Shown here: positions 1-64,000 of the stretch, in pieces | How the letters are laid out: every line of letters begins with the position of its first letter | How positions within the stretch are numbered: position 1 is the first letter of the stretch | Assembly: GCA_963840455.1 (NCBI GenBank) | Contig: CAWIYV010000011.1 | Location: 533,066 to 597,065, forward strand | DNA from: Nitrospirota bacterium | Lineage (GTDB): Bacteria > Nitrospirota > UBA9217 | Reading direction: 5' to 3' | DNA: 64,000 bases | Notes under the pieces: generated by a model | Told to the model about the DNA's origin: nothing | The model's input: the letters and a program-made list of their open reading frames with translations, nothing else | The model's database searches: none | Program-made: the position numbers and the translations under genes

Positions 1-112
1 GCAGGATCTCTTCGTATCGGAACCATGGCATGACCTCCTTACGACCCTTTCCGACAGCCTCGGTTTTTCTCTAAGCGTCTATGCACAGACGGGAAGACTT
101 ATCTTCGCTCCG

Positions 113-2002
113 TTGACCGAGCATTCACAATGCGGTAGTTTCCTCGCAACCTCACCCGGCCTCGAATCTCAGTGCAAAGTATACTGCCATCCCCGCATCA
201 TGAACGTTCTCGCAACGGGCAAGCCTGACGTCTATAAATGCCTCGCAAAGATCATATGCTTTGCACTCCCCGTCGAATACCTGGGGGAAAAAGCGGTGAT
301 CCTGGGGCGCGGGTCCTTCTCCTCGTATGAGGATTTCCGCGAATACATGAATCTCGCGACAGCCGGTGGCGTAGACGCGATCGCGATAAGAGCGCCGCTC
401 ACGTTCACCAGCCAAGAGCAGGCGTGGAAAGTATGTCGTTTTGTTCATGATACGGTGAACCGGTCCCTCCTAAACATGCAGGAGACCGCGGCACTGAGAA
501 AGAAGTTCGATAGTCTCATGAGCGTCTTCTCGCTGTGGGGCTCTGCTACCGTGGAGCAGCCCGAAATGCGGTACCAGGACATGCTCTATAATCTTTCAAC
601 GCTGCTTGACATCAATCATATCACCATCCTCGCTCTCGATCGGGAGGCGGGCAGATATACCGGTCTGTACGGCATCTCCAAGAGCGGAGCCCCGACCGAG
701 GCGATCACCATCGACGAGAATGACACCGTCGTCAAAGAGCTGCTCAGCGGAAAACCATATATTCGCACCATGACACAGGTTGCCGGACCGTCCTCCAAAG
801 CGCCTGCCGACCGCGAGTCCCGGTTTCTTTTCCCGATCCTGGTGAACAAGACCCTGGGGGGGATCCTCTGCATCACCAACCAGATCCTTCTCGATCGAGA
901 CCGGCAGATCATCGCCGGATTCTGCAAGCAGACCGCGCTTTTCATAGAGAACTATCACTTGCACCAGGACCTCTATAAAAAGTTCAACCGGTTCGCCTTG
1001 ATGTCGGAGCTAAACCGGGCGATAACGCCGATCCAGAACTATGACACACTTCTCCAGATGATCCTTGACAAGTCCGCCGAGCTGCTGAAGGCGGAGCAGG
1101 GATCGCTCATGATGCTCGACCAGAAGACCGACGCCCTGCTCCTCGAAGCGAAGAAAGGCATCATTCAGGGAGTCTCGGGGAAGATCAGCATCCAGCGCGG
1201 CGTGGGAATCGCCGGCAGAGTGGCAGAACGCGGCGAACCCTACCTGGTGAAGGACCTCGAGGACGATCCGCGTATCAAGCAGAAGAACCGGAATCATTAC
1301 CGGACCCGGTCGTTCGTCAGCGTGCCGCTCAAGATCGCAGACCGGGTCATCGGCGTGCTTAACCTGTCGGATAAGACGACCGGCGAGGTCTTCGACGAGG
1401 AGGACCTGAAGCTCATCCAGTCCATTGCGACCCACGCCGCCGTCGTCGTGGAGCGGAACGAATTTTATGCAAAATCGGAGGAGCTCAAGAAGTTGACGAT
1501 CACCGATACCCTGACCGGCCTCTTGAACCGCAGATACCTGCAAGAACGGCTCAAAGACGAACTGGCGCGGTCGGAGCGGCATATCCACCCGATGAGCCTT
1601 CTCATGCTAGACCTGGACGGATTCAAATCCTGCAATGATAGCGAAGGGCACCTCGTGGGCGACAAGATTCTTCAGGAGGTAGCCGAGACCTTATTGAAGA
1701 CGGTGCGGTCCATGGACATCGTGGCACGGTATGGCGGGGACGAGTTTATGGTGATCCTGCCGGAAACCGGCGAGCCGGTTGCAATCGAGATCGGTGAGCG
1801 CCTACGCAACAGCGTGTCCACGGGTACAGCGTGGACCCGGAAAGCGGGTTCGGGTCTGGAGCCCTGTTCCTTGACGGCCAGCATCGGCATTGTCTGTTAT
1901 CCGGAGCACGGAGAGACCGGCGAACTCCTGCTCGAGAACGTTGATAAAGCGCTGTACCGCGCCAAGAACAAGGGGAAGAACAGGATCGAGGTATTCTCTT
2001 AG
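113..2002 (+). CDS. GAF-domain diguanylate cyclase (GGDEF)
   Basis: 629-aa ORF. C-terminal GGDEF active-site motif RYGGDEFMVIL, with an upstream region of GAF-like composition. The stop at 2000-2002 directly abuts the next gene. Confidence 0.85.
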   Translation: MTEHSQCGSFLATSPGLESQCKVYCHPRIMNVLATGKPDVYKCLAKIICFALPVEYLGEKAVILGRGSFSSYEDFREYMNLATAGGVDAIAIRAPLTFTSQEQAWKVCRFVHDTVNRSLLNMQETAALRKKFDSLMSVFSLWGSATVEQPEMRYQDMLYNLSTLLDINHITILALDREAGRYTGLYGISKSGAPTEAITIDENDTVVKELLSGKPYIRTMTQVAGPSSKAPADRESRFLFPILVNKTLGGILCITNQILLDRDRQIIAGFCKQTALFIENYHLHQDLYKKFNRFALMSELNRAITPIQNYDTLLQMILDKSAELLKAEQGSLMMLDQKTDALLLEAKKGIIQGVSGKISIQRGVGIAGRVAERGEPYLVKDLEDDPRIKQKNRNHYRTRSFVSVPLKIADRVIGVLNLSDKTTGEVFDEEDLKLIQSIATHAAVVVERNEFYAKSEELKKLTITDTLTGLLNRRYLQERLKDELARSERHIHPMSLLMLDLDGFKSCNDSEGHLVGDKILQEVAETLLKTVRSMDIVARYGGDEFMVILPETGEPVAIEIGERLRNSVSTGTAWTRKAGSGLEPCSLTASIGIVCYPEHGETGELLLENVDKALYRAKNKGKNRIEVFS

Positions 2003-2003
2003 C

Positions 2004-3674
2004 ATGCTATTCAGCTCACTCCCGGAAAAGGATTTCGTCGGCAAACAGGAAGAGCTGGACGGGCTCACGAAGCGGATCGTCCTTGCGCACGGAAGCCAGG
2101 CCAGGAGCGCGGTTCTGTCAGGCCCCCGGGGCATGGGGAAGACGGAGCTGCTCAAGCAGCTTTTCGGGCGCCTGTTCTGGGGGCATGACCGCGTCGCCCC
2201 GTTCTTTTATGCGGCCAGTCCGGCGGTGCTGTCCGCGAAAGCCTTTTCCCGCACCTATCTGGTCCAGTTCCTGTCCCAGAGGCTCGCGTATCAGAAAAAG
2301 GAACAGGCCCTTCTCTACCATGACGGGATTTCGATCGATGATATAGCGACGCTCGCGGAGGAGCGGGGGGCGACGTGGGCAAGGGACATCCTTGACCGCT
2401 ATGAACGGAGCGCCTCTGAACCTCTCGATGCGCTGCGCATTGCCCTCAATGCTCCCCACCTGTCAGTGCTGGCCACCGGGACGCCGGTAGCGGTCCTGAT
2501 CGATGAGTTTCAGCGGCTCAAAGGCATCACGATCGAAGGGAACCCCGACCCCAAGCTGGTCTCTCTCTTCGAAGAGCCGATGGCTTCCGGGAAAACGCCC
2601 CATCTGATCTCCGGGAACGATCCGGAGATCCAGGAAATGGCCGTTGCGCAAGGCCTTGAACGGATACCCGTCCAGCCGCTGGGAGCCGAGAGCGCAATGT
2701 CGAGGGCTCGCGCGCTCCTCGCTGTGCATGGGGCCGAAGGCACCATACCCCATCTTCTCCTGCGGCATCTCGGCGGCAATCCCTTTTACCTGGCGTGTGT
2801 CATACGGACGGCATGTGCGAAGAAGGTCCTTGACGAGAAGGATTTCTGGAATGCCTATGTCCGGGAGATCATGGAAGGTCCTCTCTCGCTCTCGTGGTCC
2901 GCTGTCCTCAAGGACTTTTTCCCGGACCTGGAGGTGCGCAGGGCCGCCCTCGCAATGGCCTTCATGATGTGCCACGCGGCGGACCCCCACCCCCGCCGAT
3001 GGTTCGCAAAATCCCTTGGGCTGACAGACGCTCAGGTGAGCGCCACGGCGCACTCCTTGTATCTCGCCGGTCTCATCCGCGGGGAGTTCGGTGTATTCAG
3101 GGCAACGGAAGACCGGGTCGTCCGGGATATCCTTGAGGAGCTCTACCAGAAGGAGATCCTCGCAAAGTCCCGCCATGAACGGGAACGGCTCTTCCTTGAA
3201 TCATTGCTCCCGCAAAAGGAGAACGCCGTTCACTTTGAAATGACCATCCCCATGGTCAAGGAATCAGAGCTTGTCGTCGCGCAATGTCTCGAGCAGATCG
3301 GCAAGAACCTCCAACTCAACGAGGACGCCATAGGACAGATGCAGATAGCCGTGATCGAGGCATGCATCAACGCCATAGAACATGGCAAGGGAATGGATAA
3401 TAAGGTCCGGATAGTCGTTGCCGTGGAGATGGGCCGCCTTGAGGTATCGATCGAAAGCGCTGGGCCGGAGTTCATCGTGCAGGAGACCGGCGAGCCGTTT
3501 GGCGACCAGGCGGCTGCGAAGGCGTCGGGCAGAGGATGGGGCGTAAAGCTCATGAAACGCTTTGCCGATGAGGTCGTGTTCGAAAGGACCGCCCAGGGTA
3601 CGCGGACGGTCCTTATTAAAAATCTTGGAACATCCACTGGTGCGCGGAAGGAGGATACGGCAAATCGTGAGTAA
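2004..3674 (+). CDS. AAA/STAND-like NTPase fused to an RsbW/SpoIIAB-type anti-sigma serine kinase (GHKL ATPase)
   Basis: ATG at 2004 lies 2 nt after the upstream stop. N-terminal Walker A GPRGMGKTELL and Walker B VAVLIDEF. C-terminal IAVIEACINAIEHG...GRGWGVKLMKRFADEV is typical of HATPase_c anti-sigma kinases. Confidence 0.75.
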   Translation: MLFSSLPEKDFVGKQEELDGLTKRIVLAHGSQARSAVLSGPRGMGKTELLKQLFGRLFWGHDRVAPFFYAASPAVLSAKAFSRTYLVQFLSQRLAYQKKEQALLYHDGISIDDIATLAEERGATWARDILDRYERSASEPLDALRIALNAPHLSVLATGTPVAVLIDEFQRLKGITIEGNPDPKLVSLFEEPMASGKTPHLISGNDPEIQEMAVAQGLERIPVQPLGAESAMSRARALLAVHGAEGTIPHLLLRHLGGNPFYLACVIRTACAKKVLDEKDFWNAYVREIMEGPLSLSWSAVLKDFFPDLEVRRAALAMAFMMCHAADPHPRRWFAKSLGLTDAQVSATAHSLYLAGLIRGEFGVFRATEDRVVRDILEELYQKEILAKSRHERERLFLESLLPQKENAVHFEMTIPMVKESELVVAQCLEQIGKNLQLNEDAIGQMQIAVIEACINAIEHGKGMDNKVRIVVAVEMGRLEVSIESAGPEFIVQETGEPFGDQAAAKASGRGWGVKLMKRFADEVVFERTAQGTRTVLIKNLGTSTGARKEDTANRE

Positions 3675-3714
3675 TTTTTCGTTGTCATCAAAATCAACAA
3701 AGGACGCGGTCGTC

Positions 3715-4032
3715 ATGATGCCCAAAGGGTACATCAATGACATGGGAGCGGTGAGCCTGGAGCAGACAAGCGAACAGCTCCTCGGGAAGGGTGCAAAAAC
3801 GCTCATCGTGAATTTCGCCGACGTCCAATATATAAACACCATCGGGGTCTCCATTTTTACCGGCATGGTTCATAAGACACAGGAACACAACAGCGTGCTC
3901 TGCTTTACCAATTTGAAGAAGGTCCACCGGGATGTATTTGAGATGATGGGCCTGATAAAGCACGTAAAGGTGTTTAACAACGAAGAGGACGCCCTGAGGT
4001 CCTTGAGGCGAAAGGAGAGCAATGCTGAATAA
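3715..4032 (+). CDS. STAS-domain anti-sigma factor antagonist (RsbV/SpoIIAA-like)
   Basis: ~105-aa product with a STAS-like pattern (TLIVNFADVQYINTIGVSIF). AGGA lies ~10 nt upstream of the ATG. The gene sits immediately downstream of the RsbW-like kinase. Confidence 0.75.
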   Translation: MMPKGYINDMGAVSLEQTSEQLLGKGAKTLIVNFADVQYINTIGVSIFTGMVHKTQEHNSVLCFTNLKKVHRDVFEMMGLIKHVKVFNNEEDALRSLRRKESNAE

Positions 4033-5245
4033 GAAACTGGATCTCAAGCGGTTGCTGTTCAGCATGGCGTCACTGGTCGACCTGGGACAGGAAGCGACCT
4101 CCTCGAAGGACCTCAGTGCGAAAATGAAGGCGGCGCTCTACGTCATCACGGGCATGTTTTCCGTGCCGACGGCGGCCCTGTTCGTGTACCACCCTCAGCG
4201 AAAACTTCTCCGGCTCTTCGTCGAAAAAGGGCGCCGGGTCAGGGAACGGCAAGTCAAAGGGCTTCCCCTCCTTCCGGAGCACATCAAGCGATTCCGGATG
4301 AATGATCCGCATACGCTTCGCGACATGGCAGAGAGCGCCTTCTTTGTCCGGAATAAGGAGGTGTTCAGCGATCTGCAGACAACGATCTTTCTTCCCCTTT
4401 TTGCTAAAGGCGATTTCGTCGGCGCCATCGCGCTCGGCCAGAAGCTGGGGAGAGCACCCTTCCGCCAAGGGGAAAAGGACGTCCTCCGGGTGATCGCGCA
4501 TCAAATGGCGATAACCCTTCACAATGCGCGGCTGTTCCTGGAGGTGGCCAAAAAGGCCGCGGAAAACAAAAAACTCTATTCCAGCATGCAGCAGATCTAC
4601 CAGGACACCATTCAGGCCTTTGCTACCGCGATCGACGCCAAGGACGAGTATACCAAGGACCATTCTTACCGGGTGGCCAGCTATGCCGTCGCGATCGCGC
4701 GCGAGCTCGGCTGGAAAAAGAAGGATGTCGAGGGCATCTATATCGCCGGCCTTCTCCATGACATCGGGAAGATCATTATTGATGTCAAGGTCATCAATAA
4801 GGGAGCAACACTTTCGACCCCTGAGTTGACGGAGATCAGAAAGCATCCTCAGATATCGTACGATATCCTGTCAAAGATCAGGTTCCCGTGGAAAAATATC
4901 GAGAACTTCGTCCGGCACCACCATGAGCGCATGGACGGGAAAGGGTATCCCGATTCACTGAAGGAGGCGGAATTGAGCGATGGCGTAAAGATCCTCGCGC
5001 TGGTAGACGCCTTTGACGCCATGACATCAGACCGGCCATACCGGGACAAGCTTCCTGTCAGCGAGGCATTGAAGGAAGTAATGCGGTGCAAAGGGACCCA
5101 GTTCGACACCAAGATCACGAACACGTTCTTCAATGTCCTGCGCAAGGAACTGAACGGCGAGGTCAAAGAACCCCATATCCTTCCTCATTTGCATAGCCTG
5201 GACAGCAGCAAGTTCAAGGCACTTTCATCGAATTCCGCCAGGTGA
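4022..5245 (+). CDS. GAF-domain HD-GYP phosphodiesterase (c-di-GMP hydrolysis)
   Basis: HD motif LLHDIGK and HHERMDGKGYP (HD-GYP) in the C-terminal half, with a GAF-like N-terminal half. AAGGAG RBS. Start overlaps the STAS gene stop. Confidence 0.85.
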   Translation: MLNKKLDLKRLLFSMASLVDLGQEATSSKDLSAKMKAALYVITGMFSVPTAALFVYHPQRKLLRLFVEKGRRVRERQVKGLPLLPEHIKRFRMNDPHTLRDMAESAFFVRNKEVFSDLQTTIFLPLFAKGDFVGAIALGQKLGRAPFRQGEKDVLRVIAHQMAITLHNARLFLEVAKKAAENKKLYSSMQQIYQDTIQAFATAIDAKDEYTKDHSYRVASYAVAIARELGWKKKDVEGIYIAGLLHDIGKIIIDVKVINKGATLSTPELTEIRKHPQISYDILSKIRFPWKNIENFVRHHHERMDGKGYPDSLKEAELSDGVKILALVDAFDAMTSDRPYRDKLPVSEALKEVMRCKGTQFDTKITNTFFNVLRKELNGEVKEPHILPHLHSLDSSKFKALSSNSAR

Positions 5246-5723
5246 TCAGCGCATCGGGTCGCTCTTCCGTAGGTCGTTTCAATATCAATGGTGCAGGATC
5301 ATTTCTGGCAGCGCCTTCTTCGGCGCTGCCGTGCACAGCTGGCGCAATGCCTCCCGCCATCCTGCATATCACGATCAGTTCCTCACTGAGCCCGGTCCTT
5401 TACCCCTGTCTGCGGTCCTTCGCGTCGCTCAGAGCCTGTCCTGAGCATAGCGAAGATGGCTGTCCGCCTCGCTCTGCAACCGCTTGTCCTGAATCCTGTC
5501 TGTTTTTTTCCATGAACCACGCCTCCAGGCACTCTCCTGCCCCCTGATATTGTCACCGTATAAGAGTACAGGTCCGGCCATTCGAAAATCGAATACCCAC
5601 CCTCCGAGAATCATACAACGGCCTGACACACGGGGCGTATTTCCTGATGATGCATGCTCCCCGCTGGAGCACAACATCCTGTTCCTGAACGTTTTTTTTC
5701 ATCGCACGCAATACGGCGCCTTC

Positions 5724-5739
5724 TGGCACGGACAATGCA
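5724..5739 (+). promoter_or_regulatory. candidate sigma-54 (-24/-12) promoter TGGCACGGACAATGCA
   Basis: GG and GC dinucleotides separated by exactly 10 nt, in a TGGCAC-N5-xTGCA context. Lies ~50 bp upstream of the PP2C gene start at 5787. A sigma-54-dependent activator gene is present in the window (15596..16942). Confidence 0.4.
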
Positions 5740-5786
5740 ATCTATCAGACCAGTAGTACGGAAAAAATCAGCTTTGGGGGTGCCTC

Positions 5787-6695
5787 ATGATGCAACGGAT
5801 CGCCAATTTCGTCAGAGCGCTCTTCGGAATGGAGACATCCTGGAGCATCATGACTCTTTCCCGCGTCGGGATCGATCCGGTCACCGCGCGCTCTCTGACA
5901 CAGGTGCTCCAGCCCGCACACACGATACGGCTGAGACCGGAACCGGCGGAGGAAGACCCTGCAGCCGGCGTCCCCGGGCTTCTTTGGCACGGGATCACCG
6001 ACACCGGCCTCGTGAGAGACCATAATGAGGACAGCTTTTCGCTCCTCGATCTGGGGAACCGTGCGCTGTTCGTCGTGGCCGACGGCATGGGCGGCCATGA
6101 TGCCGGCGAAGTGGCGAGCCGCATCGCCGTTGATGCGGTGCGCCGGGAAGTACGCAACAACACCATGCCTTACGAGGCCCCCCTCATGACCGTTGAACGG
6201 GCGGTTCAGCAGGCAAATGCGGAGGTCAGGCGCGAAGCAGCGCGCAAGGGATCGAACATGGGCACGACGCTCTGCGTAGCGCTCGTAACCGACGGCGCGG
6301 CATATATCGGCAGCGTGGGGGACAGCAGGGCCTACTGGATGGAGAACGGTTCCATCTCCCAGATCACCGAGGACCACTCCCTGGTGGCGAAGCTGGTGGC
6401 AGCCGGGAAGTTGTCACAACAGGAGGCCAGGAACCACCCCCGGTCCAACCTGCTCTACCGCACCATCGGGACCGACGAAACGGTCAAGGCCGGCATGTTC
6501 CGGGTCGAACTGAAGAAAGGCGGCACGCTCCTGCTCTGCACTGACGGGCTCTGGGGGGATGTGGATGAGGAAGAGATCCGCAGGATCTGCACCGAAGAGC
6601 CGTATACCGAGATCGTTTGCGCCAGGCTGGTACAGCGTGCGAACGCGAACGGCGGCAAGGACAACATCACCGCAGTGGTGGTTAAGGTCCTCTGA
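5787..6695 (+). CDS. PP2C-family Ser/Thr protein phosphatase
   Basis: Motifs VVADGMGGHDAGEVAS, GTTL and TDGLW...GGKDNITAVVV. A ~70-aa N-terminal extension precedes the catalytic domain, so the true start may be internal. Confidence 0.85.
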   Translation: MMQRIANFVRALFGMETSWSIMTLSRVGIDPVTARSLTQVLQPAHTIRLRPEPAEEDPAAGVPGLLWHGITDTGLVRDHNEDSFSLLDLGNRALFVVADGMGGHDAGEVASRIAVDAVRREVRNNTMPYEAPLMTVERAVQQANAEVRREAARKGSNMGTTLCVALVTDGAAYIGSVGDSRAYWMENGSISQITEDHSLVAKLVAAGKLSQQEARNHPRSNLLYRTIGTDETVKAGMFRVELKKGGTLLLCTDGLWGDVDEEEIRRICTEEPYTEIVCARLVQRANANGGKDNITAVVVKVL

Positions 6696-6768
6696 TGGCG
6701 AAGCCCCGCGCATGGCTCCTGGAATGAATGAAATACAAGGTCCAACGTTGTAAAAGGAGGTACAGAAC

Positions 6769-8019
6769 ATGAAGAACGAACTGAACATCCGATGCGTCAT
6801 GAGCAAGGATGCGCTGACGGTGACCGGGGCGGAGCAGGCGGTCTATGCGCTCGTGGATATCAAGGCGGTGAGCAGCGGACAGCACCGCACCATGCCGGCG
6901 AACTTCGGCCTGGTGCTCGACCGGAGCGGCTCCATGGACGGCGAGAAGATGGAGAATCTGAAGGAGGCAGCGGGCTACGTGGTGGACCACTTGAATGATA
7001 ACGACCTCGTTTCCGTTACGGTCTTCGATGACCAGGTCGAGACGATTATCCCGAACCAGCCCCTGAAGGACCGCGAAGAGGTCAAGTCCCGGCTCGGATC
7101 GGTCATCCCCCGCGGCGGCACCCAGATCTCGGACGGGCTCAAGGCCGGTCTGGCGGAGGCCTGGAAGGGATTCTCCAAGGACCGCGTAAACCGCATACTC
7201 CTGCTCACCGACGGCCAGACGTGGGACGATGAGGCCGCGTGCCTCACGCTCGCCGACGAGGCAGGAAGAAAGGGCATCGCCGTTACGAGCATCGGCATCG
7301 GCGATGAGTGGAATGAGAAGCTCCTGCTCCAGCTCGCCGAGCGCTCTCACGGCAATTCGCACTGGATCCAGAATCCCATCGCCATCCTCGACGCGTTCCG
7401 GCAGGAGGTCGAGGGGGCGCAATCTGTCGCGGCAACGAACCTCAGCATGACGGCGCGCATGAGCCCGGGAGTCAAACCGGTGAAGGCATACGCCACCATG
7501 CCCATGATCTCCGACATGAGCACGAAGGCCGTGAACGGTCAGAACATCATGGCCGACCTGGGCTCCCTGGACAGCAGGCGGGGACAGGCAATGCTCATTG
7601 AAGTGCGAGTACCGCCCCAAAAGGCCGGCAAATTCCGGCTGGGCCAGGTAGAGGTCACCTATGACGTGCCCTCCCGGGGGATCAAGGGGCAAAGCGTCAA
7701 GGCGGACCTGTTCGTCATGTTCACTGATGACGCCGCAGCCGCGGCAAAGGTGAACGCCGAGGCGATGAACCTCGTTGAGAAGGTGAGCGCTTTCAAGCTC
7801 CAGACCCGGGCGCTCACCGAGGCCGAGGCGGGCAATATCGCCGCAGCGACGCAGAAGCTTCAGTCCGCTGCCACGGTACTTCTGAACCTGGGCGAGGACG
7901 AGCTCGCCGAGGCGGCGGAGAAGGAGATCCTGTCGCTCAAGAGGACCGGGGCCTTCACCGCAGCAGGGACGAAGAAGCTCGAATACGGCACCCGAAAACT
8001 GACGCAGGCATTGAAATAA
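6769..8019 (+). CDS. von Willebrand factor type A (vWA) domain protein
   Basis: MIDAS motif LVLDRSGSMDG, plus ILLLTDGQTWDDE. Strong AGGAGG RBS before the ATG. The C-terminal half is helical and low-complexity. Confidence 0.8.
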   Translation: MKNELNIRCVMSKDALTVTGAEQAVYALVDIKAVSSGQHRTMPANFGLVLDRSGSMDGEKMENLKEAAGYVVDHLNDNDLVSVTVFDDQVETIIPNQPLKDREEVKSRLGSVIPRGGTQISDGLKAGLAEAWKGFSKDRVNRILLLTDGQTWDDEAACLTLADEAGRKGIAVTSIGIGDEWNEKLLLQLAERSHGNSHWIQNPIAILDAFRQEVEGAQSVAATNLSMTARMSPGVKPVKAYATMPMISDMSTKAVNGQNIMADLGSLDSRRGQAMLIEVRVPPQKAGKFRLGQVEVTYDVPSRGIKGQSVKADLFVMFTDDAAAAAKVNAEAMNLVEKVSAFKLQTRALTEAEAGNIAAATQKLQSAATVLLNLGEDELAEAAEKEILSLKRTGAFTAAGTKKLEYGTRKLTQALK

Positions 8020-8110
8020 TTGCATAGGGCAGAGAGATGACCGCAATGGCTTGAACGCCATGCTCTCTGCGCCATGCGCTATGCATGATCCTAAAAAGGA
8101 GGACATACCC

Positions 8111-8554
8111 ATGAAATGCACAGAGTGTCAGACGGAGTACATCGAAGGCGCGCTCTTCTGCGAGGAATGCGGGGCGAAGATCGGGACCGCGAGTCAACTG
8201 ATTGACGCTGCAGGAACAATGGCCGATAAAGGGACGGCCCTGGTGCTCGCGTCCCCCGGCGGCGGTACGCTGGACATCCCGGACAAGGACGAAGTGGTCA
8301 TCGGCAGGGAAGACCCCATCAGCGAGGTGTTCCCCGACGTGGACCTGACAGACCTCGGCGGCATGGAGAACGGTGTATCGCGCAAGCACGCGGTCATCCA
8401 TCGGTCAGGAACGGACTATACCGTTGAGGACATGGGCTCCACGAACGGGACCTATATCAATAAAAAACGCATCCAGCCCCATGTGCCGCAGGCGATCAAG
8501 GCCGGCGACGAGGTCAGGTTCGGCAAACTGGCATTCTCGCTCGAGGCGGCATAA
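8111..8554 (+). CDS. zinc-ribbon plus FHA domain protein
   Basis: N-terminal CTECQ...FCEECGAK zinc ribbon. C-terminal FHA pattern (VVIGRED...GVSRKHAVI...STNGTYIN...VRFG). AAGGAGG RBS before the ATG at 8111; the ORF is open further upstream but without an RBS. Confidence 0.75.
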   Translation: MKCTECQTEYIEGALFCEECGAKIGTASQLIDAAGTMADKGTALVLASPGGGTLDIPDKDEVVIGREDPISEVFPDVDLTDLGGMENGVSRKHAVIHRSGTDYTVEDMGSTNGTYINKKRIQPHVPQAIKAGDEVRFGKLAFSLEAA

Positions 8555-8665
8555 CGCGAATGCAGAGCGCGGAATTCGGAGTGCGGAGTGATGAATCTAA
8601 AGAAGGAACCTGTTCTTATTCCGCATTCCGCACTCACCATTCCGCATTATGAAACGGAGGTACCA

Positions 8666-10918
8666 ATGCCCAGGCTCACTTATAAGACACTCGTCTACGG
8701 CGCGGCAGGGGCTTTCGGCGGATCAGCCGCCTGGGCCTTTGTCCTGGCCTTGTCCCAGACCATGCGCAGCGGTCTCCTGACCGAGATAGCGCTCGGCTCG
8801 ATCGTGGGCATGTTCATCGGCGGGTTCGTCTGGAGCCACGAGGCCATTACCGGAAGGCAGTTCCGCACCGCGCTCGAGCGCGCGGCCTTCGGCGCTCTGG
8901 CCGGCATCCTGGGCGGAGGGCTCGGCGCGGGTCAAGGCAATACGGTCTTTTCCGCACTCGGACGATACGTAGCGAACCTGGGCGGGTTCCGCGCGTCCCT
9001 GGGCATTGCCCTCTCCGTGGCCCTGGGATGGGCGGTCCTGGGGGCCGCGATCGGCATCAGCGGCGGCTTAATGGTCCGCTCCCGCTCGCGCGCCTGGTAC
9101 GGCCTGGCCGGCGGATCCCTGGGAGGATTTCTCGGAGGCTTTCTGTTCAATGCCCTCTCGACAACGAACGTCTGGTCGGCCCTGGCAGGTCTTACCCTGC
9201 TCGGGCTTTCCATCGGCGCTTTCATCAGTCTCGTCGAGGAAGCCTTTGTCTCGGCAAAGGTGAAAGTGATCAAGGGACGGCACCTGGGCAGGGAGTTCCC
9301 GCTCCTCAAGGAACTGAGCGTCATCGGCCGCGATGACCGCTCAGATGTCTGTCTTTCCGGCGCCGAAGGCGTAGCGAACCAGCACGCAGGCATCCGGCGG
9401 AACAACGGCCATTTCATCATCGAGACCGACGAAGAGGGAAAACCCGTGTACGTGAACCAGAAGATGACGCGGAACAGCAGGCTCGCCGATGGCGATGTCA
9501 TCCGCGTGGGCAGCATCCTGCTCATGTTCTCGGCGGTCAGGAAAGCAGTGGCGATCGCAGCCGTGACCGTCATGCTGTGCCTCTCCGTGGTGGCAGGGAG
9601 TACGGCACTGGCGGCCGGACCCGCATCAGCCCAGATCACCCAGTTCGACCTGAGCGGTTTCCCGACAGTGAAGATGTATGTTTCCGTACTTGATGCGGAC
9701 GGCAACCCGGTCCGCGGCCTGAGCAAGGAAGCGGTGACGCTCAGCGAGAACGGACGCCCCGTCGCGGTGGACGCGATGCAGATGACCGGGACGAAAGTCA
9801 CGCGCGAGCCCTTGAGCCTTGCCATTGTGGTGGACCGGAGCGAGTCCATGACCGGCGAAAAAATCGAACACGCCAGGGAATCGGTCGACCGTTTTCTTTC
9901 GCTCATGCAGCAGGGAGACCGGGCAGCCCTCATCGCCTTCAGCGATTCCATCGTGAAGCTCGAATCACTGACTGACAACATCGGACTTCTCAGGCAGGCG
10001 ACGGCCGCCATCCGGCCCGGCGGGCACACTGCGCTCTACGATGCCGTGGTTGCCGGCGTGGCCTCGGTCCAGGGAGTACCGGGCAGGCGGGCAGTGATCG
10101 TCCTGACCGACGGGATCGCCAACCGCGGCTCCCTCGACATCGACCAGGCAATCGCCGCAGCTGCTAAAGAGTACGTCTCAGTCTCCGTCATCGGCCTGGG
10201 CAAGGACGTCCGGGCATCTCGGCTCGAGCGGATCGCCATAGAGACCGGGGGCTCCTACTTTTTTACGCCCTCCGCCGTCGGACTGATGGATATCTACGAT
10301 ACCATCGGCAACAGGATCCGGAACGAGTACGCCGTCACCTTCGTGACCGAAAAGCGGGCTGCATACCTCCGTAACCTTTGGCTCACCCTTGCTTCAGGCC
10401 AACATGCAACACGCTCCTATTTCCAGCCCCAGTCCTCGCTCTTCGGTGCCGGTAGCATGCTGCCCCCATGGGCCTTTGCCGTCCCTCTTGCGAGCATACT
10501 GGGGCTTGTGGCCGTCTCGCTCCGCAGGGTGGAGCGGTACTACGAGACCGGCCATCTGAGCCTCGTGCGCGGCACGGGCACGAAGAAGGACATCAATATC
10601 AATTCCCGTGTGACCATTGGAAGGGACGAGCGTAATACCCTCGGCCTCTTCAAGGACAGCGGCATCGACCAGCGGCACGCCGAGGTCGTCCGGGAGAGCG
10701 GCAAATATATTATCGAGGACAAGGGTTCTGCTGCCGGGACCTACGTGAACAAGACCCGCGTCGCGGGCAGGCAGGCGCTTCAGGACGGCGACGTCATCAC
10801 CATGGGCAACGCCACCATCATATTCAGCGAGGAGACCAGGCCGACCTGTCCTGACTGCGGCGGCGCCCTGAGGCCGAAGGCGAAGTTCTGCGCCAAGTGT
10901 GGAGCGAAACAGGCTTAG
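8666..10918 (+). CDS. large membrane protein with Gly-zipper TM segments, FHA, vWA, second FHA and a C-terminal double zinc ribbon
   Basis: GGAGG RBS before the ATG at 8666. Domain order read from the translation: a Gly/Ala-rich TM block, FHA-like (SVIGRDDRSDVCL...VANQHAGI...VIRVG), another TM segment, vWA MIDAS (LAIVVDRSESMTG...VIVLTDG), a further TM segment, a second FHA (VTIGRDERNTL...RHAEV...GTYVNKTRV), then CPDCGG...FCAKCGAK. Confidence 0.75.
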   Translation: MPRLTYKTLVYGAAGAFGGSAAWAFVLALSQTMRSGLLTEIALGSIVGMFIGGFVWSHEAITGRQFRTALERAAFGALAGILGGGLGAGQGNTVFSALGRYVANLGGFRASLGIALSVALGWAVLGAAIGISGGLMVRSRSRAWYGLAGGSLGGFLGGFLFNALSTTNVWSALAGLTLLGLSIGAFISLVEEAFVSAKVKVIKGRHLGREFPLLKELSVIGRDDRSDVCLSGAEGVANQHAGIRRNNGHFIIETDEEGKPVYVNQKMTRNSRLADGDVIRVGSILLMFSAVRKAVAIAAVTVMLCLSVVAGSTALAAGPASAQITQFDLSGFPTVKMYVSVLDADGNPVRGLSKEAVTLSENGRPVAVDAMQMTGTKVTREPLSLAIVVDRSESMTGEKIEHARESVDRFLSLMQQGDRAALIAFSDSIVKLESLTDNIGLLRQATAAIRPGGHTALYDAVVAGVASVQGVPGRRAVIVLTDGIANRGSLDIDQAIAAAAKEYVSVSVIGLGKDVRASRLERIAIETGGSYFFTPSAVGLMDIYDTIGNRIRNEYAVTFVTEKRAAYLRNLWLTLASGQHATRSYFQPQSSLFGAGSMLPPWAFAVPLASILGLVAVSLRRVERYYETGHLSLVRGTGTKKDININSRVTIGRDERNTLGLFKDSGIDQRHAEVVRESGKYIIEDKGSAAGTYVNKTRVAGRQALQDGDVITMGNATIIFSEETRPTCPDCGGALRPKAKFCAKCGAKQA

Positions 10919-10935
10919 GGTAGGACCGATAACCC

Positions 10936-10964
10936 TTGACACGGACAAGGGCGGATCTTACATA
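10936..10964 (+). promoter_or_regulatory. candidate sigma-70 promoter (TTGACA-17-TACATA) for the kinase gene
   Basis: TTGACAcggacaagggcggatctTACATA lies ~110 bp upstream of the kinase start. Confidence 0.3.
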
Positions 10965-11075
10965 TGAAGAAGCATGATCAAAACTTTGCCCTATCAGCTC
11001 TTTTTTCAGGGTTCTGATCGGCCTCGATCAGCATCAAAGATCTTCTTTAAAGTGGCTATGTACGGAGGTCATACT

Positions 11076-12260
11076 ATGAGCCGGCTGCTGAAAAATAGAT
11101 ACGAGATCATCGGCCTCCTCGGTACGGGCGGGATGGGCTCTGTCTACAAGGTCGCTGACCGGGACTGGAAAGGCAGGATCCTGGCTGCCAAGGAGCTCCG
11201 TTCCGACGGGCTTTCTCTGGTGAAGGCGCAGGAGGCCCTCACCCAGTTCCAGACCGAAGCAAGGATCCTGGCGCGGCTCACGCACCCGAACCTTCCCAAG
11301 GTCTACGACTACTTCAGCTTGCCGGGAAGGCATTACATCATCATGGAATACGTGAAGGGAAAGACGCTGGAAGCGTTGCTTCGCAGCCGCAAGGGGCAGC
11401 CCGTGGATGAACGACTGGCCCTGTCCTGGGCGCTCCAGATCTGCCGGGCCATGCAGTTCCTGAGCGTCCAGAAGCCGCCCGTCGTGTTCCGCGACCTCAA
11501 GCCCTCAAACATCATGATCGAACCGGACGGCAAGGTCAAGTTGATCGATTTCGGCATCGCCCGGTTCTTCAAGGAGGATAAGCGGGAGGACACTTATGTG
11601 TACGGCACGCCGGGGTATGCTGCGCCCGAGCAGTACGGCACAGGCCAGACCAATGTGCGCTCCGACATCTTCTCCCTTGGCGCCACGCTCCACCACTGCC
11701 TTACTGGAAGGGATCCCTCGGAAAGCCCTCTCGAGTTTCCTGATGCTCGGTCGCTGAACCCAAATTTGAACAAGGGAACCTCCCGGATCCTCACGAAGGC
11801 GCTCGACCTGGAGATGGGCAGGCGGTACAAAACACCCCTCGATATGAAACGGGCGCTCCAGAGCGTGCTCCGGAACATCGAGATATTGCCGCGGGGTGTT
11901 GACAACGTCATCCATGCCGAGCCGGGAAAGCCCATCACGTTGCCGTGGTGGAAGAAGACCAGTTGGGTGAGCGTGCCGGTGATGGCACTCGGATGCAGCG
12001 GTACAACGGGTACGCTGTCGTCCGATGACCGTTGGCTCCATCCCAGGCCCAAGGCCTTCAGCCACGGTTCGTCGCAGCTTCTGTTCCGCGTCGACGGGGC
12101 AAAGCTCAGGATGGGAAGGGAGTACCACCCGCGGATCACCGTGTGCACCGATGCCGGCATTCTCCGGCCGCAGTTGTCCTTCAAGCGGCCATGGCCATGG
12201 ATGCTGATCGAAGCGGCGATCATTGCGGCGGCTCTAGCAGGGTTGTTCATGATAAGGTAA
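11076..12260 (+). CDS. Hanks-type Ser/Thr protein kinase with a C-terminal TM anchor
   Basis: Motifs GLLGTGGMGSVYK, HPNLPKVYDYF, FRDLKPSNIMI, KLIDFGIAR and GTPGYAAPEQ. GGAGG RBS 7 nt before the ATG at 11076. Hydrophobic C-terminus. Confidence 0.85.
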   Translation: MSRLLKNRYEIIGLLGTGGMGSVYKVADRDWKGRILAAKELRSDGLSLVKAQEALTQFQTEARILARLTHPNLPKVYDYFSLPGRHYIIMEYVKGKTLEALLRSRKGQPVDERLALSWALQICRAMQFLSVQKPPVVFRDLKPSNIMIEPDGKVKLIDFGIARFFKEDKREDTYVYGTPGYAAPEQYGTGQTNVRSDIFSLGATLHHCLTGRDPSESPLEFPDARSLNPNLNKGTSRILTKALDLEMGRRYKTPLDMKRALQSVLRNIEILPRGVDNVIHAEPGKPITLPWWKKTSWVSVPVMALGCSGTTGTLSSDDRWLHPRPKAFSHGSSQLLFRVDGAKLRMGREYHPRITVCTDAGILRPQLSFKRPWPWMLIEAAIIAAALAGLFMIR

Positions 12261-12784
12261 GGAAAAGACTCACTGACGAGAAGATTCCGCTTGTTGCGCA
12301 AACCTTCTCGTATAGGGAACATCATCATTAGCACTATTTAACAGCCTGTTCGTGCTTCTCCTCCCATTGCGCCAAGCAACAGGGATAACAACTTCCCCCA
12401 TATATCCGAAAAGTTTTGCAGATTGCTGAAAGAGTCCAGGATTGTCATTGCGAGGAGCGATTTGTGCGACGAAGCAATCTCTAAGCACCTGATATGTTTA
12501 ACTGCAAGATTGCTTCGCTACGCTCGCAAAGACAGTAAATAAGTCTTTTTCAATGACCTGTTAAATCCGCACCATGATCTCCTGCACTGATCCTGTACGA
12601 TGACCTGTAATGACCTCCCAGAACCAATAAGCCCGCACTGAAGGGTATCTTCACCTCTCTAGATATAAATATACAATAAATACAATATGTTATATGCTTG
12701 TCTAGCAAAAAACAAATTAAACTTGACAAAACTATTAAAATTAGTTAAGCTATTTACCATAGAACTACAAAGGAGGGACCTGAT

Positions 12785-13507
12785 ATGAAAGATCGACTGA
12801 TCGCGCTATTTGCCGCCCTGTTTACTGCATTTATCGCCCTGATTCTTGGAGGGTCATTGCTCGGCTTCGCCTATGGAGATCCCGGCGCCATCGGTGGCGG
12901 ATATCCAGCAACGAATCAGCCCGTCATCAATGAAAAGACCGGCGAGCTGGGAACAGACATCTTCAGACTGGTCGGCGATGGCCAGGCCCCCGTACTTTCG
13001 GAGGATGGAACACAGATCGCCTACTACGACGACAACTATCAGATCTGGACAGTGCAGGTAAACGGCAGCGGGCGTACGAAGCTTACCTCAGGGTACTTCG
13101 ATCTGTACCCTTCCTGGTCGCCGGACGGAAAGAGGATCGCCTTTCGTCGCAGCACCATGATCGAAGGCAGCAGTCACAGCGACATCTGGATCATGAACAG
13201 TGATGGCTCCGATCAGATGCCGTTGACCGATGCCCTGAGTACGCAAGGGGCCTATGACCGACCTGCATGGTCGCCCGATGGAACGAAGATCGCCATGGAG
13301 GCTGCTGTCGACGGAATGATGAGCGAGATCTATATCATCGACGTCAACACGAAAGTGCTCTTTAACGTGACCGCCGGGAACAGCCGGGACAGCAATAGGA
13401 TCAACCACCAGTCCCCCTCATGGCTTGCGGATGGCGAGCAGATCGCTCTTATCCGGAACGATGACTTTGCCATCATAAGGACTGACGGCACGGGACTGAA
13501 ACAGTGA
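12785..13507 (+). CDS. TolB-like periplasmic beta-propeller (PD40/WD40-like repeat) protein with an N-terminal TM segment
   Basis: Repeated PSWSPDGKRIAF / PAWSPDGTKIA motifs. AAGGAGG RBS. Preceded by an AT-rich promoter island. Confidence 0.7.
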   Translation: MKDRLIALFAALFTAFIALILGGSLLGFAYGDPGAIGGGYPATNQPVINEKTGELGTDIFRLVGDGQAPVLSEDGTQIAYYDDNYQIWTVQVNGSGRTKLTSGYFDLYPSWSPDGKRIAFRRSTMIEGSSHSDIWIMNSDGSDQMPLTDALSTQGAYDRPAWSPDGTKIAMEAAVDGMMSEIYIIDVNTKVLFNVTAGNSRDSNRINHQSPSWLADGEQIALIRNDDFAIIRTDGTGLKQ

Positions 13508-13579
13508 ATCGGAGGGAAGAACGTCAGGCGCGCGGAACTGGCAGAGAATACCGTCCTAGGTATTATGGTGTAAATTCAC

Positions 13580-13621
13580 TAACCGTTATGATATAATGGC
13601 GTTACTTGAGTAACCGTTATG
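13580..13621 (+). promoter_or_regulatory. pilin promoter region: TATAAT box flanked by two TAACCGTTATG direct repeats
   Basis: Repeat copies at 13580-13590 and 13611-13621. TATAAT at 13592-13597. The second repeat ends 10 nt before the pilin ATG. Confidence 0.4.
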
Positions 13622-13631
13622 CGGTAAGATT

Positions 13632-13835
13632 ATGATGAAGAACATGAAGGGCTTTACGCTTATCGAACTCCTGATTGTGGTGGCCATCATCGCCGTTCTG
13701 GCGGCAGTTGCCATCCCGCAGTTCGCGTCATATCGTGTGAAGGCCTACAACGCAGCGGCCCAAACCGATCTCAGAAATTTCAAGGCTCAGATGGAATCCG
13801 TAATGGTTGAACGGATGGTCTATCCTACCTTTTAA
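13632..13835 (+). CDS. pilA: truncated type IVa major pilin (Geobacter PilA-N / e-pilin type)
   Basis: 67-aa product. Class III signal peptide ends in G, followed by FTLIELLIVVAIIAVLAAVAIPQFASYRVKAYNAAAQTDLRNF. Closely resembles the short Geobacter sulfurreducens PilA as remembered (not verified here). Confidence 0.8.
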   Translation: MMKNMKGFTLIELLIVVAIIAVLAAVAIPQFASYRVKAYNAAAQTDLRNFKAQMESVMVERMVYPTF

Positions 13836-14044
13836 CAAACCAAAACAACCTTAACGCGGACCTGGCCATTGCTGGTCATTGATGCTGGTTTAATCGTGGT
13901 GCTGTCGCGGTAATGCTGATGGTGAAGTAGAGCAGGTGGAGACACTGAGGGATTCACCTACAATCTGAAACGGTGACGGTCAATGGGAAATGCAGAATAT
14001 CAGTTGAAACATGCACATAACGAAAATCCAGCGGGGATATTGAT

Positions 14045-14076
14045 CCCCGCTGGATTGATTTGAGCAATAGGCTCCT
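14045..14076 (-). terminator. perfect 14-bp stem / 4-nt loop hairpin, likely terminator of the 14165..15283 gene
   Basis: AATCCAGCGGGGAT-attg-ATCCCCGCTGGATT. The minus-sense transcript would continue UUUUCGUU after the stem. Confidence 0.45.
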
Positions 14077-14164
14077 AAATGGTTGTCATTGTTTTATGGC
14101 ATCACAATTATTGCACTATGAAGTCTCGCTGCAATAACCTTATGCCCTGCTGCAACACTGCAGT

Positions 14165-15283
14165 TTAATCTTCGGTGTTCTTTTCCTTCTTGTGATCAAT
14201 CGGCTCTGTACACTCATATTCAACTTCTACCCTGGCTGCAAGGAAGTTGGTGCTTGCGCTATCATATCCGTACAGCTTGACCTCAATCCATGCGTCGTTG
14301 GCAAGAGTTCCCTTGACAACTGCCTTGCTGAAGTCAACAGTCATCGTTTTTCCCTTTTTGTAGGTGAGGGTTAAGGTATGGTTCGTTGTCGTATAATTTG
14401 AAACCAATCCCTCCACTTTCACAAAGATCTCGGATGCCTCGATAGTCTTGTTAGCATAATCGATGGTCGAGGTCGTAACCAGTGTTCTCAAGCCATCCTG
14501 CTGAGCACGTTGGAGAAGATCGTCAAGAGCCGGTTGCTGAGACGATGTGATGCCCGAATACAACACCGTGAACGAACGAGGATGCCTCGAAAGGGTGAAT
14601 GCATCGGTTGATGTGGTCAGATTCACGACGAGGCCGGTAATTGCCTCGTGACGGTAAAGGCGCTCGAACTCATTTCCGTGGATAGGCGACACTTTCATGG
14701 TTACAGAGCACGACGGGGTGCCGAAGTTATCGACATCAAAATCTTTCAGCCTGAAATCGAGCGCAACTTTGTTGTAGTGGTTTACCAGCACGTTGACTGC
14801 GCCGTTGATGTCCAGTGAGCAAGAGTCTCCGTTGCAATACAGCCTGTTCACATGGTTGGCTTCGTCCTTATAGGATGTGAAGGAGCAAGTCGACTTGGTC
14901 ACGGCACTGTCCATGAGTTCAACGGACTTGTCAAATTCGATATGCAGCCTGTTGTAAGGCACTGCAGGGCATTCGGCAATGCTCAAAAGCTGCAACACAT
15001 TAGATAGATTAGCAATGTCGATCTTCAGCGGCGTCGATGGCGTCGTCATTGTCGTCAATACGTCACAAGTTGCGGTGCTGCCTGTATTCAGGACGGTCAC
15101 CTTGTTGATGGTCACGATCACCTGCTTATAATCCGACATGTTATCGGTGGCGTAGAGAGCCACCGTGCCGGTCGAAGCTCCTCCCCCGCTGTTCCCGCCG
15201 CTGCAGGAGTTGAACACGGTGACCGCTATAATGAGCAGTACTGTTCCCGCAATGACACTGATAAATGCATTTCTTTTACTCAT
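14165..15283 (-). CDS. secreted hypothetical protein (signal peptide, Thr/Ser/Asn-rich)
   Basis: 372-aa ORF. N-terminal hydrophobic signal followed by CSGGNSGGG. No recognisable catalytic motif. Convergent with the pilin gene. Confidence 0.55.
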   Translation of the reverse strand: MSKRNAFISVIAGTVLLIIAVTVFNSCSGGNSGGGASTGTVALYATDNMSDYKQVIVTINKVTVLNTGSTATCDVLTTMTTPSTPLKIDIANLSNVLQLLSIAECPAVPYNRLHIEFDKSVELMDSAVTKSTCSFTSYKDEANHVNRLYCNGDSCSLDINGAVNVLVNHYNKVALDFRLKDFDVDNFGTPSCSVTMKVSPIHGNEFERLYRHEAITGLVVNLTTSTDAFTLSRHPRSFTVLYSGITSSQQPALDDLLQRAQQDGLRTLVTTSTIDYANKTIEASEIFVKVEGLVSNYTTTNHTLTLTYKKGKTMTVDFSKAVVKGTLANDAWIEVKLYGYDSASTNFLAARVEVEYECTEPIDHKKEKNTED

Positions 15284-15595
15284 GACGCACCTCCTCCTTT
15301 TCTCGTCAGATGTTACGGCAGCGTTTGCTTGGCATCTTCATGATGTGTAATTCTGCGGTAGTAATATAATATATTTTATTATACCACTGAAAATGGCGCC
15401 CTTGTGTAACGGCCCCGGTTTTCTTGGACACGGATCTGTGGTAAATCATATGTCCGAGTTGAAGTATTTCAGAAAAATGAGAAGACGGGTAATTGAGGGG
15501 ATGACGAATTACGACTAAATGAGACATTGAATATTACAAAGAATTGAAACAACAACAGTTACAGGAAGTTGCTCGCTCGTCGTCAGACGCTACTG

Positions 15596-16942
<1,347 letters not shown>

Positions 16943-17146
16943 ATCGACATTGTATCACAAGACAGGGGAAATGATGATACCGAAGAGATCGGCCGACCAT
17001 GCCCTCATTGAAGTTCCCTGAAGCAAGCTGCTAGGAATACCTCGCTCCTGGATTCAGGGGTACGACGCATGCTTTGACCTTGACCTTTCCCCGGGAGTGT
17101 CTTATCATATTTTCCATCTGACCTTGGAACGCGGAGGGAACGACCG

Positions 17147-17545
17147 ATGGGACCTGCGGCAGGAGACGACAAGACCCGGATAAGTACTCCATCAGTATCA
17201 AAACAGAAGATCCCGGCGCGGTACCAGGCTTCCGTAGTGATCGTGCAGGGATACGCCGAGGGCATGGAATATTCCGTCGACAGAACGTACGCCGTGATCG
17301 GCAGGAACAAGGACGCTGCGGTCCCGCTAAGGGACCCCCTCGCCTCGCGTGAGCACGCTGTCATCGTGTTCCATGACGGCGTTTTCGTCCTGAAGGACCT
17401 GGAGAGCACCAACGGCACGCACATGCGGGGCGCGTCCATCAGGCAGCGGAAACTGCGCCACGGCGACAAGTTCCGCGTGGGAGACACGGTCCTCCAGTTC
17501 ATCCTCCAGGACAGCGGCAGGGCCAGGACCTACGAGATCGCGTAG
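17147..17545 (+). CDS. FHA domain protein
   Basis: 132-aa product with YAVIGRNKDAAVPL...SREHAVI...STNGTHMRGASI...FRVG. Confidence 0.8.
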   Translation: MGPAAGDDKTRISTPSVSKQKIPARYQASVVIVQGYAEGMEYSVDRTYAVIGRNKDAAVPLRDPLASREHAVIVFHDGVFVLKDLESTNGTHMRGASIRQRKLRHGDKFRVGDTVLQFILQDSGRARTYEIA

Positions 17546-18307
17546 ATGAAGCTCATTACCTTCGGTGCGACCGACCCCGGAAGGAAGCGGGCCAACAACG
17601 AAGACGCCTATCTCCTTGATGACCGGCTGCGCCTGTACGCCGTTGCCGATGGGGTGGGCGGCGTCGAAGGCGGCGAGGTCGCGAGCCGGATCGCCGTGGA
17701 AACGCTAGGGGAGGCGATGCCGGACCTGCTCGGCGACAGGGACCGCACCCCGCCCGCCGGACGCTCTTCCGGCGAGGGGACGGAATTGACTGCGTTGCGC
17801 TCGGCGGTCTCCTTCGCCCACCGAACCATTCGCGCCGCAGTCGGGAAGGCGCCCGGTCTTGCCGACATGGGTACAACGCTCACGGCGCTACTGCTGGCGA
17901 ATAAACGAGCGTACCTGGTCCATATCGGGGACAGCCGGGCCTATCTCCTCCGTGCCGGCGAACTCACCCAAATAACGAACGACCACTCCGTCGTTGCGGA
18001 GCAGGTACGTGCGGGACGTCTCACGGCCGGAGAAGCGAAGACCAGCCCCTACCGCCACGTGATCACCCGGGCGCTCGGCATCGCCGAGGATGCCGCCCCC
18101 GACCTTGCGGAGCGGCCGATACAGAAGAACGACACGTTCCTGCTGTGCTCCGACGGCCTGACCGAGATGGTGGATGACGCCGGTATCAGGACGATCCTCT
18201 CCGGATTCCCTACCCGGGATGCAGTGAAAAAGCTGATCGACGCGGCGAACGGCAGGGGCGGCGTGGACAATATCACCGCTGTCGTGGTGCAGGTGCTGGA
18301 GATCTAG
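17546..18307 (+). CDS. PP2C-family Ser/Thr protein phosphatase
   Basis: YAVADGVGGVEGGEVAS, GTTL, CSDGL and GGVDNITAVVV. Start abuts the FHA gene stop. Confidence 0.85.
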   Translation: MKLITFGATDPGRKRANNEDAYLLDDRLRLYAVADGVGGVEGGEVASRIAVETLGEAMPDLLGDRDRTPPAGRSSGEGTELTALRSAVSFAHRTIRAAVGKAPGLADMGTTLTALLLANKRAYLVHIGDSRAYLLRAGELTQITNDHSVVAEQVRAGRLTAGEAKTSPYRHVITRALGIAEDAAPDLAERPIQKNDTFLLCSDGLTEMVDDAGIRTILSGFPTRDAVKKLIDAANGRGGVDNITAVVVQVLEI

Positions 18308-18584
18308 CTGCACAGAACAACGCCTCGTGGAAGCACGGGTCCCGGCACCGTTGGGATGCACAGATCAGAGAAGAGCTCTACATACGTTGACCACGGAGGC
18401 CACCGAGGACCCAGAGGAACGCGAAACACCTCTCGTCCGGGCTTTTTTCGGTGAGCTCTGTTATCTCAGCGGAAAAGATTCGCTTTTGTATCAAGGAATC
18501 ATCGTTCTTATTCGTGTTCCCGCGCACCTGCGGGACCGTGGTTAAGAGGCAGTGGTCCGGGCATCTCCCGATCAGGATGGCAGT

Positions 18585-19892
18585 ATGGCGATCCAGCAGC
18601 TCAAGGATGAATACGAGATCCAGGACGAGATCGGCTCAGGCGGCATGGCCACGGTGTACAAGGCTGTCCAGAAGTCCCTCGCCCGTCCGGTGGCGATCAA
18701 GCAGCTGAAGCGGTCCTACCACGCCGACGAGCAGATCGTCCGGCGCTTCGAGCGCGAGAGCAGGGTGGCCGCCTCGCTCCAGCACGAGAACATCGTCCAC
18801 ATCTACGACTACTGGAAAAAGCCGACGTACGCCATCGTGATGGAGTACGTTGATGGCGCCAACCTTGCCGACGTCATCGAGAAGACCGGCGCCCTGCCCG
18901 TTGACGTGGGCGTCATGATCTCCATCCAAGTGTGCAGCGCCCTGGAGTACGCCCACATGCGCGGACTCGTCCACCGCGATATCAAGCCGAGCAACATCAT
19001 GATCAAACGGAACGGCGAGGTCAAACTCATGGACTTCGGCATCGCCCACACCCGGCACCTTGACGCCCTCACCCTGCCCGGCACGCTCATCGGGACGCCG
19101 GCCTACATGTCACCTGAACAGATCCTCGGCCATCAGCTCGATGTCAGGTCTGACATCTTTTCTCTCGGCATCGTGTTGTACGAGATGTTCACCGGGGTCA
19201 AGCCTTTTGCCGACGACGAGAAGCGGCCGGTAACGGCAAAGATCGTGCATGATGACTTCCTCGCCCCCCGCCGCGTGAATGGAGACCTCCCCCGGCGGCT
19301 GCAGTGGCTCATCAAGAAGTGCCTCCGGAAGAAGCCGAAGCGGCGCTATGCTTCCATGCTGGAGGTCGAGCGCAAACTGGGAAAGCGGCTCGCGGGCAGA
19401 ACGACGAAGGCTGCCTCGCTCCAGCGGATCTCGGACTGCCTCGTCTCGCGCAAGGTCTTTGAGGCAGCGCCGGAACAGGATACGATGATTGTCCCGCCGG
19501 AAGCGAAGTTGTCTGGACGGCTCAAGGCGTCGATCGCGGCTGTTACAGCGCTCATCGTCCTGGCAGTAGGAGTAGGGCTCTACTATCAGCGGATGCGGAC
19601 AGACCAGGCAACGGTACGGCCTCCTGCTGCGCCGGCCACTCTGCCGTCAGCTGCCGGGCCGCCCCTGTCACGGCCCGTGGAGACCGCTCCGGCCCGCCTG
19701 CCAGCGCCGCTGGGTCAGGCTACCGGGACAGCGGGTACCCTCAGCCAACCGGCCCCGTCAACTCCTCCCTTGTCGGTCGAGCAGAGGAAAGAACCGACCG
19801 TCGAAAAAAAGACAGCCACGACCAAAAAGAAGAAGAAAAAGAAAGCGCCTCCCGCAACGACCAGCATGATAACCCCGCCCCCTTTAGCATGA
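18585..19892 (+). CDS. Hanks-type Ser/Thr protein kinase with a TM segment and a Pro/Ala/Thr-rich, poly-Lys C-terminal tail
   Basis: IGSGGMATVYKA, VAIKQL, HRDIKPSNIMI, DFGIAH and GTPAYMSPEQ. The first in-frame ATG is at 18552; 18585 gives MAIQQLKDEYEI directly before the kinase domain. Confidence 0.8.
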   Translation: MAIQQLKDEYEIQDEIGSGGMATVYKAVQKSLARPVAIKQLKRSYHADEQIVRRFERESRVAASLQHENIVHIYDYWKKPTYAIVMEYVDGANLADVIEKTGALPVDVGVMISIQVCSALEYAHMRGLVHRDIKPSNIMIKRNGEVKLMDFGIAHTRHLDALTLPGTLIGTPAYMSPEQILGHQLDVRSDIFSLGIVLYEMFTGVKPFADDEKRPVTAKIVHDDFLAPRRVNGDLPRRLQWLIKKCLRKKPKRRYASMLEVERKLGKRLAGRTTKAASLQRISDCLVSRKVFEAAPEQDTMIVPPEAKLSGRLKASIAAVTALIVLAVGVGLYYQRMRTDQATVRPPAAPATLPSAAGPPLSRPVETAPARLPAPLGQATGTAGTLSQPAPSTPPLSVEQRKEPTVEKKTATTKKKKKKKAPPATTSMITPPPLA

Positions 19893-20255
19893 AGAGGGCA
19901 CTGTTCCTGATTCACACCCGGAATGCAAACTGCGCCTTCGTCTTTTCGAAGACTCCCCTGCCGGCACAGCGCTCATCGCTGGTACAGGACAAAAAAAAGC
20001 GTCAACCCAGTCGGGCTGACGCCGTTCCTGCTGCTCCCACTCCCGCTCGATCACTGCTCAGGCATCCGGAACCTTGCACACTTCTCGGGAGCTGGTCCGC
20101 GATGATCTGCCGGGGCAGGTACAGGGCTCCGTTCCCGCCACACCCCTTGTTCCGCACGACATCCACGGTTTAGCTGCTCATGAATATCGCCTAGACCTTC
20201 GGCCAGGACATCCTGATCCGGTCACCGACCGCCTTACCGTTCATTGTCAGCACGG

Positions 20256-20642
20256 CTAGCGGTGGTCACGATGCACCGGCGCGACACCGCCGCCCGGCTC
20301 TATAAGCGAATTGTAGAATTCCTCCCATTCTTTCCGGTCGATCTTATTGTCCCTGTTCTTGTCCGCCTTGTTGAACAGATACGCCTTCAGCTCATCGTCC
20401 GAGAGCTTGCCGTCCCTGCCCGGTGCGAGGTCCTGTGGTTGAGCATAGGGAAGCGCCCGGACGTGCTCCAGCTTGTAGAACTCGCATGCCGAGAACTCGT
20501 CAAAGGTGATCTCGCGGTTGTTGTTCTTATCTAGACGGCAGAACTCCTGCTCGGACGCGTTCTTCTTCTCCTCGGGAGGCGTGATCGCTCCCTGCAGGGC
20601 GAACGAAAGGGCGAGCATAAGGATGAGCATGTGGTAACGCAT
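20256..20642 (-). CDS. secreted EF-hand calcium-binding protein
   Basis: Signal peptide, then three canonical EF-hand loops (DKNNNREITFDEF, GRDGKLSDDELKAY, DKNRDNKIDRKEWEEF). Confidence 0.7.
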   Translation of the reverse strand: MRYHMLILMLALSFALQGAITPPEEKKNASEQEFCRLDKNNNREITFDEFSACEFYKLEHVRALPYAQPQDLAPGRDGKLSDDELKAYLFNKADKNRDNKIDRKEWEEFYNSLIEPGGGVAPVHRDHR

Positions 20643-20692
20643 GAGTGACCTCCGCTTGGTGTGCCGTCTTCGGCAGGCTGCCGCTTCCGCTG

Positions 20693-23092
20693 CTACGCGT
20701 CCAGGACCTCGCGGACCTTCCTGAGCAACTGATCCGGGAAGATGGGCTTGGGAAGGAACGGTATCCCGTCATTGGTGATGCCCTTGCTCTGGATGATGTC
20801 CGCAGTGTAGCCGCTCATGAAAATGACCTTGATACCGGGTTTCACGGCCCTGATCTGTTCATAGGCAGCCTTCCCGTTCTTTTTCGGCATGATCACATCG
20901 GAGAGGAACAGCGAGAGAGAACCTGCATGCTCCGTGAACTGCTGCACGGCTTCCTCGCCGTCGACCGATTCGATGACGGTATACCCCGCTTCCCGCAGCA
21001 CGATCGTGATCAGCGCCCTGACATCGTTCTCGTCCTCCGCGAGCAGGATGGTCTCCCTGCCGCCAGCGGGCCGGTCCTCGATCCGGGCTGCCGGGGATTC
21101 TCCGGCGATCTCGATCGCGGGCAGGTATATCTTGAATGTCGTCCCCTTCCCCGGCTCGCTATAGACGTTGATCGTCCCGTTATGCTGCTTGACGATCCCA
21201 TAGACGATGGAAAGTCCCAGGCCCGTGCCCTTCCCGACCTCTTTCGTCGTGAAAAAGGGCTCAAAGATCTGCTTACGGGTCCCTTCGTCCATGCCGGCGC
21301 CGGTATCAGACACGCATATGACGCCATATCGTCCCGCCCGGTCGAGGTAGTTCACCTTCCGGGACCTCTCGTCGAACTCGACCAGGTCGGTCTCGATGAT
21401 CAGCTGGCCGCCATGTGGCATGGCGTCCCGGGCATTGGTGCAGAGGTTCAGCAGGACCTGTTCCATCTGGCCGCTGTCCGCCAGGACGTTCATACTTTTG
21501 TCGCGGAGGAACGTCCGGAACTCGATGTCTTCGCCGATCAGCCGCTTCGCGATCTTGGTGACGCTCTGCACGATCTCGTTCAGGTCCACCGGCTTCGGTT
21601 CGATCACCTGCTTCCGGCTGAAGGCGAGGAGGCTTTTGGTCAGCCGCGCGGCCCGGTCGCCTGCCGAGAGGATCTGGCTGGCATAGAAGGCGAGCTGCTC
21701 GTCGGCCGGCACTTTTTTTTTCATCATGTTGGCATAGCCGATGATCGCCGTCAGGATGTTGTTGAAATCGTGGGCCATGCCGCCGGCGAGGTGCCCGACG
21801 GCCTCCATCTTCTGTGCCTGGAGCAGCTGTGAATGGAGCTTTTCCTGCTCCTGCTCCGCCATCATCCGCTGGTAGATATTGAACCCGAGGACCGCGATGC
21901 CGCCGGCCAGGAGAAGGAAGATCCCCAGGGTCGTGGCTACGAGCCCTGGATGCTTTGCTGCGAACGATACCGGCCGGTTGACGATGACTGCGCCGGCAGG
22001 CAGGGACCGGAGCGGGATGTTGAAGCGGACCAGCTGGTTGTGATCGAACATCATGCGTGTCGGGCTTTTCAGGTCGACCGGGATGTCGGACGCAGGTTCT
22101 CCCGCAAGGACCCGGGCCGCCAGCTCCGCGGCCCTCGCCCCCTGCAGCTTGCCGCCGACCAGGCTGCCTCCGACGATGCCGTAGCCGAGCCGCTCCTCGT
22201 GCAGTCCGTAGACCGGCACAGGCGCACTCTGGCTCAGGAGCCGGGCGATCTTCTCGTGATTGATCACCTGGCCGTCCTTGTCAAGGCTGTACGACAGGGC
22301 AAGCACCAGGCTTTCGGCGGGAAGCCCCTGGAGGTGCTCCACCAGTTCAGCGGCGGACAGGTTCGGCAGGTACTGGATCTCGACCCTCCCGGCAAAGGGC
22401 TTGAGCTGCTCCTCGGTCTCCCGTTTAGTCGCAAGGCCCGTGATGGTGTAGTCATGGACCACGACGACCTTCCGCGCACCGGGATGAAGTTTGAGGGCCT
22501 GCTCCAGAGTATCGCCCGCATCGAGGATCTCCGCGACGCCGGTCACATTATCATGGCCTTCGATCGTCTTTGCATCAAATCCGTTGATCCCGCAGAAAAC
22601 GATGGCAGCACGGGGAAACAGCTGTGGCCGGTATTTGAGCGCGAACTGCAGCGCAGGATTGTCGGCAACGATGACAACAGGGAAGTCCTTGCCGCCATAT
22701 TTCTGGAGGAAGAGATCGCGGAGCCGGTCAAAATGCTCCATCTTGGGGTAATGCTTGCAGTCCAGGAAATCGATTCGCGGCTGGATCCTCGCATCGGCCT
22801 TCATGAGCCTTTCGACGATCCCCCGCATCTCGTTGTCGGACCAGGAATAGCCGAGATGGTAGGAATTGAGGATCAGGACCTCCCGGCTGTCCCTGCCCGG
22901 GACGGCCATTGATCCCATCATGCTGGATATGCGCTGTTGATCGACGGGGAGTTCGATGTTCGACGCCGTGCGGACCTGATACCACAGGAGGGCCATCAGC
23001 ATCAGGATGCCGAGAATAAAGAGCGATGCGATCCAGCCGGCGCGGGGCGAACGATTGAGGATCATGCGGAGTTTGCGGATCGCGGTCGTCAA
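20693..23092 (-). CDS. hybrid sensor histidine kinase / response regulator with a periplasmic ABC-substrate-binding-like sensor domain
   Basis: N-terminal TM segment and a large periplasmic domain. HisKA H-box [17 protein letters not shown]. HATPase_c (GTGLGLSIV). C-terminal receiver ([11 protein letters not shown]...D). Confidence 0.85.
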
Positions 23093-23292
23093 TCGTCGCT
23101 CCTTTCACGGGCCTGGCACTATAGATTGACCCTCTCTGGCTGCAGCAGGACCAGCGTGTCACAGGATAAGTATAACAAAAAGAGTGCCGGGCGCGGAGTG
23201 TTCTTCGTGCCCAGTCGGCACGGTCTTCCCGCTGCATGGGCGCATGCGATACGGCGCAGGAAGGCTTGCTTTGAGAGGAGGATGGCGAGCGG

Positions 23293-24831
23293 TCAGGAGC
23301 GCTTCATGTCCCGCTCGCGGTACCAGACGCGGAGCTCTTTCTTCATGATCTTGCCTGTCGCGGTGCGGGGCAGCTCTTCGGTGAAGATGAACCGCCGCGG
23401 GATCTTGTAGTGGGCAACGTGTTCGGCGAGATAATCACGGAGGTCCTTCGCCGTGGCGTTCTTGCTTTCCTGGAGCACCACGTACATGATGCCCAGCTCC
23501 TTCCCCTCCTCGTGCTCGTGGGGAACGCCGATCATGGAGCAGTCCTTGACCGCAGGATGCCGGTACAGGACCTCCTCCACCTCGTAGGGATATACGTTCA
23601 GGCCATCGACAATGATCAGGTCCTTCTTCCGGTCGATGATCCTGATGTACCCGTCCTCGTCGAGTGCGGCGATGTCGCCGGTAAAAAGCCATCCGTCCCT
23701 GATGGTCTTGGCCGTGTCCTCGGGGCGGTTCAGATATCCCTTCATCACATTGGGCCCTTTGACGACGAGTTCGCCGGGCGTTCCGACAGGAAGCGGTGCA
23801 CCTGCATCGTCCACGATCATCACGTCGATCCCCGGGAGGGGCTTGCCGACCGTGCCGGGCTTGCTCATCCCCTTTTCCAGCGGATTGATGGATACAACCG
23901 GCGAAGCCTCGGTCAGACCGTAGCCTTCGAGCAATGGGACCTTGAAAGCCGCCTCGAACTCCCGGATGACCTTCACCGGCAGTGGCGCAGCGCCGGAGAC
24001 GCACAGCCGGAGGTTCAGCAGGAGCTTGATGAAGAAGGGCATGTCCTTCTCGGCCAGGATCTTGTAGACCGTGGGGATGGCTACGAAGAGCGTGATGCGG
24101 TCCATGATGAGGCTCTTCACAACGCGCTGGAACGGCCGCACGCCCGGCAGCAGCGAGAGCATGGCGCCCCGCAGGAGCGGCAGCACCACGCAGACCGTGT
24201 AGGTGAAGGAATGGAACAGCGGCAGGAAAACCACGAAGCGGTCCTTCGAAGAGATGTGGATGACCTCGCAGGCAGCGAGCGCGTTGGCGATGATGTTCCG
24301 GTGGGTCAGGAGCGCGCCCTTGGGCCTGCCGGTCGTGCCGGACGTGTACAGGATGGTCGAGACCTCATCGGGGTCGGTCCGGGGGAACGCGGGCTGGGCA
24401 CCCGCTCCCGAGGACCGCAGCGCGACCTCCGGCAGCGAGTGATACCGCCGGTTACCCCGCTCGCGCTGCATGAGCTTCTGCACCGTCGCGGAACACTCGG
24501 CGTCGTGGAACACGGTGACAACGCCCGCGTCCTCGAGGATAAAGTCCACTTCTTCGTGGGTCAGCAGATTATTGACCGGCAGGACGCAGCCCCCTGCGCG
24601 GATGATGCCGAAGTAGGCCGCGATGTATTCGTAACAATTGCAGCTCAGGAGGGCGATCCGGTCGCCCCGCCTGAACCCCTGCTCCAGAAGGAACGACGCG
24701 AACACCGAGGCAAGCCGGTCCATTTCCCGGTAGGAATATTTCCTGCCTTCGAACTTAACGAACGTCTTCCGGGGGATCCGCCGGGCCTGCTCTCCCAGCA
24801 TCTGGTCGAGAGGTAGAATCTCCTTTTTCAT
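23293..24831 (-). CDS. long-chain acyl-CoA synthetase (AMP-binding, FadD-like)
   Basis: AMP-binding signature YTSGTTGRPKGALLTHRN, plus C-terminal ...GDIA...DRKKDLII and ...TATGKIMKKEL. Confidence 0.85.
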   Translation of the reverse strand: MKKEILPLDQMLGEQARRIPRKTFVKFEGRKYSYREMDRLASVFASFLLEQGFRRGDRIALLSCNCYEYIAAYFGIIRAGGCVLPVNNLLTHEEVDFILEDAGVVTVFHDAECSATVQKLMQRERGNRRYHSLPEVALRSSGAGAQPAFPRTDPDEVSTILYTSGTTGRPKGALLTHRNIIANALAACEVIHISSKDRFVVFLPLFHSFTYTVCVVLPLLRGAMLSLLPGVRPFQRVVKSLIMDRITLFVAIPTVYKILAEKDMPFFIKLLLNLRLCVSGAAPLPVKVIREFEAAFKVPLLEGYGLTEASPVVSINPLEKGMSKPGTVGKPLPGIDVMIVDDAGAPLPVGTPGELVVKGPNVMKGYLNRPEDTAKTIRDGWLFTGDIAALDEDGYIRIIDRKKDLIIVDGLNVYPYEVEEVLYRHPAVKDCSMIGVPHEHEEGKELGIMYVVLQESKNATAKDLRDYLAEHVAHYKIPRRFIFTEELPRTATGKIMKKELRVWYRERDMKRS

Positions 24832-25138
24832 GGCGGGGAGTATAACATAGTCGCCCGCAAGGGGAAAAGTAAAAAAACACGCCTGCCGTCACGCGCGCCC
24901 CGCTTCCCGTGCCTGGAGACCGGAAGGATTTCCCTTGACATAATACAGGATTTATATTATCTTCATTGACAGAAGAAACGCGGCATCTGCCGCAAGGCAT
25001 CATCCGCGAGAAGCGCCACAGGGGATAGCAGATGGGCAGGGAGACAGGCTCCCTGCCCGGTTTTTTCCGTGGTCGCGTAAAAAAGAAAAGGCAGGCCACC
25101 TGACGGTGAACCTGCCTTTATTGGTTGATGGGTGGTGC

Positions 25139-25339
25139 TCAGACCTTTACGACATTCGCTGCCTTCGGGCCCTTCGGGCTGTCTTCAATGTCGAACGTCA
25201 CTGCCTGACCTTCGGCCAGGGACTTGAAGCCAGCGTCCTGGATCGCAGAAAAGTGAACGAACACGTCTGCGCCGTCCTCTGCGGCAATGAATCCAAAACC
25301 CTTGGAGTCATTGAACCACTTCACGGTTCCTTTTGCCAT
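25139..25339 (-). CDS. cspA: cold-shock protein (CspA family)
   Basis: [18 protein letters not shown]...[10 protein letters not shown], ~66 aa. AAGGAGG RBS. The ORF track extends it upstream, but the conserved start is the internal M. Confidence 0.85.
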
Positions 25340-25390
25340 GTGTGCAGAACCTCCTTCCGTGAGAATTGAAGAAGCGGAAACGTGCGTCAC

Positions 25391-25420
25391 AAAAAAACCG
25401 CAAAGATGGGATCTTTGCGG
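25391..25420 (-). terminator. intrinsic-terminator-like hairpin between the cupin gene stop and the csp start
   Basis: Plus strand AAAAAAA-CCGCAAAGAT-ggg-ATCTTTGCGG. A minus-sense RNA gives a 10-bp stem then a U7 run. Lies ~60 nt after the cupin stop and ~55 nt before the csp ATG. Confidence 0.55.
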
Positions 25421-25482
25421 CCGCGTGAACGACAAAGACTTCCGAACTTCAGTGCCGATACTCGCATATCCCCCGGCCAAAG

Positions 25483-25854
25483 TCAAGAATTATTTTCCAC
25501 AACCTCTTCGTCCTCTTTCCGCCAGGCGGGATCAACGATGCAAAGAAACGCCAGGTCCACAGAACCGCTGTTCGTGATCTGCTGCTTCGCCTTCGGCGGG
25601 ATGTAGATCGTGTCCCCTGCCACTATCCGCTTCGATCCGCCGTCGATGTGCATGATAGCCTCGCCGGACAGGATGTAATAGACCTCCGATGTCCTGAGGG
25701 CATGGAGCCACGTGGTCTGGCCGGGGGCTACCACGGCATGCGCGAGGCTGTACCGGAGCGCAAGTTCCGCCTTATCCGGATGCAGGATCTCCCGGAGCGT
25801 GCAGTTGTCGCCTGCGGTGAAGGCGGGACAGTCGTTCAAGCTGCGAATGAACAT
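25483..25854 (-). CDS. cupin-domain protein
   Basis: 123 aa with two conserved-barrel His-containing motifs (HP..AEL..H; GEA.MHIDG). Confidence 0.6.
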
Positions 25855-25859
25855 GGCTC

Positions 25860-27740
25860 CTAGGTACCTCCGCTCCTGATGACCGCTGCCACGACCTCGG
25901 AAAGGTCGCGCAGCCGGTAGGGCTTGGTCACCACCCCCTGGAACCCGTAGGAGCGAAAATCGGACATGACCGGATCATGCGAATACCCGCTGGACACGAT
26001 GATCCGTGCCGCCGGGTCGATCTCGAGCAGTTTCCGGACGGCCTCTTTTCCTCCCATGCCTCCGGGGACCGTAAGGTCCATGATGACCGCACCAAAGGGG
26101 CGGCCCGCTTCCTGCGCCTGCCGGTACTTGGCAATGGCCTCACCGCCCTCGCCTGCGTGGTCCACAGTGTAGCCCAACCGCATTAGCATGTCCCCCGTGG
26201 TGTTCCGCATCTCCTCCTCGTCGTCCATGACCAGGATATGCCCGTTCCCCTTCGTGAACGTGTTGTCCCGCCATGCATAGGTGACATCCCCCTGTGACGC
26301 GGGCAGGTAGACATGGAAAGTTGTGCCTCTGCCCGGCTCGGATTCAACGGTAATGAGGCCTTCATGCTTCCGGATGATCGAGTAGCTGGCTGCAAGCCCG
26401 AGCCCGCTCCCCTTCTGCTTGGTGGTGAAGAAGGGATCGAAGACCTTCGCAATGTGCTCCGCGGGAATGCCGGTGCCTTCGTCCGCGACCGATATCTTCA
26501 CGTACCGCCCCGCGCCGAGCGGGAGGTCGTTGCCCGGCCCGAGGGTGATGTTCTGCGCGGAGATCCGGATGATCCCGCCCGAAGGCATGGCCTGGTCGGC
26601 GTTGATCAGCAGGTTATTGAAGACCTGCATCATCTGCCCTTCGTCGGCCTCGACGGGCCACAGGCCCCTCGGGATCGCGAGCTCGTGCAGGACGCGGGAG
26701 CCCTGCAGGGAGATCCCGGCCGCCTCGGAAATGACGCCGGAAAGTGCTATGAGCTTCTTGACCGGCGCGCCGCCGCGCGAGAAGGTGAGCAGCTGCCGGG
26801 TAAGCTCCTGCGCCCGGAGGGAGGCCTGTTCCGCCTTGGCGAGCTGATGAGCGGCTGGGTTCGCCGGGTCCACGTCAAGCATGGCCAGCGATAAATTTCC
26901 CATGATGGCGCCCAGGAGGTTGTTGAAATCGTGCGCAATACCGCCGGCGAGCAGTCCCAGGGATTCCAGCTTCGACGCCCGGGTCAGCTCGAATTCCATG
27001 CGCTCCCGCTCGACGATCTCCTGTTGAAGCCGGACATTGGCCTTCTTGAGCTCCGCGGTCCGTTCTTCCACAAGGTCCTCGAGCCGTTCTCGGTGCTTCT
27101 TCAGCTCCTCTTCGGCCTGTTTGCGCTCCGTTATGTTGCGTACCGCCTCGATGCCGGCGATGATCTCGCCTTTCGCGTTCCGGAGAGGGGAAGAGCTTAT
27201 CTCGATATGACTTTTCCCGTTCTGGGAAGGCACGCTCTTCACCAGGACATGGTTGCCGCCGTCCTCAAAGGAGCGCGCCACCGGGCATCCCGGGCAGATG
27301 GTATCGCGGCCGGCATACTTTTCATAGCAGACCTTTCCCAGCTGGTCCCCAACCATGTCCCGGTGGACCTGGTTCTGGTACAGCACTCGATAGTTCCGGT
27401 CCAGAATGCTGATACCGTCGGGGATGGCCGCGACGACCGCGTCGGTCTTGGCCTTTTCGTCCTCAAGCCGGGCCAGTGCCTTCCGGAGTTCCTCTTCGAC
27501 GAACTTGCGCCGCGTCAGGGTGCGCGAGGTCATGACCCCGAAGAGAAAGATGACCAGAAGAAGAAAGAGCCGGAAATAGAGCTCGTGAGGAGTGATCTCC
27601 AGGATCAGGGTGTCCAGGAACGTGGCTTGGGAAAACACAAGGGAATCGATCAAGGCGTCCAGGACCCAGGCGCCCATGCCGACCAGGATCGAGACGAGTA
27701 CGACCTTTTCCTCGTACCGGAAATGTGACGGTTTTATCAT
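25860..27740 (-). CDS. PAS-sensor hybrid histidine kinase / response regulator
   Basis: N-terminal TM helices, coiled coil and PAS region. H-box LAGGIAHDFNNLLGAI. HATPase_c (GSGLGLA). C-terminal receiver (ILVMDDEEEMR). Start taken at MIKPSH (GAGGA RBS); an alternative ATG is at 27767. Confidence 0.85.
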   Translation of the reverse strand: MIKPSHFRYEEKVVLVSILVGMGAWVLDALIDSLVFSQATFLDTLILEITPHELYFRLFLLLVIFLFGVMTSRTLTRRKFVEEELRKALARLEDEKAKTDAVVAAIPDGISILDRNYRVLYQNQVHRDMVGDQLGKVCYEKYAGRDTICPGCPVARSFEDGGNHVLVKSVPSQNGKSHIEISSSPLRNAKGEIIAGIEAVRNITERKQAEEELKKHRERLEDLVEERTAELKKANVRLQQEIVERERMEFELTRASKLESLGLLAGGIAHDFNNLLGAIMGNLSLAMLDVDPANPAAHQLAKAEQASLRAQELTRQLLTFSRGGAPVKKLIALSGVISEAAGISLQGSRVLHELAIPRGLWPVEADEGQMMQVFNNLLINADQAMPSGGIIRISAQNITLGPGNDLPLGAGRYVKISVADEGTGIPAEHIAKVFDPFFTTKQKGSGLGLAASYSIIRKHEGLITVESEPGRGTTFHVYLPASQGDVTYAWRDNTFTKGNGHILVMDDEEEMRNTTGDMLMRLGYTVDHAGEGGEAIAKYRQAQEAGRPFGAVIMDLTVPGGMGGKEAVRKLLEIDPAARIIVSSGYSHDPVMSDFRSYGFQGVVTKPYRLRDLSEVVAAVIRSGGT

Positions 27741-27852
27741 AGGTCCTCGGGATGGCAAGAGGTGCATCTGCGACGATTTGCAATTTATCGCGGTGCCGTG
27801 AACTTGTCAATGAAATTGTATCGGACCGTCCGGTCCAAGGCGTCCTTTCCTC

Positions 27853-28692
27853 TTGCAGTCCTGCACGGAACTATGGTACATACTCCCACTTGCCATGAAC
27901 GCTGACACCGTCGCCCAATACCGCTCCTGGTTCTCCCGCTTCGTTCAGGACCACGCTGCGCGGAACGAGCAGGACCAGCAGAACATCGCGCTGAAGGAAG
28001 AGCACACCCTTCAGGTCTGCGGCAACGCCCGGCGGATCGCCGCGGAGCTGGGGCTTGATGAACGCGCAGCCGCGATCGCCGAGACCATCGCGCTTTTCCA
28101 TGATATCGGGCGGTTCCCGCAGTACCATCGCTACCGGACCTTCCAGGACAGCCTGTCAGTGAACCACGCGGTCCTGGGCGCACAGGTCCTGCTCGAGCGT
28201 AATGTCCTCCGGGACCTTCCGAGGCTGGAGAGGTCCCTGATCGTCCGTGCCGTGGCCTTGCACAACGTTTTCGCCTTACCGCAGGGCCTCGCCGTTGAGG
28301 TCCTCCTGCAGGCAAAATTGGTCCGCGACGCGGACAAGCTCGATATCTGGCGCGTGTTCATGGAGCTCCTCGACCGGGACACGACTGACTGGCCGTCGGC
28401 CGCGGGCCTCGGCCTCCCCGATACACCGGAGCACTCACCCGGCATCCTCGACTCCCTCGAACGGCGCGAAATGGTACGGCTCACAAGCCTCCGGACCCTG
28501 AACGACTTCAAGCTGCTCCAGCTCGCCTGGATCTACGACCTGAACTTCGCCCCAAGCCTGCGCATGGTCGTCGAACGGGGTGTCATCGACCGGCTGTCCG
28601 CGACGGTGCCGCAGACCCCCGAGGTCGGGCGGGCCCTCGGGAAGCTCCGGCAGTTCGTGGCCGTTCGGCTTGCCGCCGGGACCGCGGCCTGA
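27853..28692 (+). CDS. HD-domain phosphohydrolase family protein
   Basis: HD signature ALFHDIGR...H, with a downstream DADKLD. Start uncertain (internal Met at 27895). Confidence 0.65.
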   Translation: MQSCTELWYILPLAMNADTVAQYRSWFSRFVQDHAARNEQDQQNIALKEEHTLQVCGNARRIAAELGLDERAAAIAETIALFHDIGRFPQYHRYRTFQDSLSVNHAVLGAQVLLERNVLRDLPRLERSLIVRAVALHNVFALPQGLAVEVLLQAKLVRDADKLDIWRVFMELLDRDTTDWPSAAGLGLPDTPEHSPGILDSLERREMVRLTSLRTLNDFKLLQLAWIYDLNFAPSLRMVVERGVIDRLSATVPQTPEVGRALGKLRQFVAVRLAAGTAA

Positions 28693-28800
28693 ATCCAGGA
28701 GCGAGCGCATTCCCCGTAGTTTGCTACGGGGTCAGCGAGCGATTAGAATAAAATATTACCTTGAGGATCGAAGCTCCATGCATCTTGCTTCGGGGAGTTT
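28692..28800 (+). repeat. copy 1 of a ~110-bp hairpin-containing intergenic repeat family
   Basis: AATCCAGGAGCGAGCGCATTCCCCGTAGTTTGCTACGGGGTCAGCG...CCTTGAGGATCGAAG... begins 1 nt after the HD gene. Nearly identical 5' 50 nt to copy 2. Confidence 0.85.
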
Positions 28801-28801
28801 C

Positions 28802-28918
28802 AATCCAGGAGCGAGCGCATTCCCCGTAGTTTGCTACGGGGTCAGCGGGCGATGAGAAGAACGACAACTACCTTGAGGATCGAAGATTCCCTGCAGCTTG
28901 CTGAAGGGAGCTTCAACG
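28802..28918 (+). repeat. copy 2 (tandem) of the same repeat family
   Basis: Direct tandem copy. Conserved 5' module and CCTTGAGGATCGAAG box. Divergent AT-rich centre. Confidence 0.85.
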
Positions 28919-28971
28919 CCGTCAGAAGGCCCTTCCCGGGCGTTCGGAAGCCCTTTCATTCCTTTTTTGCC

Positions 28972-29000
28972 TTGAAATCACCCGGGTGTTCTGCTATGAT
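28972..29000 (+). promoter_or_regulatory. candidate sigma-70 promoter TTGAAA-17-TATGAT upstream of the RDD gene
   Basis: Consensus-like hexamers with 17-nt spacing. GAGGAGG RBS and the ATG at 29021 follow. Confidence 0.4.
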
Positions 29001-29020
29001 GTGCGGGCCTGAGGAGGCGC

Positions 29021-29545
29021 ATGCAGAAGACGGACCTCACAACCAGAACGGTCGCGGGCTTCATCGATCTTCTGATCGTCATCGGACTGGCGAGGCTGCC
29101 CGACGTGGTCGGCTACCTCGCCGCTACTGGCTATATCCTTGTGCGGGACGGACTGTTCAGCCAGCAGAGCGCCGGGAAAAGGGTCATCGGCCTGCGTGTC
29201 GTTTCTGCCGACGACCCGGGCAGGGCCCTGTCCTTCCGGGAGTCCATCATCCGGAACATGCCGCTGGCAATCGCCTTCCTGCTGTTCCAGATCCCCTATG
29301 CCGGCTGGATACTCTGCCCGCTGGTCCTGGGCGTGGAGGCCCTCGCCGCGCTCGGCGACGAGCGGGGGATGCGCATTGGTGACCTCCTCGCGCGGACCTG
29401 CGCTGTGCAGGCAGGACCGTCGGTCTCCCCGGCCCCGGTCACTGCGGGGGTCCCCGACGCGGCCGTTGCAGCGGTTTCTGCAGTGGCCCCGCAGACAGGA
29501 GACGGGCCGGCTTCCGGGAATGACAATCCGCAGAACGTCTCGTGA
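29021..29545 (+). CDS. RDD-family membrane protein
   Basis: Hydrophobic segments with an R..D..D spacing pattern (RTVAGFIDLLIV...ILVRDG...IGDLLARTC). Confidence 0.55.
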   Translation: MQKTDLTTRTVAGFIDLLIVIGLARLPDVVGYLAATGYILVRDGLFSQQSAGKRVIGLRVVSADDPGRALSFRESIIRNMPLAIAFLLFQIPYAGWILCPLVLGVEALAALGDERGMRIGDLLARTCAVQAGPSVSPAPVTAGVPDAAVAAVSAVAPQTGDGPASGNDNPQNVS

Positions 29546-29722
29546 CGGGAGACCGCAGACTCCTGACTGCAGAATAAAGAACATCACCGCCATGCCGGAG
29601 AGCGCGCGATGAGGTGCCTGAGCTTTGGACCTGATCGCAGGTCGCATCGCATCGGCTGAACACGCAGCGGTCGTACCGTTACTCAGTCCGGTATTTGCAA
29701 TCGAAAGGAGCTTCACACGACA

Positions 29723-30748
29723 ATGTTCATCAATTCCATCATGGGCTGGTTCTCCAACGACATGGCCATCGACCTCGGCACGGCTAACACGCTCGTCTAC
29801 GTCAAGGGCAGGGGCATCGTCTGCAACGAGCCTTCGGTCGTCGCCAAGTCCGTCAAATCGGGCAAGGTCCTTGCCGTAGGAGCCGAGGCAAAGAAGATGC
29901 TTGGCAGGACACCCGGCGATGTCCAGACGATCCGGCCCATCAAGGACGGCGTCATCTCCGACTTCGATGTGACCGGCGAGATGCTCCGGTATTTCATCCA
30001 GCGGGTGCATAACCGCAAGTCCTTCATGCGGCCCCGCATCGTCATCGGCGTCCCCTCGGGGATCACCCAGGTGGAGCAGCGCGCCGTGAAGGACGCCGCC
30101 ATCTCGTCGGGCGGCCGCGAAGTCTACCTCATCGAGGAGCCGGTGGCGGCGGCCATCGGCACCGGACTCCCTATCTCCGAGCCCTCGGGCAACATGATCG
30201 TCGACATTGGCGGCGGCACCACGGACATCGCCGTTATTTCCATGGACGGCGTCGTGTACAGCAAGGCCATCCGCGTAGGCGGGGACAAGATGGACGAGGC
30301 CATCATCAACTACATCAAGCGCAAGTACAACCTCCTCATCGGCGAGATGATGGCCGAGACGATCAAGATGGAGCTCGGCTCCGCGTACAAGATCGACAGC
30401 ACGCGCCAGACCATGGAGATCAAGGGGCGCGACCTCGTGTCTGGGATCCCCAAGACTCTGATCCTCGATGACGACGAAGTGCGCGAGTCCCTTGCCGAGC
30501 CCGTGAGCCAGATCCTGAACGGCATCAAGCTGGCGCTCGAGAACACACCGCCGGAGCTCTCGGCGGACATTGTGGACAAAGGCATCGTGCTTGCCGGCGG
30601 TGGCGCGCTCCTCAAGGGACTCGACGTCTTCCTGCGCGAGGAGACCTCGCTCCCGATCATCATCGCCGAGGACCCCCTCACCTGCGTCGCCCTCGGCGCG
30701 GGCAAGGTGCTGGACGACCTCGACGTCCTCAGAAAAGTCATGATGTAG
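29723..30748 (+). CDS. mreB: rod shape-determining protein MreB
   Basis: [25 protein letters not shown] and [15 protein letters not shown] actin-like motifs. AAAGGAG RBS. Confidence 0.9.
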
Positions 30749-30765
30749 ATCGAAACGGCGTCAGC

Positions 30766-31572
30766 ATGCCCGGTTTCTTCGACAAGAACAAAAAATACAT
30801 CGCCATCCTGGCACTGTTCCTCCTCCTCTTCTGGCTGGTCACCATCCAGGTGAAGGCCGGGCGGTTCATGGTGCTGGAAACGCCGGTCCTGGCCGTTTCG
30901 GGGTTCTTCGAGCGTATCATCACCGGTACTTACAACGGCATTGCCGGCCTCGGCAGGGGCTACGTGTTCCTGGTCCGCGCGGAGCGGGAGAACCGGCGCC
31001 TCGCCAAGGAGCTTGGCAATCTCCGGCTGGAGAACCAGATCACGAACGAACTGCTTTCGGAGAACGAGCGTCTCCGCGAGGCCCTGGGTTTCAGGAAGCT
31101 CAATCCGCCCGCGTCGGTCACGGCGCAGGTCATCGGCAGGGACTCCTCGCCCTCATCGAGCACGGTCACGGTGAACAAGGGCTCCCTCGCCGGCATCGAC
31201 CGGGACCTCGCGGTCATCACGCCCGACGGCGTTGTGGGCAGGGTCCAGGCGGTCCTGCCCGGCACCGCGCGCGTGCAGCTCCTGACCGATCCGGGCATCA
31301 CCATCGCCGTGCGGGTGCAGCGGAACCGGGAAGAGGGCCTGCTCGAGGGCAAGCTCGACCGGTGCGCTCTCAAGTATGTTTCTTTCTACGTCGATGTCCA
31401 GGAGGGAGATCTCCTGGTAACCTCGGGCCTCGACGGCATCTACCCCAAGGGACTGCCGGTGGCCAGGGTGTCCACGGTGCGGAAGCACGAGGCCAGTTCG
31501 TTCCAGACCGTCTATGCCAATCCCGTCGTAAGGATCTCCCGCCTCGAAGAGGTGCTGGTGTTCAAAAAATGA
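30766..31572 (+). CDS. mreC: rod shape-determining protein MreC
   Basis: N-terminal TM segment, coiled coil and a beta-rich C-terminal domain. Immediately downstream of mreB. Confidence 0.8.
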   Translation: MPGFFDKNKKYIAILALFLLLFWLVTIQVKAGRFMVLETPVLAVSGFFERIITGTYNGIAGLGRGYVFLVRAERENRRLAKELGNLRLENQITNELLSENERLREALGFRKLNPPASVTAQVIGRDSSPSSSTVTVNKGSLAGIDRDLAVITPDGVVGRVQAVLPGTARVQLLTDPGITIAVRVQRNREEGLLEGKLDRCALKYVSFYVDVQEGDLLVTSGLDGIYPKGLPVARVSTVRKHEASSFQTVYANPVVRISRLEEVLVFKK

Positions 31573-32081
31573 AGCCCCGGATGTATTTCATCGTTCTCCT
31601 GCTGCTCCTCCCGCTCCAGGCAAGCCTGTTCGGCCCCCTCCCCCTTGGCAGCATCACACCTGACCTGGGACTTGCCGTCCTCTACTGCATCGGGCTGTTG
31701 ACCGGCCCGGTGGAAGCGGCCCTTGCCGGCGTTGCAATCGGCCTTTTGCAGGACGTGGGCTCGGCAAGCCTCATCGGGTTCTCCGGTCTCACCCGAGGGG
31801 TCGTGGGGCTCTTCGCGGGATTCCTGGGGAAGCGTGTCCTTGACCTCCAGAGCTCGTCGAACATCTTTTTTCTCGTCGGCTTCTGCCTTGCCGAATCGCT
31901 CTTCTCCGCGCTGTTCCTGGAGATCACCTACGGATCGGTCCCGCTCGTGGGCCTCTTCTTCGGCCACATGGTCCCCCGTGCGGTCACCACGGCCCTGGTC
32001 GGATACGCGTTCCTGCGGCTCATGACCGGCAAGAACGTCCTTACATGGATGCTGCGGCGCGAGCTGCAGAAGGAGCTTTAG
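31570..32081 (+). CDS. mreD: rod shape-determining protein MreD
   Basis: Small polytopic membrane protein between mreC and PBP2. ATG overlaps the mreC stop (ATGA). The ORF track starts it further upstream, inside mreC. Confidence 0.65.
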
Positions 32082-33890
32082 ATGCAGCAGGACAGCCCCA
32101 TCGACATCCAGAAACGGCTGCCACTCCTCGCGGCCTTCATCGTCCTGTTCGCCGTCGTCCTTTTCTTCCGGCTGTGGTTCCTCCAGGTCGTGAAAGGAGC
32201 GACGTACCAGGAACTCGCTGAAAGCAACCGCATCCGTCCCATAAAGCTCCGGCCGCCGCGCGGCATCATCTACGACCGGAACGGCAGACCCATGGTGGAG
32301 AATGTCCTCACCTTCGATGTTTCCCTGGTGCCGGAGGATGCGGCTTCCCTCGAGGACTCCATCGCTCGGCTCGCGCCCATCGTCCGCATGAAGCCCGAGG
32401 CGATCCAGAAGGCGCTCGATGACGCTGAGGCCGTGCGCAACAAGTACGAACCGGTGAAGATCGTCGAGGAAGCGCCCTGGGAAGAGGTGGCGGCCGTGGA
32501 GGCACGGCAGGACGATCTTCCCGGCGTCATCGTTGAACCCGAACACCGCAGGTATTATCCATACGGCGGTATGGCATCGCACCAGTTCGGCTACATCGGC
32601 AAGGTGAGCCAGGTCCAGAAGAAGCAGGAGCAGGCGGACACCGGACTGCTCATTGGCCAGGGAGGGCTCGAGAAGGTCTACGACAGGCTCCTGCGGGGCA
32701 CGGCCGGCAGGCGCATGATCCAGGTGAACGCCGCGGGCATGAAGGTGAAGGACCTGGGCATTGACGAGCCGAAGCCGGGAACCGACCTTTACCTCACCCT
32801 GGACCTCGATGTCCAGCGCGCGGCCGAAGAGGCGCTCGGTGACCGCGCCGGTGCCGTTGTGGCTATGGACCCGAACTCCGGCGAGGTCCTGGCGCTCGTG
32901 AGCCACCCCACCTATGATCCGAACCTTTTTCCGCGGGGCATTTCGCCCAAGGACTGGGTGAAGCTCTCGAACGATCCCTCGCACCCCCTTTACAACCGTG
33001 CGGTCCAGAGCGTATATCCGCCCGGCTCCACGTTCAAGGTCGTGGTTTCCCTTGCGGGACTCGATTCCGGCAAGATCGACCCCCATGACACGGTCACCTG
33101 CAACGGCTCCCTCCGCACGGGCCGCAAGGTCTTCCGGTGCTGGAAGAGGGGCGGCCACGGCGTCGTTGATTTTCACAAGGCGCTCGTGGAGTCCTGCGAC
33201 GTCTATTTCTACACCATGGGCGACCGCATGGGCTTTGACCATGTCGCGCAGTACGCCAGAAAGCTGGGTCTGGGGAGCAAAACGGATATCGTCCTGGCGG
33301 ATGAGAAGCCCGGCCTCGTCCCGACCGCCGCATGGAAGCGGGAAAAGGTCCATGAGCCCTGGTATCCCGCCGACAATTTCATGAATGCCATCGGCCAGGG
33401 ATTCCTGCAGGTAAGCCCCATCCAGGCGGCCCAGTTGATCGGCGCCGTGGCGAACGGCGGCGTGTTCTACCAGCCCCTGCTGCTGAAACGGACAAGGAAC
33501 CGGGAGACCGGCGCCGAGAAGGTCTTCGCGCCCATAGAGAAGCGGCGGGAGGTCTTCGCGCCCGAGGCGCTCGAGGAGGTGCGAAGCGCGCTGCTCGGCG
33601 TCACATCCGAGGCGGGAGGCACCGCCCACGGTGCTGCGACGCCGCTCGCGCCGGTCGCCGGCAAGACCGGTACGGCACAGGTCATCGCCCAGAAGGTCCC
33701 GGGCACCAAGCTCACGGAATCAACGCAGGACCACGCCTGGTTCATAGGATATGCCCCCGCGAAGGACCCGAAGATCGCCGTGGCCGTCTTGGTGGAGCAC
33801 GGGGGACACGGCGGAGCAGCGGCCGCACCGGTGGCGCGGAAGGTCATCGAGGAGTATTTACTACATGCTGGAACGAAGACTGCTCAGTAA
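32082..33890 (+). CDS. mrdA: penicillin-binding protein 2 (elongasome transpeptidase)
   Basis: N-terminal TM segment and dimerisation domain. Transpeptidase motifs STFK (PPGSTFKVV), a KTGTAQV K(T/S)G motif and the S-x-N region. Position between mreD and rodA. Confidence 0.9.
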   Translation: MQQDSPIDIQKRLPLLAAFIVLFAVVLFFRLWFLQVVKGATYQELAESNRIRPIKLRPPRGIIYDRNGRPMVENVLTFDVSLVPEDAASLEDSIARLAPIVRMKPEAIQKALDDAEAVRNKYEPVKIVEEAPWEEVAAVEARQDDLPGVIVEPEHRRYYPYGGMASHQFGYIGKVSQVQKKQEQADTGLLIGQGGLEKVYDRLLRGTAGRRMIQVNAAGMKVKDLGIDEPKPGTDLYLTLDLDVQRAAEEALGDRAGAVVAMDPNSGEVLALVSHPTYDPNLFPRGISPKDWVKLSNDPSHPLYNRAVQSVYPPGSTFKVVVSLAGLDSGKIDPHDTVTCNGSLRTGRKVFRCWKRGGHGVVDFHKALVESCDVYFYTMGDRMGFDHVAQYARKLGLGSKTDIVLADEKPGLVPTAAWKREKVHEPWYPADNFMNAIGQGFLQVSPIQAAQLIGAVANGGVFYQPLLLKRTRNRETGAEKVFAPIEKRREVFAPEALEEVRSALLGVTSEAGGTAHGAATPLAPVAGKTGTAQVIAQKVPGTKLTESTQDHAWFIGYAPAKDPKIAVAVLVEHGGHGGAAAAPVARKVIEEYLLHAGTKTAQ

Positions 33891-34995
33891 CGTGCCCTGG
33901 GGCATGGTGGCCCTCATCATCGGTATCGCCATGATGGGGCTCGCGGCGGTGTACAGCGCCACCTATACCGCGCACGGTCCTTCATCGCTTTTCACCAAGC
34001 AGATCATCTGGGTCTGCCTCGGCATCACGGTCATGTTCGCCGCGCTCATCCCGGACTACCACACCGTGGGCCGTTACGCCTACATCCTCTATGCGCTCTC
34101 CCTGATCTTCCTGCTCCTCGTGGCCTTCGTGGGCAAGACCGGCATGGGAGCCCAGCGCTGGCTCCCCATCGGCTCCTTTGCGTTCCAGCCCTCGGAGTTC
34201 GCAAAGCTGTCGCTTGTCCTCGCGCTGACCCGGTATTTCGCCGAGGACCCGAAACAGGGCGGGTACGAGCTCAAGGACCTGCTCGTGCCAGGGGTCATGC
34301 TCCTCGTCCCGCTTGTGCTCGTCATGAAGCAGCCGGACCTCGGCACAGCCCTCATGCTTGTCTTCACCTCGTCGCTCATCGTCATCCTGGCCGGGATCCG
34401 GTTCAAGACCGTGATGACCATTGTCGTCCTTGGCGCGGTCGTGGCGTCGGCGGTATTCCTGGTCCCGCCCGTGCGCCACAAGATCTGGAAATCGCTCAAA
34501 CCCTACCAGCAGAAGCGCATCACCGCCTTCATCGACCCGTCCTCGGACCCCTTGGGGAGCGGCTATCACGCCACGCAGGCCAAGATCGCCGTTGGCTCGG
34601 GCCAGACCACGGGCAAGGGCTTCCGCAGGGGCACCCAGAGCCAGATGGCATTCCTGCCCGAGCGCCACACGGACTTCATCTTCGCGGTCATCGCCGAAGA
34701 ACGGGGGTTCATCGGATCAAGCTTCCTCATCGTGCTGTACGTCATTCTGCTCCTGGTGGGAGTGGACGCTGCCAAGAGCGCCAAGGACAAGATGGGCACG
34801 CTCATGGCGGGCGGCATCGTGTCCATGCTCACGCTCTACGTCTTCATCAATATCGGCATGGCCGCGGGCATCCTTCCGGTCGTGGGCGTGCCGCTCCCCC
34901 TGGTAAGCTACGGCGGCACGTCCATCATCACCACCTTCCTCGCCATCGGATTGCTCTTGAACATCCGTTCGCGCCGGTTTATGCTGTTCTACTAA
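33865..34995 (+). CDS. rodA: SEDS-family peptidoglycan glycosyltransferase RodA
   Basis: Polytopic membrane protein with RodA/FtsW-like loops (PDLGTALML, GSGY...AKIAVGSGQ.TGKG). Start set at MLERRL; the ORF is open from 33751 and overlaps the mrdA 3' end. Confidence 0.85.
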   Translation: MLERRLLSNVPWGMVALIIGIAMMGLAAVYSATYTAHGPSSLFTKQIIWVCLGITVMFAALIPDYHTVGRYAYILYALSLIFLLLVAFVGKTGMGAQRWLPIGSFAFQPSEFAKLSLVLALTRYFAEDPKQGGYELKDLLVPGVMLLVPLVLVMKQPDLGTALMLVFTSSLIVILAGIRFKTVMTIVVLGAVVASAVFLVPPVRHKIWKSLKPYQQKRITAFIDPSSDPLGSGYHATQAKIAVGSGQTTGKGFRRGTQSQMAFLPERHTDFIFAVIAEERGFIGSSFLIVLYVILLLVGVDAAKSAKDKMGTLMAGGIVSMLTLYVFINIGMAAGILPVVGVPLPLVSYGGTSIITTFLAIGLLLNIRSRRFMLFY

Positions 34996-35073
34996 AACAG
35001 AGGATCAAGGGGCATGGGTCCAGGGTCACGGCACGGCACTTCATGACCCCTGACCCGCACTTGAGGTCTTTCC

Positions 35074-37565
35074 ATGTACGAAGATTTTCTCCCGCTCGTC
35101 AGCAAACCGGCCCGGTACATCGACTCCGAGGTCAACGCAGTGCACAAGGACCCCGGGTCTATGCGGACGAAGGTCTGTCTCCTCTTCCCCGACACCTACG
35201 AGGTCGGCATGTCGCACCTCGGCCTGCGCATCCTGTACGATATCATCAACAAACGGCCGGACGCCGTCTGCGAGCGCGTGTTCTCGCCCTGGACCGATTA
35301 CGAGGCGAAGCTCCGCGCGTCGGGCCGCCCCCTCCGGAGCCTGGAGTCGAACCTCCCGGTCAGGGAGTTCGACATCGTCGGCGTGACGCTCCAGTACGAA
35401 CTCTCGTATTCCAATATCCTGACCGCCCTCGACCTATCGCACATCCCTCGACGATCCATGGACCGGAACGACAGCCATCCGGTCATCGTGGCCGGCGGTC
35501 CGTGCAGTGTGAATCCCGAGCCGCTTGCGGATTTCATCGACGTCTTCTTCATCGGCGAGGCCGAGGAGGCGGTGAATGAGCTCATCGAACTGAAACAGGA
35601 ACACGGGGCACGTCAGCTATTCTTCGAGGCCCTGGCAAAACGGACAGGCTTTTATGTTCCCGTCGCTGGGAAAGACCGCTGTCCGCCGCCGGTTTCTCAC
35701 GAGCATCGATGCCGCGCCCTATCCTGCAAAGCCCCTCGTGCCACTGATGAAGCCCATCCATGACCGGGTCACGGTCGAAGTGGCGCGCGGCTGCATCCGC
35801 GGCTGCCGCTTCTGCCAGGCAGGCATCATCTACCGGCCCTACCGCGAGCGGCGCCCGGAAACGGTGAAGGACCTCCTGCACGGGTCGCTCGCATGCACGG
35901 GGTACGAAGAGCTCTCCCTCGCCTCCCTGAGCACCGGCGACTACTCGGACATCGAACCGCTCATCACCGGACTGATGAAGACCTATAAGGACAGCCGCGT
36001 CTCGGTCTCGCTCCCCTCGCTCCGCGTCGGCACGCTCACGCCCGCCATGATCGAGGCCATTGCCGGGACCAGGAAGACCGGGTTCACTCTGGCGCCTGAG
36101 GCAGGGACCGAGCGGCTGCGCCGGGTGATCAACAAGCCCGTGACCGACATGGATCTCATGGACGCGGCAGAGACCATCTTCGCGAACGGCTGGAGCACGC
36201 TCAAGCTCTACTTCATGATCGGCCTGCCCACGGAGACCGACGAGGACCTCGACGGCATCATCCGGCTGGCAAACGAGCTCTTTGCCAGGGGCAGGCGTTC
36301 TTCGAAGCGCCATGTACAGCTCAACGTCAGCGTCTCGACCTTCGTTCCCAAGCCACACACGCCCTTCCAGTGGCTGGGCCAGGCGCCCATCGAGGAGGTC
36401 CGCAGAAAACAGGCATACCTTGCCCAACGGCTCCGTAAACGCGGCATCGTGCTCAAGGTCCACGACCCCGAGACGAGCCAGCTTGAAAGCGCCTTTGCCC
36501 GTGGCGACGCGTCGCTCGGGAGGGTGATCGAGAAGGCCGTTGACCTCGGCTGCCGCTTCGACGGCTGGACGGAGTCCTTCGACTATCAGAAATGGACCGA
36601 GGCCTTTGCAGCATGCGGCATCGATCTCCGCAGCCTGTGCCGGCAGGACGTTCGATCTTTCGGAAGCGCTGCCCTGGGGCCACATCAAGAGCGGCGTGAC
36701 CACGGAATTTCTCCGAAAGGAATACCGGCGCGCCATGGAGGCAACGGTCACGGAGAACTGCCGGACCGAGTGCGAACATTGCGGCATAGGGTGCAAGGAC
36801 GGCGGAACGCTCGGGCTCGGCAAGCCTGCTGCACCTGCCCGAGGAGAACGAGAGGCTGCTCCGCTGCCTGCGGAGAAGCTGTCCTCTGCCCCTCCGGAGA
36901 TCACAACGCGCATCAGGATGAAGTTCTCTCGCCTCGGCCGCATCCGCTTTCTGTCCCATCTCGACTTCATGACCCTGTTCCACCGGACAACGGTCCGCGC
37001 AGGAGTGCCCGTCGCCTTCTCCCAGGGCTTCAACCCCCACCCGAAGATAGCATTCGGTCCTGCCCTGTCCGTGGGCATGGAGAGCGTGGCCGAGTTCCTC
37101 GATATGGAGACCGATCCATTCATTGACCTGATGCAGGTGACAAAGTCGTTAAACAGCGCCCTGCCCGATGGCGTCAGGGTCCTGGAGGCCCGGATCATTC
37201 CGAAGCAAGCAGGGTCGCTTTCCGGCAGCATCGGCAGATACCTCTACGAGGTCAACGTGCCTGCCGACCGGACAGCGGATGTTGAAGAGCGGATCATCGT
37301 ATTCCTGGAGCGTGATGCAGTGATCGTGGAAAAGGACGGCAAGCAGAAGGACATCAGGCCGGGGATCGAGGCGATCGCGGTCAAAGGACCTGCCCAGCTC
37401 GAGATAACGATCCAGGACTCGGAAATGGTCAAGCCCCGCATCCAGGATGTCATCGAGAAGCTTTTCGATATCGGCCACGATCAGGCCGTGCTGTTCAACA
37501 TCAAGCGGACAGCCATGTTCGTGAAGGAGAACGGGACCTGGCAGAGCCCGATGGATGCGACGTAA
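35074..37565 (+). pseudogene. radical SAM protein (TIGR03960-like B12-binding-like N-domain plus CxxxCxxC core) continuous with a DUF2344-like C-terminal domain; reading frame interrupted twice
   Basis: Three overlapping ORFs in frames 1, 2 and 3 (35074..35763, 35654..37126, 36540..37565) read as one protein. The FYVP|SLGKT junction lies at ~35665. The CGIDLR|AGRTFDLSEALPWGHI junction lies at ~36640. Core motif VEVARGCIRGCRFCQAG. The tails after each shift are Arg/Pro-rich and look out of frame. Confidence 0.6.
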
Positions 37566-37980
37566 GAACCACCGAATAGCCACAGAGGCACGGAGAATGG
37601 CAAGTTCATTTTCACCGCCAGGGCGCACAGGTCGCGAAGAATAATCTTTAATTCTTTGTTTTAATACAGGAACAATTAATTGCCTTCCTTGGCGTACTTC
37701 GCGCCTTTGCGGTTCCAAGGTTTTAGTTCCGGCCTGTCCGGGTTCGGTCGATTATCCAAAGAGTATCGCAGTTATCCAGTCTTATACTCCTTTCTTCGTA
37801 ACCACCTTGTCCTCTCTGTTTTTTCATTCCGCAATCATTGCTCCACACTCCTCATTCACTAATCCGGTGCTATTTTTTCAGTAGAAAGAGATTCCGAAGA
37901 AAGGAGGCGAGCACTATGAAGCGGCCCGTCAAGAAAAGCGGAACAAGCCGGAACGGGAAACACTGACCGAGGCCTACGAG

Positions 37981-38166
37981 GTGAGGGCGTTCAGGGATGA
38001 GTCAGAGGTGCCCAAGGTTATGGAAGCAGCCCTACCCGAAGTCCCGCCTGCAGAGCCGGGTGCGCTGCAGGCCATTAAGAAGACGGCCAAGGGACATGGC
38101 GAGCAGACGGTCCTGCCTGATGACTGCCAGTTCGGCGACAATGACCTGTGCTATGTAGATGCGTAA
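37981..38166 (+). CDS. small hypothetical protein (61 aa, GTG start) with a C-terminal CQFGDNDLCYVDA
   Basis: ORF in an AT-rich island. A 16-aa ORF (37916..37966) with a perfect AAGGAGG RBS precedes it in another frame. Confidence 0.3.
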   Translation: MRAFRDESEVPKVMEAALPEVPPAEPGALQAIKKTAKGHGEQTVLPDDCQFGDNDLCYVDA

Positions 38167-38299
38167 GGCAGCGTGAGCTGTGATCGTTTAAGGCGGGGTT
38201 CGTTAGAAGGTGAAGGTGTGTCTATGGCATTATTATTTCCCACTACAATATAGATCAAATAATCTTAACACCTATCTACTGACTACTTCATGAAATATT

Positions 38300-38408
38300 G
38301 AAGCTCCCTAAGCTGCAGGGAATCTTCGATCCTCAAGATAGAACTATTTATTCTAATCGCTCGCTAACCCCGCAGCAAGCTACGGGGAATGCGCTCGCTC
38401 CTGGATTC
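38300..38408 (-). repeat. copy 3 (inverted orientation) of the ~110-bp repeat family
   Basis: Reverse complement reads GAATCCAGGAGCGAGCGCATTCCCCGTAGCTTGCTGCGGGGTTAGCGAGCGATTAGAATAAA...CTTGAGGATCGAAGATTCCCTGCAGCTT. Sits just downstream (in sense) of the minus-strand START-domain gene. Confidence 0.85.
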
Positions 38409-38471
38409 ACCTGAGGGCGACTTTTATGCGTGTAATCAACAGGAAGAAATCAACGTTATGATGTTGGTCTT

Positions 38472-39218
38472 TTACCGGTCGATTGTCCCACGTTCAAGTA
38501 CCGTGGAGAAATGCGTGTCGACCGAGAGGTCGGATTTCAGGACTTCCTTTCGCAAATTCCTGAAAGTCCTCTTCGGCCAGTCCTCAAGGAAAAAATTAAC
38601 GAGCCATTTCGGAATCCACCCTTTTGGATCGCAAAGGAACGCGGCATCGATCCTGGTCGCCCTATCGTTATCGATAGAGCTCAGGATAAAGGTCATGTCG
38701 ATCACTTCGCCACGGATATAGTCGGTACGCGGAGCAGAGGGATCGTCTGTTGACTGATAGTGAAAAACCATCTGTTTCTTGGGCAGATCGACGCTCATGG
38801 TAATTTTCGATACAAAATCACGCTCGTTCATGAAGAATGGCATTTCAATATGGTCATACTCAATGAAATTGTCCTTGTCTTCCCAACGGAGGAGTCTGGA
38901 GTCGACAAGGCCCTCTACCCATTCCCGCCGCCTGTCAGTATCAAAGATGACCGTCGCTACTAAGGGCAATGGTGCTTCGACATCGCCGATACCCCGAAAC
39001 GCAATCAGTCCGCTGCCGCTTCCTTCTTTCCTAAAGATCTGAATTCCGTCGGTCGTATTGTCAACAGATTGCCATTCAGACGCATGGCTTAGATGCGCTA
39101 AGAGCACAAAAAGTACGATAGATAACCCTACCATCCGTCCAAAGCGACGACGAGAATCGCTCTGAGAGAATTCTCGAGGTACTCCCCATTTTAGATGATT
39201 ATGGTCACACATTTTCAT
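38472..39218 (-). CDS. secreted START/Bet-v1-like (lipid-binding fold) protein
   Basis: Signal peptide (MVGLSIVLFVLLAHLSHA; start probably at 39134). Composition and length suggest a START/SRPBCC-like domain. This call is weak. Confidence 0.5.
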   Translation of the reverse strand: MKMCDHNHLKWGVPREFSQSDSRRRFGRMVGLSIVLFVLLAHLSHASEWQSVDNTTDGIQIFRKEGSGSGLIAFRGIGDVEAPLPLVATVIFDTDRRREWVEGLVDSRLLRWEDKDNFIEYDHIEMPFFMNERDFVSKITMSVDLPKKQMVFHYQSTDDPSAPRTDYIRGEVIDMTFILSSIDNDRATRIDAAFLCDPKGWIPKWLVNFFLEDWPKRTFRNLRKEVLKSDLSVDTHFSTVLERGTIDR

Positions 39219-39365
39219 GCATTATTGTCTTTTCTTGCTTTCGAATAAGTCGGGGGCTACCAAACTCGGCTTGTAACGTTATAATGCTCAATGGAGGAAA
39301 ACTACAGCTGCTTCAGAAAGTAGTCTATGGTTTTCCATTCGAGCCGTCAACTGTCAATTATTCCA

Positions 39366-39926
39366 TCAGGGCTTCTTTTGTAACGCACCCCTTGCCCACT
39401 CGTCGATCCGCACTGCCCGATAGCGGAAAATATCCTCGAGCTGCCTCCTGACCGCGATTGCATGGACCACGTCGCCGAGAGGCCCGAAGGGCAATCGGTA
39501 GGAGACCGTGTCGCGCATGAGCGTGCCGCCGTCCGTTTCTTCGAACGTGTGGAGATGGCTCCAGGAACGGTATGGCCCGACAAGCTGCACGTCCGTGAAC
39601 TGCTCGGGCGGCTTGTAGCCGATGATCCTGCTCTTCCAGGGCATGGGGATGCCGAACCATCGGATAGTATAGTCGAACTCGGCGTCCTCGTACATCTCGG
39701 TCTTCGAGTTTTTGTCCTTCATCACGAATCTGAGCCAGTGTGGTGTGATATCGAAGAGGTTCCGCGGGTCCTCGAAGAAGAGGAACGTTTCCCTCCGAGG
39801 TAAGGGCAGGACCTGCGACGCCGAGATCCGGTGGGTGGAACGGTCCGGACGGTCGAAATTGAGGGCGAACGTTGGTGGAAATATGTTTAGCATGGAGAAA
39901 ATAGCCGCTGGTGATTGAGATCTCAA
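39366..39926 (-). CDS. SRPBCC (cyclase/dehydrase-like ligand-binding) superfamily protein
   Basis: 186 aa, no signal peptide. Secondary-structure-like pattern of a Bet v1 fold. Call by resemblance only. Confidence 0.5.
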   Translation of the reverse strand: MRSQSPAAIFSMLNIFPPTFALNFDRPDRSTHRISASQVLPLPRRETFLFFEDPRNLFDITPHWLRFVMKDKNSKTEMYEDAEFDYTIRWFGIPMPWKSRIIGYKPPEQFTDVQLVGPYRSWSHLHTFEETDGGTLMRDTVSYRLPFGPLGDVVHAIAVRRQLEDIFRYRAVRIDEWARGALQKKP

Positions 39927-39967
39927 GCCGAACCCTTCATTACTAAATCTCTCATTACTCGATCGCG

Positions 39968-40636
39968 TTACTTGATCTTCTGGATATTCTCCGCCGAGTC
40001 GTTCTTCGGCGAGTTCACCCTGGTCGACACCTCATACAATTCCAGCTCTTTGTCCGGGTAGGGCTTGAGCATTTGCAGGAGCTTCTCTTTCTCATGAACA
40101 CCCGGGGCCAGCCAGAGGCCTGTCTCATCCATGGGAAGGATGACCGGCATTCGGTCGTGGATGGGCTTCAAGGACTCATTCGCGTCAGTCGTGATGATGG
40201 TGCTGGTGCAGACCTGCTCGCCCTCGGGCGAGGTCCAGAGGTTGTACAGGCCGGCCATGCCGAAGGGCTTGCCGCTCTTCAGGTGCACATAGACGGGCTT
40301 CTTCTTCCCGCCCTCGTTCTTCCATTCATAGAACCCGTCGGCAACGACGAGGCACCGGTGCCTGCTGAAGGCCTGCTGGAAGCTCGGCTTCTCAGCAACG
40401 GTCTCCGACCGGGCGTTGATCATCTTGTAGCCATCGTTCAGCTCCTTGCACCAGGACGGCACGAACCCCCAGTGGCAGGTCACGAGCCGGTTCGTCCCGC
40501 CCTCGTTCACGACGATGGCGATGTCCTGGCCGGGCGCGATGTTGTAGCTCGCCGGAAAGGCGCTCACACCCCCGGTGAGACCGAAGATCTGGGCGATGAT
40601 CTCAAAGGCACTATGCAGTTCGAACCGTCCGCACAT
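39968..40636 (-). CDS. SOS-response-associated peptidase (SRAP/YedK family; abasic-site DNA-protein crosslink)
   Basis: Hallmark N-terminus MCGRF (catalytic Cys2), plus conserved ...NARSET... and ...PSFQ..F motifs. 222 aa. Confidence 0.85.
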   Translation of the reverse strand: MCGRFELHSAFEIIAQIFGLTGGVSAFPASYNIAPGQDIAIVVNEGGTNRLVTCHWGFVPSWCKELNDGYKMINARSETVAEKPSFQQAFSRHRCLVVADGFYEWKNEGGKKKPVYVHLKSGKPFGMAGLYNLWTSPEGEQVCTSTIITTDANESLKPIHDRMPVILPMDETGLWLAPGVHEKEKLLQMLKPYPDKELELYEVSTRVNSPKNDSAENIQKIK

Positions 40637-40874
40637 GAAGGTACCTCAATGATACCGTCGCCATCAAAAACTCTCTCCATAGAGAACACAGAGTGCACAG
40701 AGAACGGCAAGTTTCTGTTCTGAGGGCAACTGCCTTGTTACCAAATTTTTTCACATCAACCAAAAGCTGCGCATCTGCGCGGACAAAGCTTCGTTGTTCC
40801 GCTTCTCACATCCGCGTCTTCTGTCCTTGTCTCTTGGCCCCTCGACTCTGTACCCTAGACCCTTGCCCCTCCTT

Positions 40875-43595
40875 CTACGGTCCCGTCTGCCCCGCTGCCT
40901 GTCTCCGCAGCACCGCCTTCAGCGCCTCCATGGACAGCAGCACGACCGCGCTGATAGCCATGACTGTGGCAAGGTCCTTAAACGTGGGAAGCCTGATCCC
41001 GAAGGTCTCGCGCAGCGCAGGGATCTGGATAAGTCCGAAGGCCAGCACCAGTTCCCAAAAGATCGCCAAGAGCAGCCACTTGTGGGGCGGCGCCTTGAAG
41101 ATGCTGTACTTGAGCGAGCGGAAGCTCATGGCGATGACCAGCTCGACCACGATGAAGAGGAAGAACATCTCGGTCCGCATGTGTTCGATCTCTCCCAGGT
41201 CATGGAAGAAGAGCCAGAAGAAAAGCGGAGCCTCCACGACGAGCGCCAGCAGGATGAAGGTCATCACTTCCCGGGTGAACACGCTTTCCTTCGGGTCCCG
41301 CGGCGGCCGCTGCATGATGTCCGGGTCGGGCGGCGACACGCCCAGGGCGAGAGCCGGCAGGCCATCGGTCGCCAGGTTGATGTAGAGGATGGCGGCGGGC
41401 AGGAGCGGCAGATATTCCGGCCCCATCATCAGCACCACGCCGCCGATGACGGCCACCTCGGTGATGTTGGCGCGCAGGAGATAGGTGAGATACTTCTTGA
41501 TGTTGTCGTAGATCCAGCGGCCGCGCTCGATCGCCGAAACGATGGTGGCGAAGTTGTCGTCCGTCAGCACCATGTCCGCCGCCTCCTTCGTCACCTCGGT
41601 CCCGGTGATGCCCATGGCGATGCCGATGTCGGCGTGCTTCAGCGCCGGGGCGTCGTTCACGCCGTCACCGGTCATGGCCACCACGTCGCCGCGCTGCTTC
41701 CAGGCCTTCACGATCTTGAGCTTGTCCATGGGCGACACGCGTGCGTAGACGGTGACGGTCTGCACGATCGCGGCGAACGCTTCGTCCGACAACTTCTCCA
41801 GTTCCTCCCCCGTGAGGACCCGGTCGCCCTCCTGGTGAATGCCCATCTCCCGGGCAATGGCCACGGCAGTAAGCTTGTGGTCGCCGGTGATCATGACCGG
41901 TTTGATGTGCACCTGCTTGCAGACCCGGATCGCCTCAATGGCCTCGGGCCGAGGCGGATCCATCATGCCGGCAAGGCCGAGGAAGACCATGTCGTTCTCC
42001 ACATCATCCTCGGACAAGGCGGCGCCCGCCGGCAGGTCGCGGGAGGCCAGGCCGAGCACACGCAGAGCATCCTTTGCCATGCTCTCATTCGCGGCGAGTA
42101 TGGCATCCCGGCCCTCGGGCGTGAGCGCACGCGGCCCGCTCTCCTCCATCACATGGCTGCACCGCCCCAACACCAGCTCAGGGGCTCCCTTCATGCAGGC
42201 GGTGCGCTGTCCGGCCTTTTCATGGATCGTGGTCATGCGCTTCCGTTCCGAACTGAAGGGGATCTCCTCCACCCGCGGGCTCCCGAGCCTCGTCTCGCGA
42301 ACGCGCATGTCCGCCTTGGCCGCAGCCACGACGAGCGAGCCTTCGGTGGGATCTCCGGTGACGCGCCACTGTCCGTCCTTCTCCTGCAGGTCCGAATCGT
42401 TGCACAGGACCCCGCACTTGAGGAACTCCTCGAGGGGACGGTTCCCGACAGCCTTGAGAGTCTCTCCGCGCGCGGTGAACCCGCCCTCCGGCGCGTACCC
42501 CGCCCCGCTTACCTCGATCATCGTGCCCGGCAGATACAACTTCCGGACGGTCATCTCTCCCCGCGTGAGCGTGCCGGTCTTGTCGGTGCAGATCACCGTG
42601 GTGCAGCCCAGCGTTTCAACAGCAGGCATCTTGCGCACCAGCGCGTGCTCCTTCGCCATCTGGCGCATACCGATGGCGAGCGCGCCGGTCACGATGGCGG
42701 CGAGGGCCTCGGGAACCGCGGCAACGGCGAGGGCGATGGCGAACATGGTGATCGTCACGATGAAAGGCAGTTCAACGGTCCCCTTGGTGAGATATTCACG
42801 GGCGATGCTGATGCCCGCGACCAGGATGCAGATGCCGAGGGCGATCATGCCGAGCCATCTGCCGATCTCCTCGGTCCGCTTCTCCAGCGGCGTCTTCTCC
42901 GTCTTGACCGTGGAGACTTCCTCGGCGATCTTGCCGAACTCGGTCCCCATGGCCGTTGCGGTGACCACGGCCCTTCCCCGGCCGTAGGTGACCGTCGTTC
43001 CCGTAAAGACCATATTCCGCCGGTCGTTGACCCGCGTCGCTTCAGGGAGCGCGTCCGCGGACTTGCCCGCGGGCATGGATTCTCCGGTGAGCGATGCCTC
43101 GTCGCACTTCAGAGAGTGCCCCTCCACAATGCGGCCGTCAGCCGGGATCTTGTCGCCTGCCTCGAGGACCATGATGTCGCCGGGCACCAGGTCCTTCGAC
43201 GGCACATCCTCCTCCCGTCCGGCCCGCAGGACCGTGATCGTCGGGGAGAGCATCTTCTTGAGCGCCTCGATCGCGCGCTCGGCGCGGTACTCCTGGATGA
43301 AGCCGAGGACCGCCACGAAGACCACGATCACGGCAATGATGGCCGCGTCCATGACCTCGCCGACCAGCGCGGACAGCGCAATGGCGACCAGCAGGATGAT
43401 GACCAGCACGTTCTTGAACTGACCCAGGAACAGGGCAAAGGGCGAGACGCCCTCCTCCTTCCGGAGCTCGTTCGGACCGTACTGACCCAGCCGCCGGGCC
43501 GCCTCCGCCGCGGAGAGGCCCTTCCGCGCGTCTGTTTTCAGCTCTGCGATGACCTGGGCTGATTCGCGTGCATGCCATGCCTGTTGTGTCATTCG
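40875..43595 (-). CDS. P-type cation-transporting ATPase (PIIA Ca2+/Mg2+-type)
   Basis: Phosphorylation motif ICTDKTGTLT, plus TGDHKLTA, MTGDGVNDAPALK and 10 predicted TM helices. Start set at MTQQAW (GGAGA RBS); an alternative start lies 17 codons upstream. Confidence 0.9.
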   Translation of the reverse strand, partial: RMTQQAWHARESAQVIAELKTDARKGLSAAEAARRLGQYGPNELRKEEGVSPFALFLGQFKNVLVIILLVAIALSALVGEVMDAAIIAVIVVFVAVLGFIQEYRAERAIEALKKMLSPTITVLRAGREEDVPSKDLVPGDIMVLEAGDKIPADGRIVEGHSLKCDEASLTGESMPAGKSADALPEATRVNDRRNMVFTGTTVTYGRGRAVVTATAMGTEFGKIAEEVSTVKTEKTPLEKRTEEIGRWLGMIALGICILVAGISIAREYLTKGTVELPFIVTITMFAIALAVAAVPEALAAIVTGALAIGMRQMAKEHALVRKMPAVETLGCTTVICTDKTGTLTRGEMTVRKLYLPGTMIEVSGAGYAPEGGFTARGETLKAVGNRPLEEFLKCGVLCNDSDLQEKDGQWRVTGDPTEGSLVVAAAKADMRVRETRLGSPRVEEIPFSSERKRMTTIHEKAGQRTACMKGAPELVLGRCSHVMEESGPRALTPEGRDAILAANESMAKDALRVLGLASRDLPAGAALSEDDVENDMVFLGLAGMMDPPRPEAIEAIRVCKQVHIKPVMITGDHKLTAVAIAREMGIHQEGDRVLTGEELEKLSDEAFAAIVQTVTVYARVSPMDKLKIVKAWKQRGDVVAMTGDGVNDAPALKHADIGIAMGITGTEVTKEAADMVLTDDNFATIVSAIERGRWIYDNIKKYLTYLLRANITEVAVIGGVVLMMGPEYLPLLPAAILYINLATDGLPALALGVSPPDPDIMQRPPRDPKESVFTREVMTFILLALVVEAPLFFWLFFHDLGEIEHMRTEMFFLFIVVELVIAMSFRSLKYSIFKAPPHKWLLLAIFWELVLAFGLIQIPALRETFGIRLPTFKDLATVMAISAVVLLSMEALKAVLRRQAAGQTGP

Positions 43596-43628
43596 ATTCT
43601 CCTGTCGCCCAATGGTTGCTGCTGGAAC

Positions 43629-43672
43629 AAAAAAGACCTTTACCACGGTTGTTCCTTAACGTGGTAAAGGTC
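43629..43672 (-). terminator. strong intrinsic-terminator hairpin ~35 nt upstream of the P-type ATPase start
   Basis: Plus strand AAAAAA-GACCTTTACCACG-(12 nt loop)-CGTGGTAAAGGTC. Perfect 13-bp stem then U6 on the minus-sense RNA. Confidence 0.55.
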
Positions 43673-43817
43673 TCGCATATCAGGCTCACCTGACCAGTGA
43701 TGCCGGTCCCGCTATCGCGGAACGTGATGACGATCATCACTGCAGAACGCTACTCCCCTTTACAGACCAAGTGTAGCAGAGCGCGCGGGACGGTGTCAAG
43801 GCCGTCCGCGCTGCCGG

Positions 43818-44126
43818 TCACTTCGAGAAAACGCTGAACAGCTTGTCGAGGGAGCTCTTTTCGAGATTGATGATCTGGGCCAGTTCGCCGCTGTCCAGCC
43901 AGACCCCCTCGCAGGCGGAGCACCGGTCGACCTTGATGGACTTGTAGTCGATCTCCACCAGGTTCATGCCGCACTTGGGGCATTTCATGTGATGGAGCTC
44001 CCTGGCCTTCTGCCGCTCGGCGTCGGCGAGCTTCTTTTGCTTCTCCTGCTCGACCTTCTGTTTCTTCTCGAACATCTCCCGGGCAAAATACTCTTCTTCC
44101 TTCTCGCTCGGCTTCCTCAGGGTCAT
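43818..44126 (-). CDS. small zinc-ribbon protein (TFIIB-type zinc finger, PF13453-like) with a Lys/Glu-rich N-terminus
   Basis: CPKCG...VDRCSACEGVWLDSGEL. 102 aa. Confidence 0.6.
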   Translation of the reverse strand: MTLRKPSEKEEEYFAREMFEKKQKVEQEKQKKLADAERQKARELHHMKCPKCGMNLVEIDYKSIKVDRCSACEGVWLDSGELAQIINLEKSSLDKLFSVFSK

Positions 44127-44234
44127 GACCTAGATCCTCCTTACCGTGTGTCGTTCAAAATAGATCGCGGTGCTCCGCGTTCTCGTATCCCGTTCATCCG
44201 TGCCTCAGCGCGGTGCAAGGGTCCCGCTGTTCCG

Positions 44235-46256
44235 TTACTTCTTCTCGATCACGAACAGCAGCTGCTTCTCGCGCACCGTCTCGTTGAGCTTCACACAGAC
44301 CTCGGCGATCCTGCCGTCGAAGGGCGCCAGGATGGCATTCTCCATCTTCATGGCCTCGAGGTTCGCCATTTCCTCGCCCTTGTGAACGATATCGTCCACC
44401 TTCAGGACGCCGCGCGCCGGATTGCCAATGCGCCATACGCTCCCGTTGATCGGCGCGCCCACGTCGCCGGCGGTCTTGGCCAGCCGCACTTCGACCTTCT
44501 TGGCCCGCGGCGTCTCGACCGTGTAGACCCGCGTCTTGTTGTTCACGCGCATCACCACGTCGATGATGCCGCTATGCTCGGCGCCGATGGAGACGAGCTC
44601 GATCGAGTAAGGCTTGCCCCAGAGCTCGAAGTCGACGCGTTCGCCCGGCTTCCGGAGCCCTTCCCGCCACACGCCCGTGGGGAGGACCAGCGGAGCCTCG
44701 CCGAACTTTTCGCGGAACTCGAAATACTCCAGCGCGTCCTTGGGGTGCATGAGCCAGAGGATGAACTCCTCATCCGTCACGTCCCGTCCGAGGTTTGCGC
44801 CAAGCTCCTGCCGCAGCCGTGCAAGGTCGTCCTCCGCTACGGACTCGAGCGGCGATAGCTCCTTCCGGTCCTTGAGCTTCGTCTGCCACTCGTCGCCGAA
44901 GGCACTCCGGTAGACCCAGTCAGCGGGCCAGCCCACGGGCATGCGGCCGTAGTTGCCCAGCAGGAGGTTCTTGAAGTCGCCGGGCGCGTTGCGAAAGAGC
45001 GTCAGCAGTTCGTCCTGCTCCGCCGGCGTCATCGCGCCGAGGTCCTGCGCCTTCTCCTCGACGAACTTCACCATAAGATCGATGACGTGCTTCACGCCCG
45101 CGTCGCCCTTCTCCTTGGCGTACTTGTTCACGATGCCGCTGCAGGTGACCCAGGTGATCTGGGAGCCCGGCGTCACGTCGAAGTACTTCACGATGCGGTT
45201 GTACAGCGACATGAGCTTCAGGATCGCGGGCATGAGATGGAGGAACTCCGCCTTCTGCGCCTGCTCGAAGGAGCTCGGGAACGCACCGCCGGGCATCTTG
45301 TGGAGCGTGACCGTATGGTCGAAGCCCTTAAAGGGAGACTCGGCCCACTCGTAGTCAGCGATCCATTCGCGCACCTTTCGGACCGCGGCCTCGGCCTCCT
45401 GACGGTCCAGGTGGACCGGGATGCCCGACTCCTCGAAGATCGCCTGCACCGCCAGAATGGGCGAGTGGCCGTAGAACCGGACCAGTGAGTCCTCCTCGAC
45501 GTCGAAGATCGCGGCGCCCGCCTTGGCCGCCGCCAGCATAGCCGGGATGGCCAGGCCGTCGGTGATATGCCGGTGGTAGTTGATAACCAGGCCGGGGTGG
45601 GCCTGCTTGATGGCGCTGATCAGGCTGCCGATGCGGGTCACGTCTCCCACGCCGGCCATGTCCTTCACGCACAGGACGATCTCGTCCGTGCCCCCGCAGA
45701 GGTCCACGATGTCCCGCACCACCTTGAGATAGTAGTCGTTCGTGGTCCAGTCCGCCGAGGTGAAGGAGATGGTCGGCTCGAACAGCCTGCCCCGCTTCAT
45801 CACCACCTCGGCAACGGCGCGCATGTTCCTCACGTCGTTCAGGAAGGAGAAGCACCGCCACACGTCGATGTCCACCGCGCCCACGGCCTCTTCGATCACG
45901 TTCCGGGGATAGGGGCGATAGCCCCAGAGGTTCGTCTCGCGGATGAGGGTCTGGAGCAGCACGGTCGGCATGAGCTGCCGGAGGAGCGCAGTCTCCTCAA
46001 AGGGGCTCTCCCGGCGGTTCATGATGCCCACGTGCCACCGGGCGCCGCCGTGGCACTCGGCGCTGAACAGGCCCATGCGATCATAGTGCGGCGCCAGGGT
46101 CTTCAGGTCGTGGATGCGGTGGCGGTTCTTGAAGTCCGACTGACCCGCGTCGCGCATGCCCACCGAGGTGAGGCAGGCGCCCTTCAGGCCGCGGACGGCC
46201 TTCACGATCTCTTTCGGCGACATCCCGGGTTTGACGAATATGTTATTTGCCATCAC
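44235..46256 (-). CDS. pycB: pyruvate carboxylase subunit B / oxaloacetate decarboxylase alpha-type carboxyltransferase with a C-terminal biotinyl domain
   Basis: TIM-barrel carboxyltransferase N-domain (FRDAHQS-like region) and C-terminal biotin attachment motif EAMKMEN. A biotin carboxylase gene lies in the same operon. Confidence 0.8.
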   Translation of the reverse strand: MMANNIFVKPGMSPKEIVKAVRGLKGACLTSVGMRDAGQSDFKNRHRIHDLKTLAPHYDRMGLFSAECHGGARWHVGIMNRRESPFEETALLRQLMPTVLLQTLIRETNLWGYRPYPRNVIEEAVGAVDIDVWRCFSFLNDVRNMRAVAEVVMKRGRLFEPTISFTSADWTTNDYYLKVVRDIVDLCGGTDEIVLCVKDMAGVGDVTRIGSLISAIKQAHPGLVINYHRHITDGLAIPAMLAAAKAGAAIFDVEEDSLVRFYGHSPILAVQAIFEESGIPVHLDRQEAEAAVRKVREWIADYEWAESPFKGFDHTVTLHKMPGGAFPSSFEQAQKAEFLHLMPAILKLMSLYNRIVKYFDVTPGSQITWVTCSGIVNKYAKEKGDAGVKHVIDLMVKFVEEKAQDLGAMTPAEQDELLTLFRNAPGDFKNLLLGNYGRMPVGWPADWVYRSAFGDEWQTKLKDRKELSPLESVAEDDLARLRQELGANLGRDVTDEEFILWLMHPKDALEYFEFREKFGEAPLVLPTGVWREGLRKPGERVDFELWGKPYSIELVSIGAEHSGIIDVVMRVNNKTRVYTVETPRAKKVEVRLAKTAGDVGAPINGSVWRIGNPARGVLKVDDIVHKGEEMANLEAMKMENAILAPFDGRIAEVCVKLNETVREKQLLFVIEKK

Positions 46257-46454
46257 TTCCTCTTAAGATCGCTGCAATAGTTAACCACGGACGAACACGG
46301 CACAACCTCTGTCAAGACGCTGGAACCGCCAGGGCGCAAAGGGTCGCGAGGAAGGCCGTACTATAAAAAAGCTAGTGTCCTGATCGATTTTGACGTCCTT
46401 GCGTCCTTCGCGCCTTCGCGGTGAGATGCTTTTATTTCTGTTTCCTGATTCTTG

Positions 46455-47045
46455 TCACTTGCTGCTCTTGGCAGCAGCTCCGCTTCGCTTCACCTTCAGG
46501 TCCTTGATGAGGCCGTCGGAGATCGAATAGATCCACCCGTGGATGTAGAGCTTCCGGCCCCGCTCCCAGGCCTTCTGGACGATGGTGTTGTGCGCCAGGT
46601 TCTCCACCTGTTGCTTCACGTTCAGTTCGCACAGCTCGTTCAGCGAGATCCGCTTGTGCTTCCGCGCGGAGATCTGCACGCTCTCGAGCCAGTGTTCCAA
46701 CACGCCGGTGGCGGCGTTCTTCCTGACGGCCGCGATGCCGCCGCATCCGTAATGGCCGCACACGATGATGTGCCTGACCTTCAGGACCTCAACGGCGTAC
46801 TGCAGGACGCACATCAGGTTCATGTCTGTATTGATGACCTGATTGGAGATGTTCCGATGGACGAAGACCTCGCCCGGCAGCAGTCCCGTGATCTGGTTCG
46901 CCGGCACCCGGCTGTCGGAACAGCCGATCCACAGGTACTTGGGCCGCTGCTGCTTCCGAAGCTTGCCGAAGAACCCGGGGTTCTCGATCTCGACCTGCCG
47001 GGCCCATTCCCTGTTGTTCTCCAGCAGCTTGTTAATGTCCTTCAT
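46455..47045 (-). CDS. beta-class carbonic anhydrase
   Basis: Zinc-ligand motifs CSDSRV and HYGCGG. 196 aa. Confidence 0.85.
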   Translation of the reverse strand: MKDINKLLENNREWARQVEIENPGFFGKLRKQQRPKYLWIGCSDSRVPANQITGLLPGEVFVHRNISNQVINTDMNLMCVLQYAVEVLKVRHIIVCGHYGCGGIAAVRKNAATGVLEHWLESVQISARKHKRISLNELCELNVKQQVENLAHNTIVQKAWERGRKLYIHGWIYSISDGLIKDLKVKRSGAAAKSSK

Positions 47046-47078
47046 TCCCGGACCCCTGTCTCCTGACCCCGATACTTC

Positions 47079-48542
47079 TTACATCCACTTCTGCGGCCCC
47101 AGCGCCGAGATCTCGGCGACGTAGCGCGCAATCTTGAGCACCTCGTCCTCGCTGTTGTCATCGCTGAACATGGAGATCAGTTCATCCATGTGCTCTTCGA
47201 TGAACCGCGTGGAAAATTCACCGGAGATGAACGACGGGTGGCGGATGATGCTGAGCAGCAGCGGCTGGAGCGTCTTGATGCCCTCGACGCGGAGGTTCCT
47301 GCCCAGGCAGCGGTCCATTACCCGGATGGCGTCCTTGCGGTCCGCGCCGGCCGTCATGAGCAGCATGAAGAGGGAGTCATAGTACGGCGGGATGTCCCCG
47401 CCCTCGTACACGCCCGAGGCGACCCGCACGTTGGGGCCCATGGGGGTCTGGAGCCGGGAAATCTTCCCGAAGGAGGGGCTGAAGGTCTTCGGGTCCTCGG
47501 CGTTCAGCCGGACCTCAAGGGCCCAGCGGTTCGGCCGGATGTCGGCCTGCTTGAACGGCAGCTTCTTGCCCAACGCCGTGTCGATCATGATGCCGACGAT
47601 GTCGAGACCCGTGATGAGCTCGGTGATGCCGTGCTCCACCTGGAGCCGGGTGTTCACCTCGAGGAAGTAGAACTTCCGCGTCGCCGAATCGAAGATGTAC
47701 TCGACCGTGCCCGCGGTGACGTACCCGATCTCGCGCATGAGCTGCGCCGCGGTAGAGCAGATATCCTCGCGCAGCTTCTCGTCGAGGCTCGGAGACGGCG
47801 CCTCCTCGATGATCTTCTGATTCCTGCGCTGGAGTGTGCATTCGCGTTCGTAGAGGTGCCGCACGTTCCCGTGGCTGTCGGCCACGATCTGGACTTCGAT
47901 GTGCCGGCCCCGCTCGATGTACTTCTCCACCAGGATCGTCTCGTCGCCGAAAGACTTCTTCGCCTCGGACCGGGCCTGGGCCAGGGCCAGGGCGATGTCC
48001 TCTGCACGGTCGACCTTGATCATGCCCTTGCCGCCGCCGCCTGCCGAGGCCTTGATAATGATGGGGAACACGACCTGCTCGTCGCGCATCCACGACCTGA
48101 TCTGCGCCGGGTCGGTCACGTTGCTGACACCGGGAATGACCGGCACGCCTGCCTTGCGCGCCAGCTGCTTCGCCTGGATCTTGTCCCCCATGAGGTGGAT
48201 GACCTTGGGCGGCGGGCCGATCCACAGGAGGCCCGCGTCCATCACTTTCTTCGCAAAGGTCTCGTTCTCGGCCAGGAAGCCCCAACCCGGATGGATGGCG
48301 TCAGAGCCGCTCCGGAGCGCGGCCTCGACCATCCGATCCATATTGAGATAGGATTCGATGGGCGGGGCCTCGCCGATGTGCACGGCCGAATCGGCCATGA
48401 ACACGTGGTGGGCCAGCCGGTCGGGCGAGCTGTACACAGCCGTGGTGGGGATGTTCCGGTCGCGGCAGGTGTGCATGACCCGCACCGCGGGAACGCCGCG
48501 GTTCGCCACCAGCACTTTTTTGATCGTTCGCTCCATGGACAT
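47079..48542 (-). CDS. pycA: biotin carboxylase (pyruvate carboxylase subunit A / AccC-like)
   Basis: KVLVANRG start region and ATP-grasp motifs (GGGGKGM, EVNTRLQVEH). AAGGAG RBS before ATGTCCATGGAG at 48542. The ORF track starts 44 codons upstream without an RBS. Confidence 0.85.
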   Translation of the reverse strand: MSMERTIKKVLVANRGVPAVRVMHTCRDRNIPTTAVYSSPDRLAHHVFMADSAVHIGEAPPIESYLNMDRMVEAALRSGSDAIHPGWGFLAENETFAKKVMDAGLLWIGPPPKVIHLMGDKIQAKQLARKAGVPVIPGVSNVTDPAQIRSWMRDEQVVFPIIIKASAGGGGKGMIKVDRAEDIALALAQARSEAKKSFGDETILVEKYIERGRHIEVQIVADSHGNVRHLYERECTLQRRNQKIIEEAPSPSLDEKLREDICSTAAQLMREIGYVTAGTVEYIFDSATRKFYFLEVNTRLQVEHGITELITGLDIVGIMIDTALGKKLPFKQADIRPNRWALEVRLNAEDPKTFSPSFGKISRLQTPMGPNVRVASGVYEGGDIPPYYDSLFMLLMTAGADRKDAIRVMDRCLGRNLRVEGIKTLQPLLLSIIRHPSFISGEFSTRFIEEHMDELISMFSDDNSEDEVLKIARYVAEISALGPQKWM

Positions 48543-48577
48543 TGCTCCTTCGCTCCCGCACAAGGCGGGGCGCTCGC

Positions 48578-49030
48578 TCAGATCTTTTTTCCGATCCAGC
48601 CGAAGGCAATCAGCGAGGCGGACACCGCTGCCACGGCAATTCCGAAGTAGAGCATCCCCAGCGGGTCCTTCCATTCTACCAGGTGCTCCAGAAAGGTGAC
48701 CGCCATCACCAGGATCATGACGCTCGAGAGCTTCACCTTCAGGTCATCGAGGTTATGGACCACCAGCCATTCGGGAAGTTTGATTTCCTCAATGAACAGC
48801 TCATACAGGCCGAGCGCGAAGATGAGCAGCGCCGTGGCGATCAGGAACGAATCCATCAGCGCGATGAGCTCCACTGATGCCACCGGTGATGCGGCCGTGC
48901 TCAGCACAAGGTGTTTGATGACGAGCACGGTCTTGACGGCACCCCAGACGGATGCCGCAAGCGCGGCGAGCAGCGAGAACACCACGCTGATCAGCACCAG
49001 GTATACGCTCTTTTCGAGCAGTTTTTTCAT
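48578..49030 (-). CDS. YqhA-like (UPF0114) small membrane protein
   Basis: Four hydrophobic helices. GGAGG RBS before MKKLLEK; the upstream part of the ORF is Arg/Gly-rich and probably not translated. Confidence 0.55.
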   Translation of the reverse strand: MKKLLEKSVYLVLISVVFSLLAALAASVWGAVKTVLVIKHLVLSTAASPVASVELIALMDSFLIATALLIFALGLYELFIEEIKLPEWLVVHNLDDLKVKLSSVMILVMAVTFLEHLVEWKDPLGMLYFGIAVAAVSASLIAFGWIGKKI

Positions 49031-49240
49031 CAGGGAAGAGGCCTCCGGCAATGAATATTTGAATCCGGGAAAAAGTAACGATGAAAATACCATTATTCTG
49101 AGAACTTGTAAAGAGGCTGTTTCACCTTCGCCGGAGCCTCCCGCTGCAGATTCGTGATTCTTCCCCGGCCGCGCCGTGGTATAATGACGCTGTTCCGGAG
49201 CAGCCCTGGTTGCACCTTTCCTTAACAACAGGAGGACCGG

Positions 49241-49816
49241 TTGATGAAGCGTTTTTCCGCAGCCCTTGGCATACTCTGCGTCCTGTCTCTGCTGTCCGTC
49301 GTCGCGGCAGCGGCCGATGTGTCAAAGGACGAGAGGAACCTCGAGCGGGAGGCGAAGCGCCTGAACGACACGGCAGCGAAGCCCGACGGCGAGAAAGCCG
49401 TGGTCAAGCGGCTTGCCGTGGAGTTCAAGACGACCGAATCCCAGGTGCAAGCGCTCCGGGACCGGCAGCTCGGCTACGGCGAGGTCGCGATCGTGCTGTC
49501 GCTCGCTCAGACCCTGCCGGGGAGCGCCACGGACGCTAACGTGAAGAGGGTGCTCGCCCTGAGGCAGGGCCCGCCGATCATAGGGTGGGGGCAGGTCGCC
49601 CAGCAGCTCGGGACGAAGCTTGGCAAGACCGTGAGCCAGGTCAGGAAGGCGGCGAACAACGCGAACCGGGACATCAAGAACGACCATGCCCGCGCGGGCA
49701 AGGCCCCGAAGCAGGTGCCGGTCGAACAAAACCAGCAGGAACAAAAGAACCCGGAACCACCGCGCTCGTACCAGGGCGACGGCCGTCTCCTGCGGCAGGG
49801 CGGCAGTGCGCAGTGA
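49241..49816 (+). CDS. secreted hypothetical protein, Lys/Arg/Gln-rich
   Basis: Signal peptide MMKRFSAALGILCVLSLLSVVAAAA. No recognisable motifs. Confidence 0.5.
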   Translation: MMKRFSAALGILCVLSLLSVVAAAADVSKDERNLEREAKRLNDTAAKPDGEKAVVKRLAVEFKTTESQVQALRDRQLGYGEVAIVLSLAQTLPGSATDANVKRVLALRQGPPIIGWGQVAQQLGTKLGKTVSQVRKAANNANRDIKNDHARAGKAPKQVPVEQNQQEQKNPEPPRSYQGDGRLLRQGGSAQ

Positions 49817-49851
49817 TCGTTCACGCTAGCTATTGATCGTTGCTGTCCGGC

Positions 49852-50703
49852 TCACCGTCGGTCAGCAACGCCTCGGAAATGTCGGTTCACCACAGTCTCG
49901 ATGTTCCTGCCGATGTTCTCCTTTGCGTTCACTATGAAGATGCGTTCCTGAACGTGAAAGAGCTCACGTTCCAGCCGCAGGACCGGCGGTGGCTCGCTGC
50001 TCCTCTTTGCCAGCTCCTGCTCGAACATCGGCACCAGTTTATCCTTCATCCTAAGCTCCGTGTCCATCAGAAAAATCGATAACTCCGGTGCCAGGTCTTC
50101 CACGCGGTCGAGGAACGCGGCGACCTCGCTTTCCGTGACCTGCTTGGGCGGCGAGGACTTCGCTTCCACGTACAGGAGCGAACCGTCCATCTTTGCCAGC
50201 ACGTCGTAATCTCCCCCCACCTTCGGACGTTTGAACTTGACGCCCCAGAGAACTTCGGCGCCGAACTCCCGATGGAGCAGCTCTGCGATGTACCATTCCA
50301 GCGTCGGCCCGAAGCTCGTGATTCCTGACCGAGAAAGGACATACCCCGCCGCTCCCTCGGTGATCAGCCTGATTTCCCGAAGATAACCAAGGTAGGACCG
50401 GATGACCCGAGCGGTCGAATACCGCGTCACCTGTTCGAGCGTGAACCGGTCCTGGTGCTTGATGACGTCGCGGAGCAGCAACCGAAAGGAATATTTATGC
50501 AGCATGTCGAAGAAGCTGCCGAGGAACGGTTCGTCGGGCACGAGGAGATCGTCGGTCGGTTCCTTTTTAAAAACCCGGAAACCGCGGCGTTTGAGGATCG
50601 TCTCGAGAGAGGGAGTGAGGCGGTTCAGCGCCTGCCGCAGCCGCTTCACTTCTTCGCGAAGGAGCATTAACTCCACTGCATCATGGTCATCAAGTGTTGC
50701 CAT
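49852..50703 (-). CDS. hypothetical protein with a putative PD-(D/E)xK nuclease-like motif
   Basis: 283 aa. C-terminal half contains GGDYDVLAKMDGSLLYVEAKS (D...D...E-x-K arrangement). N-terminal coiled-coil / wHTH-like region. Confidence 0.45.
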   Translation of the reverse strand: MATLDDHDAVELMLLREEVKRLRQALNRLTPSLETILKRRGFRVFKKEPTDDLLVPDEPFLGSFFDMLHKYSFRLLLRDVIKHQDRFTLEQVTRYSTARVIRSYLGYLREIRLITEGAAGYVLSRSGITSFGPTLEWYIAELLHREFGAEVLWGVKFKRPKVGGDYDVLAKMDGSLLYVEAKSSPPKQVTESEVAAFLDRVEDLAPELSIFLMDTELRMKDKLVPMFEQELAKRSSEPPPVLRLERELFHVQERIFIVNAKENIGRNIETVVNRHFRGVADRR

Positions 50704-50745
50704 GGCACGGTTTGAGGCGCGTGATAAAGGGAGTTCCTGCTGTCG

Positions 50746-52212
50746 TTATGAATCCCAATCCAGCAGCCGTTTCTGGCCTTCTAGCTTCCTGATGTCCGTC
50801 ACGTCCTGGCTCACTTCGAGCGTCCCCCGGTACGCCCCCTTCTCGTCGCGCACCGCGAAATACTGGATCAACAGGAACCTGCCCTTCATCTGGATCCAGA
50901 AATCAGCTTTGTCGCGCCTGCCTGCCCGGAACTCATCCAGGATCTTCTGCACCATGCCAAAGCTCTTGGGCGGGTGGCAGTTCTGGACCTTCCGGCCGAT
51001 GACGCCGGGGCTGCGCGGGAAGATGCGGTCCTTCGTCGCGGAGTAGTACCGAACCTCGTCCTTCTCGTCAACGAAGGAAATATCCACCGGCATATGCTTC
51101 AGAAGCATATTGACCTGCTCCGCGGTCATTACCCCGGTGTCGAGCATGACCTCACTTTCCTGGCCGGCGGGCCGTTCCTTCGCCTCTTCGGCGCTCATAG
51201 TCCAGTCCGCCTCCGGCCTGATCCATGCATAGCCGATCTCCTCCTCGCCCTGCCGCACCTTGCCCCACTCCTTGTCGGTCAGGAGGTCCTTCGCCATGGG
51301 GAAGAGGATGTGCTCTTCCTTATAGATCATGTCGCGCATGCTCTTCGACAGGTATTGCAGCGTGCTCATCACATCGGGAACGAGCGCGTCCCTGACGCCG
51401 GCCTTAGCGCTCTTCACGGCCACGCGGATGTCGTCGTGGAGCGCCCACATGACCTGCGAAGGCCCGGTGATGCCATGGACCTCGAGCACCGGGAACAGCT
51501 GGTTCTCCTTCCGGAGGTAATGAAGGTCGATGGTGCTGAGCTGTTCGACGAGCTTTGCCAGCACCTCCCGCTCCTTTTCAAAGGCAGCCTTTTCCGGAGC
51601 TTCGCCGAGCCTCGCCAGGACGTGGTCCAGCCCGTGCAAGATGCCCTCAGCGGCCCGGTTCTCGAGCATATAGGTATGGAGCGGATGGCCCGGCGGGACC
51701 ACCGGTGCGTCCTGCGCTGAAAGCGACTCCTTGAACACCTCCACGTGCACATCGCAGAGCCGTTTCACCTCGCTCTCGGGCATTCCCTCTGCCATGAGCC
51801 GCTGCTCCATCTTCGCGATCTCGGACGGATCGATGTCCTTGATGAGCTCGTGGAACCGGTGCTTGAGAACGGACATCTCAACGTCTTTGTGCAGGTCCCG
51901 GATGATGTCCTTCAGCAGCTCCTGGCGGGCATCGGCGTCCATGAGCGGGGCGCTCCCGGCCGTCGCGGACCCGATCGCCACGTCCGTGCCGGTCCGCTTC
52001 CTGATCTCCGCCGCGATATCCGCCAGCAGCGCGGTCAGTTCGATGTTGCCGATGGATGCTGCCTGCGCAACCGTCGCCACCTTTCCCACGGTCTTCCGCA
52101 TGACCGCGTTTTCCAGCAGCTTGAACTTGGGCGAGCGGGCGATCAGGAATTCCATCAGGAAGGGGTATTCCTTCAGCAGGTCGTCGATCTTCGTGTTGGC
52201 ATTCAGCTCCAT
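50746..52212 (-). CDS. DUF1858/DUF438-hemerythrin-PAS sensory protein
   Basis: N-terminal DUF1858-like segment (IDDLLKEYPFLMEFL). Central hemerythrin-like His/Glu-rich helices. C-terminal PAS-like region. This architecture is common in anaerobes. Confidence 0.6.
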   Translation of the reverse strand: MELNANTKIDDLLKEYPFLMEFLIARSPKFKLLENAVMRKTVGKVATVAQAASIGNIELTALLADIAAEIRKRTGTDVAIGSATAGSAPLMDADARQELLKDIIRDLHKDVEMSVLKHRFHELIKDIDPSEIAKMEQRLMAEGMPESEVKRLCDVHVEVFKESLSAQDAPVVPPGHPLHTYMLENRAAEGILHGLDHVLARLGEAPEKAAFEKEREVLAKLVEQLSTIDLHYLRKENQLFPVLEVHGITGPSQVMWALHDDIRVAVKSAKAGVRDALVPDVMSTLQYLSKSMRDMIYKEEHILFPMAKDLLTDKEWGKVRQGEEEIGYAWIRPEADWTMSAEEAKERPAGQESEVMLDTGVMTAEQVNMLLKHMPVDISFVDEKDEVRYYSATKDRIFPRSPGVIGRKVQNCHPPKSFGMVQKILDEFRAGRRDKADFWIQMKGRFLLIQYFAVRDEKGAYRGTLEVSQDVTDIRKLEGQKRLLDWDS

Positions 52213-52273
52213 GGTGCCTCCTCATTGTTTTCTTCAATGGTAGCATAAAAAAACCGTCGGGTCATCCAGGGCT

Positions 52274-52932
52274 TCATGATATGCCAGGGCAGTTCGCAGA
52301 GCTATGATGCAGATCAGGAGGAACGAGAAAACGGCAGGCGGCTACTTCCCGCTCCTGCCTTCGATGAGGAGATAGGTGTCCTGCTTGACAAAGCGTGTTC
52401 CGGTCGAACCGCGCGCCGTTGACCTTCTCCACGAGGGGCGCGAAGAAGTCCTGCCGTTTGCGGTGCGACCGGTCCTTCGAATAGACCATCTCGAGGAGGC
52501 AGAACCGGCCGCCGGGCTTCATCACCCGGCTGATCTGGCTGAGCGCCTGGTCCTGGAACTCGAAGGGCAGCGCGCAGCAGAGGAAGCAGGCCACGACCCA
52601 ATCGAACTGGTCCGGAGGGATCGAGGATATGGTGCAGACATCGTCCTGAACGAACAGGACCGGACAGGACGCTCCGTCCGCTCACGCCGGGCATGCTGGA
52701 GCATGGCAGGGCTGAAGTTGAGGGCGGTCAGGTGTGTCACTCCCGGAGGGTAGTAGCGCAAATTCCGTCCGGTGCCCGCCCCCACCTCGAGTACGTTTAC
52801 CGATACGCCGGACAGGAGCTGGGGCCGCCATTTGCGGTACTGCATCTCCCAAGGAAGATCAAGGATGTCGTAGAACCAGGCGGTAATATTGTACCGCTTC
52901 AGGTTCTCGAGGTTCGTTGGATGGAGGTCCAT
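52274..52932 (-). pseudogene. class I SAM-dependent methyltransferase, frameshifted
   Basis: N-terminal ORF (52522..52932) has SAM-binding motif VLEVGAGTGRNL and ...SPAML..AR. The C-terminal ORF (52274..52594, other frame) continues as FVQDDVCTISSIPPDQFDWVVACF...MKPGGRFCLLE. The shift lies near 52650-52700. Confidence 0.6.
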
Positions 52933-52979
52933 TTCAGTAACGACTCAGTAACGCCGTTCTTGCGGAATAGGAAGCCCTA

Positions 52980-53483
52980 TCATGTGCAGCTGCCGGGGTC
53001 CTTGTGGCAGGCATCTTTCTTGTTCCGTTCTCCGAGCCGTGTCTCCCGCCGGGTCTTTCCCTCCCGATGGCGACGCCGCTCTTCGTCGCTCTCGAGGATC
53101 AGCGGCGGGACCTCGACGGGGTGTCCCTTCTTATCGATGGCCACGTAGGTCAAATAGGCAGATGCTGCATGGCTCACCGCGCCGGTCATGAGGTTCTCGG
53201 CCTCAACGCGCACGCCGATCTCCATGGATGTCTTGCCCACATAGTTGAGGCAGGCCTTGAAAAAGAGCAGGTCGCCGACGAAGATAGGAAGGTGGAAATC
53301 CATCCGGTCGATGGAAGCGGTGACCACGTTGCAGCGCGAGTGCCGCGCAGCGACCACGCCGGCGGCCTCGTCGATGATCTTGACCACGACGCCGCCGTGC
53401 ACGTTGCCCGCAGGATTGGCGTCCTGAGGGATCATCATCTGGGCGGTGATAACGCTGCTGTCCTTGACTCGTTTGCCTTCCAT
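52980..53483 (-). CDS. hotdog-fold acyl-CoA thioesterase (YciA-like)
   Basis: NPAGNVHGG.VVKIIDEAAGVVAARH motif. GGAGG RBS before MEGKRV. Confidence 0.8.
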   Translation of the reverse strand: MEGKRVKDSSVITAQMMIPQDANPAGNVHGGVVVKIIDEAAGVVAARHSRCNVVTASIDRMDFHLPIFVGDLLFFKACLNYVGKTSMEIGVRVEAENLMTGAVSHAASAYLTYVAIDKKGHPVEVPPLILESDEERRRHREGKTRRETRLGERNKKDACHKDPGSCT

Positions 53484-53912
53484 AAAGAATACCTCCGGTA
53501 CGTTATCTGACGTATAGTACCACAAACACGGCCAAAAAGAACGATTTGAGAAAACAGTAAGGAAGAACAGCCGATAGGGCGGAAGGATCGCCGGCGTGGC
53601 ATCGAGGATATCTCTGCAGCAGCCGGTCTCCTTTTGCGACGACAGAAGAGGGCGTTCCGTCGGAATTGCCGCTGGCGCGGGAGAAGAGTTAAAACAGTAG
53701 CAACATCAAAGGACATGCATAGGTAATCTGCATGATGATATTTTACGTCGTATAGGAAAAGAGGAAATTCGTAACTGTGTGATGACATCATGATTGATGT
53801 GCACTAGTCACGAATTGTGTTTACAGCTGAAGACTCCTAAGAGTTGAGGTGTCATGGCCTTCCGGTTAAGATAGTTTTGCGAAAACACATCTTAACCTTA
53901 GGAGGAAGGACC

Positions 53913-54005
53913 ATGACTCAACAGCAGTATATCATAGGACGAAAGCTCAACATTCTGGAATTAGGCACCACCTCGGCAATATTCGTGAAGCCTGTTAACG
54001 ATTAG
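53913..54005 (+). CDS. candidate 30-aa small ORF (MTQQQYIIGRKLNILELGTTSAIFVKPVND)
   Basis: Perfect AGGAGG RBS 7 nt upstream. Immediately preceded by a 34-bp hairpin/palindrome (53864-53897) in a 560-bp AT-rich intergenic island. Confidence 0.25.
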   Translation: MTQQQYIIGRKLNILELGTTSAIFVKPVND

Positions 54006-54084
54006 GTGTCAGCCGACAACACTATTACGACATCATGCAGATTCCCCTGTCCATTCAACAGCGTTAGTTTGCACCTTGCGGTGG

Positions 54085-54981
54085 CTAATAGCTGAATCTG
54101 ACACCTACGCTGAAGATATTATCGTTACTGCTCGTGCCCGGGACGTTCGAATCACTCATCTGATGATCATATTGAGCATCTATAAACCATCGTTTGGCAA
54201 ACTCCTGCGCAACACCCGCGGAAATGGTATTCGACGTAACCTGGAAACCTGCAGGCTCATCATAATCGCGCACGAGGTGGTTGTACCCGAGAAGAAGCGT
54301 TGTTTTTGGCAGAACTAGGTAACCTCCCCAGATCCCGATGAAGTTTCCCGTGTAGGTGAAGAACGCCGAATCTGCATTGTTCTTTTCATAGTAATAGCTT
54401 TCCTTCAGCCAGAGTAACGGCGTGAACTGCTCCTTGAAGGTCACTATCGGGCCGAACGCTGAGCTGTCTCGCAGTGAATCCGTGTATCGTTTGATGGCGC
54501 CATTGATCGCGAGTCTGACCGTGACGATATCGCCCAGATTCTTATCAATACCGGCGGTCAAGCCTCCGATGGTGTTATCGAATTCGTTAAAGCTGTTGTA
54601 AGAAGTGTGCTGTGCGCTGCCAATCAGGAACAGGTATGTCCCGGAGGCTATGTCGGTCGAACCGCCGATGTCCGCGAAATAATTGATCGAGAAATCGCTC
54701 TTCGATTGCACTCCCGTATCTTGCGGGATACTGCCTCCCATGCCGCCCATACCCCCCGGGCCCATTACAGCGCCCATCATCCCGGGACCGGTTGCAGGCA
54801 TTCCCGCCGTGCCGCCGCGCTTGTCTGATAAGAGACCTACAACATTGTCTTCATAGGTACCTCTAATTGCCACGTCATAGAATATTCCGGCCTGCGCGAC
54901 TGAAGCAATAGTGAGATACAGGAACAGAACAATGCAGCCGGTGATCGCCGCATTTACCGCCCGATGAGATCGCATGTGCAT
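54085..54981 (-). CDS. putative outer-membrane beta-barrel protein
   Basis: Signal peptide. Gly-rich loop. Alternating amphipathic strands. C-terminal ...VGVRFSY aromatic terminus. AGGAGAGG RBS. Confidence 0.5.
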   Translation of the reverse strand: MHMRSHRAVNAAITGCIVLFLYLTIASVAQAGIFYDVAIRGTYEDNVVGLLSDKRGGTAGMPATGPGMMGAVMGPGGMGGMGGSIPQDTGVQSKSDFSINYFADIGGSTDIASGTYLFLIGSAQHTSYNSFNEFDNTIGGLTAGIDKNLGDIVTVRLAINGAIKRYTDSLRDSSAFGPIVTFKEQFTPLLWLKESYYYEKNNADSAFFTYTGNFIGIWGGYLVLPKTTLLLGYNHLVRDYDEPAGFQVTSNTISAGVAQEFAKRWFIDAQYDHQMSDSNVPGTSSNDNIFSVGVRFSY

Positions 54982-55152
54982 TTCCTCTCCTACGCTCACG
55001 CCAGTATACTTTTGTTGTGTATATCAGAAATAATAAAAATCGACTTGTTATAAGTATAACAGGGCAAAATATTAAAAAAGGCAGCCGCATGGTGCGACTG
55101 CCATATGAGGTTGGTTTGCTTATGGTCATGTAAACAGCGGATCTTCGTTACG

Positions 55153-55845
55153 TTACCGTTTTGGCCCGCCCATGCCAGGCCCCATGCCGGAACCATGATC
55201 CATTCCCATACCGCCGTGGTCCATTCCCGGCCCGGTGCCCATGTGATCACGGTCGTGCGACATATCCCGGTCATGCTGCCTGGTCCTGTCTCTGTCCATG
55301 GCCCGCGTCGCGTTGTCCGCGGCCTTGTCGGGAGGAGTTCCGGACTTTAAGTCCCCGGCATAAGCAGTCGTGGCGGCCGTTATACTGGCGGCTCCGGCCC
55401 CTTGATTGATCCCATTGGACATTACCTGCGAGGTCCTGTCGGCCGGGGCGCCTGCTGCCACAGTCTTGCCGAAAGTGTTCGTCATCTGCACCGTTTCCCG
55501 CGCAGTGTACCTATGCTGTATCGCCTCCCCTGCCACCGAGGCTGCATCTTTCCTCGCAGCGGGTCCCGCTGCCTCTATGGACCTCGCGACCTCGGCCAGG
55601 TCCTTGCCTTTCATGCCCTGGTTGATGGATGCTTCGACCACGCGGTAGGCATGATCAACAGGCACACCCTTGTCCACCAGGCTCTGCAGCGTCTTCACTG
55701 CCTGGGAGTGGTCCTGGGCATTCAACTTCTTTTCCGTAGCCTGCCTGTCAATGTTGGTCTTTGCTTCATCCACGGTAAGAGCGAATGCCGTCATACCGAA
55801 CAGCAGAATGCTCCCTGTCACAATTATCGTCAGTAGCTTTTTCAT
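55153..55845 (-). CDS. secreted protein with helical repeats and a Met/Gly/His-rich C-terminal tail
   Basis: Signal peptide MKKLLTIIVTGSILLFGMTAFA. C-terminus HDRDHMGTGPGMDHGGMGMDHGSGMGPGMGGPKR. GGAGG RBS. Confidence 0.6.
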   Translation of the reverse strand: MKKLLTIIVTGSILLFGMTAFALTVDEAKTNIDRQATEKKLNAQDHSQAVKTLQSLVDKGVPVDHAYRVVEASINQGMKGKDLAEVARSIEAAGPAARKDAASVAGEAIQHRYTARETVQMTNTFGKTVAAGAPADRTSQVMSNGINQGAGAASITAATTAYAGDLKSGTPPDKAADNATRAMDRDRTRQHDRDMSHDRDHMGTGPGMDHGGMGMDHGSGMGPGMGGPKR

Positions 55846-55892
55846 GTTGGCACCTCCTCGATTATCTAGCTTGATTTAAGGACTGCTCCTGC

Positions 55893-56810
55893 TTACTTCC
55901 GCCCGCCCATGCCTGACATGCCTCCCATGCCGCCGGAGGCAGGCTCGTGCATCGTCCCTCCTCCGGACCTGTCCTGCATCTGCATGTCACGCATCCCTTC
56001 GCCCCGCTCCATGCGGGAGTTCATGCCGGAAACAACATCGTTCATGGGGCGATCCTTCCTGAGCTCGTTGACCATGTAGCGCTCCATGGCCTCCAGGTCT
56101 CCTTCGGAATAGCCCTTGTCCACTGCCGTATGGACCATTTTCGCGGCCTGTCCGGCAGTCATGCCGCTCCCAGCAAAGGTGGTCATCGTATCCACCGCCC
56201 GGCTGAACAACCCGAGCGATCCTTTGCGATCCCTTACTTTCTCTCCGGTCTTCATGATAGCATCCTGCGGGATCGACTTTTCCATCGCTCTCGCCGCGGT
56301 CTCGATCGCATCATCGTACGCTTTTGCATGGGGTGCCTTTACGCCCCCGCTCTCCACCCTGTTCACGAGCGGTTTGGCAGCGGCAAGGTACCCGGAAAGC
56401 CGTTGCGTAACGCCTGATATCTTCTCCGCAGGTACGCCCTTGGCAAGCCCCTGCTCGGTCCGGTCAAGGATGAGCCTGACCGGCAAGCCCTGTCCTTTTG
56501 CCCTCGTTGCAGTTTCGAGGAAACCCTCAACATGGCGGCTCTCTACGCCCTGATCCAAGCCGCGGGTGATAATGATGGAGACATCCTCGGCCGGAATGCC
56601 CGCAGCCACCGCCTGACCGGCCTTGGTCAGTATGCCGGCCTTGGCTTCCTTCGAGAGCGAGGACCTTTCTACAGCGATCCTTGCCTGTTCAAGATGCTTC
56701 GATCCCGCCTCTTCCGCCCTGGCGGGCGGCGCCGCCGTCAGGAGCGCTGCTGCGGCCAGCAGCAGGACAATCAGAATGTTAAAAATGCCCTCTGTCATGT
56801 TCCTTTTCAT
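55893..56810 (-). CDS. paralogous secreted protein with a Met/Gly-rich C-terminal tail
   Basis: Signal peptide. Repeated ~35-aa G.P.E....G motifs similar to 55153..55845. C-terminus MQMQDRSGGGTMHEPASGGMGGMSGMGGRK. Confidence 0.6.
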   Translation of the reverse strand: MKRNMTEGIFNILIVLLLAAAALLTAAPPARAEEAGSKHLEQARIAVERSSLSKEAKAGILTKAGQAVAAGIPAEDVSIIITRGLDQGVESRHVEGFLETATRAKGQGLPVRLILDRTEQGLAKGVPAEKISGVTQRLSGYLAAAKPLVNRVESGGVKAPHAKAYDDAIETAARAMEKSIPQDAIMKTGEKVRDRKGSLGLFSRAVDTMTTFAGSGMTAGQAAKMVHTAVDKGYSEGDLEAMERYMVNELRKDRPMNDVVSGMNSRMERGEGMRDMQMQDRSGGGTMHEPASGGMGGMSGMGGRK

Positions 56811-57466
56811 GTCTTGACCCTCATCACAGCATTTTTGTTTCCGAAGCCGTCATCGCGGTAGGTCTCCGCGTTCGGGTCGGTCACCCATGCCTTTCCATCC
56901 ACAATGAACATGTAACTGTACTCCCCGGGCTTCAGAGGTATGCTGACCGTCCAAACCCCGTTTTCCTGCTTCGTGAGCATATGTGCATCAGCCTTCCACT
57001 TATTGAACGTGCCCGCAACCGCCACTCGATGAGCTTCCGGCGCGTGCAGGTTCATGGTCACCGTCACGACTTGTTCCTGCCGGGGAACGGCTGCGGTCTC
57101 AACAGGCGCGTTCCGGGTGCGAACGACCTGGGTGAAGACCAGGGCGAAGAGCACCGCAGCCGCAAATGCCGTGGCCATGTTCCACCTGAGCACCCGTCCC
57201 TTGAGCAGGAAATCCCGTATCCGGTTCGTGATCGTCGCTTTTCGTGCGGGCAGCCGCCGCATGACCTCTGCGGTAAAGAAGGGAGGGGCCTGCATCCTCT
57301 CGCTCGTCTCGATCGTACGGAGCGCTCCCGTAATACCGTCGAGCTCTTCCTTAAACGCAGGATCCGACTGAACTCGGTCCAAAAGCACCTTCTTTTCGTC
57401 AGGGCCGAGGTCCCCGTCCAGCATCCGGTGAATAAGTTCCCTATCGATTTCTTGTCTATCCGTCAT
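56807..57466 (-). CDS. anti-sigma factor (single TM) with a periplasmic AMPK-beta/CBM48-like glycogen-binding-type domain
   Basis: N-terminal anti-sigma helix region and one TM segment. C-terminal VAVAGTFNKW...GVWTVSIPLKPGEYSYMFIVDGKAWVTDP...DDGFGNKNAV. Overlaps the ECF sigma gene stop (translational coupling). Confidence 0.7.
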   Translation of the reverse strand: MTDRQEIDRELIHRMLDGDLGPDEKKVLLDRVQSDPAFKEELDGITGALRTIETSERMQAPPFFTAEVMRRLPARKATITNRIRDFLLKGRVLRWNMATAFAAAVLFALVFTQVVRTRNAPVETAAVPRQEQVVTVTMNLHAPEAHRVAVAGTFNKWKADAHMLTKQENGVWTVSIPLKPGEYSYMFIVDGKAWVTDPNAETYRDDGFGNKNAVMRVKT

Positions 57467-58023
57467 AAGCCAACCCCCATGCCTTCCAGGAGCTTTCTGA
57501 GCATCTCTCTTCCCCTGTGTGCACGTACTTTGAGAGCGCTGACCGAGACACCCAATGCGTCGGAGATCTCCTGATAATCAAGCCCCTCAATATGCTTCAG
57601 GACGATCACCTCGCGGTAGTCAGGGGGCAGCCCGTTCAGTGCGTGCTGGACCGCGTCCCCGGTCTGGCGGCAGGAAGCAATCTTCTCCGGCGAGGGGTCC
57701 GGCCCTGCGGTATAGTCGCAGATCTCATCTACCGGCACGGTCTCCTTGCCTGCTCTGAAATGATCGCGGCACTTGTTCACCACGATCCGGTACAGCCAGG
57801 AGGAAAACCGGGAATTGAACTTAAAATCCCCGAGTGCATTATAGGCTGAAATAAAGCCTTCCTGCGCCATATCCTTGGCCGCATCAGAATCACCGAGCAT
57901 CCGAAAGGCGATATTGTATGCCATGTCCTTGTACCTGTCCACCAGCACTGCATATTGGTCGGAGTCGCCGGCGAGGCACTTTCTGATAACGGCATATTCT
58001 TCTTCAACGCTATCTGCGCTCAT
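57463..58023 (-). CDS. ECF-family RNA polymerase sigma factor
   Basis: Region 2 (YKDMAYNIAFRMLGD...DMAQEGFISAY...FSSWLYRIVVN) and region 4 (LPPDYREVIVLKHIEGLDYQEISDALGVS). Confidence 0.9.
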   Translation of the reverse strand: MSADSVEEEYAVIRKCLAGDSDQYAVLVDRYKDMAYNIAFRMLGDSDAAKDMAQEGFISAYNALGDFKFNSRFSSWLYRIVVNKCRDHFRAGKETVPVDEICDYTAGPDPSPEKIASCRQTGDAVQHALNGLPPDYREVIVLKHIEGLDYQEISDALGVSVSALKVRAHRGREMLRKLLEGMGVGL

Positions 58024-58058
58024 GTTGTACCTATTAGACGATGATTGACTCGAAAAGG

Positions 58059-58446
58059 TTACAGCCCGGGATTCTCTTCCGGTACAATAAGAACGGAATT
58101 CTTCCCGCCGAACCCGTCGTCAATTTCCGGGACAGAAGGGTCTGGCTGCCACTTTTTCCCGTCTACGATGAACAGATATTCGTACCGCCCTTCAGGGAGG
58201 GGGATGATAATGTTCCAGACACCCTTATTATCGGCTCCGGACAACCTGTTCTTATGAGTGTCCCAGGCATTGAAAGCTGCCGGCAATCGCGACACTGCTT
58301 GCCTCTGGCGCATAAAAGGTGAAAGAGACGCCCTCTTTCGTCAGCTCCGGGCCCAGGTGCTTCGGTCCGCAGGCTGATATGAGCGAGCAAAAGAACAGGA
58401 TCGATATCATGGACAGGCGCGGTTTCATGGTTATTGTAGATTTCAC
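58059..58446 (-). pseudogene. lipoprotein consisting of a CBM48-like domain, interrupted by a 1-bp frameshift
   Basis: ORF 58252..58446 (lipobox LISAC, ...VSFTFYAPEASSVAIAGSF) and ORF 58059..58313 (NAWDTHKNRL...GVWNIIIPLPEGRYEYLFIVDGKKWQPDP) join as ...AIAGSFNAWDTH... if one T is removed from a TTT run near 58265. Confidence 0.55.
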
Positions 58447-58530
58447 TATATGTTTATGATACCGCTCGTTTCACAAGGTTTGCAAGGTAAACATTGATTT
58501 ACATGGCCTGGACAGGGAAAACAGGACGGC

Positions 58531-58564
58531 AAAAAAGCGGCAGCCGGACCTTTATCCGGCTGCC
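58531..58564 (-). terminator. intrinsic terminator after the Met-rich lipoprotein gene
   Basis: Plus strand AAAAAA-GCGGCAGCCGGA-ccttta-TCCGGCTGCC. 9-10 bp GC stem then U6 on the minus-sense RNA, 32 nt after the stop. Confidence 0.6.
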
Positions 58565-58595
58565 CTAAGTTTACAGCAGTTTAAGTAAGGATGCT

Positions 58596-60338
58596 TTAGA
58601 TCGCCCCGTTGGTGGTGCTCAACTGGTTGATGAGCGTTTGCATGTTGGTCGTGGTAAGGGTTGATCTGTTCATGGCAGAACCCAGGAACGAAGTCATTGC
58701 ACTCGCCAATCCGCTGGTCCCTGCCGTGGACTGCATCATGGTACCGCCGCCACCCATCATGCCACCACCCATACCACCCATGGTTATCTGGGTGCTTCCC
58801 ATCTGACCGTTCATGATGCCGTCCGAAGCATCGTTCATCATGGACAAGATCAGGGCTGCGGGGTCCGTCATGCTGATGGTCTGTGCATACTGAGACATGG
58901 CGGCAATGGCAACGCCGTAGTTCTTCATGTCCACAGTAGCAGTACCGCCGGATCCTAGTACTGCCGCATTCATCGGGACGGTTTCAAGTATGTTGGACAC
59001 CATGAAGTAGTTGCCAACCGCCGTGTTTGCTGCCGTAATATTGGCATCAGTCATACCGCCTGCCATTGCCTGGGCACGGGCCTGCGCCATAGACGTAAGA
59101 GGAGTCATCTGAATGCCCGTGATCGTGGCTCCGCTTGAGATGGTTGGAATGACTGCGGTCATCACATCGCCGGCCGACATGGTCATGGTTGTGCCGGTTG
59201 CCAGGTTGTTATACGACCCCCCGCTCATCTTGAGCATGACCGGCCCGGAATAGGCGCCGAGGGACAGGCTGAAGCTGCCCATGCTGTTCGTGGTCCCGCT
59301 AGCCAATTGAGCGCCCAGAGAGCCGCCACTCACTGCGTATGCCATGACCGTGGCGTTGCCCATCGTTCCGTTGAAGACCGATCCGCCGACCATCCCGCTC
59401 ATCGGCGTTCCTCCGCCACTCGGAATGCTGCCGGTCGCCGAAGTAGTCAACTTGTTCATGAGCGCCGTCATGTCTCCAGCAGTTACGCCTGACTTATTCA
59501 GGGTGGAGGTCATGAACGTCGCCATTTCCGTGGCGAGCCCGCTCGTCCCCGCAGTTGTCGTCATCATGGAGCTGCCGGCCATCATTCCGCCCATCATGAC
59601 CGGGGTACCTCCCATCAAGCCGTTCATAACGCCGTCCGACGCGTCATTCATCATGGCCGTGACCATGTTGGAGGAAGAGGTCATTCCCATGTCCTTCGCG
59701 GATTGCGACATTGCCGCGATGGCCATGCCGTAGTTTTTCATGTCCTGGGTCGCGGTGCCGCTTGATCCGGACACAAGCGGGCTCATGGGTGGCGTATGCA
59801 GGATATCGTTCACGATGAAGTAATTTCCTATTGCGGTGTTTGCTGCCGTGATATTTACATCCATCATGCCGCCCGCCATATTATTTGCCATTGCCTGGGC
59901 CATGGAGGTCAGAGGGGTTACTTGAATTCCGGTAACCGTCGAGCCGGTAGATAGCGTTGTCATAACAGCGGTCATCACATCACCGGGAGCCATGGATACG
60001 GTAACGCCGGTCGCCTCATCCACGTATGTTCCACCGCCCATCTGAAGCATAATGGAGCCTGCATAGTCGCCAACTAATATATTGAAATTTCCCTGACTGT
60101 CCGTTGCTCCACTGGCGAGTTGCATGCCCATGGTCCCATTGGTGATGGCATATGCCGTTACTGTCCCTCCGCTAATCGGTCCCTTGACCGCCGTACCACT
60201 GATCATTCCGTTAGCGCCTGTTGTTCCTCCAGGAGTCGTCGCACTGCTCCCTCCTCCGCCACAACCATAAAGAAGCGACATTGACCCGATTAAGAGAGTG
60301 AGAGTTAACATTACCTTGAGTTTCTTGTGCTTTTGCAT
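58596..60338 (-). CDS. extremely methionine-rich lipoprotein with an internal tandem duplication
   Basis: Signal peptide plus LLYGC lipobox. 69 Met in 580 residues by hand count (~12%). Also Gly/Thr/Ala/Ser-rich, no Cys after the lipobox, 1 His. Two ~250-aa repeat units (GNFNILVGDYAGSIMLQM... versus GSFSLSLGAYSGPVMLKM...). Confidence 0.7.
   Translation of the reverse strand: MQKHKKLKVMLTLTLLIGSMSLLYGCGGGGSSATTPGGTTGANGMISGTAVKGPISGGTVTAYAITNGTMGMQLASGATDSQGNFNILVGDYAGSIMLQMGGGTYVDEATGVTVSMAPGDVMTAVMTTLSTGSTVTGIQVTPLTSMAQAMANNMAGGMMDVNITAANTAIGNYFIVNDILHTPPMSPLVSGSSGTATQDMKNYGMAIAAMSQSAKDMGMTSSSNMVTAMMNDASDGVMNGLMGGTPVMMGGMMAGSSMMTTTAGTSGLATEMATFMTSTLNKSGVTAGDMTALMNKLTTSATGSIPSGGGTPMSGMVGGSVFNGTMGNATVMAYAVSGGSLGAQLASGTTNSMGSFSLSLGAYSGPVMLKMSGGSYNNLATGTTMTMSAGDVMTAVIPTISSGATITGIQMTPLTSMAQARAQAMAGGMTDANITAANTAVGNYFMVSNILETVPMNAAVLGSGGTATVDMKNYGVAIAAMSQYAQTISMTDPAALILSMMNDASDGIMNGQMGSTQITMGGMGGGMMGGGGTMMQSTAGTSGLASAMTSFLGSAMNRSTLTTTNMQTLINQLSTTNGAI
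58600..60175 (-). repeat. intragenic tandem duplication (two ~0.75-0.8 kb units) inside the Met-rich lipoprotein gene
   Basis: Protein-level repeat units ~45% identical with conserved blocks (DVMTAV, TGIQ.TPLTSMAQA, ITAANTA.GNYF, DMKNYG.AIAAMSQ, MMNDASDG.MNG). Unit boundaries are approximate. Confidence 0.6.
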
Positions 60339-60386
60339 TTGTTACATCCCCCTAAATTAAACTAATTTTACTGCCATTGTGATTTA

Positions 60387-60412
60387 GACGAGGTAACGAC
60401 TAAAAGGTTACA
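60387..60412 (-). promoter_or_regulatory. candidate ECF-sigma-type promoter TGTAAC-N16-CGTC upstream of the Met-rich lipoprotein gene
   Basis: Minus-strand sequence TGTAACcttttagtcgttacctCGTCTAA. Predicted start site ~40 nt before the ATG at 60338. GGGGGA RBS follows. Confidence 0.4.
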
Positions 60413-61039
60413 AATAACTTCACGACGAGTTATTCCTTAAATATCGTCTCATCTATCTTTGAATACTGCAAAACAGGATAATTGTCGATTTCAAGCAGCG
60501 GATAGTTGAAAAAAGAGCCCACTCGACGCATGCCAGATTATTGGGATTTCCTTCGGGAAGAACAACGGCTTGACGTGATGGTATTAGGTCTACGTAAGGC
60601 TAGTTCTCTGAAGAAACTACACTCCAGTGACCAAAAATCAAATGTTGAAGGATGAGGCTCTTTCTTATCTCTTTGCCGCTTGCCTCCTCCCAGGCTAAAC
60701 ATCTGCGCCCTGCCGACTGTTTCGATGTTATGCAACTCTGTATGTTCCGACTCTGCGCAAACGAAGTCAATAATAAAAGCGAAATGCATGGATAAATAGA
60801 TTGCGACTGTTGCACATTTAAACGATGTTGTACTCGCAGTCATATATAATCGCCGCTTCCTGCCGCTATTATCGCAACTTCAAATCAGCGCAAGACAAAT
60901 CCATACATGTTTACCTGTAACCTTTTATGATTTGTTTCGTCTCATATGGCATCAACCCGGAAGAAGAATATTTTATCGGAGCTCCAAAGAAAGAATAATA
61001 TTTTTTATTCTAACGTGTTTACTGCGAGGGAGTCGCATT

Positions 61040-61540
61040 ATGAAAATGAAGAGGTTATTGATTGCATATTTTCTGAGCGGTGTGTTTGCTGTTTTTGGAC
61101 TGTTCTCTCCGGTTGCTGGCAATGCGGGGATAAATGTAGACATTAATGTTCCCCTGCCCGACATCGCCATAGCCGGACCGCCAGCCATGGTGGTTGTCCC
61201 CGGCGCCTATGTGTACTTTGCCCCTGATGTTGAAGCTGACCTTTTTTTCTATCACGGATACTGGTACCGGCCCCATCAGGGAGGATGGTATTATTCGCTC
61301 GGATACAACGGGCCCTGGGGCCGCATAACGATCGGGAATGTGCCGCCGCCGCTGGTCAGTCTGCGGCCCGGCTATCGGAATGTACCTCCAGCCTATGAGC
61401 GCATGCCCTACCCTGTGGTACAGAGGTACTGGAGACAATGGGAAGAGGAACGGTACTGGGATTCCTATCAGAGAAGTGATGAGCATCCAGCGCCCCATCG
61501 GGGTCATGGTATGGGTATGGGCAGGGGAATGGGAATGTAG
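61040..61540 (+). CDS. secreted Tyr/Trp/Pro-rich protein with a C-terminal GHGMGMGRGMGM tail
   Basis: Start set at MKMKRLLIAYFLSGVFAVFG (signal peptide); the ORF is open from 60932. C-terminal (MG)n run. Confidence 0.5.
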   Translation: MKMKRLLIAYFLSGVFAVFGLFSPVAGNAGINVDINVPLPDIAIAGPPAMVVVPGAYVYFAPDVEADLFFYHGYWYRPHQGGWYYSLGYNGPWGRITIGNVPPPLVSLRPGYRNVPPAYERMPYPVVQRYWRQWEEERYWDSYQRSDEHPAPHRGHGMGMGRGMGM

Positions 61541-61844
61541 AGGCGTGGGGACTGATGGTCTAATTAGTATCGTATCGACGATGCGGATTTCGTCAAGTAT
61601 ACTTGCTGGTCTGCACTGCCAATTTTGCGGCGGAGCAAAGAATTCATGATGTAATATGCCCTTGAGCGAGCGGAAAAACGTGGTGTGACAAAATAAGAGC
61701 TAATTCCTGATTGGAATTTTCAGAGAAAGCCACGGGATCGGCCAGTCCCGGGATGATCCTAATCGCCGATTCCGGGCCTTCTTAAAAGATGCAACTTTCC
61801 TATTGCATCTATCCCGTGCGCGGGGGTAAAATTTATAAGAGGTT

Positions 61845-62666
61845 TTGCTCATGGCCTTGACGGCATTCCTTCCACCTTCGAACCCTCATCAGCCGCAAGC
61901 CTCTATACGGAACATTCGCATGCACATGTCCGACCTCTTATCGACAGATCTTCCCGCGACCGACGCCGCGCCGCAGCCGATGTTCTGCGCGGCCATTGCC
62001 GGGTTCATCCGTTGCGCCTTCCGGCGCCCTGTCGCGGGACGGGTCCTCGCCGTCGCCGCGCTCATGGCCGCTGCGCATGCCCCTGGAACAGCCCGGGCAA
62101 CGGAGCTGGCGTCCCTAAACTTTACGGTCGTTCATCCGGCACAGCGTTGGTCCTCGGCGCCGCTCGTCCGGGAGACCTACGACACGTACAATGTCCACGG
62201 CACCAGCATTCCCGAGCTGTGCGCCTGCCTAAGCCGTAACGGCGTCCGGATGAATAACGGCGACATTTACGATGCCCTGACCAGCTGGGATGTGAAGTGG
62301 GAGTACGACTACGATCGCTCCCCTGGCGGATGCTCGGTGGATGACTTCCGCGCAGTCGTGGACGTGACCATCCGCTACCCCCGCTGGGTTTCGAACGATG
62401 ACGCCCCTGCTCCGCTGGCAAATGCCTGGGACGCCTTTCTGCACAGCCTCATCCAGCATGAACAGGTCCACCGCGATATCGCTGTGGCAGCCGCCGACGG
62501 GCTGATCCGCGCCGCTACCGCGATCCCGCCTGCGGCCACCTGCGCTGACTTGGACCGGGCCGTGGAAGCCCTTGGCCGATCATTCATGAAGCAGCTCACG
62601 CTGGACCAGCATGCCTATGATGCTGAAACCAGCCATGGCGCCATGCAGGGCGCCGTCCTTCCCTAG
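61845..62666 (+). CDS. DUF922-like putative secreted zinc metalloprotease (HExxH)
   Basis: HEQVHRDI HExxH motif near the C-terminal third. Probable signal peptide if the start is the internal Met near 61980. Confidence 0.55.
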   Translation: MLMALTAFLPPSNPHQPQASIRNIRMHMSDLLSTDLPATDAAPQPMFCAAIAGFIRCAFRRPVAGRVLAVAALMAAAHAPGTARATELASLNFTVVHPAQRWSSAPLVRETYDTYNVHGTSIPELCACLSRNGVRMNNGDIYDALTSWDVKWEYDYDRSPGGCSVDDFRAVVDVTIRYPRWVSNDDAPAPLANAWDAFLHSLIQHEQVHRDIAVAAADGLIRAATAIPPAATCADLDRAVEALGRSFMKQLTLDQHAYDAETSHGAMQGAVLP

Positions 62667-62811
62667 CACCCTTCAGCGCCTTACATCCACACCGATAGTT
62701 GTCACCATGAGCAAACAGAAAGAGCAGGCTGCTGTTTCGCCTGCTCTTCAAGCTGTGGTAACTTGCATGTTTTTCCGTCCTTCCCGGACGGTCATGGTGC
62801 ACTGTGGTCCG

Positions 62812-63042
62812 CTACGGCAGACCAGAGCCAGGGCCGAAGAAGGACTCCCAGATGCGGGTGTGCTCATCGACCTCCTTTACCGCTCCTTTGCCTTCCGCTG
62901 CCAAGCCAAACGCTGCGACCTCCTTCTCATGGACGAGGTTCTCCTCATACATCGCAACGCCTACATCGACCGGCTTCTCCTCAGAGATGATCGTCGCCTT
63001 AATCGGCGTCGGTATCATCACTCTGCTTCTCCGGTCCCCCAC
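62812..63042 (-). CDS. small hypothetical protein (76 aa, acidic)
   Basis: Balanced composition (…EEKPVDVGVAMYEENLVHEKEVAAFGLAAEGKGAVKEVDEHT…). A hairpin at 62727-62752 with a downstream U-rich tract on the minus-sense RNA could be its terminator. It competes with a less protein-like plus-strand ORF 62706..63156. Confidence 0.3.
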   Translation of the reverse strand: MGDRRSRVMIPTPIKATIISEEKPVDVGVAMYEENLVHEKEVAAFGLAAEGKGAVKEVDEHTRIWESFFGPGSGLP

Positions 63043-63052
63043 GAACTATGCG

Positions 63053-63089
63053 AAAAAAAAGGCAGGCATCCCGTTGGATGCCGGCCTGC
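63053..63089 (-). terminator. intrinsic terminator after the partial outer-membrane protein gene
   Basis: Plus strand AAAAAAAA-GCAGGCATCC-cgtt-GGATGC(cg)GCCTGC. Bulged 10-bp stem then U8 on the minus-sense RNA, ~50 nt after the stop at 63140. Confidence 0.5.
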
Positions 63090-63139
63090 GTTCTGGAATT
63101 GGCGGAGCTCCTGGATTCAGGGTCCGGGAAGGAGGTTGG

Positions 63140-63985
63140 TCAGAAAGCATAACTGAGCGTACCAACGTACCTCAGCGTGTCGTTAAAGCCTGCCTCATCG
63201 CGGTGGTAGAATTGCACACCAACACTGATGTTCGCATGCTCCGTCACATATCGCAAGCCCGGCATAAGCCCTGTGGAATTCATTGCATTGACCGTGGGGA
63301 TATTTTTCTTGACCACGGTCGTATACTCAAACATCGCCTGCAGTTTGCGGCTTTCCGTGAGCGGGAAGAGCAGTCCGGCGTTCACGACCCCATACTTTTC
63401 TGAATAACTCTTGCCATCTGTCCATGGAATCTTGTCCTTGTAACAGACCTGTCCTTCAAAATAGACGCCGATAAAGTAATCCCCGGGCATCTCCTTCTCG
63501 GCAGTGCCGATTACCATGAACCGCAGGCCCATATCCTCCACGTCGTTGTATCCCTTCGCGGCATCCCCGGTCGGGAACGTATACGCGATCCCGAGCGCTA
63601 TGGCGGGCAAGGGGTCATTCTCGGACGAGATCCGCCACTTGACCAGGACATCGGTGTCACCGAAGCCGGTCTCCCGGGTCGTCGAACTGCCGAAGTTGGT
63701 CCCGATCGCCTGTGCGCGTATGCCGATCTCGATGCGATCCGTGATGCCCGCAGTGATCGTGGCGAAACCCTGTGCAATGCTGAAATTCGGATCGCTGCTG
63801 TTCTCGGCAATGGAGGCAAGACCCACGACGATGCGCCCCTTGGGCTGCGTATAGGCCGAGTTGGTAAAGATCAGCCCCGTGAGGCCCTGGATATTGGCCG
63901 GTCGGTTGATCACTGTGGAGGCATCGTCTTTCGGCACTTCTCCGGAATCAAGGTAGCTGGACCCGGCCGCCGACTGACCGATCAT
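63140..63985 (-). CDS. outer-membrane beta-barrel protein (MetA/phenol-degradation-pathway-type transporter-like), possibly 5'-truncated by the window end
   Basis: Alternating amphipathic beta strands. C-terminal ...GTLSYAF aromatic terminus. The ORF reaches within 15 nt of the window end, so the true start may lie outside. Confidence 0.55.
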   Translation of the reverse strand: MIGQSAAGSSYLDSGEVPKDDASTVINRPANIQGLTGLIFTNSAYTQPKGRIVVGLASIAENSSDPNFSIAQGFATITAGITDRIEIGIRAQAIGTNFGSSTTRETGFGDTDVLVKWRISSENDPLPAIALGIAYTFPTGDAAKGYNDVEDMGLRFMVIGTAEKEMPGDYFIGVYFEGQVCYKDKIPWTDGKSYSEKYGVVNAGLLFPLTESRKLQAMFEYTTVVKKNIPTVNAMNSTGLMPGLRYVTEHANISVGVQFYHRDEAGFNDTLRYVGTLSYAF

Positions 63986-64000
63986 GGTCAGCAGAATGAT

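Follow-up and report, generated by a model that had tools for sequence, protein, structure and literature searches.

Partner switches that control diguanylate cyclases are already known. In Pseudomonas aeruginosa, the phosphorylation state of the STAS protein HsbA controls a c-di-GMP enzyme through direct binding, and the target in the HptB-HsbR-HsbA-HsbD system is a cyclase that is bound by phospho-HsbA (PMC5085249). SiaABCD of P. aeruginosa and BgrR-BgrSTUWV of Sinorhizobium meliloti each combine, in one operon and with no sigma factor, a kinase, a phosphatase, and a STAS-like protein that serve a single c-di-GMP enzyme, which is regulated by direct binding of the STAS-type protein (SiaC-SiaD and BgrV-BgrR) (PMC8457831).

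The locus considered here lies at the start of the analyzed window (the whole stretch of 64,000 nucleotides from a Nitrospirota bacterium) and consists of four translationally coupled genes (bases 2-5245, forward strand) for a cyclase, an ATPase-kinase, a STAS protein, and a phosphodiesterase. It differs from HptB-HsbR-HsbA-HsbD, where kinase and phosphatase are on the response regulator HsbR and neither an AAA+ ATPase nor an HD-GYP enzyme is present. The SiaABCD and BgrR systems likewise have no AAA+ fusion and no phosphodiesterase; their targets are the cyclases SiaD and BgrR, their operons include a PP2C phosphatase (SiaA, BgrU), and SiaC is a DUF1987 protein and not a canonical STAS protein as found here. 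With RsbW-RsbV and SpoIIAB-SpoIIAA of Bacillus, the cassette shares the kinase fold with its N-box and G2 box, a Ser or Thr at the position of SpoIIAA Ser58, and a STAS gene that follows or overlaps the kinase gene. Unlike those pairs, it has neither a sigma target nor an RsbU/SpoIIE-type phosphatase in the operon, its kinase occupies the C-terminal quarter of an AAA+ fusion of 556 aa, and its order is kinase-STAS with c-di-GMP enzymes on either side. The ATPase-kinase fusion and the link to an HD-GYP enzyme look unreported, and literature searches returned no description of an AAA+ (STAND/Orc1-like) ATPase with an RsbW-type kinase effector.

Architecture of the four-gene cassette

2-2002, plus strand: g1, PocR-GAF-GGDEF diguanylate cyclase, 5' end cut off by the window start
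2004-3674, plus strand: g2, 556-aa AAA+ ATPase fused to an RsbW/SpoIIAB-type kinase
3667-4032, plus strand: g3, 121-aa single-domain STAS protein with the anti-sigma-antagonist fold
4022-5245, plus strand: g4, 407-aa GAF-HD-GYP c-di-GMP phosphodiesterase

As the sequence-only reading had stated, the four genes are contiguous and nearly overlapping: the junctions g1/g2, g2/g3, and g3/g4 measure +1, -8, and -11 nt, with equal spacing in relatives. Domains were assigned by a Pfam scan, which confirmed GGDEF/GAF, HATPase_c_2, STAS, and HD_5/HD; the earlier domain reading was correct in these respects but had missed the PocR domain of g1 and the Orc1/Cdc6- or STAND-like NTPase of g2. The catalytic motifs are intact in all four genes.

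~2-451, plus strand: PocR domain of g1 (Pfam match, sub-threshold)
131-241, plus strand: Cys4 motif of g1 (four Cys, each at least 90% conserved)
~1022-1471, plus strand: GAF domain of g1 (Pfam)
~1487-1999, plus strand: GGDEF domain of g1 (Pfam, TIGR00254)
1706-1747, plus strand: I-site and active site of g1, RSMD-IVARY-GGDEF (RxxD-x5-GGDEF)

The first gene had been thought to start at position 113, but the reading frame extends back to base 2, and the added part encodes the beginning of the PocR domain; relatives are 674-677 aa long, so about 10 codons should lie upstream of the window. GGDEF (3e-48; 174 bits with TIGR00254) and GAF (5e-24) are clearly recognized, the PocR match stays below the threshold, and the middle region between PocR and GAF (~190 aa) has no Pfam match. 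RxxD-x5-GGDEF is kept in 48 of 50 distinct homologs, and from these motifs g1 would encode an active-looking cyclase with an I-site.

2121-2147, plus strand: Walker A of g2, GPRGMGKTE
2493-2510, plus strand: Walker B of g2, VLIDEF
3354-3383, plus strand: N-box of g2, IEACINAIEH
3453-3473, plus strand: G1-like box of g2, ESAGPEF
3528-3551, plus strand: G2 box of g2, GRGWG

The second gene most likely starts at ATG 2004, 1 nt past the g1 stop. Its product matches AAA_16/ATPase_2 at the N-terminus and HATPase_c_2 (3e-16) at the C-terminus. The AAA+ ATPase spans residues 1-~400, has a lid and a winged helix, and is of the Orc1/Cdc6-, PF01637-, or STAND-like kind, with Walker A and B motifs that are invariant throughout the wide family; a GHKL Ser/Thr kinase domain of the RsbW/SpoIIAB type follows at residues ~407-545. 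When the AF2 model (pLDDT 85) was searched with Foldseek, the N-terminal part matched 2qby (Orc1/Cdc6), 2qen, 2fna, and the NB-ARC domains of NLRs and Apaf-1, and the kinase domain matched SpoIIAB and RsbW at target TM-scores of 0.7-0.9; a profile search also matched RsbW 6m36 (E=2.8e-9). Like the STAND and Orc1/Cdc6-like ATPases (2qen, 2fna, NB-ARC of NLRs and Apaf-1), g2 has a Walker A/B core, a helical lid, and a winged helix, which together are the P-loop core, helical, and winged-helix domains of a STAND NTPase. It differs from them in that its effector is a C-terminal RsbW-type kinase and it has no repeat sensor arm (no TPR, WD40, or LRR match in Pfam; residues 400-556 are taken up by the kinase). 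The N-box and G2 box are conserved, but the G1 box is atypical (ESAGxEF in place of DxGxG), so this domain might be a weak kinase or serve for binding only. Orthology to RsbW or SpoIIAB was rejected, as g2 stays far under the NCBIfam equivalog cutoffs (34.8 versus 145 bits and 28.7 versus 135 bits, respectively). A length class of 746-783 aa has the same gene context, and relatives are publicly annotated as "anti-sigma regulatory factor".

3838-3840, plus strand: codon of the predicted phospho-acceptor Thr58 of g3 (INTIG motif at 3832-3846)
4757-4771, plus strand: HD motif of g4, HDIGK
4919-4951, plus strand: GYP motif of g4, HHERMDGKGYP

The third gene, with AGGAGG at 3649-3654 ahead of its GTG start at 3667, shares 8 nt with the end of g2. 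Its product matches STAS (1.2e-11) and reaches 39 bits with TIGR00377, under the cutoff of 53. It was rejected as a SpoIIAA ortholog, its NCBIfam equivalog score of 37.2 being far under the cutoff of 114.75. Thr58 corresponds to the position of SpoIIAA Ser58, and this column holds Thr or Ser in 63 of 63 distinct STAS homologs (Thr in close and Ser in distant relatives). The fourth gene begins inside g3, at ATG 4022, the shared stretch being 11 nt long. HD_5/HD is matched at 2e-34, and HD and GYP motifs are both kept in all 51 distinct homologs, which is consistent with an active-looking HD-GYP phosphodiesterase. GAF sensors had been claimed for both enzymes, and this is clear for g1; the N-terminal GAF of g4 is marginal (23-25 bits against a cutoff of 22.4) and clearer in relatives.

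Conservation and modularity across relatives

A cutoff of E<=1e-30 yields about 100 matching cluster representatives, and the comparison set held about 90 related loci (27-98% identity), many of which are metagenome loci related by descent and some duplicates (L002, L003, and L019 being the same), so that the counts overstate independent events. The trio of ATPase-kinase, STAS, and HD-GYP genes is carried by Nitrospirota (Thermodesulfovibrionia-like sulfate reducers), Syntrophus-like Deltaproteobacteria, and other anaerobes. Three locus types were distinguished. Type A loci have all four genes and occur in Nitrospirota with varying flanks, type B loci have only the trio, and type C loci have the cyclase and an ATPase with a degenerate kinase domain, STAS and HD-GYP being absent.

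In the closer group (58 loci, all but one at >=44% identity), a STAS gene comes after g2 in all 50 evaluable loci, and an HD-GYP gene is present in 41 of 41. A GGDEF gene upstream was recorded by the script in 47 of 50 loci, which we read as 49 of 50 because L052 and L053 carry it ~350 nt upstream, just beyond the script's distance limit; only L049 truly lacks it. Six different neighborhoods surround the cassette among relatives of 59-86% identity; at L005, for example, the cassette is intact and the Hanks-kinase supercluster lies upstream rather than downstream. Further c-di-GMP genes (EAL, PilZ, GGDEF-EAL) occur sporadically near the relatives.

The trio without a cyclase gene (type B) was found at no fewer than 20 loci of 28-32% identity, flanked by housekeeping genes (trigger factor, FtsK, LolA, TsaD). 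All four type C loci (L062, L075, L082, L084) have lost the N-box and the G2 box of the kinase, whereas no locus with STAS and HD-GYP lacks either box. STAS and HD-GYP are lost together with the kinase motifs of g2, the exception being the distant L073 with an intact kinase and neither gene downstream. Moreover, at almost every locus g4 directly adjoins or overlaps g3. The neighborhood analysis therefore upholds the proposed association: the kinase-STAS pair is welded to HD-GYP, usually together with PocR-GGDEF, over ~90 loci down to 27% identity. This co-occurrence supports the view that the HD-GYP enzyme would have the closest tie to the STAS protein, with the ATPase part linked to the cyclase.

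Proposed mechanism and alternatives

We lean towards the view that the four genes form one device that would set c-di-GMP via a partner-switching-type phospho-switch without a sigma factor. The kinase domain of g2 would bind g3 and phosphorylate it on Thr58, and the phosphorylation state of g3 would decide which of two partners it binds, the kinase or the GAF-HD-GYP enzyme, turning c-di-GMP degradation on or off. The AAA+/STAND-like part of g2 may act as a nucleotide-driven switch or oligomerization platform that controls the kinase, and may separately couple to the PocR-GAF-GGDEF cyclase. Inputs would be the PocR (Cys4) and GAF sensor domains and the state of the ATPase, and phosphorylated STAS would be reset by a phosphatase encoded elsewhere or nearby, for which a small Stp1-like PP2C and a DSP/PTP-like enzyme are lineage-specific candidates. 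Coupling of ATPase and cyclase together with STAS-phosphodiesterase switching would amount to reciprocal (push-pull) control of synthesis and degradation. More tentatively, and we regard this as doubtful, the AAA+-RsbW fusion might be a nucleotide-driven hub that physically assembles cyclase and HD-GYP enzyme into a c-di-GMP "signalosome", in which the ATPase module holds or controls the cyclase, the kinase toggles the HD-GYP enzyme by phosphorylating Thr58 of the STAS protein, and one protein flips the cell from net synthesis to net degradation or back.

An alternative that we consider unlikely is that the STAS protein targets the cyclase in the style of HsbA-HsbD, SiaC-SiaD, and BgrV-BgrR, the HD-GYP enzyme being an independently regulated, co-transcribed antagonist. 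All characterized links between partner switches and c-di-GMP that were found in the literature search target cyclases, and g1 is in the operon at every type A locus. The STAS gene, however, stays with HD-GYP at the type B loci, where no cyclase gene is linked, type C loci keep cyclase and g2 without STAS, and g3 and g4 overlap or abut nearly everywhere. The control of a cyclase by a STAS antagonist, which had been named as a precedent, is therefore probably not the closest wiring for this locus, since it is the HD-GYP enzyme and not the cyclase that co-varies with STAS.

It is quite unlikely that g2 works as in classical anti-sigma systems, its RsbW domain capturing a sigma factor whose gene lies elsewhere, with g3 as antagonist and the c-di-GMP genes merely co-expressed. 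The domains are homologous to RsbW/SpoIIAB and RsbV/SpoIIAA, and the public annotation of the relatives points in this direction; against it, g2 and g3 fall far under the RsbW, SpoIIAB, and SpoIIAA equivalog cutoffs. The operon was said to encode no sigma factor, and indeed none was found by a seed search of the operon and of window positions 1-22000. An upstream sigma gene that co-occurs with the operon in relatives would have favored the anti-sigma reading, and none is present in the 96% and 86% relatives; in the former (L001), the ~5.8 kb upstream of g1 contain no sigma factor, and Ham1, Adk, and ATP sulfurylase are encoded there on the opposite strand. Among 30 close loci with >=4.5 kb of upstream sequence, a linked same-strand sigma-70 family gene occurs in one 59-60% subclade only (L002/L003/L019, L004, L007, L038), 0.9-1.7 kb upstream, with gaps or PEP-CTERM genes between it and g1. 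This sigma factor resembles RpoS/RpoD (343 bits; 120 bits against a cutoff of 234 with the SigB/F/G model), and this is not the class that RsbW-type factors are known to bind. None of the 15 distant loci has a linked sigma gene, no SigB/F-type sigma factor is linked to the related loci, and the conserved neighbors include no sigma-like cluster. An unrelated sigma gene at L048 lies on the other strand, at a distance of more than 5 kb.

Very unlikely, in our view, is that g2 serves mainly as an AAA+ protein of DNA binding or transcription, that STAS and the kinase domain of g2 tune this activity, and that the c-di-GMP enzymes are part of the regulon or sensors. DNA-bound archaeal Orc1/Cdc6 is the best structural match of residues 1-~400, followed by winged-helix ATPases of the PF01637 type, but these matches have only 11-16% identity, the non-DNA-binding NB-ARC domains of NLRs and Apaf-1 match equally, neither a conserved DNA motif nor a set of target genes emerged, and the strict linkage is to enzymes rather than to variable regulons. 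That the four genes are chance neighbors, GGDEF and HD-GYP genes being generally abundant in genomes of this kind, is hardly credible, as order, orientation, and near-overlap are kept in dozens of loci down to 27-32% identity amid unrelated flanks.

The proposal of the sequence-only reading that the RsbW/RsbV-like pair gates c-di-GMP turnover rather than a sigma factor thus fits the comparative data (~90 loci), its wiring being inferred from gene linkage. As the four-gene set is conserved in many anaerobes without a sigma factor, it probably switches second-messenger levels and not transcription, and hundreds of "anti-sigma regulatory factor" or "RsbW" database entries in these phyla are probably unrelated to sigma factors. 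To our knowledge, the regulation of HD-GYP phosphodiesterases is poorly understood. The trio offers a testable system for phospho-control of c-di-GMP degradation, for the reciprocal regulation of synthesis and degradation within one operon, and for the role of an Orc1/STAND-like ATPase fused to an anti-sigma-type kinase. If the signalosome reading were true, the cassette would be the first demonstrated case of an HD-GYP enzyme under partner-switch control, and its STAND-like ATPase the first in bacterial second-messenger signaling to have a protein kinase as effector.

The downstream region and candidate phosphatases

5246-5786, no strand: 540-bp gap that separates the cassette from the next gene cluster
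5787-6695, plus strand: PP2C phosphatase of the Stp1/IreP type, outside the conserved cassette

Neither a terminator-like site nor an Rfam match was found in the gap, an 82-aa minus-strand ORF at 5429-5677 matched no family, and one weak promoter-like site is present at 5623-5651. RsbU-type phosphatases are PP2Cs of the SpoIIE/RsbU family that usually have an N-terminal regulatory domain and are linked to RsbV/RsbW. The PP2C at 5787 had been suggested as such an enzyme, which does not hold: with 254.6 bits it exceeds the cutoff of the Stp1/IreP equivalog NF033484 (230), SpoIIE reaches only 30 bits in Pfam (PP2C_2 75, PP2C 51), and it heads a PP2C-VWA-FHA-(TM-FHA-VWA-FHA)-Hanks kinase cluster at 5787-12260. 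The PP2Cs of the Stp1/IreP/PstP type that accompany Hanks kinase/FHA modules are therefore a match for this neighbor and not for the cassette, which it adjoins at only 2 of the 31 close loci whose downstream sequence is long enough, and at the P0006 locus.

It is possible that this PP2C is the phosphatase for g3. The cassette itself encodes no phosphatase, and most type A relatives have none within 10 kb. In one clade, a ~260-aa PP2C lies beside the trio in two different orientations with no Hanks kinase nearby, which makes a second role of Stp1-type PP2Cs on phosphorylated STAS conceivable. Furthermore, a DSPc/PTP-like gene adjoins the trio in L090 and L091.

Organization of the operon

The four-gene domain composition that had been read from the sequence alone was borne out by the ORF listing, translation, and Pfam searches. 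The operon, hereafter the cassette, consists of the following genes.

2-2002, + strand: g1, PocR domain, a stretch of ~190 aa, a strong GAF domain, and a GGDEF domain
2004-3674, + strand: g2, 556 aa, AAA_16/ATPase_2 N-terminus and HATPase_c_2 C-terminus
3667-4032, + strand: g3, GTG start, 121 aa, STAS domain
4022-5245, + strand: g4, 407 aa, marginal N-terminal GAF domain and HD-GYP domain

The start of g1 had been placed at 113, which is merely the first in-frame TTG. The reading frame is already open where the window begins, and the N-terminal residues thereby added complete the PocR sensory domain. As the relatives of g1 are 674-677 aa long, ~10 of its codons precede the window. The genes are tightly packed: g2 starts 1 base past the g1 stop, g3 (AGGAGG Shine-Dalgarno sequence at 3649-3654) shares its first 8 nt with the end of g2, and g4 overlaps g3 by 11 nt.

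The GGDEF domain of g1 carries an RSMD-x5-GGDEF motif, and GGDEF with the I-site is retained in 48/50 homologs. The motifs of g4 are HDIGK and HHERMDGKGYP; the HD-GYP motifs are retained in 51/51 homologs, and the GAF domain that is marginal in g4 is clear in its relatives. In the STAS protein, the phospho-acceptor column holds Thr in close relatives (INTIG) or Ser in distant ones (INSIG), and no other residue among 63 distinct sequences. Four cysteines in the PocR domain of g1 (residues 44-80, window 131-241), spaced C-x13-C-x3-C-x17-C, are at least 90% conserved among 43 distinct homologs, which suggests a putative metal, Fe-S, or redox-sensing site.

The ATPase-kinase fusion protein

An AlphaFold2 model of g2 was built from 51 homologs (mean pLDDT 85), and Foldseek searches against the PDB divide it into two parts. 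Residues 1 to ~400 resemble archaeal Orc1/Cdc6 (2qby), two Walker ATPases of the PF01637 type (2qen and 2fna), and the NB-ARC modules found in Apaf-1 and plant NLRs. For the C-terminal domain, the matches are SpoIIAB and RsbW (target TM-scores 0.7-0.9); with a 28-homolog profile, residues 413-545 matched Bacillus subtilis RsbW (6m36) at E=2.8e-9, and SpoIIAB was matched as well. Walker A residues G43, G45, K46, and T47 and Walker B D167 are invariant in an alignment spanning 25-100% identity; in a larger one of 51 sequences, this still holds for G45 and D167, and conservation of G43 and K46 is 90% or more. Of the kinase motifs, the N-box (E452, N456) and G2 box (RGWG) hardly vary, and the G1 box (ESAGxEF) is atypical. 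Both g2 and g3 score far under the NCBIfam equivalog cutoffs for RsbW, SpoIIAB, and SpoIIAA; judged by their profiles, they are domain-level relatives of these proteins and not orthologs. A reading of the STAND-like ATPase as part of a defence system was rejected, with PADLOC returning nothing for g1-g3 and only generic HD matches for g4.

Distribution and three architectures

Close homologs of g2 number more than 300 and are nearly all exactly 556 aa long. Those with an organism name are mostly from Nitrospirota MAGs, and their best annotation is 'anti-sigma regulatory factor'. When 1.84 billion cluster representatives were scanned in full with HMMER, 99 matched at E<=1e-30, among them a second length class of ~720-830 aa. 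This class (709-851 aa across P0138, P0143, P0170, and others, including L088 8001-10352) carries ~200 extra residues that match no Pfam family, inserted after the ATPase part and before the kinase.

A genome-contig search with the g2 protein alone yielded a single locus (L001), and a metagenome scan with a diverse alignment added 80 further loci at 98-28% identity. The neighbourhood is conserved: in six close homologs (59-86% identity), all four genes occur with identical spacing within six differing flanks. The cassette thus behaves as a unit, since in one locus (L005) the flanks are rearranged around it while it remains intact. There, the Hanks-kinase/FHA/PP2C supercluster, which in the window follows the cassette, is found on its upstream side, and histidine-kinase and AMP-binding genes (counterparts of window 20693-24831) lie downstream.

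Seed-based mapping, ORF clustering, and motif tables defined three architectures. Architecture A, the four-gene form, comprises all loci of at least 44% identity save L049; STAS is present in 50/50 evaluable loci and HD-GYP in 41/41. The GGDEF gene was found in 47/50 by script and is read here as present in 49/50, because in L052 and L053 it lies ~350 nt upstream, past the script's distance limit. The long g2 class retains the four-gene context in L088 and probably also in L089, whose upstream gene has no Pfam annotation. Architecture B consists of g2, STAS, and GAF-HD-GYP genes without a linked cyclase (at least 20 loci, 28-32% identity). This trio sits among housekeeping genes, and its named members belong to Syntrophus, Deltaproteobacteria, Thermodesulfovibrionales, Ca. 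Sulfobium, and Acidobacteriota. Architecture C consists of the PocR-GGDEF gene and g2 alone (L062, L075, L082, and L084), with the next genes convergent. The g1 region between PocR and GAF (window 401-1060, residues ~134-353, ~190-220 aa), for which no Pfam match was found even at E<=1, is conserved throughout the cyclases of architectures A and C.

In 4/4 architecture C loci, the kinase has lost both its N-box and its G2 box, which are intact in every locus with STAS and HD-GYP. The exception to this covariation is L073, a distant locus whose kinase is intact but which lacks STAS and HD-GYP downstream. STAS and HD-GYP accompany an intact kinase, and the cyclase stays with the ATPase part even where the kinase has decayed.

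No sigma factor as a conserved partner

The absence of a sigma gene within the operon was confirmed. Upstream of the cassette, the closest relatives carry Ham1, adenylate kinase, and ATP sulfurylase genes (on the opposite strand in the 96% relative L001; accompanied by APS reductase in the 86% relative), and neither has a sigma gene there. A sigma-70-family gene lies 0.9-1.7 kb upstream only in one subclade of 59-60% identity (L004, L007, L038, and a locus recovered in duplicate as L002=L003=L019). On the RpoS and RpoD models its product reaches 343 bits, against only 120 on the SigB/F/G model (cutoff 234), and the RsbW-type anti-sigma factors of Bacillus systems target a class other than RpoS/RpoD-like sigma factors. 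A sigma gene occurs in 0/15 distant loci having at least 4.5 kb upstream, and ORF clustering of the loci gave no sigma-like cluster among the conserved neighbours.

In L002, L004, and L007 of the same subclade, the cassette is flanked on one side by a Zn-ribbon response regulator with the RpoS/RpoD-like sigma gene and on the other by a PEP-CTERM/exopolysaccharide export locus (Poly_export, Wzz/GNVR, TPR, and PEP-CTERM proteins), which hints at matrix production as one output.

Phosphatases near the cassette

The PP2C at 5787 had been proposed as the cognate RsbU-type phosphatase. It passes the Stp1/IreP equivalog cutoff (254.6 bits vs 230), and the Pfam PP2C_2 and PP2C models rank above SpoIIE. 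Its position is common only to L001, L022, and the P0006 locus, and a PP2C at the cassette is missing in 29/31 close loci whose downstream sequence extends 3.2 kb or more. It is thus not of the RsbU type and lies outside the conserved unit.

In one clade, ten architecture B loci have a small Stp1-like PP2C directly beside the trio (scores of 205 and 180 bits, under the cutoff). It lies either upstream and divergent or downstream and convergent, and no Hanks kinase is nearby. In L090 and L091, a DSPc/PTP-like phosphatase occupies the upstream position. Such recurrent, non-orthologous linkage fits a phosphorylated STAS protein that needs to be reset, a task that one of the window's PP2Cs may perform. 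The PP2Cs at 5787 and 17546 are each 31-35% identical to the trio-flanking ones, so that pairwise identity does not discriminate between them. Promoter and terminator scans of 1-13000 gave no more hits than shuffled sequence and are uninformative on PP2C co-transcription.

Other neighbours of the trio include an EAL gene directly downstream in L090 (6681-12471), where the DSPc/PTP-like phosphatase is directly upstream, a PP2C co-oriented with a PilZ-domain gene in L094 (10198-11497), and a weak PilZ-like ORF just upstream in L065 (2-670). In seed searches of the loci, the DSP-like phosphatase, EAL, and PilZ were sporadic neighbours only.

A candidate phospho-switch on c-di-GMP hydrolysis

The main idea of the sequence-only reading, that the kinase/STAS pair serves c-di-GMP turnover, stands, whereas its assignment of the PP2C does not. 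Following the HsbA-HsbD precedent, the STAS protein had been expected to control the cyclase. This is probably the wrong enzyme, as STAS covaries with HD-GYP in architectures B and C, which also argue for a modular reading. The kinase domain of g2 would phosphorylate g3 at the predicted Thr58, and the phospho-state of g3 would determine how it is shared out between kinase and GAF-HD-GYP enzyme, and so modulate c-di-GMP hydrolysis. The AAA+ module may act as a nucleotide switch, controlling the kinase and itself coupling to the PocR-GGDEF cyclase. Against this phospho-switch stand the lack of a phosphatase in the cassette, the atypical G1 box, the exceptional locus L073, and the non-independence of the loci.

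STAS-type control of c-di-GMP enzymes is established, with stressosome-linked cyclases as a further precedent. In the known systems, the cyclase HsbD is the binding partner of phospho-HsbA (PMC5085249), SiaD is activated by SiaC in its unphosphorylated form, and BgrR is under the control of BgrV (PMC8457831). The targets of HsbA, SiaC, and BgrV are cyclases, and the phosphatase is encoded inside those operons. In the cassette, by contrast, an Orc1/STAND-like ATPase and the kinase form one protein, the enzyme covarying with STAS is an HD-GYP phosphodiesterase, and the switch is bracketed by cyclase and phosphodiesterase. No account of this arrangement was found in full-text literature (HD-GYP with STAS, RsbW, or anti-sigma; STAND with RsbW), a corpus that mostly excludes subscription journals. 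The cassette is a real, conserved, and apparently undescribed variant of partner-switching control of c-di-GMP; its new and directly testable features are the fusion of ATPase and kinase and the link to HD-GYP.

Genomic surroundings and host

Two Hanks-kinase modules span 5787-19892. The first (5787-12260) reads PP2C-VWA-(Zn-ribbon-FHA)-(TM-FHA-VWA-FHA-Zn-ribbon)-STK, and the second comprises a PP2C (17546-18307) and an STK (18552-19892). Divergent from the latter, a sigma54 activator with an N-terminal FHA domain (15596-16942, - strand) forms with the modules what looks like an FHA-gated enhancer-binding protein circuit.

Neither a c-di-GMP riboswitch nor another RNA element was found near the operon. 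The sole Rfam match in the 64 kb is a cspA thermoregulator (RF01766, 25086-25478, - strand; 84.2 bits vs a gathering score of 78), and relatives carry a cold-shock-domain gene at the matching position. In the closest relatives (L001 2051-4866 and the P0006 locus), the cassette is preceded by genes for adenylate kinase, ATP sulfurylase, and APS reductase, so the organism is most likely a Thermodesulfovibrionia-type, sulfate-reducing member of the Nitrospirota.

Follow-up and report, generated by a model that had tools for sequence, protein, structure and literature searches.

Partner switching of the RsbW/RsbV type and the STAND NTPases are among the best-understood switch designs in bacteria. 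The Bacillus kinases RsbW and SpoIIAB, which are paired with the STAS proteins RsbV and SpoIIAA, are single-domain proteins of about 140-160 residues. STAND cores, as in MalT, PH0952, Apaf-1/CED-4 and the NB-ARC region of plant NLR proteins, act through an established switch in which the ADP form is closed and the ATP form opens and multimerises (PMC6468293). Control of c-di-GMP by the switch proteins of partner-switch-type kinase and phosphatase modules has been described for the HptB-HsbR-HsbA-HsbD system of Pseudomonas aeruginosa, where the STAS protein HsbA acts on the diguanylate cyclase HsbD (PMC5085249), and for SiaABCD, where the switch protein SiaC acts on the diguanylate cyclase SiaD (PMC8457831). 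A multidomain RsbW-like GHKL kinase regulated via extra N-terminal domains is also known: CapK (HTH-STAS-GHKL) is activated by ssDNA and phosphorylates a STAS-domain partner, and its output is not a sigma factor but a transcriptional repressor of defence operons (PMC13373217, EMBO J 2026).

We analysed a 64,000-nucleotide stretch of DNA from a Nitrospirota bacterium (contig CAWIYV010000011.1; hereafter the window), in which an earlier note had proposed a single chain joining an N-terminal P-loop NTPase to an RsbW-type GHKL kinase. The fusion was borne out by the uninterrupted reading frame, by Pfam, by the AF2 model and by Foldseek. The frame runs from the ATG at 2004 to the TAA at 3672-3674 with no internal stops, and its start was placed at this ATG because the preceding GGDEF gene extends to 2002, its stop codon lying 1 nt before the ATG, and because M1 is invariant in 33 homologues. 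The coordinates of this gene, of its domains and of its neighbours are collected in Table 1. Nothing was found in favour of an assembly or sequencing artefact that had joined a separate ATPase gene to a small RsbW gene. The same frame is present in an independent MAG (contig JAAXXJ010000023.1, locus L002), where the full 1671 nt align without a gap at 95.9% nucleotide identity, and frames of the same length occur in hundreds of assemblies of different origin; in the AF2 model a continuous helical linker connects the two halves. The independent MAG and the same-length homologues refute the artefact, to which we would give next to no credence. The two versions of the gene differ by 45 synonymous and 22 non-synonymous codons, located in both halves, and both halves appear to be under selection. 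A promoter and terminator scan of positions 1-6000 of the window gave no more matches than the shuffled expectation.

Table 1. Positions in the window of the cassette genes and of the domains and motifs of the fusion protein.
Feature	Position	Strand	Basis and details
PocR-like / GAF / GGDEF diguanylate cyclase, 629 aa	113-2002	+	Pfam GGDEF 164 bits, GAF_2 85 bits
GGDEF motif of the cyclase	1733-1747		
NTPase-kinase fusion gene, 556 aa	2004-3674	+	ORF, Pfam AAA_16 and HATPase_c_2, AF2 model, homologues
Nucleotide-binding domain, residues 1-225	2004-2678	+	Walker A GPRGMGKT 2121-2144, Walker B AVLIDE 2490-2507
Helical lid domain, residues 228-305	2685-2918	+	AF2 helices; conserved GGNP at 2772-2783
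Winged-helix domain, residues 309-367	2928-3104	+	AF2: three helices and beta-hairpin 358-367
Two-helix linker, residues 371-401	3114-3206	+	AF2; site of the ~200-aa extra domain in long-form relatives
RsbW/SpoIIAB-like GHKL domain, residues 409-540	3228-3623	+	Pfam HATPase_c_2, PDB profile, Foldseek
N-box EACIN	3357-3371	+	motif read in translation
Atypical G1 box ESAG	3453-3464	+	motif read in translation
G2 box GRGWG	3528-3542	+	motif read in translation
Single-domain STAS protein, start GTG 3667, 121 aa	3667-4032	+	Pfam STAS 44.7 bits
Putative phospho-acceptor Thr58 of the STAS protein	3838-3840		motif INTIG
GAF-like / HD-GYP c-di-GMP phosphodiesterase, 407 aa	4022-5245	+	Pfam HD_5 119 bits

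In the Pfam search both halves of the protein scored above cut-off. AAA_16 matched residues 11-173 (35.9 bits, cut-off 32.6, E 1.3e-8) and HATPase_c_2 residues 425-539 (60.1 bits, cut-off 27.4, E 2.9e-16). AAA_22 was also matched (30.4 bits, cut-off 27), while PF01637 (ATPase_2) reached 26.9 bits against a cut-off of 33.2 in the window protein, and 45.5 and 37.8 bits in the relatives L045 and P0138. The Walker A and B motifs quoted in the earlier note were found at the positions given in Table 1. Across 57 diverse family members G45 and D167 are invariant, K46 is conserved in at least 90%, and in the GGNP motif of the lid (257-260) P260 is invariant and G258 nearly so. By its location in the predicted lid, this motif is a candidate counterpart of the conserved GxP motif in the helical domain of STAND proteins. 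In the AF2 model (pLDDT 86, pTM 0.70) the strands of the nucleotide-binding domain are at 36-39, 65-70, 162-167, 200-202 and 219-222. With Foldseek, the fold of the whole N-terminal module (residues 1 to about 405) matched Orc1/Cdc6 (2qby_A), PABY2304 (2qen, TM 0.65 on target, the best solved structural match), SSO1545 (2fna), the NLR NB-ARC and CED-4, and the predicted structure could be aligned over about 400-440 columns with NRC3, ZAR1, CED-4, Orc1/Cdc6 and PABY2304. According to these models, the nucleotide-binding domain, the helical lid and the winged helix make up one STAND/Orc-Cdc6-like NOD core. Walker A is degenerate (GTSE, GASE, GRTE), or the second residue of Walker B is not acidic, in a minority of the family, so that NTP hydrolysis cannot be essential in all of its members.

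The fusion protein thus shares both Walker motifs and a predicted three-part core with the STAND NTPases on the one hand and with Orc1/Cdc6 and the archaeal PF01637 ATPases on the other. In contrast to the STAND and PF01637 proteins, neither Pfam nor the AF2 model gave a TPR, WD40 or LRR sensor in it, and it has no DUF234; the sole extra domain is the C-terminal protein kinase. No described example of a STAND-like core with a C-terminal protein kinase was found in literature searches, and if our reading is true, this would be the first STAND core whose effector is a protein kinase. The resemblance of the N-terminal module to the NLR NB-ARC, the presence of Avs3 among the fold matches of the long-form relatives, and weak nSTAND1 or NACHT matches in some members could also be taken to mean that the protein is an anti-phage or conflict sensor of the STAND type (Avs/NLR-like), with the kinase domain as effector. 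We rejected this reading as very improbable: PADLOC gave no significant match (the best, at E 0.004, is a trivial similarity spanning about 27 P-loop residues), a sensor repeat domain is missing, and the neighbouring genes encode c-di-GMP enzymes, not toxins or nucleases, in a syntenic signalling context that is vertically conserved across whole phyla.

The kinase domain had been placed at residues ~440-560 and described as a clear anti-sigma kinase. The domain is present, but its modelled fold spans about 409-540, and although the fold is of the RsbW/SpoIIAB type, the nucleotide pocket is not fully canonical. RsbW (6m36) was matched in the PDB profile search with an E value of 2.3e-9, and SpoIIAB and RsbW structures (1th8, 1l0o, 6m36) were matched by Foldseek with TM scores of 0.72-0.90 on target. 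None of 33 homologues departs from the N-box residues E452 and N456, which are at least 90% conserved in 57 members; the G2 box GRGWG is kept in 31 of the 33, and the lid segment ETGEP scarcely varies among close homologues. By contrast with RsbW ("ADEG") and SpoIIAB ("RDEG"), the position of the G1-box Asp is occupied by Ser485 (ESAGPE), and the second Gly of DxGxG is missing as well. Ser is found at this position in 32 of 33 close homologues and Asn in 24 of 30 long-form members, and a few family members retain the Asp. The G1-box Asp of GHKL enzymes contacts adenine, and all canonical kinases of this type carry it, to our knowledge. Since the Asp is replaced by Ser (Asn in the long form), canonical ATP binding and phosphotransfer are not assured, and the family is a natural experiment on the nucleotide specificity of RsbW-type kinases.

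This raises the question of whether the domain is a kinase at all. With the G1 Asp lost, there may be no phosphate transfer, and the GHKL domain would then be a pseudokinase scaffold that only binds the STAS protein reversibly, the NTPase being the nucleotide-dependent step. Non-phosphorylating RsbW-type proteins are known, for example the mycobacterial UsfX, and the structures 8ih8 and 8jzt were among the fold matches. We nevertheless hold a scaffold role to be somewhat unlikely, as the N-box Glu and Asn and the G2 box are almost invariant and ETGEP nearly so, the G1 Asp persists in some members, and the acceptor Ser/Thr is found in every complete STAS orthologue, including those encoded beside kinases with Ser or Asn at G1.

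The fusion gene lies in a tightly packed group of four genes, in which the STAS gene overlaps the stop of the fusion gene by 8 nt and is itself overlapped by the HD-GYP gene by 11 nt. The catalytic motifs of both c-di-GMP enzymes are intact, namely GGDEF with an RxxD I-site (RSMD) five residues ahead of it in the cyclase, and HD...HHExxDGxGYP in the phosphodiesterase (LLHDIGK and HHHERMDGKGYP). The STAS orthologues align from residue 1, and (I/V)N(T/S)(I/V)G is present in every orthologue that covers the site of Thr58, which holds for 71 of 74 aligned sequences; three are truncated fragments. Synteny was counted from gene end coordinates. A homologous cyclase gene directly precedes the kinase gene in 61 of 69 related loci, a STAS gene directly follows it in 67 of 74, and an HD-GYP gene comes after the STAS gene in 57 of 65, also in the more distant members L082 and L085; all three neighbours occur together in 43 of 58 loci. 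With independent gene calls and Pfam labels, the kinase-STAS-HD-GYP triad was found to hold at 25-30% identity. The cassette of GAF-GGDEF cyclase, NTPase-kinase, STAS and GAF-HD-GYP proteins is conserved across three phyla. Such linkage indicates a functional association, and neither its direction nor its mechanism.

The label "anti-sigma" that had been given to the kinase finds no support in this context. With a single RpoD/RpoS-like query, which divergent ECF sigmas could escape, a sigma gene turned up close to the cassette in about 8 of 81 loci and none was detected in the 64-kb window, whereas GGDEF and HD-GYP genes flank most loci. RsbW and SpoIIAB are the closest matches of the C-terminal domain in both sequence and structure, and in a few relatives (for example L001) a sigma-70-family gene is located about 1.3 kb upstream of the cassette, so one could suppose a classical anti-sigma factor, in which the GHKL domain sequesters an alternative sigma encoded elsewhere in the genome, with the STAS protein as antagonist and the c-di-GMP genes as no more than co-regulated neighbours. 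We consider this unlikely, given the rarity of nearby sigma genes in the search with that query, the retention of the GGDEF and HD-GYP neighbours across phyla, and the scores of 29-35 bits with the NCBIfam RsbW/SpoIIAB models, far under the equivalog cut-offs of 135-155 (NF003144, 34.8 against 145; TIGR01924, 28.8 against 155; TIGR01925, 28.7 against 135).

What, then, could the fusion protein do? We propose, with about even odds of being right, that it is the kinase of a sigma-independent partner-switching module in a c-di-GMP operon, setting c-di-GMP turnover via the STAS protein. The GHKL domain would bind the STAS protein and phosphorylate it at Thr58. The N-terminal module would serve as an ADP/ATP switch, the opening or oligomerisation of which may govern the dimerisation or accessibility of the kinase domain, as STAND cores do with their effectors. 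The STAND-like fold makes it reasonable to suppose an NTP-dependent gating or oligomerisation, as the earlier note suggested. Whether the STAS protein is phosphorylated could decide its binding to the HD-GYP phosphodiesterase, the most constant neighbour, and/or to the cyclase, and this binding would shift the balance between c-di-GMP synthesis and degradation. If true, this would be a new form of control, in which one phospho-switch acts on both the synthesis and the breakdown of c-di-GMP. The phosphatase that resets the switch would lie outside the conserved cassette, which retains no gene dedicated to that role. A PP2C gene at 5787 was considered as the cognate phosphatase and dismissed as a conserved component; it belongs to a PP2C-vWA-FHA-Hanks-kinase cluster that is adjacent only in the closest relatives.

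A bolder and quite improbable version of the proposal would make the cassette a self-sufficient homeostat for c-di-GMP that responds to guanine nucleotides, with GTP or c-di-GMP bound, instead of or besides ATP, in either the STAND-like module or the GHKL pocket. The Ser or Asn of the GHKL pocket can donate a hydrogen bond, and the kinase would thus sense the substrate or product pool. Phosphorylation of the STAS protein might then switch the flanking cyclase and HD-GYP phosphodiesterase reciprocally, and STAND-type oligomerisation could give a sharp, possibly bistable response.

Set beside the described systems, the locus shares with RsbW/SpoIIAB and RsbV/SpoIIAA the GHKL fold with its N-box and G2 box, and a STAS gene directly 3' of the kinase gene with Ser/Thr at the acceptor position. 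It differs in that the protein is fourfold larger and begins with an NTPase module of about 400 residues, and in having no linked sigma factor, a Ser for the G1 Asp and scores far under the curated cut-offs. To HsbA-HsbD the likeness is one of linkage only, that is of kinase, STAS and diguanylate-cyclase genes (cyclase and STAS counts as above); HsbR is a REC-PP2C-kinase protein, unlike the fusion protein, and SiaB and SiaC are unrelated in architecture. Neither the Hsb nor the Sia system has a P-loop module or is flanked by both a cyclase and an HD-GYP phosphodiesterase. CapK/CapS resembles the fusion system in its multidomain RsbW-like kinase and STAS-domain partner, but has neither an NTPase module nor c-di-GMP genes.

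The fusion seems to be a new combination of known kinds of domains, uniting a partner-switch kinase and a STAND-like NTPase in one protein, for which we found no description. No publication or curated family for an NTPase-GHKL kinase architecture turned up in searches of the literature and of family databases, so that the architecture, which the earlier note did not recognise as commonly described, is undescribed as far as these searches reach, but it is not rare: relatives are present in 414 species genomes of Nitrospirota, Acidobacteriota and Sumerlaeota. In these phyla, which are of environmental importance, signalling has hardly been studied. In genomes that carry the cassette, current annotations such as "RsbW" or "anti-sigma regulatory factor" will probably misdirect the prediction of regulons. 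At 50% identity the relatives form 99 clusters with E<=1e-30 and 373 with E<=1e-10, and more than 100 homologues with 58-99% identity have a length of 552-561 residues; in all, over 120 homologues are close to 556 residues long. The additional domain of the long-form relatives had no Pfam or PDB sequence match, and the matches in a fold search with a long-form model were dominated by the NTPase and kinase domains. The cassette itself also varies: some Pyrinomonadaceae loci consist of cyclase and kinase only, one Nitrospirota clade has the cassette without the cyclase, and in one clade a DSP-type phosphatase fills the upstream slot.

The NTPase-kinase, which an earlier note had taken for one fused gene, does lie in a single continuous frame of 556 codons (2004..3674, plus strand), running uninterrupted to a TAA stop. 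The longest possible ORF spanning it starts at TTG 1890; we place the start at ATG 2004, because the GGDEF gene upstream extends to 2002 and because M1 is invariant in an alignment of 33 homologues (A1), all of which begin at this Met. An independent MAG contig (JAAXXJ010000023.1, locus L002) matches the gene at 95.9% identity over all 1671 nt without a gap, with 45 synonymous and 22 non-synonymous codon differences distributed over both halves. More than 100 homologues, 58-99% identical and recovered from ENA, JGI, NCBI and Logan assemblies, measure 552-561 aa. The gapless alignment, the synonymous excess and the homologues of equal length speak against any hidden stop or frameshift. An assembly artefact joining a separate ATPase gene to a small RsbW gene is refuted by that alignment and those homologues, and its probability is practically nil.

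Pfam models for AAA_16, AAA_22 and HATPase_c_2 exceed their cut-offs in this protein, while ATPase_2 stays below its own. An AlphaFold2 model (57 diverse homologues as input; pLDDT 86, pTM 0.70) predicts five successive structural units, and low confidence is confined to the ATP-lid loop (493-508) and the tail (543-556). When the predicted structure was compared to the PDB with Foldseek, the N-terminal ~400 residues resembled Orc1/Cdc6 (2qby_A, E 8e-8), the PF01637 archaeal ATPases PABY2304 (2qen, TM 0.65 on target) and SSO1545 (2fna), the NB-ARC modules of plant NLRs (NRC3, NRC4, ZAR1) and CED-4. The C-terminal domain resembled SpoIIAB (1th8, 1l0o, 1til) and RsbW (6m36, 6m37), with TM of at most 0.90 on target; RsbW (E 2.3e-9) and SpoIIAB were also matched by a profile search of PDB sequences. 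The earlier description, a STAND-like NTPase with a helical middle and an anti-sigma-type kinase, is thus accurate by Pfam, model and Foldseek, and the NTPase motifs it quoted are present.

Features of the cassette and of the NTPase-kinase (window coordinates unless residues are given)
Feature	Position	Strand	Remarks
PocR-like/GAF/GGDEF cyclase	113-2002	+	GGDEF and RxxD I-site intact
Walker A GPRGMGKT	2121-2144	+	motif read
Walker B AVLIDE	2490-2507	+	motif read
N-box EACIN	3357-3371	+	motif read
G2 box GRGWG	3528-3542	+	motif read
STAS protein, 121 aa	GTG 3667 to 4032	+	start overlaps kinase stop by 8 nt
STAS acceptor Thr58, codon	3838-3840	+	
HD-GYP phosphodiesterase, GAF-like	4022-5245	+	HD and HHExxDGxGYP motifs intact
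AAA_16	residues 11-173		Pfam 35.9 bits, gathering cut-off 32.6
AAA_22			Pfam 30.4 bits, cut-off 27
HATPase_c_2	residues 425-539		Pfam 60.1 bits, cut-off 27.4
Rossmann-like NBD	residues ~1-225		AlphaFold2 model
Helical lid	residues 228-305		AlphaFold2 model
Winged helix (three helices and beta-hairpin)	residues 309-367		AlphaFold2 model
Two-helix linker	residues 371-401		AlphaFold2 model
Alpha/beta GHKL domain	residues 409-540		AlphaFold2 model

When 1.84 billion cluster representatives were searched exhaustively with HMMER, 1177 clusters passed E<=1e-3; the number fell to 373 at E<=1e-10 and to 99 at E<=1e-30. Among GTDB species, each represented by a single genome, 414 genomes encode a relative. 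The family has two architectures: the ~550 aa form of the window, and a long form of 720-830 aa with a long helix and a ~160-aa alpha/beta domain between winged helix and kinase (~406-606 in the relative P0138; loci L054-L081). This extra domain has conserved Trp residues, a confident AF2 fold and no sequence match in Pfam or PDB. The best 80 of the 414 belong to Nitrospirota (short form) and to Pyrinomonadaceae/Blastocatellia Acidobacteriota and Sumerlaeota (long form). Two cassettes filed under "Betaproteobacteria bacterium MAG281" (JBLMWN01; L005 and L019) are 57-65% identical to Nitrospirota ones, which suggests mis-binning or mislabelling and not true presence in Betaproteobacteria. Source annotations give homologues no more specific name than "ATP-binding protein" or "RsbW / anti-sigma regulatory factor". 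NCBIfam scores all stay well short of the model cut-offs, and full-text literature searches turned up no published description of the fusion, in keeping with the remark that the architecture is not commonly described. The family is undescribed yet widespread, and no one-off oddity.

The most informative result on the NTPase-kinase is its gene context. It is the second gene of a closely packed four-gene cassette in which the cyclase stop lies 1 nt ahead of its ATG and the last 11 nt of the STAS gene are shared with the HD-GYP gene. We searched 81 related loci with the neighbour genes of the window, counting loci with enough flank. The STAS gene is directly downstream of the kinase in 67 of 74 loci, the HD-GYP gene comes next in 57 of 65, and a homologous cyclase is directly upstream in 61 of 69; all three are present in 43 of 58. 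The order is kept even where protein identity drops to 25-30%, in Sumerlaeota and Acidobacteriota, and independent gene calls with precomputed Pfam labels extend the kinase-STAS-(GAF)HD-GYP triad to further distant members. In a divergent Nitrospirota clade (L045, 4223-7809) the cyclase slot is occupied by a Cache-PAS histidine kinase, a response regulator and a DSP-type (dual-specificity) phosphatase, the last a candidate STAS-P phosphatase. Some Pyrinomonadaceae have only the PocR-GAF-GGDEF and long-form kinase genes adjacent, such as Aridibacter sp. OZ244151.1 (L062, 5692-11065), where an AlkZ-related gene follows the kinase in place of STAS and HD-GYP; at L081 the STAS/HD-GYP pair lies ~5 kb downstream. 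With a single RpoD/RpoS-like query, a sigma-70-family gene turned up close to the cassette in some 8 of the 81 loci and none was detected in the 64-kb window. A classical anti-sigma factor, its sigma encoded unlinked, is disfavoured by this context and seems to us distinctly unlikely. A defence-type STAND, for which PADLOC gave no support and against which the core signalling context of the genes also speaks, is very improbable.

Across 57 diverse short-form members the N-terminal module never varies at G45 or D167, and G40, G43 and K46 are conserved in at least 90%. Also invariant is P260 of the lid GGNP motif, which lies where STAND/Orc-type proteins have GxP and may be its equivalent. A minority of the family has a degenerate P-loop (GTSE, GASE, GRTE), and the second Walker B residue is E, D, N or H; both Walker motifs are intact in the window protein. 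Such variability is more easily reconciled with a nucleotide-binding switch than with a motor. The kinase domain shows hardly any variation at N-box residues E452 and N456 or in the G2 box. HMM alignments place Ser485 opposite the G1-box Asp of RsbW (ADEGDSF) and SpoIIAB (RDEGVGI), a residue that in GHKL enzymes contacts adenine. The position is Ser in 32 of 33 close homologues, Asn in 24 of 30 long-form relatives and Asp in 5 of 29 diverse short-form members. This atypical G1 box is the main caveat to naming the domain a canonical ATP-dependent kinase. The missing Asp favours a pseudokinase scaffold, an explanation we hold to be unlikely, if less so than the anti-sigma one.

The STAS alignment contains 74 sequences from the window and related loci, three of them truncated fragments. 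The motif (I/V)N(T/S)(I/V)G occurs in all 71 that cover the acceptor site, where SpoIIAA and RsbV have the phosphorylated Ser; the acceptor is Thr in close relatives and Ser in distant ones. It is kept also where the partner kinase has Ser or Asn in the G1 box, which argues, indirectly, that phospho-control has been retained. A more speculative idea, to which we give little credence, has guanine nucleotides or c-di-GMP sensed by the Ser/Asn pocket or by the NOD, so that the cassette would be a self-contained c-di-GMP homeostat.

Architecture, conserved motifs, operon packing and cross-phylum gene linkage are established; a partner-switch kinase with STAND-like gating and c-di-GMP output, taken as a whole, stands at about an even chance. 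The GHKL domain would bind the STAS protein and phosphorylate Thr58, like RsbW/SpoIIAB. The NOD-like module would act as an ADP/ATP switch that, on opening or multimerising, controls dimerisation of the kinase or access to it, a step proposed because STAND proteins convert from a closed ADP form to an open, multimerising ATP form (PMC6468293). Depending on its phospho-state, the STAS protein would then bind the HD-GYP phosphodiesterase and/or the cyclase and set c-di-GMP. Each output step has a precedent: the cyclase HsbD has the STAS protein HsbA as an interaction partner (PMC5085249), SiaD is activated by SiaC (PMC8457831), and CapK, a multidomain RsbW-like kinase with a non-sigma output, has a STAS protein as its substrate for phosphorylation (PMC13373217). 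The NTPase-kinase may work in the manner of a partner-switch kinase, but it departs from the RsbW/SpoIIAB family in defining features (no G1 Asp, no sigma linkage, larger than a single domain, scores below the curated cut-offs); its N-module looks similar to STAND/Orc-type switches, but is without the sensor repeats of classical STANDs. We therefore set it apart as a variant. Specialists would be surprised by two things, each open to direct test: the fusion itself, and its association with a cyclase as well as an HD-GYP phosphodiesterase.

Downstream, a PP2C gene (5787-6695) heads a run of vWA, FHA, FHA-vWA-FHA and Hanks-kinase genes; it lies beside the cassette only in the closest relatives and probably belongs to the vWA/FHA/Hanks-kinase module, not to the cassette. 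The ~540 nt between HD-GYP and PP2C (5246-5786) hold no recognisable gene and one weak promoter-like site (5623-5651), not above shuffled expectation. Ser/Thr-phospho-signalling genes are dense at 5787-12260, 15596-16942 (minus strand) and 17546-19892: PP2C, vWA, Zn-ribbon/FHA, a membrane FHA-vWA-FHA protein and a Hanks kinase, and further on an FHA-sigma54 activator, then a second PP2C and a second Hanks kinase. Finally, an Rfam cspA thermoregulator match (25086-25478, minus strand; 84 bits, cut-off 78) covers a CspA-like cold-shock gene (~25139-25340, minus strand) and its leader, and is probably due largely to conserved coding sequence.

Follow-up and report, generated by a model that had tools for sequence, protein, structure and literature searches.

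Truncated pilins of about 60 amino acids (aa) are central to a long dispute over whether the "nanowires" of Geobacter are pili. Published surveys place truncated pilins only in a Deltaproteobacteria cluster, with the truncated e-pilins of Desulfuromonadales forming their own branch (PMC5174107; 10.1101/668343), and a pilin split into PilA-N and PilA-C has so far been described only for Desulfuromonadales. In eight of eight Geobacter genomes analysed, pilA-N is paired with a GSU1497-like pilA-C (PMC5174107), and in G. sulfurreducens PilA reportedly depends on the pilA-C gene for its stability (Richter 2011, cited in PMC5174107). In the literature, we found no paper that treats e-pilins in Nitrospirae, and only two incidental co-mentions of e-pili with members of this group.

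Here we analyse a stretch of 64,000 nucleotides (nt) of DNA from a Nitrospirota bacterium (the window, 64 kb) that encodes a pilin of the truncated class with no GSU1497-like pilA-C adjacent to it. The protein family is known, and the host and the arrangement are new; the system is not of a novel type and brings no new mechanism, the gene itself appearing to be an ordinary accessory paralogue. We favour, and consider probable, a reading in which this stand-alone gene supplies an auxiliary PilA-N-type truncated type IVa pilin, to be assembled by machinery whose genes lie elsewhere.

A stand-alone PilA-N-type prepilin gene

The open reading frame (ORF) of the pilin is a genuine gene (Table 1). 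Its product contains a class-III signal motif, KG/FTLIELL (MMKNMKG/FTLIELLIVVAII..., slash marking cleavage), in which a short basic leader ends in Gly-1 and is followed by Phe+1, Glu+5, and a hydrophobic helix; a search of all six frames of the window found this one prepilin-type motif. The protein scores above the family cut-offs of Pfam N_methyl PF07963 (38.4 bits vs 21.2) and TIGR02532 (34.5 bits vs 16.3). AF2 models the protein as one helix (residues 10–61, mean pLDDT 79) without a globular domain, consistent with the predicted α1-helix-only mature peptide of about 60 aa that characterizes the PilA-N class, and a Foldseek search of the PDB with this model came back empty, which is unsurprising for an isolated helix. 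The identical protein in the same gene order is present on independent metagenome contigs, and the junctions are common to independent assemblies, ruling out an assembly chimera or artefact.

The best phmmer matches in the PDB are 7tgg_A (E 1.2e-23, query residues 2–65), 9egp_A (1.3e-22), and 2m7g/6vk9 (9.3e-21), all geopilin domain 1 (PilA-N) proteins aligned end to end; the next pilin class follows at E 6e-09. The mature pilin is identical to G. sulfurreducens PilA at 39 of 60 residues (65%). By sequence, we assign the window pilin to the truncated PilA-N (GSU1496-like) type IVa family. The same class had been proposed in a sequence-only reading of this DNA, and the proposal holds: of the two outcomes named there as fatal to it, namely best matches among type II secretion system (T2SS) or competence pilins and a poor alignment to G. 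sulfurreducens PilA, neither was found.

G. sulfurreducens PilA-N (GSU1496, "geopilin domain 1"; PDB 2M7G, 6VK9, and 7TGG) and the 9EGP homologue have the same class-III leader and cleavage motif as the window pilin. In particular, the G. sulfurreducens protein has a mature length of 61 aa, against 60 aa here, shares F1, F24, Y27, Y32, and Y57-P58, and, like the window pilin, consists of one helix without a globular domain. Differences include A14 and M51 in the window pilin in place of G14 and F51, a gain of F43 and F60, a methionine ladder (M47/M51/M55), the Nitrospirota host, and the lack of a downstream pilA-C, an upstream pilS-pilR, and a σ54 promoter. Full-length type IVa major pilins are related over the same segment: the first 60 mature residues of a 203-aa pilin of a named Nitrospirota metagenome-assembled genome (MAG GCA_054640655.1, locus L093) are homologous to the window pilin at 63% identity, and such full-length pilins, in Nitrospirota as in Geobacter, share the YP motif at 57–58 with the window pilin, Gura_2677 of Geobacter uraniireducens being an example cited in PMC5174107. 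The full-length proteins continue into a globular β-sheet domain that the window pilin lacks and that shows weak similarity to PilA-C (hhalign E 3e-4).

The protein might instead be a T2SS pseudopilin or a competence (Com) pilin, a reading that we regard as extremely unlikely and close to refuted. It shares a prepilin leader and a hydrophobic N-terminal helix with T2SS GspG and has weak N-terminal similarity to the GspG and ComGC models, and a possible part in secretion has been considered for the PilA-N/C filament of G. sulfurreducens (PMC12954529); but it scores far below the cut-offs of GspG TIGR01710 (42.6 bits vs 88.85) and ComGC NF040999 (34.6 bits vs 75), the solved GspG match has E 1e-3 vs 1e-23 for PilA-N, the globular domain is lacking, and Pfam scans of the ORFs found no gsp or com genes within the 64-kb window.

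Pfam scans of 46 ORFs and tblastn with PilA-C-like proteins found no pilA-C, pilR/pilS, pilB/C/D/M-Q/T, or gsp gene in the 64-kb window, and tblastn with four PilA-C-like proteins returned nothing better than E 0.25; the description of the pilin as an orphan, lacking pilA-C, pilR/pilS, and machinery genes, thus extends across the full 64 kb. The neighbours are likewise as first described, with a TolB-like propeller gene upstream and a convergent gene for a secreted-type (DUF4382) protein downstream; specifically, the propeller is TolB-like only, scoring 73.6 bits against an NCBIfam TolB cut-off of 343. PADLOC gave no defence-system matches for the three islet proteins, and an Rfam scan of the window gave nothing near the pilin locus. 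By tblastn, no pilA-C remnant was found downstream of the pilin; the 330-nt spacer consists of a leftover 3′ end of the kinase gene, an ancestral intergenic region, and a terminator. A σ54 activator, not noticed previously, is located nearby; it is of the FHA type and belongs to the ancestral surroundings of the insertion site. This enhancer-binding protein (EBP) lacks a receiver domain and is not PilR.

Table 1. Features of the pilin locus and its surroundings (window coordinates)
Feature	Position	Strand	Basis and remarks
Near-consensus σ54 promoter TGGCACGGACAATGC	5724–5738	+	Pattern search; some 50 nt ahead of the PP2C-VWA-FHA-VWA/FHA-STK428 string
Ser/Thr protein kinase STK428	10974–12260	+	Pfam Pkinase 1.1e-44; conserved left border of hot spot; orthologues adjoin EBP in relatives
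Present STK428 3′ end, left copy of bracketing duplication	12185–12259	+	blastn of L150
Window-specific insert	12260–13855	+	1.6 kb: AT-rich spacer, PD40 gene, pilin cassette; absent from close relative L150
PD40 (TolB-like) β-propeller, N-terminal membrane/signal segment	12785–13507	+	Pfam PD40 1.8e-16; co-inserted neighbour
Tandem 30-nt repeat	13561–13590 and 13592–13621 (13561–13621)	+	Repeat search; 80% identical; just upstream of pilin start
Extended −10-like element TGATATAAT	13589–13597	+	Within tandem repeat; match to consensus only, putative promoter
Orphan pilA-N gene	13632–13835	+	ORF list; ATG start, TAA stop; 67-aa prepilin
Leader MMKNMKG; mature 60-aa peptide	13632–13652; 13653–13832	+	Direct read
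Degenerate relic of original STK428 3′ end, right copy of duplication	13850–13930	+	Reads LTRTWPLLVIDAGLIVVLSR, then stop; begins 15–20 nt past pilin stop
14-bp perfect hairpin between convergent genes	14025–14056	.	Terminator scan, inverted repeat; first terminator-like structure past STK428-PD40-pilin
DUF4382 protein, lipoprotein-like signal peptide	14165–15283	−	Pfam DUF4382 2.5e-08; older cargo, same hot spot; convergent to pilin
FHA-domain σ54 enhancer-binding protein (EBP)	15596–16942	−	Pfam Sigma54_activat, FHA, HTH_8; conserved right hot-spot border; 80 orthologous loci

Aromatic residues and the e-pilin label

The mature pilin has seven aromatic residues in 60 (F1, F24, Y27, Y32, F43, Y57, and F60; 11.7%), against six (about 10%) in G. 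sulfurreducens PilA, and its earlier description as aromatic-poor is therefore wrong in total count. Bray et al. (10.1101/668343) give five in-silico criteria for e-pilins, and the window pilin agrees with four of them. In particular, its aromatic content lies above the required 9.8%; its largest aromatic-free gap, from F1 to F24, is 22 residues, the maximum allowed; and it has aromatics at 1, 24, and 27 and at both 32 and 57, where one of the latter two would suffice. Where an aromatic is required at 50 and/or 51, it has V50 and M51, and the label "e-pilin" that had been attached to it is for that reason not established. Among the best 120 homologues, position 51 is Met in 61 and Phe or Tyr in 27.

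A filament made of the PilA-N helix alone (an "e-pilus" in the sense of Lovley and Reguera), formed without PilA-C and serving extracellular electron transfer, would fit a pilin gene that stands by itself without pilA-C and the agreement with four of the five criteria. We nevertheless consider it very improbable: the aromatic at 50/51 is lacking, no multihaem cytochrome (CxxCH) gene was found among the predicted genes of the window, all close relatives keep pilA-C, and the PilA-N filaments solved so far are all PilA-N/PilA-C heteropolymers, a filament of PilA-N alone being disputed (PMC12954529).

Nitrospirota-type relatives and a hypervariable insertion site

Five window proteins (PD40, MreB, MreC, SRAP, and acyl-CoA ligase) have cluster mates at no less than 90% identity that are named Nitrospirae or Nitrospirota. 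The nearest homologue of the pilin (L088) matches 85% of the mature residues and 88.8% of the nucleotides, and four further loci (L087, L083, L084, and L091) are also near; in all five, pilA-C lies 40–50 nt downstream of pilA-N. A profile of 15 such downstream PilA-C-like proteins matches geopilin domain 2 (9egp_B, 2.4e-11); only the 15-sequence profile reached this domain, one PilA-C-like protein alone having no match in the PDB. These split pilA-N/pilA-C loci come from uncultured Nitrospirota-like bacteria, where they lie beside mqn genes of the futalosine pathway (L083, L084, L087, L088, and L091; P0007, P0009, P0012, P0015, and P0017), and the mqn genes that flank the nearest relatives are 63–86% identical to, and collinear with, those of locus L093 of the named Nitrospirota MAG. 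This syntenic pair of an unsplit and a split locus provides material for reconstructing the fission of a pilin gene.

The PilA-N proteins of the mqn-adjacent split loci are 75–84% identical to the window pilin in aa sequence and share its aromatic pattern and its A14/M47/M51 signature, and the two samples that yielded the window pilin also contain L088-type genes. At the split loci, pilA-N is followed by pilA-C and then by ABC, TPR, and glycosyltransferase genes, and is preceded by a GGAGG ribosome-binding site and a conserved σ54 promoter; all of these are missing from the window copy, whose locus is unrelated. Comparison identifies the window pilin, at the level of sequence, as a paralogue of the PilA-N of these Nitrospirota-type split loci (pilA-N, pilA-C, and ABC-transporter genes by mqn). 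The PilA-N family is abundant in Nitrospirota-type genomes, and its copies appear able to multiply and to move away from PilA-C. The designation "Geobacter-type" was misleading as to host, given the Nitrospirota-named cluster mates and the synteny of the A14/M47/M51 subgroup loci with the named Nitrospirota MAG. Among species-representative genomes, the best pilin matches are only 59–69% identical, come from Geobacterales/Desulfuromonadales MAGs, and include no close match. We reject direct transfer from Geobacter, because identity to the Nitrospirota-type loci is 75–88% vs 59–69% and because the flanks of those loci are syntenic with the named Nitrospirota MAG.

The pilin is evidently inserted cargo at a hypervariable site between STK428 and the FHA-type σ54 activator. 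In a close relative (L150), whose EBP is 96% identical, homology to the window in blastn stops at 12259, at the end of STK428, and restarts at 13856, and DUF4382 is the only gene at the site; DUF4382 without the pilin or PD40 also occurs in L152. One 75-nt segment of L150 (reverse-complement 1296–1370) aligns to both 12185–12259 and 13856–13930. In a further relative (L103), these repeats enclose PD40 but not the pilin, and the pilin cassette proper spans about 13510–13855 of the insert. The GC content is 38–56% in the insert vs 60–67% in the flanks, with GC3 also low across the insert (0.68 in the PD40 gene). In other relatives, the gap between EBP and STK428 is either at most 120 nt (L115, L131, L149, and L151) or filled by unrelated cargo. 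The insertion had been overlooked in the sequence-only reading.

Transcription, selection, and proposed role

The PD40 and pilin genes extend, on the same strand, the PP2C-VWA-FHA-VWA/FHA-STK428 string, which probably forms an operon running from the promoter at 5724 through STK428. No terminator-like sites were detected in 12200–13650, from STK428 to the pilin, and the 101-nt stretch that contains the downstream hairpin (13990–14090) has a predicted fold of −34.3 kcal/mol (z −3.9). Upstream alignment shows that the σ54 element TGGCA-N7-TGC is conserved in the canonical Nitrospirota-type copies, and both alignment and pattern search show it to be absent upstream of the window pilin; GGAGG, the Shine-Dalgarno sequence of related copies, is GCGG in the window lineage. 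The element CTGGCAGAGAATACCG was rejected as a σ54 promoter of the pilin, since it has the −24 GG but lacks the −12 GC. At Geobacterales loci, a σ54 activator is encoded directly upstream of pilA-N, and the window pilin has none there. The presence of a σ54 promoter in the relatives and its loss from this copy had gone unremarked.

All copies examined have an intact ORF, and several variants of 95–99% identity keep the gene in the same context. The window pilin differs from its counterparts in L001 and L002 by three synonymous and no non-synonymous substitutions. A second orphan lineage (L092), in a different context and likewise without pilA-C, gives a dN/dS of about 0.09 at a dS of about 0.7, over 67 codons only. 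From this ratio between two orphan lineages, the gene appears to be maintained, and we conclude that the orphan pilin is, as far as its codons tell, under purifying selection. Such orphans provide a natural test case of whether PilA-N needs PilA-C.

These data bear on whether the gene has a role of its own. It could be a passive, weakly expressed or unexpressed copy caught in a recombination hot spot, at most a silent recombination donor: relative to the canonical copies it has lost the σ54 promoter and the GGAGG, its DNA homology to the canonical loci is essentially confined to the coding sequence (13623–13810), the site gathers unrelated cargo, and its PilA-C partner, of the kind reported as necessary for G. 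sulfurreducens PilA stability (cited in PMC5174107), is gone. However, the ORF is kept intact in one context across variants, the dN/dS of the two orphan lineages is hard to square with neutral decay, and the orientation of the gene permits read-through transcription. We judge this reading unlikely.

Far less likely still is a membrane-resident pilin that would build up in the inner membrane and act as a decoy or signal modulating a sensor, in the way that PilS of Pseudomonas is modulated by major pilins, and so linking the FHA/Ser-Thr kinase/σ54 cluster to pilus biogenesis. The position of the pilin at the end of a PP2C-VWA-FHA-kinase string with a σ54 promoter and an FHA-type activator, and the lack of a globular partner nearby, would suit such a function; but the signalling cluster was there before the pilin, which most relatives lack at this site, so that the linkage is recent and probably accidental.

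For the auxiliary pilin that we favour, the following course would be expected from the family. A PilD-type prepilin peptidase would cut the 7-residue leader after Gly-1 and N-methylate Phe+1, the hydrophobic N-terminal helix would anchor the remaining 60 aa in the inner membrane, and the mature pilin would be polymerized by type IVa pilus machinery whose genes lie elsewhere. Most probably, the protein would serve as an alternative helical core subunit pairing with the PilA-C of the canonical locus, or would copolymerize with the canonical PilA-N; we infer the pairing with a PilA-C encoded elsewhere. Control would have been rewired with the loss of the relatives' σ54 promoter, and transcription may proceed by read-through from the upstream σ54-dependent signalling operon, from the local extended −10 element, or from both. 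Against the auxiliary-pilin model, no PilA-C is encoded nearby, although one is reportedly needed to stabilize G. sulfurreducens PilA, and the Shine-Dalgarno sequence is degraded.

A more radical reading, which we hold to be doubtful and rather improbable, is that the orphan is naturally independent of PilA-C, being polymerized by itself in Nitrospirota or swapped into a pilus under the FHA/Ser-Thr-kinase/σ54 operon, and that a split PilA-N/PilA-C is widespread at the native Nitrospirota pilin locus. If so, the coexistence of unsplit and split forms at the native locus would imply either transfer of the module between phyla or a second, parallel gene fission.

PilA-N paralogy does exist in the group. 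At one canonical locus (L179, P0032), a single pilA-C accompanies a tandem pair of pilA-N genes, a precedent for the sharing of one PilA-C. Both pilA-N genes lie inside the pilin operon, each with its own σ54 promoter, and their products are 70–73% identical to the window pilin; the extra copy has an MMKN- leader.

The pilin gene and its family

The pilin ORF reads directly, as the sequence-only reading had it, as 67 codons from an ATG start to a TAA stop; its product, MMKNMKGFTLIELLIVVAIIAVLAAVAIPQFASYRVKAYNAAAQTDLRNFKAQMESVMVERMVYPTF, carries a class-III (prepilin) leader whose last residue is Gly, with Phe+1 and Glu+5 after it, and exceeds the curated cut-offs of Pfam N_methyl and TIGR02532. 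Its prepilin motif is the sole one in the window (six frames scanned). The identical protein is present on three further independently assembled metagenome contigs, a 5,476-bp contig carrying it retains the gene order kinase, PD40 (TolB-like beta-propeller), pilin, DUF4382, activator (FHA-domain sigma-54 enhancer-binding protein), and four additional contigs carry a 97% variant between the same neighbours; the ORF is therefore real and no assembly artefact. At one locus of the variant (L175), the place of the 372-aa DUF4382 gene is taken by two shorter called genes, one of 109 aa and one of 203 aa that extends to the contig end, and this copy may be disrupted.

Among all solved structures, the first three places go to "geopilin domain 1" chains: 7TGG, with G. 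sulfurreducens PilA-N, matches query residues 2–65 at E 1.2e-23, 9EGP matches at E 1.3e-22, and 2M7G/6VK9 at E 9.3e-21. The next pilin class follows at E 6e-09. GspG and ComGC were rejected as identities: solved GspG matches only at E 1e-3, and the protein falls far under every cut-off of the NCBIfam equivalog models for GspG, ComGC, and other pilins. The mature protein is identical to G. sulfurreducens PilA at 39 of 60 residues. AlphaFold2, given 36 homologues, models one helix (residues 10–61, mean pLDDT 79) without a globular domain; a Foldseek search with the model returned zero matches, which is uninformative for a lone helix. The structural matches, the sub-threshold GspG and ComGC scores, and the helix-only model place the protein in the truncated PilA-N family, and the type II secretion and competence assignments, against which the sequence-only reading had asked to be checked, found no support.

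Aromatic residues (F1, F24, Y27, Y32, F43, Y57, and F60) make up 11.7% of the mature protein, compared with about 10% (six residues) in G. sulfurreducens PilA, so that its earlier description as aromatic-poor has to be dropped. Measured against published in-silico e-pilin thresholds (10.1101/668343), it passes for aromatic density, gap size, positions 1/24/27, and positions 32/57, and fails for an aromatic at 50 and/or 51, having V50 and M51. Of the 120 best homologues, 61 have Met and 27 have Phe or Tyr at position 51; M51 is typical of the orphan pilin's subgroup, which also has A14 versus G14 in Geobacterales and a conserved M47. The orphan itself adds M55, which places Met at i, i+4, and i+8.

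The protein itself thus belongs to an already known family. Truncated pilins have been reported only in a Deltaproteobacteria cluster, with truncated Desulfuromonadales e-pilins forming their own branch (10.1101/668343), and we found no description of them in Nitrospirota in the literature searched; both their occurrence in this phylum and the orphan arrangement thus appear to be newly observed.

Orphan arrangement and insertion site

When 46 ORFs spread over the 64 kb were scanned against Pfam, no ATPase of a pilus or secretion system, platform protein, secretin, PilMNOP, prepilin peptidase, or PilS/PilR was identified. The window holds no second prepilin, none of its predicted proteins contains a CxxCH haem motif, and PilA-C-like queries from related loci found no match in it. 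All related short pilins with readable context are followed, a few tens of bases downstream, by a 104–119-aa signal-peptide protein, and a profile of 15 such proteins matches "geopilin domain 2" (PilA-C; 9egp_B 2.4e-11, 7tgg_a 2.3e-08, 6vk9_D 5.3e-05). The proposal of an orphan lacking pilA-C, pilR/pilS, and assembly genes is therefore correct within 64 kb, and non-trivial. In Geobacterales pilin loci, a sigma-54 activator lies directly upstream of the short pilin. pilA-N and pilA-C are always together in eight Geobacter genomes analysed, and the same study reports PilA-C as needed for PilA stabilisation (PMC5174107). A PilA-C-independent, helix-only filament would accord with the empty PilA-C search of the window; we consider it improbable, and it is the most interesting open reading, bearing on the unsettled e-pilus debate (PMC9207759, PMC12954529).

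Using the activator as an anchor, we collected 80 orthologous loci, whose conserved order sets STK446, PP2C, and FHA to one side of the activator and STK428 with VWA-FHA to the opposite side (STK428 and STK446 being Ser/Thr protein kinases). Across the window and loci L095–L174, the activator–STK428 interval is a hypervariable hot spot: in some relatives it is empty, measuring 120 nt or less in L115, L131, L149, and L151, and in other loci it spans 0.2–2.8 kb and holds unrelated cargo (L162 has a lipoprotein, L110 a toxin-antitoxin-like pair, L122 a sensor, L103 PD40 alone). No other locus of the 80 has a pilin there.

In L150, with a 96% identical activator, DUF4382 is the sole cargo. The L150 alignment to the window ends at 12259 and picks up again at 13856, and a single 75-nt segment of L150, from the kinase 3′ end, aligns both to 12185–12259 and to 13856–13930. 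The DNA between is therefore an insert with a copy of the kinase 3′ end on either side, of which the right one is now a degenerate relic. L103 has PD40 between equivalent repeats but no pilin, which marks a separate pilin cassette. No integrase is seen at the PD40-containing insert in the window or L103. The islet has GC of 38–56% versus 60–67% in the flanks and GC3 of 0.61–0.68 versus 0.77–0.86; PADLOC found no defence genes among the three islet proteins. The left end of the insert is a 525-nt AT-rich stretch (GC about 38–46%) with no convincing gene, containing sigma-70-like hexamers upstream of PD40. Contig L096, with a 98% identical activator, has an FHA132/PP2C side without match to those window proteins, which suggests a rearranged or chimeric contig.

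Coordinates of the pilin locus, related loci, and other window features
Feature	Location	Strand
Near-consensus sigma-54 promoter	5724–5738	+
PP2C-VWA-FHA-VWA/FHA-Ser/Thr-kinase string	5787–12260	
STK428	10974–12260	+
Activator–STK428 interval	12260–15595	
Islet	12260–15600	
Insert	12260–13855	
AT-rich stretch	12260–12785	
PD40	12785–13507	+
Pilin cassette	about 13510–13855	
Tandem 30-nt repeat	13561–13590, 13592–13621	
Orphan pilin	13632–13835	+
First strong hairpin	14025–14056	
DUF4382	14165–15283	−
Activator	15596–16942	−
Second FHA-PP2C-kinase set	17147–19892	
cspA thermoregulator match	25086–25478	−
Radical-SAM ORFs	35074–37565	+
L088 pilin locus	1795–2386	
L087 pilin locus	8001–8604	
L093 unsplit pilin	6689–7300	−
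L096 segment	1–2880	
L175 called genes	2735–3712	−
L179 pilA-N genes	1275–1478, 1767–1970	

Host and source lineage

Five proteins of the window (PD40, MreB, MreC, SRAP peptidase, and acyl-CoA ligase) cluster at 90% identity with proteins whose source, where named, is always "Nitrospirae/Nitrospirota bacterium"; the window's own sequences are from an NCBI contig of 924,579 bp. By these source names the host is Nitrospirota, not Geobacter, and the label "Geobacter-type" fails as to host. Species-representative genomes contain no close pilin match, the best being 59–69% identical, in Geobacterales/Desulfuromonadales MAGs; outside the orphan clade, the closest homologues reach 75–84% identity. 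One of these loci, L088, aligns with the window at 88.8% nt identity, limited to 13623–13810.

The nearest-homologue loci comprise pilA-N, pilA-C, two membrane proteins, an ABC ATPase, a TPR protein, and glycosyltransferases, with aminodeoxyfutalosine deaminase and mqn radical-SAM genes divergent from the pilin genes; the best named homologues of the deaminase are Nitrospirota. A contig of a named Nitrospirota MAG (L093, GCA_054640655.1) has the same housekeeping genes in the same order (63–86% identity to L087), adjoined by an unsplit 203-aa pilin. Across L093 and L083, L084, L087, L088, and L091, the syntenic locus is flanked by mqn genes on one side and ABC-transporter genes on the other. 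Related metagenome contigs carry the split form, PilA-N (mature 60 aa) and PilA-C (111–116 aa), and the PilA-C profile finds a weak match (hhalign E 3e-4) in the C-terminal part of the unsplit pilin. Unsplit and split forms together are a natural before-and-after pair for the gene fission that has been proposed for the Geobacter pilin. The synteny with L093 and the deaminase homologues show that split PilA-N/PilA-C is present in Nitrospirota-type genomes at what looks like a native major-pilin locus.

The window pilin is a paralogue of this lineage, whether duplicated within its genome or transferred between Nitrospirota; its identity to Nitrospirota-type loci syntenic with L093 rules against direct import from Geobacter. 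L088-type genes share two samples with the window pilin and, since their contigs have 48% GC versus 59% for the window, are probably from another organism.

Expression, constraint, and possible role

Canonical Nitrospirota-type copies share TGGCAT-N6-TGC, spaced as a sigma-54 −24/−12 promoter, and a GGAGG ribosome-binding site; both are missing upstream of the window pilin, where GGAGG reads GCGG. Upstream lies the tandem repeat, within which TGATATAAT is a candidate extended −10 element. The pilin is on the same strand as the string PP2C-VWA-FHA-VWA/FHA-STK428-PD40, a near-consensus sigma-54 promoter (TGGCACGGACAATGC) precedes this string by about 50 nt, and no terminator-like site lies between STK428 and the pilin, so read-through from the signalling operon is plausible. 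The first strong hairpin sits within a 101-nt stretch folding at −34.3 kcal/mol (z −3.9). This promoter, the kinase string, the activator, and the second FHA-PP2C-kinase set near it look like a self-contained phospho-Ser/Thr-controlled sigma-54 regulon.

The missing canonical signals would suit the main rival explanation, a passively carried, poorly expressed copy, which we hold to be rather unlikely. The window pilin differs from L001 and L002 by 3 synonymous and 0 non-synonymous changes, has dN/dS of 0.24 against L088, and has dS of about 0.72 and dN/dS of 0.09 against L092, a second 67-aa orphan (87% aa identity) in a different context with no pilA-C within 775 nt downstream. These values, rough over 67 codons, argue against neutral decay and show the gene to be under selective constraint.

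Extra PilA-N copies occur beyond the window locus: L179 has tandem pilA-N genes (84% aa identical), each with its own TGGCAT-N6-TGC sigma-54-type promoter, before a single pilA-C. On this precedent and the near-identical C-terminal helix of relatives, we favour the reading that the orphan is an alternative helical core subunit sharing PilA-C of a canonical locus. From established type IV pilin knowledge, a PilD-type peptidase would cleave and N-methylate it, its helix would insert in the membrane, and type IVa machinery encoded elsewhere would polymerise it.

Elsewhere in the window, the full-length Rfam model of the cspA thermoregulator matches at 84.2 bits (gathering score 78), which would not be expected outside enterobacteria-like contexts. 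Three overlapping ORFs, each in a different frame, carry Radical_SAM_N2, Radical_SAM, and DUF2344 domains; this arrangement suggests either a frameshift or mis-assembly in a radical-SAM gene or gene starts that overlap.
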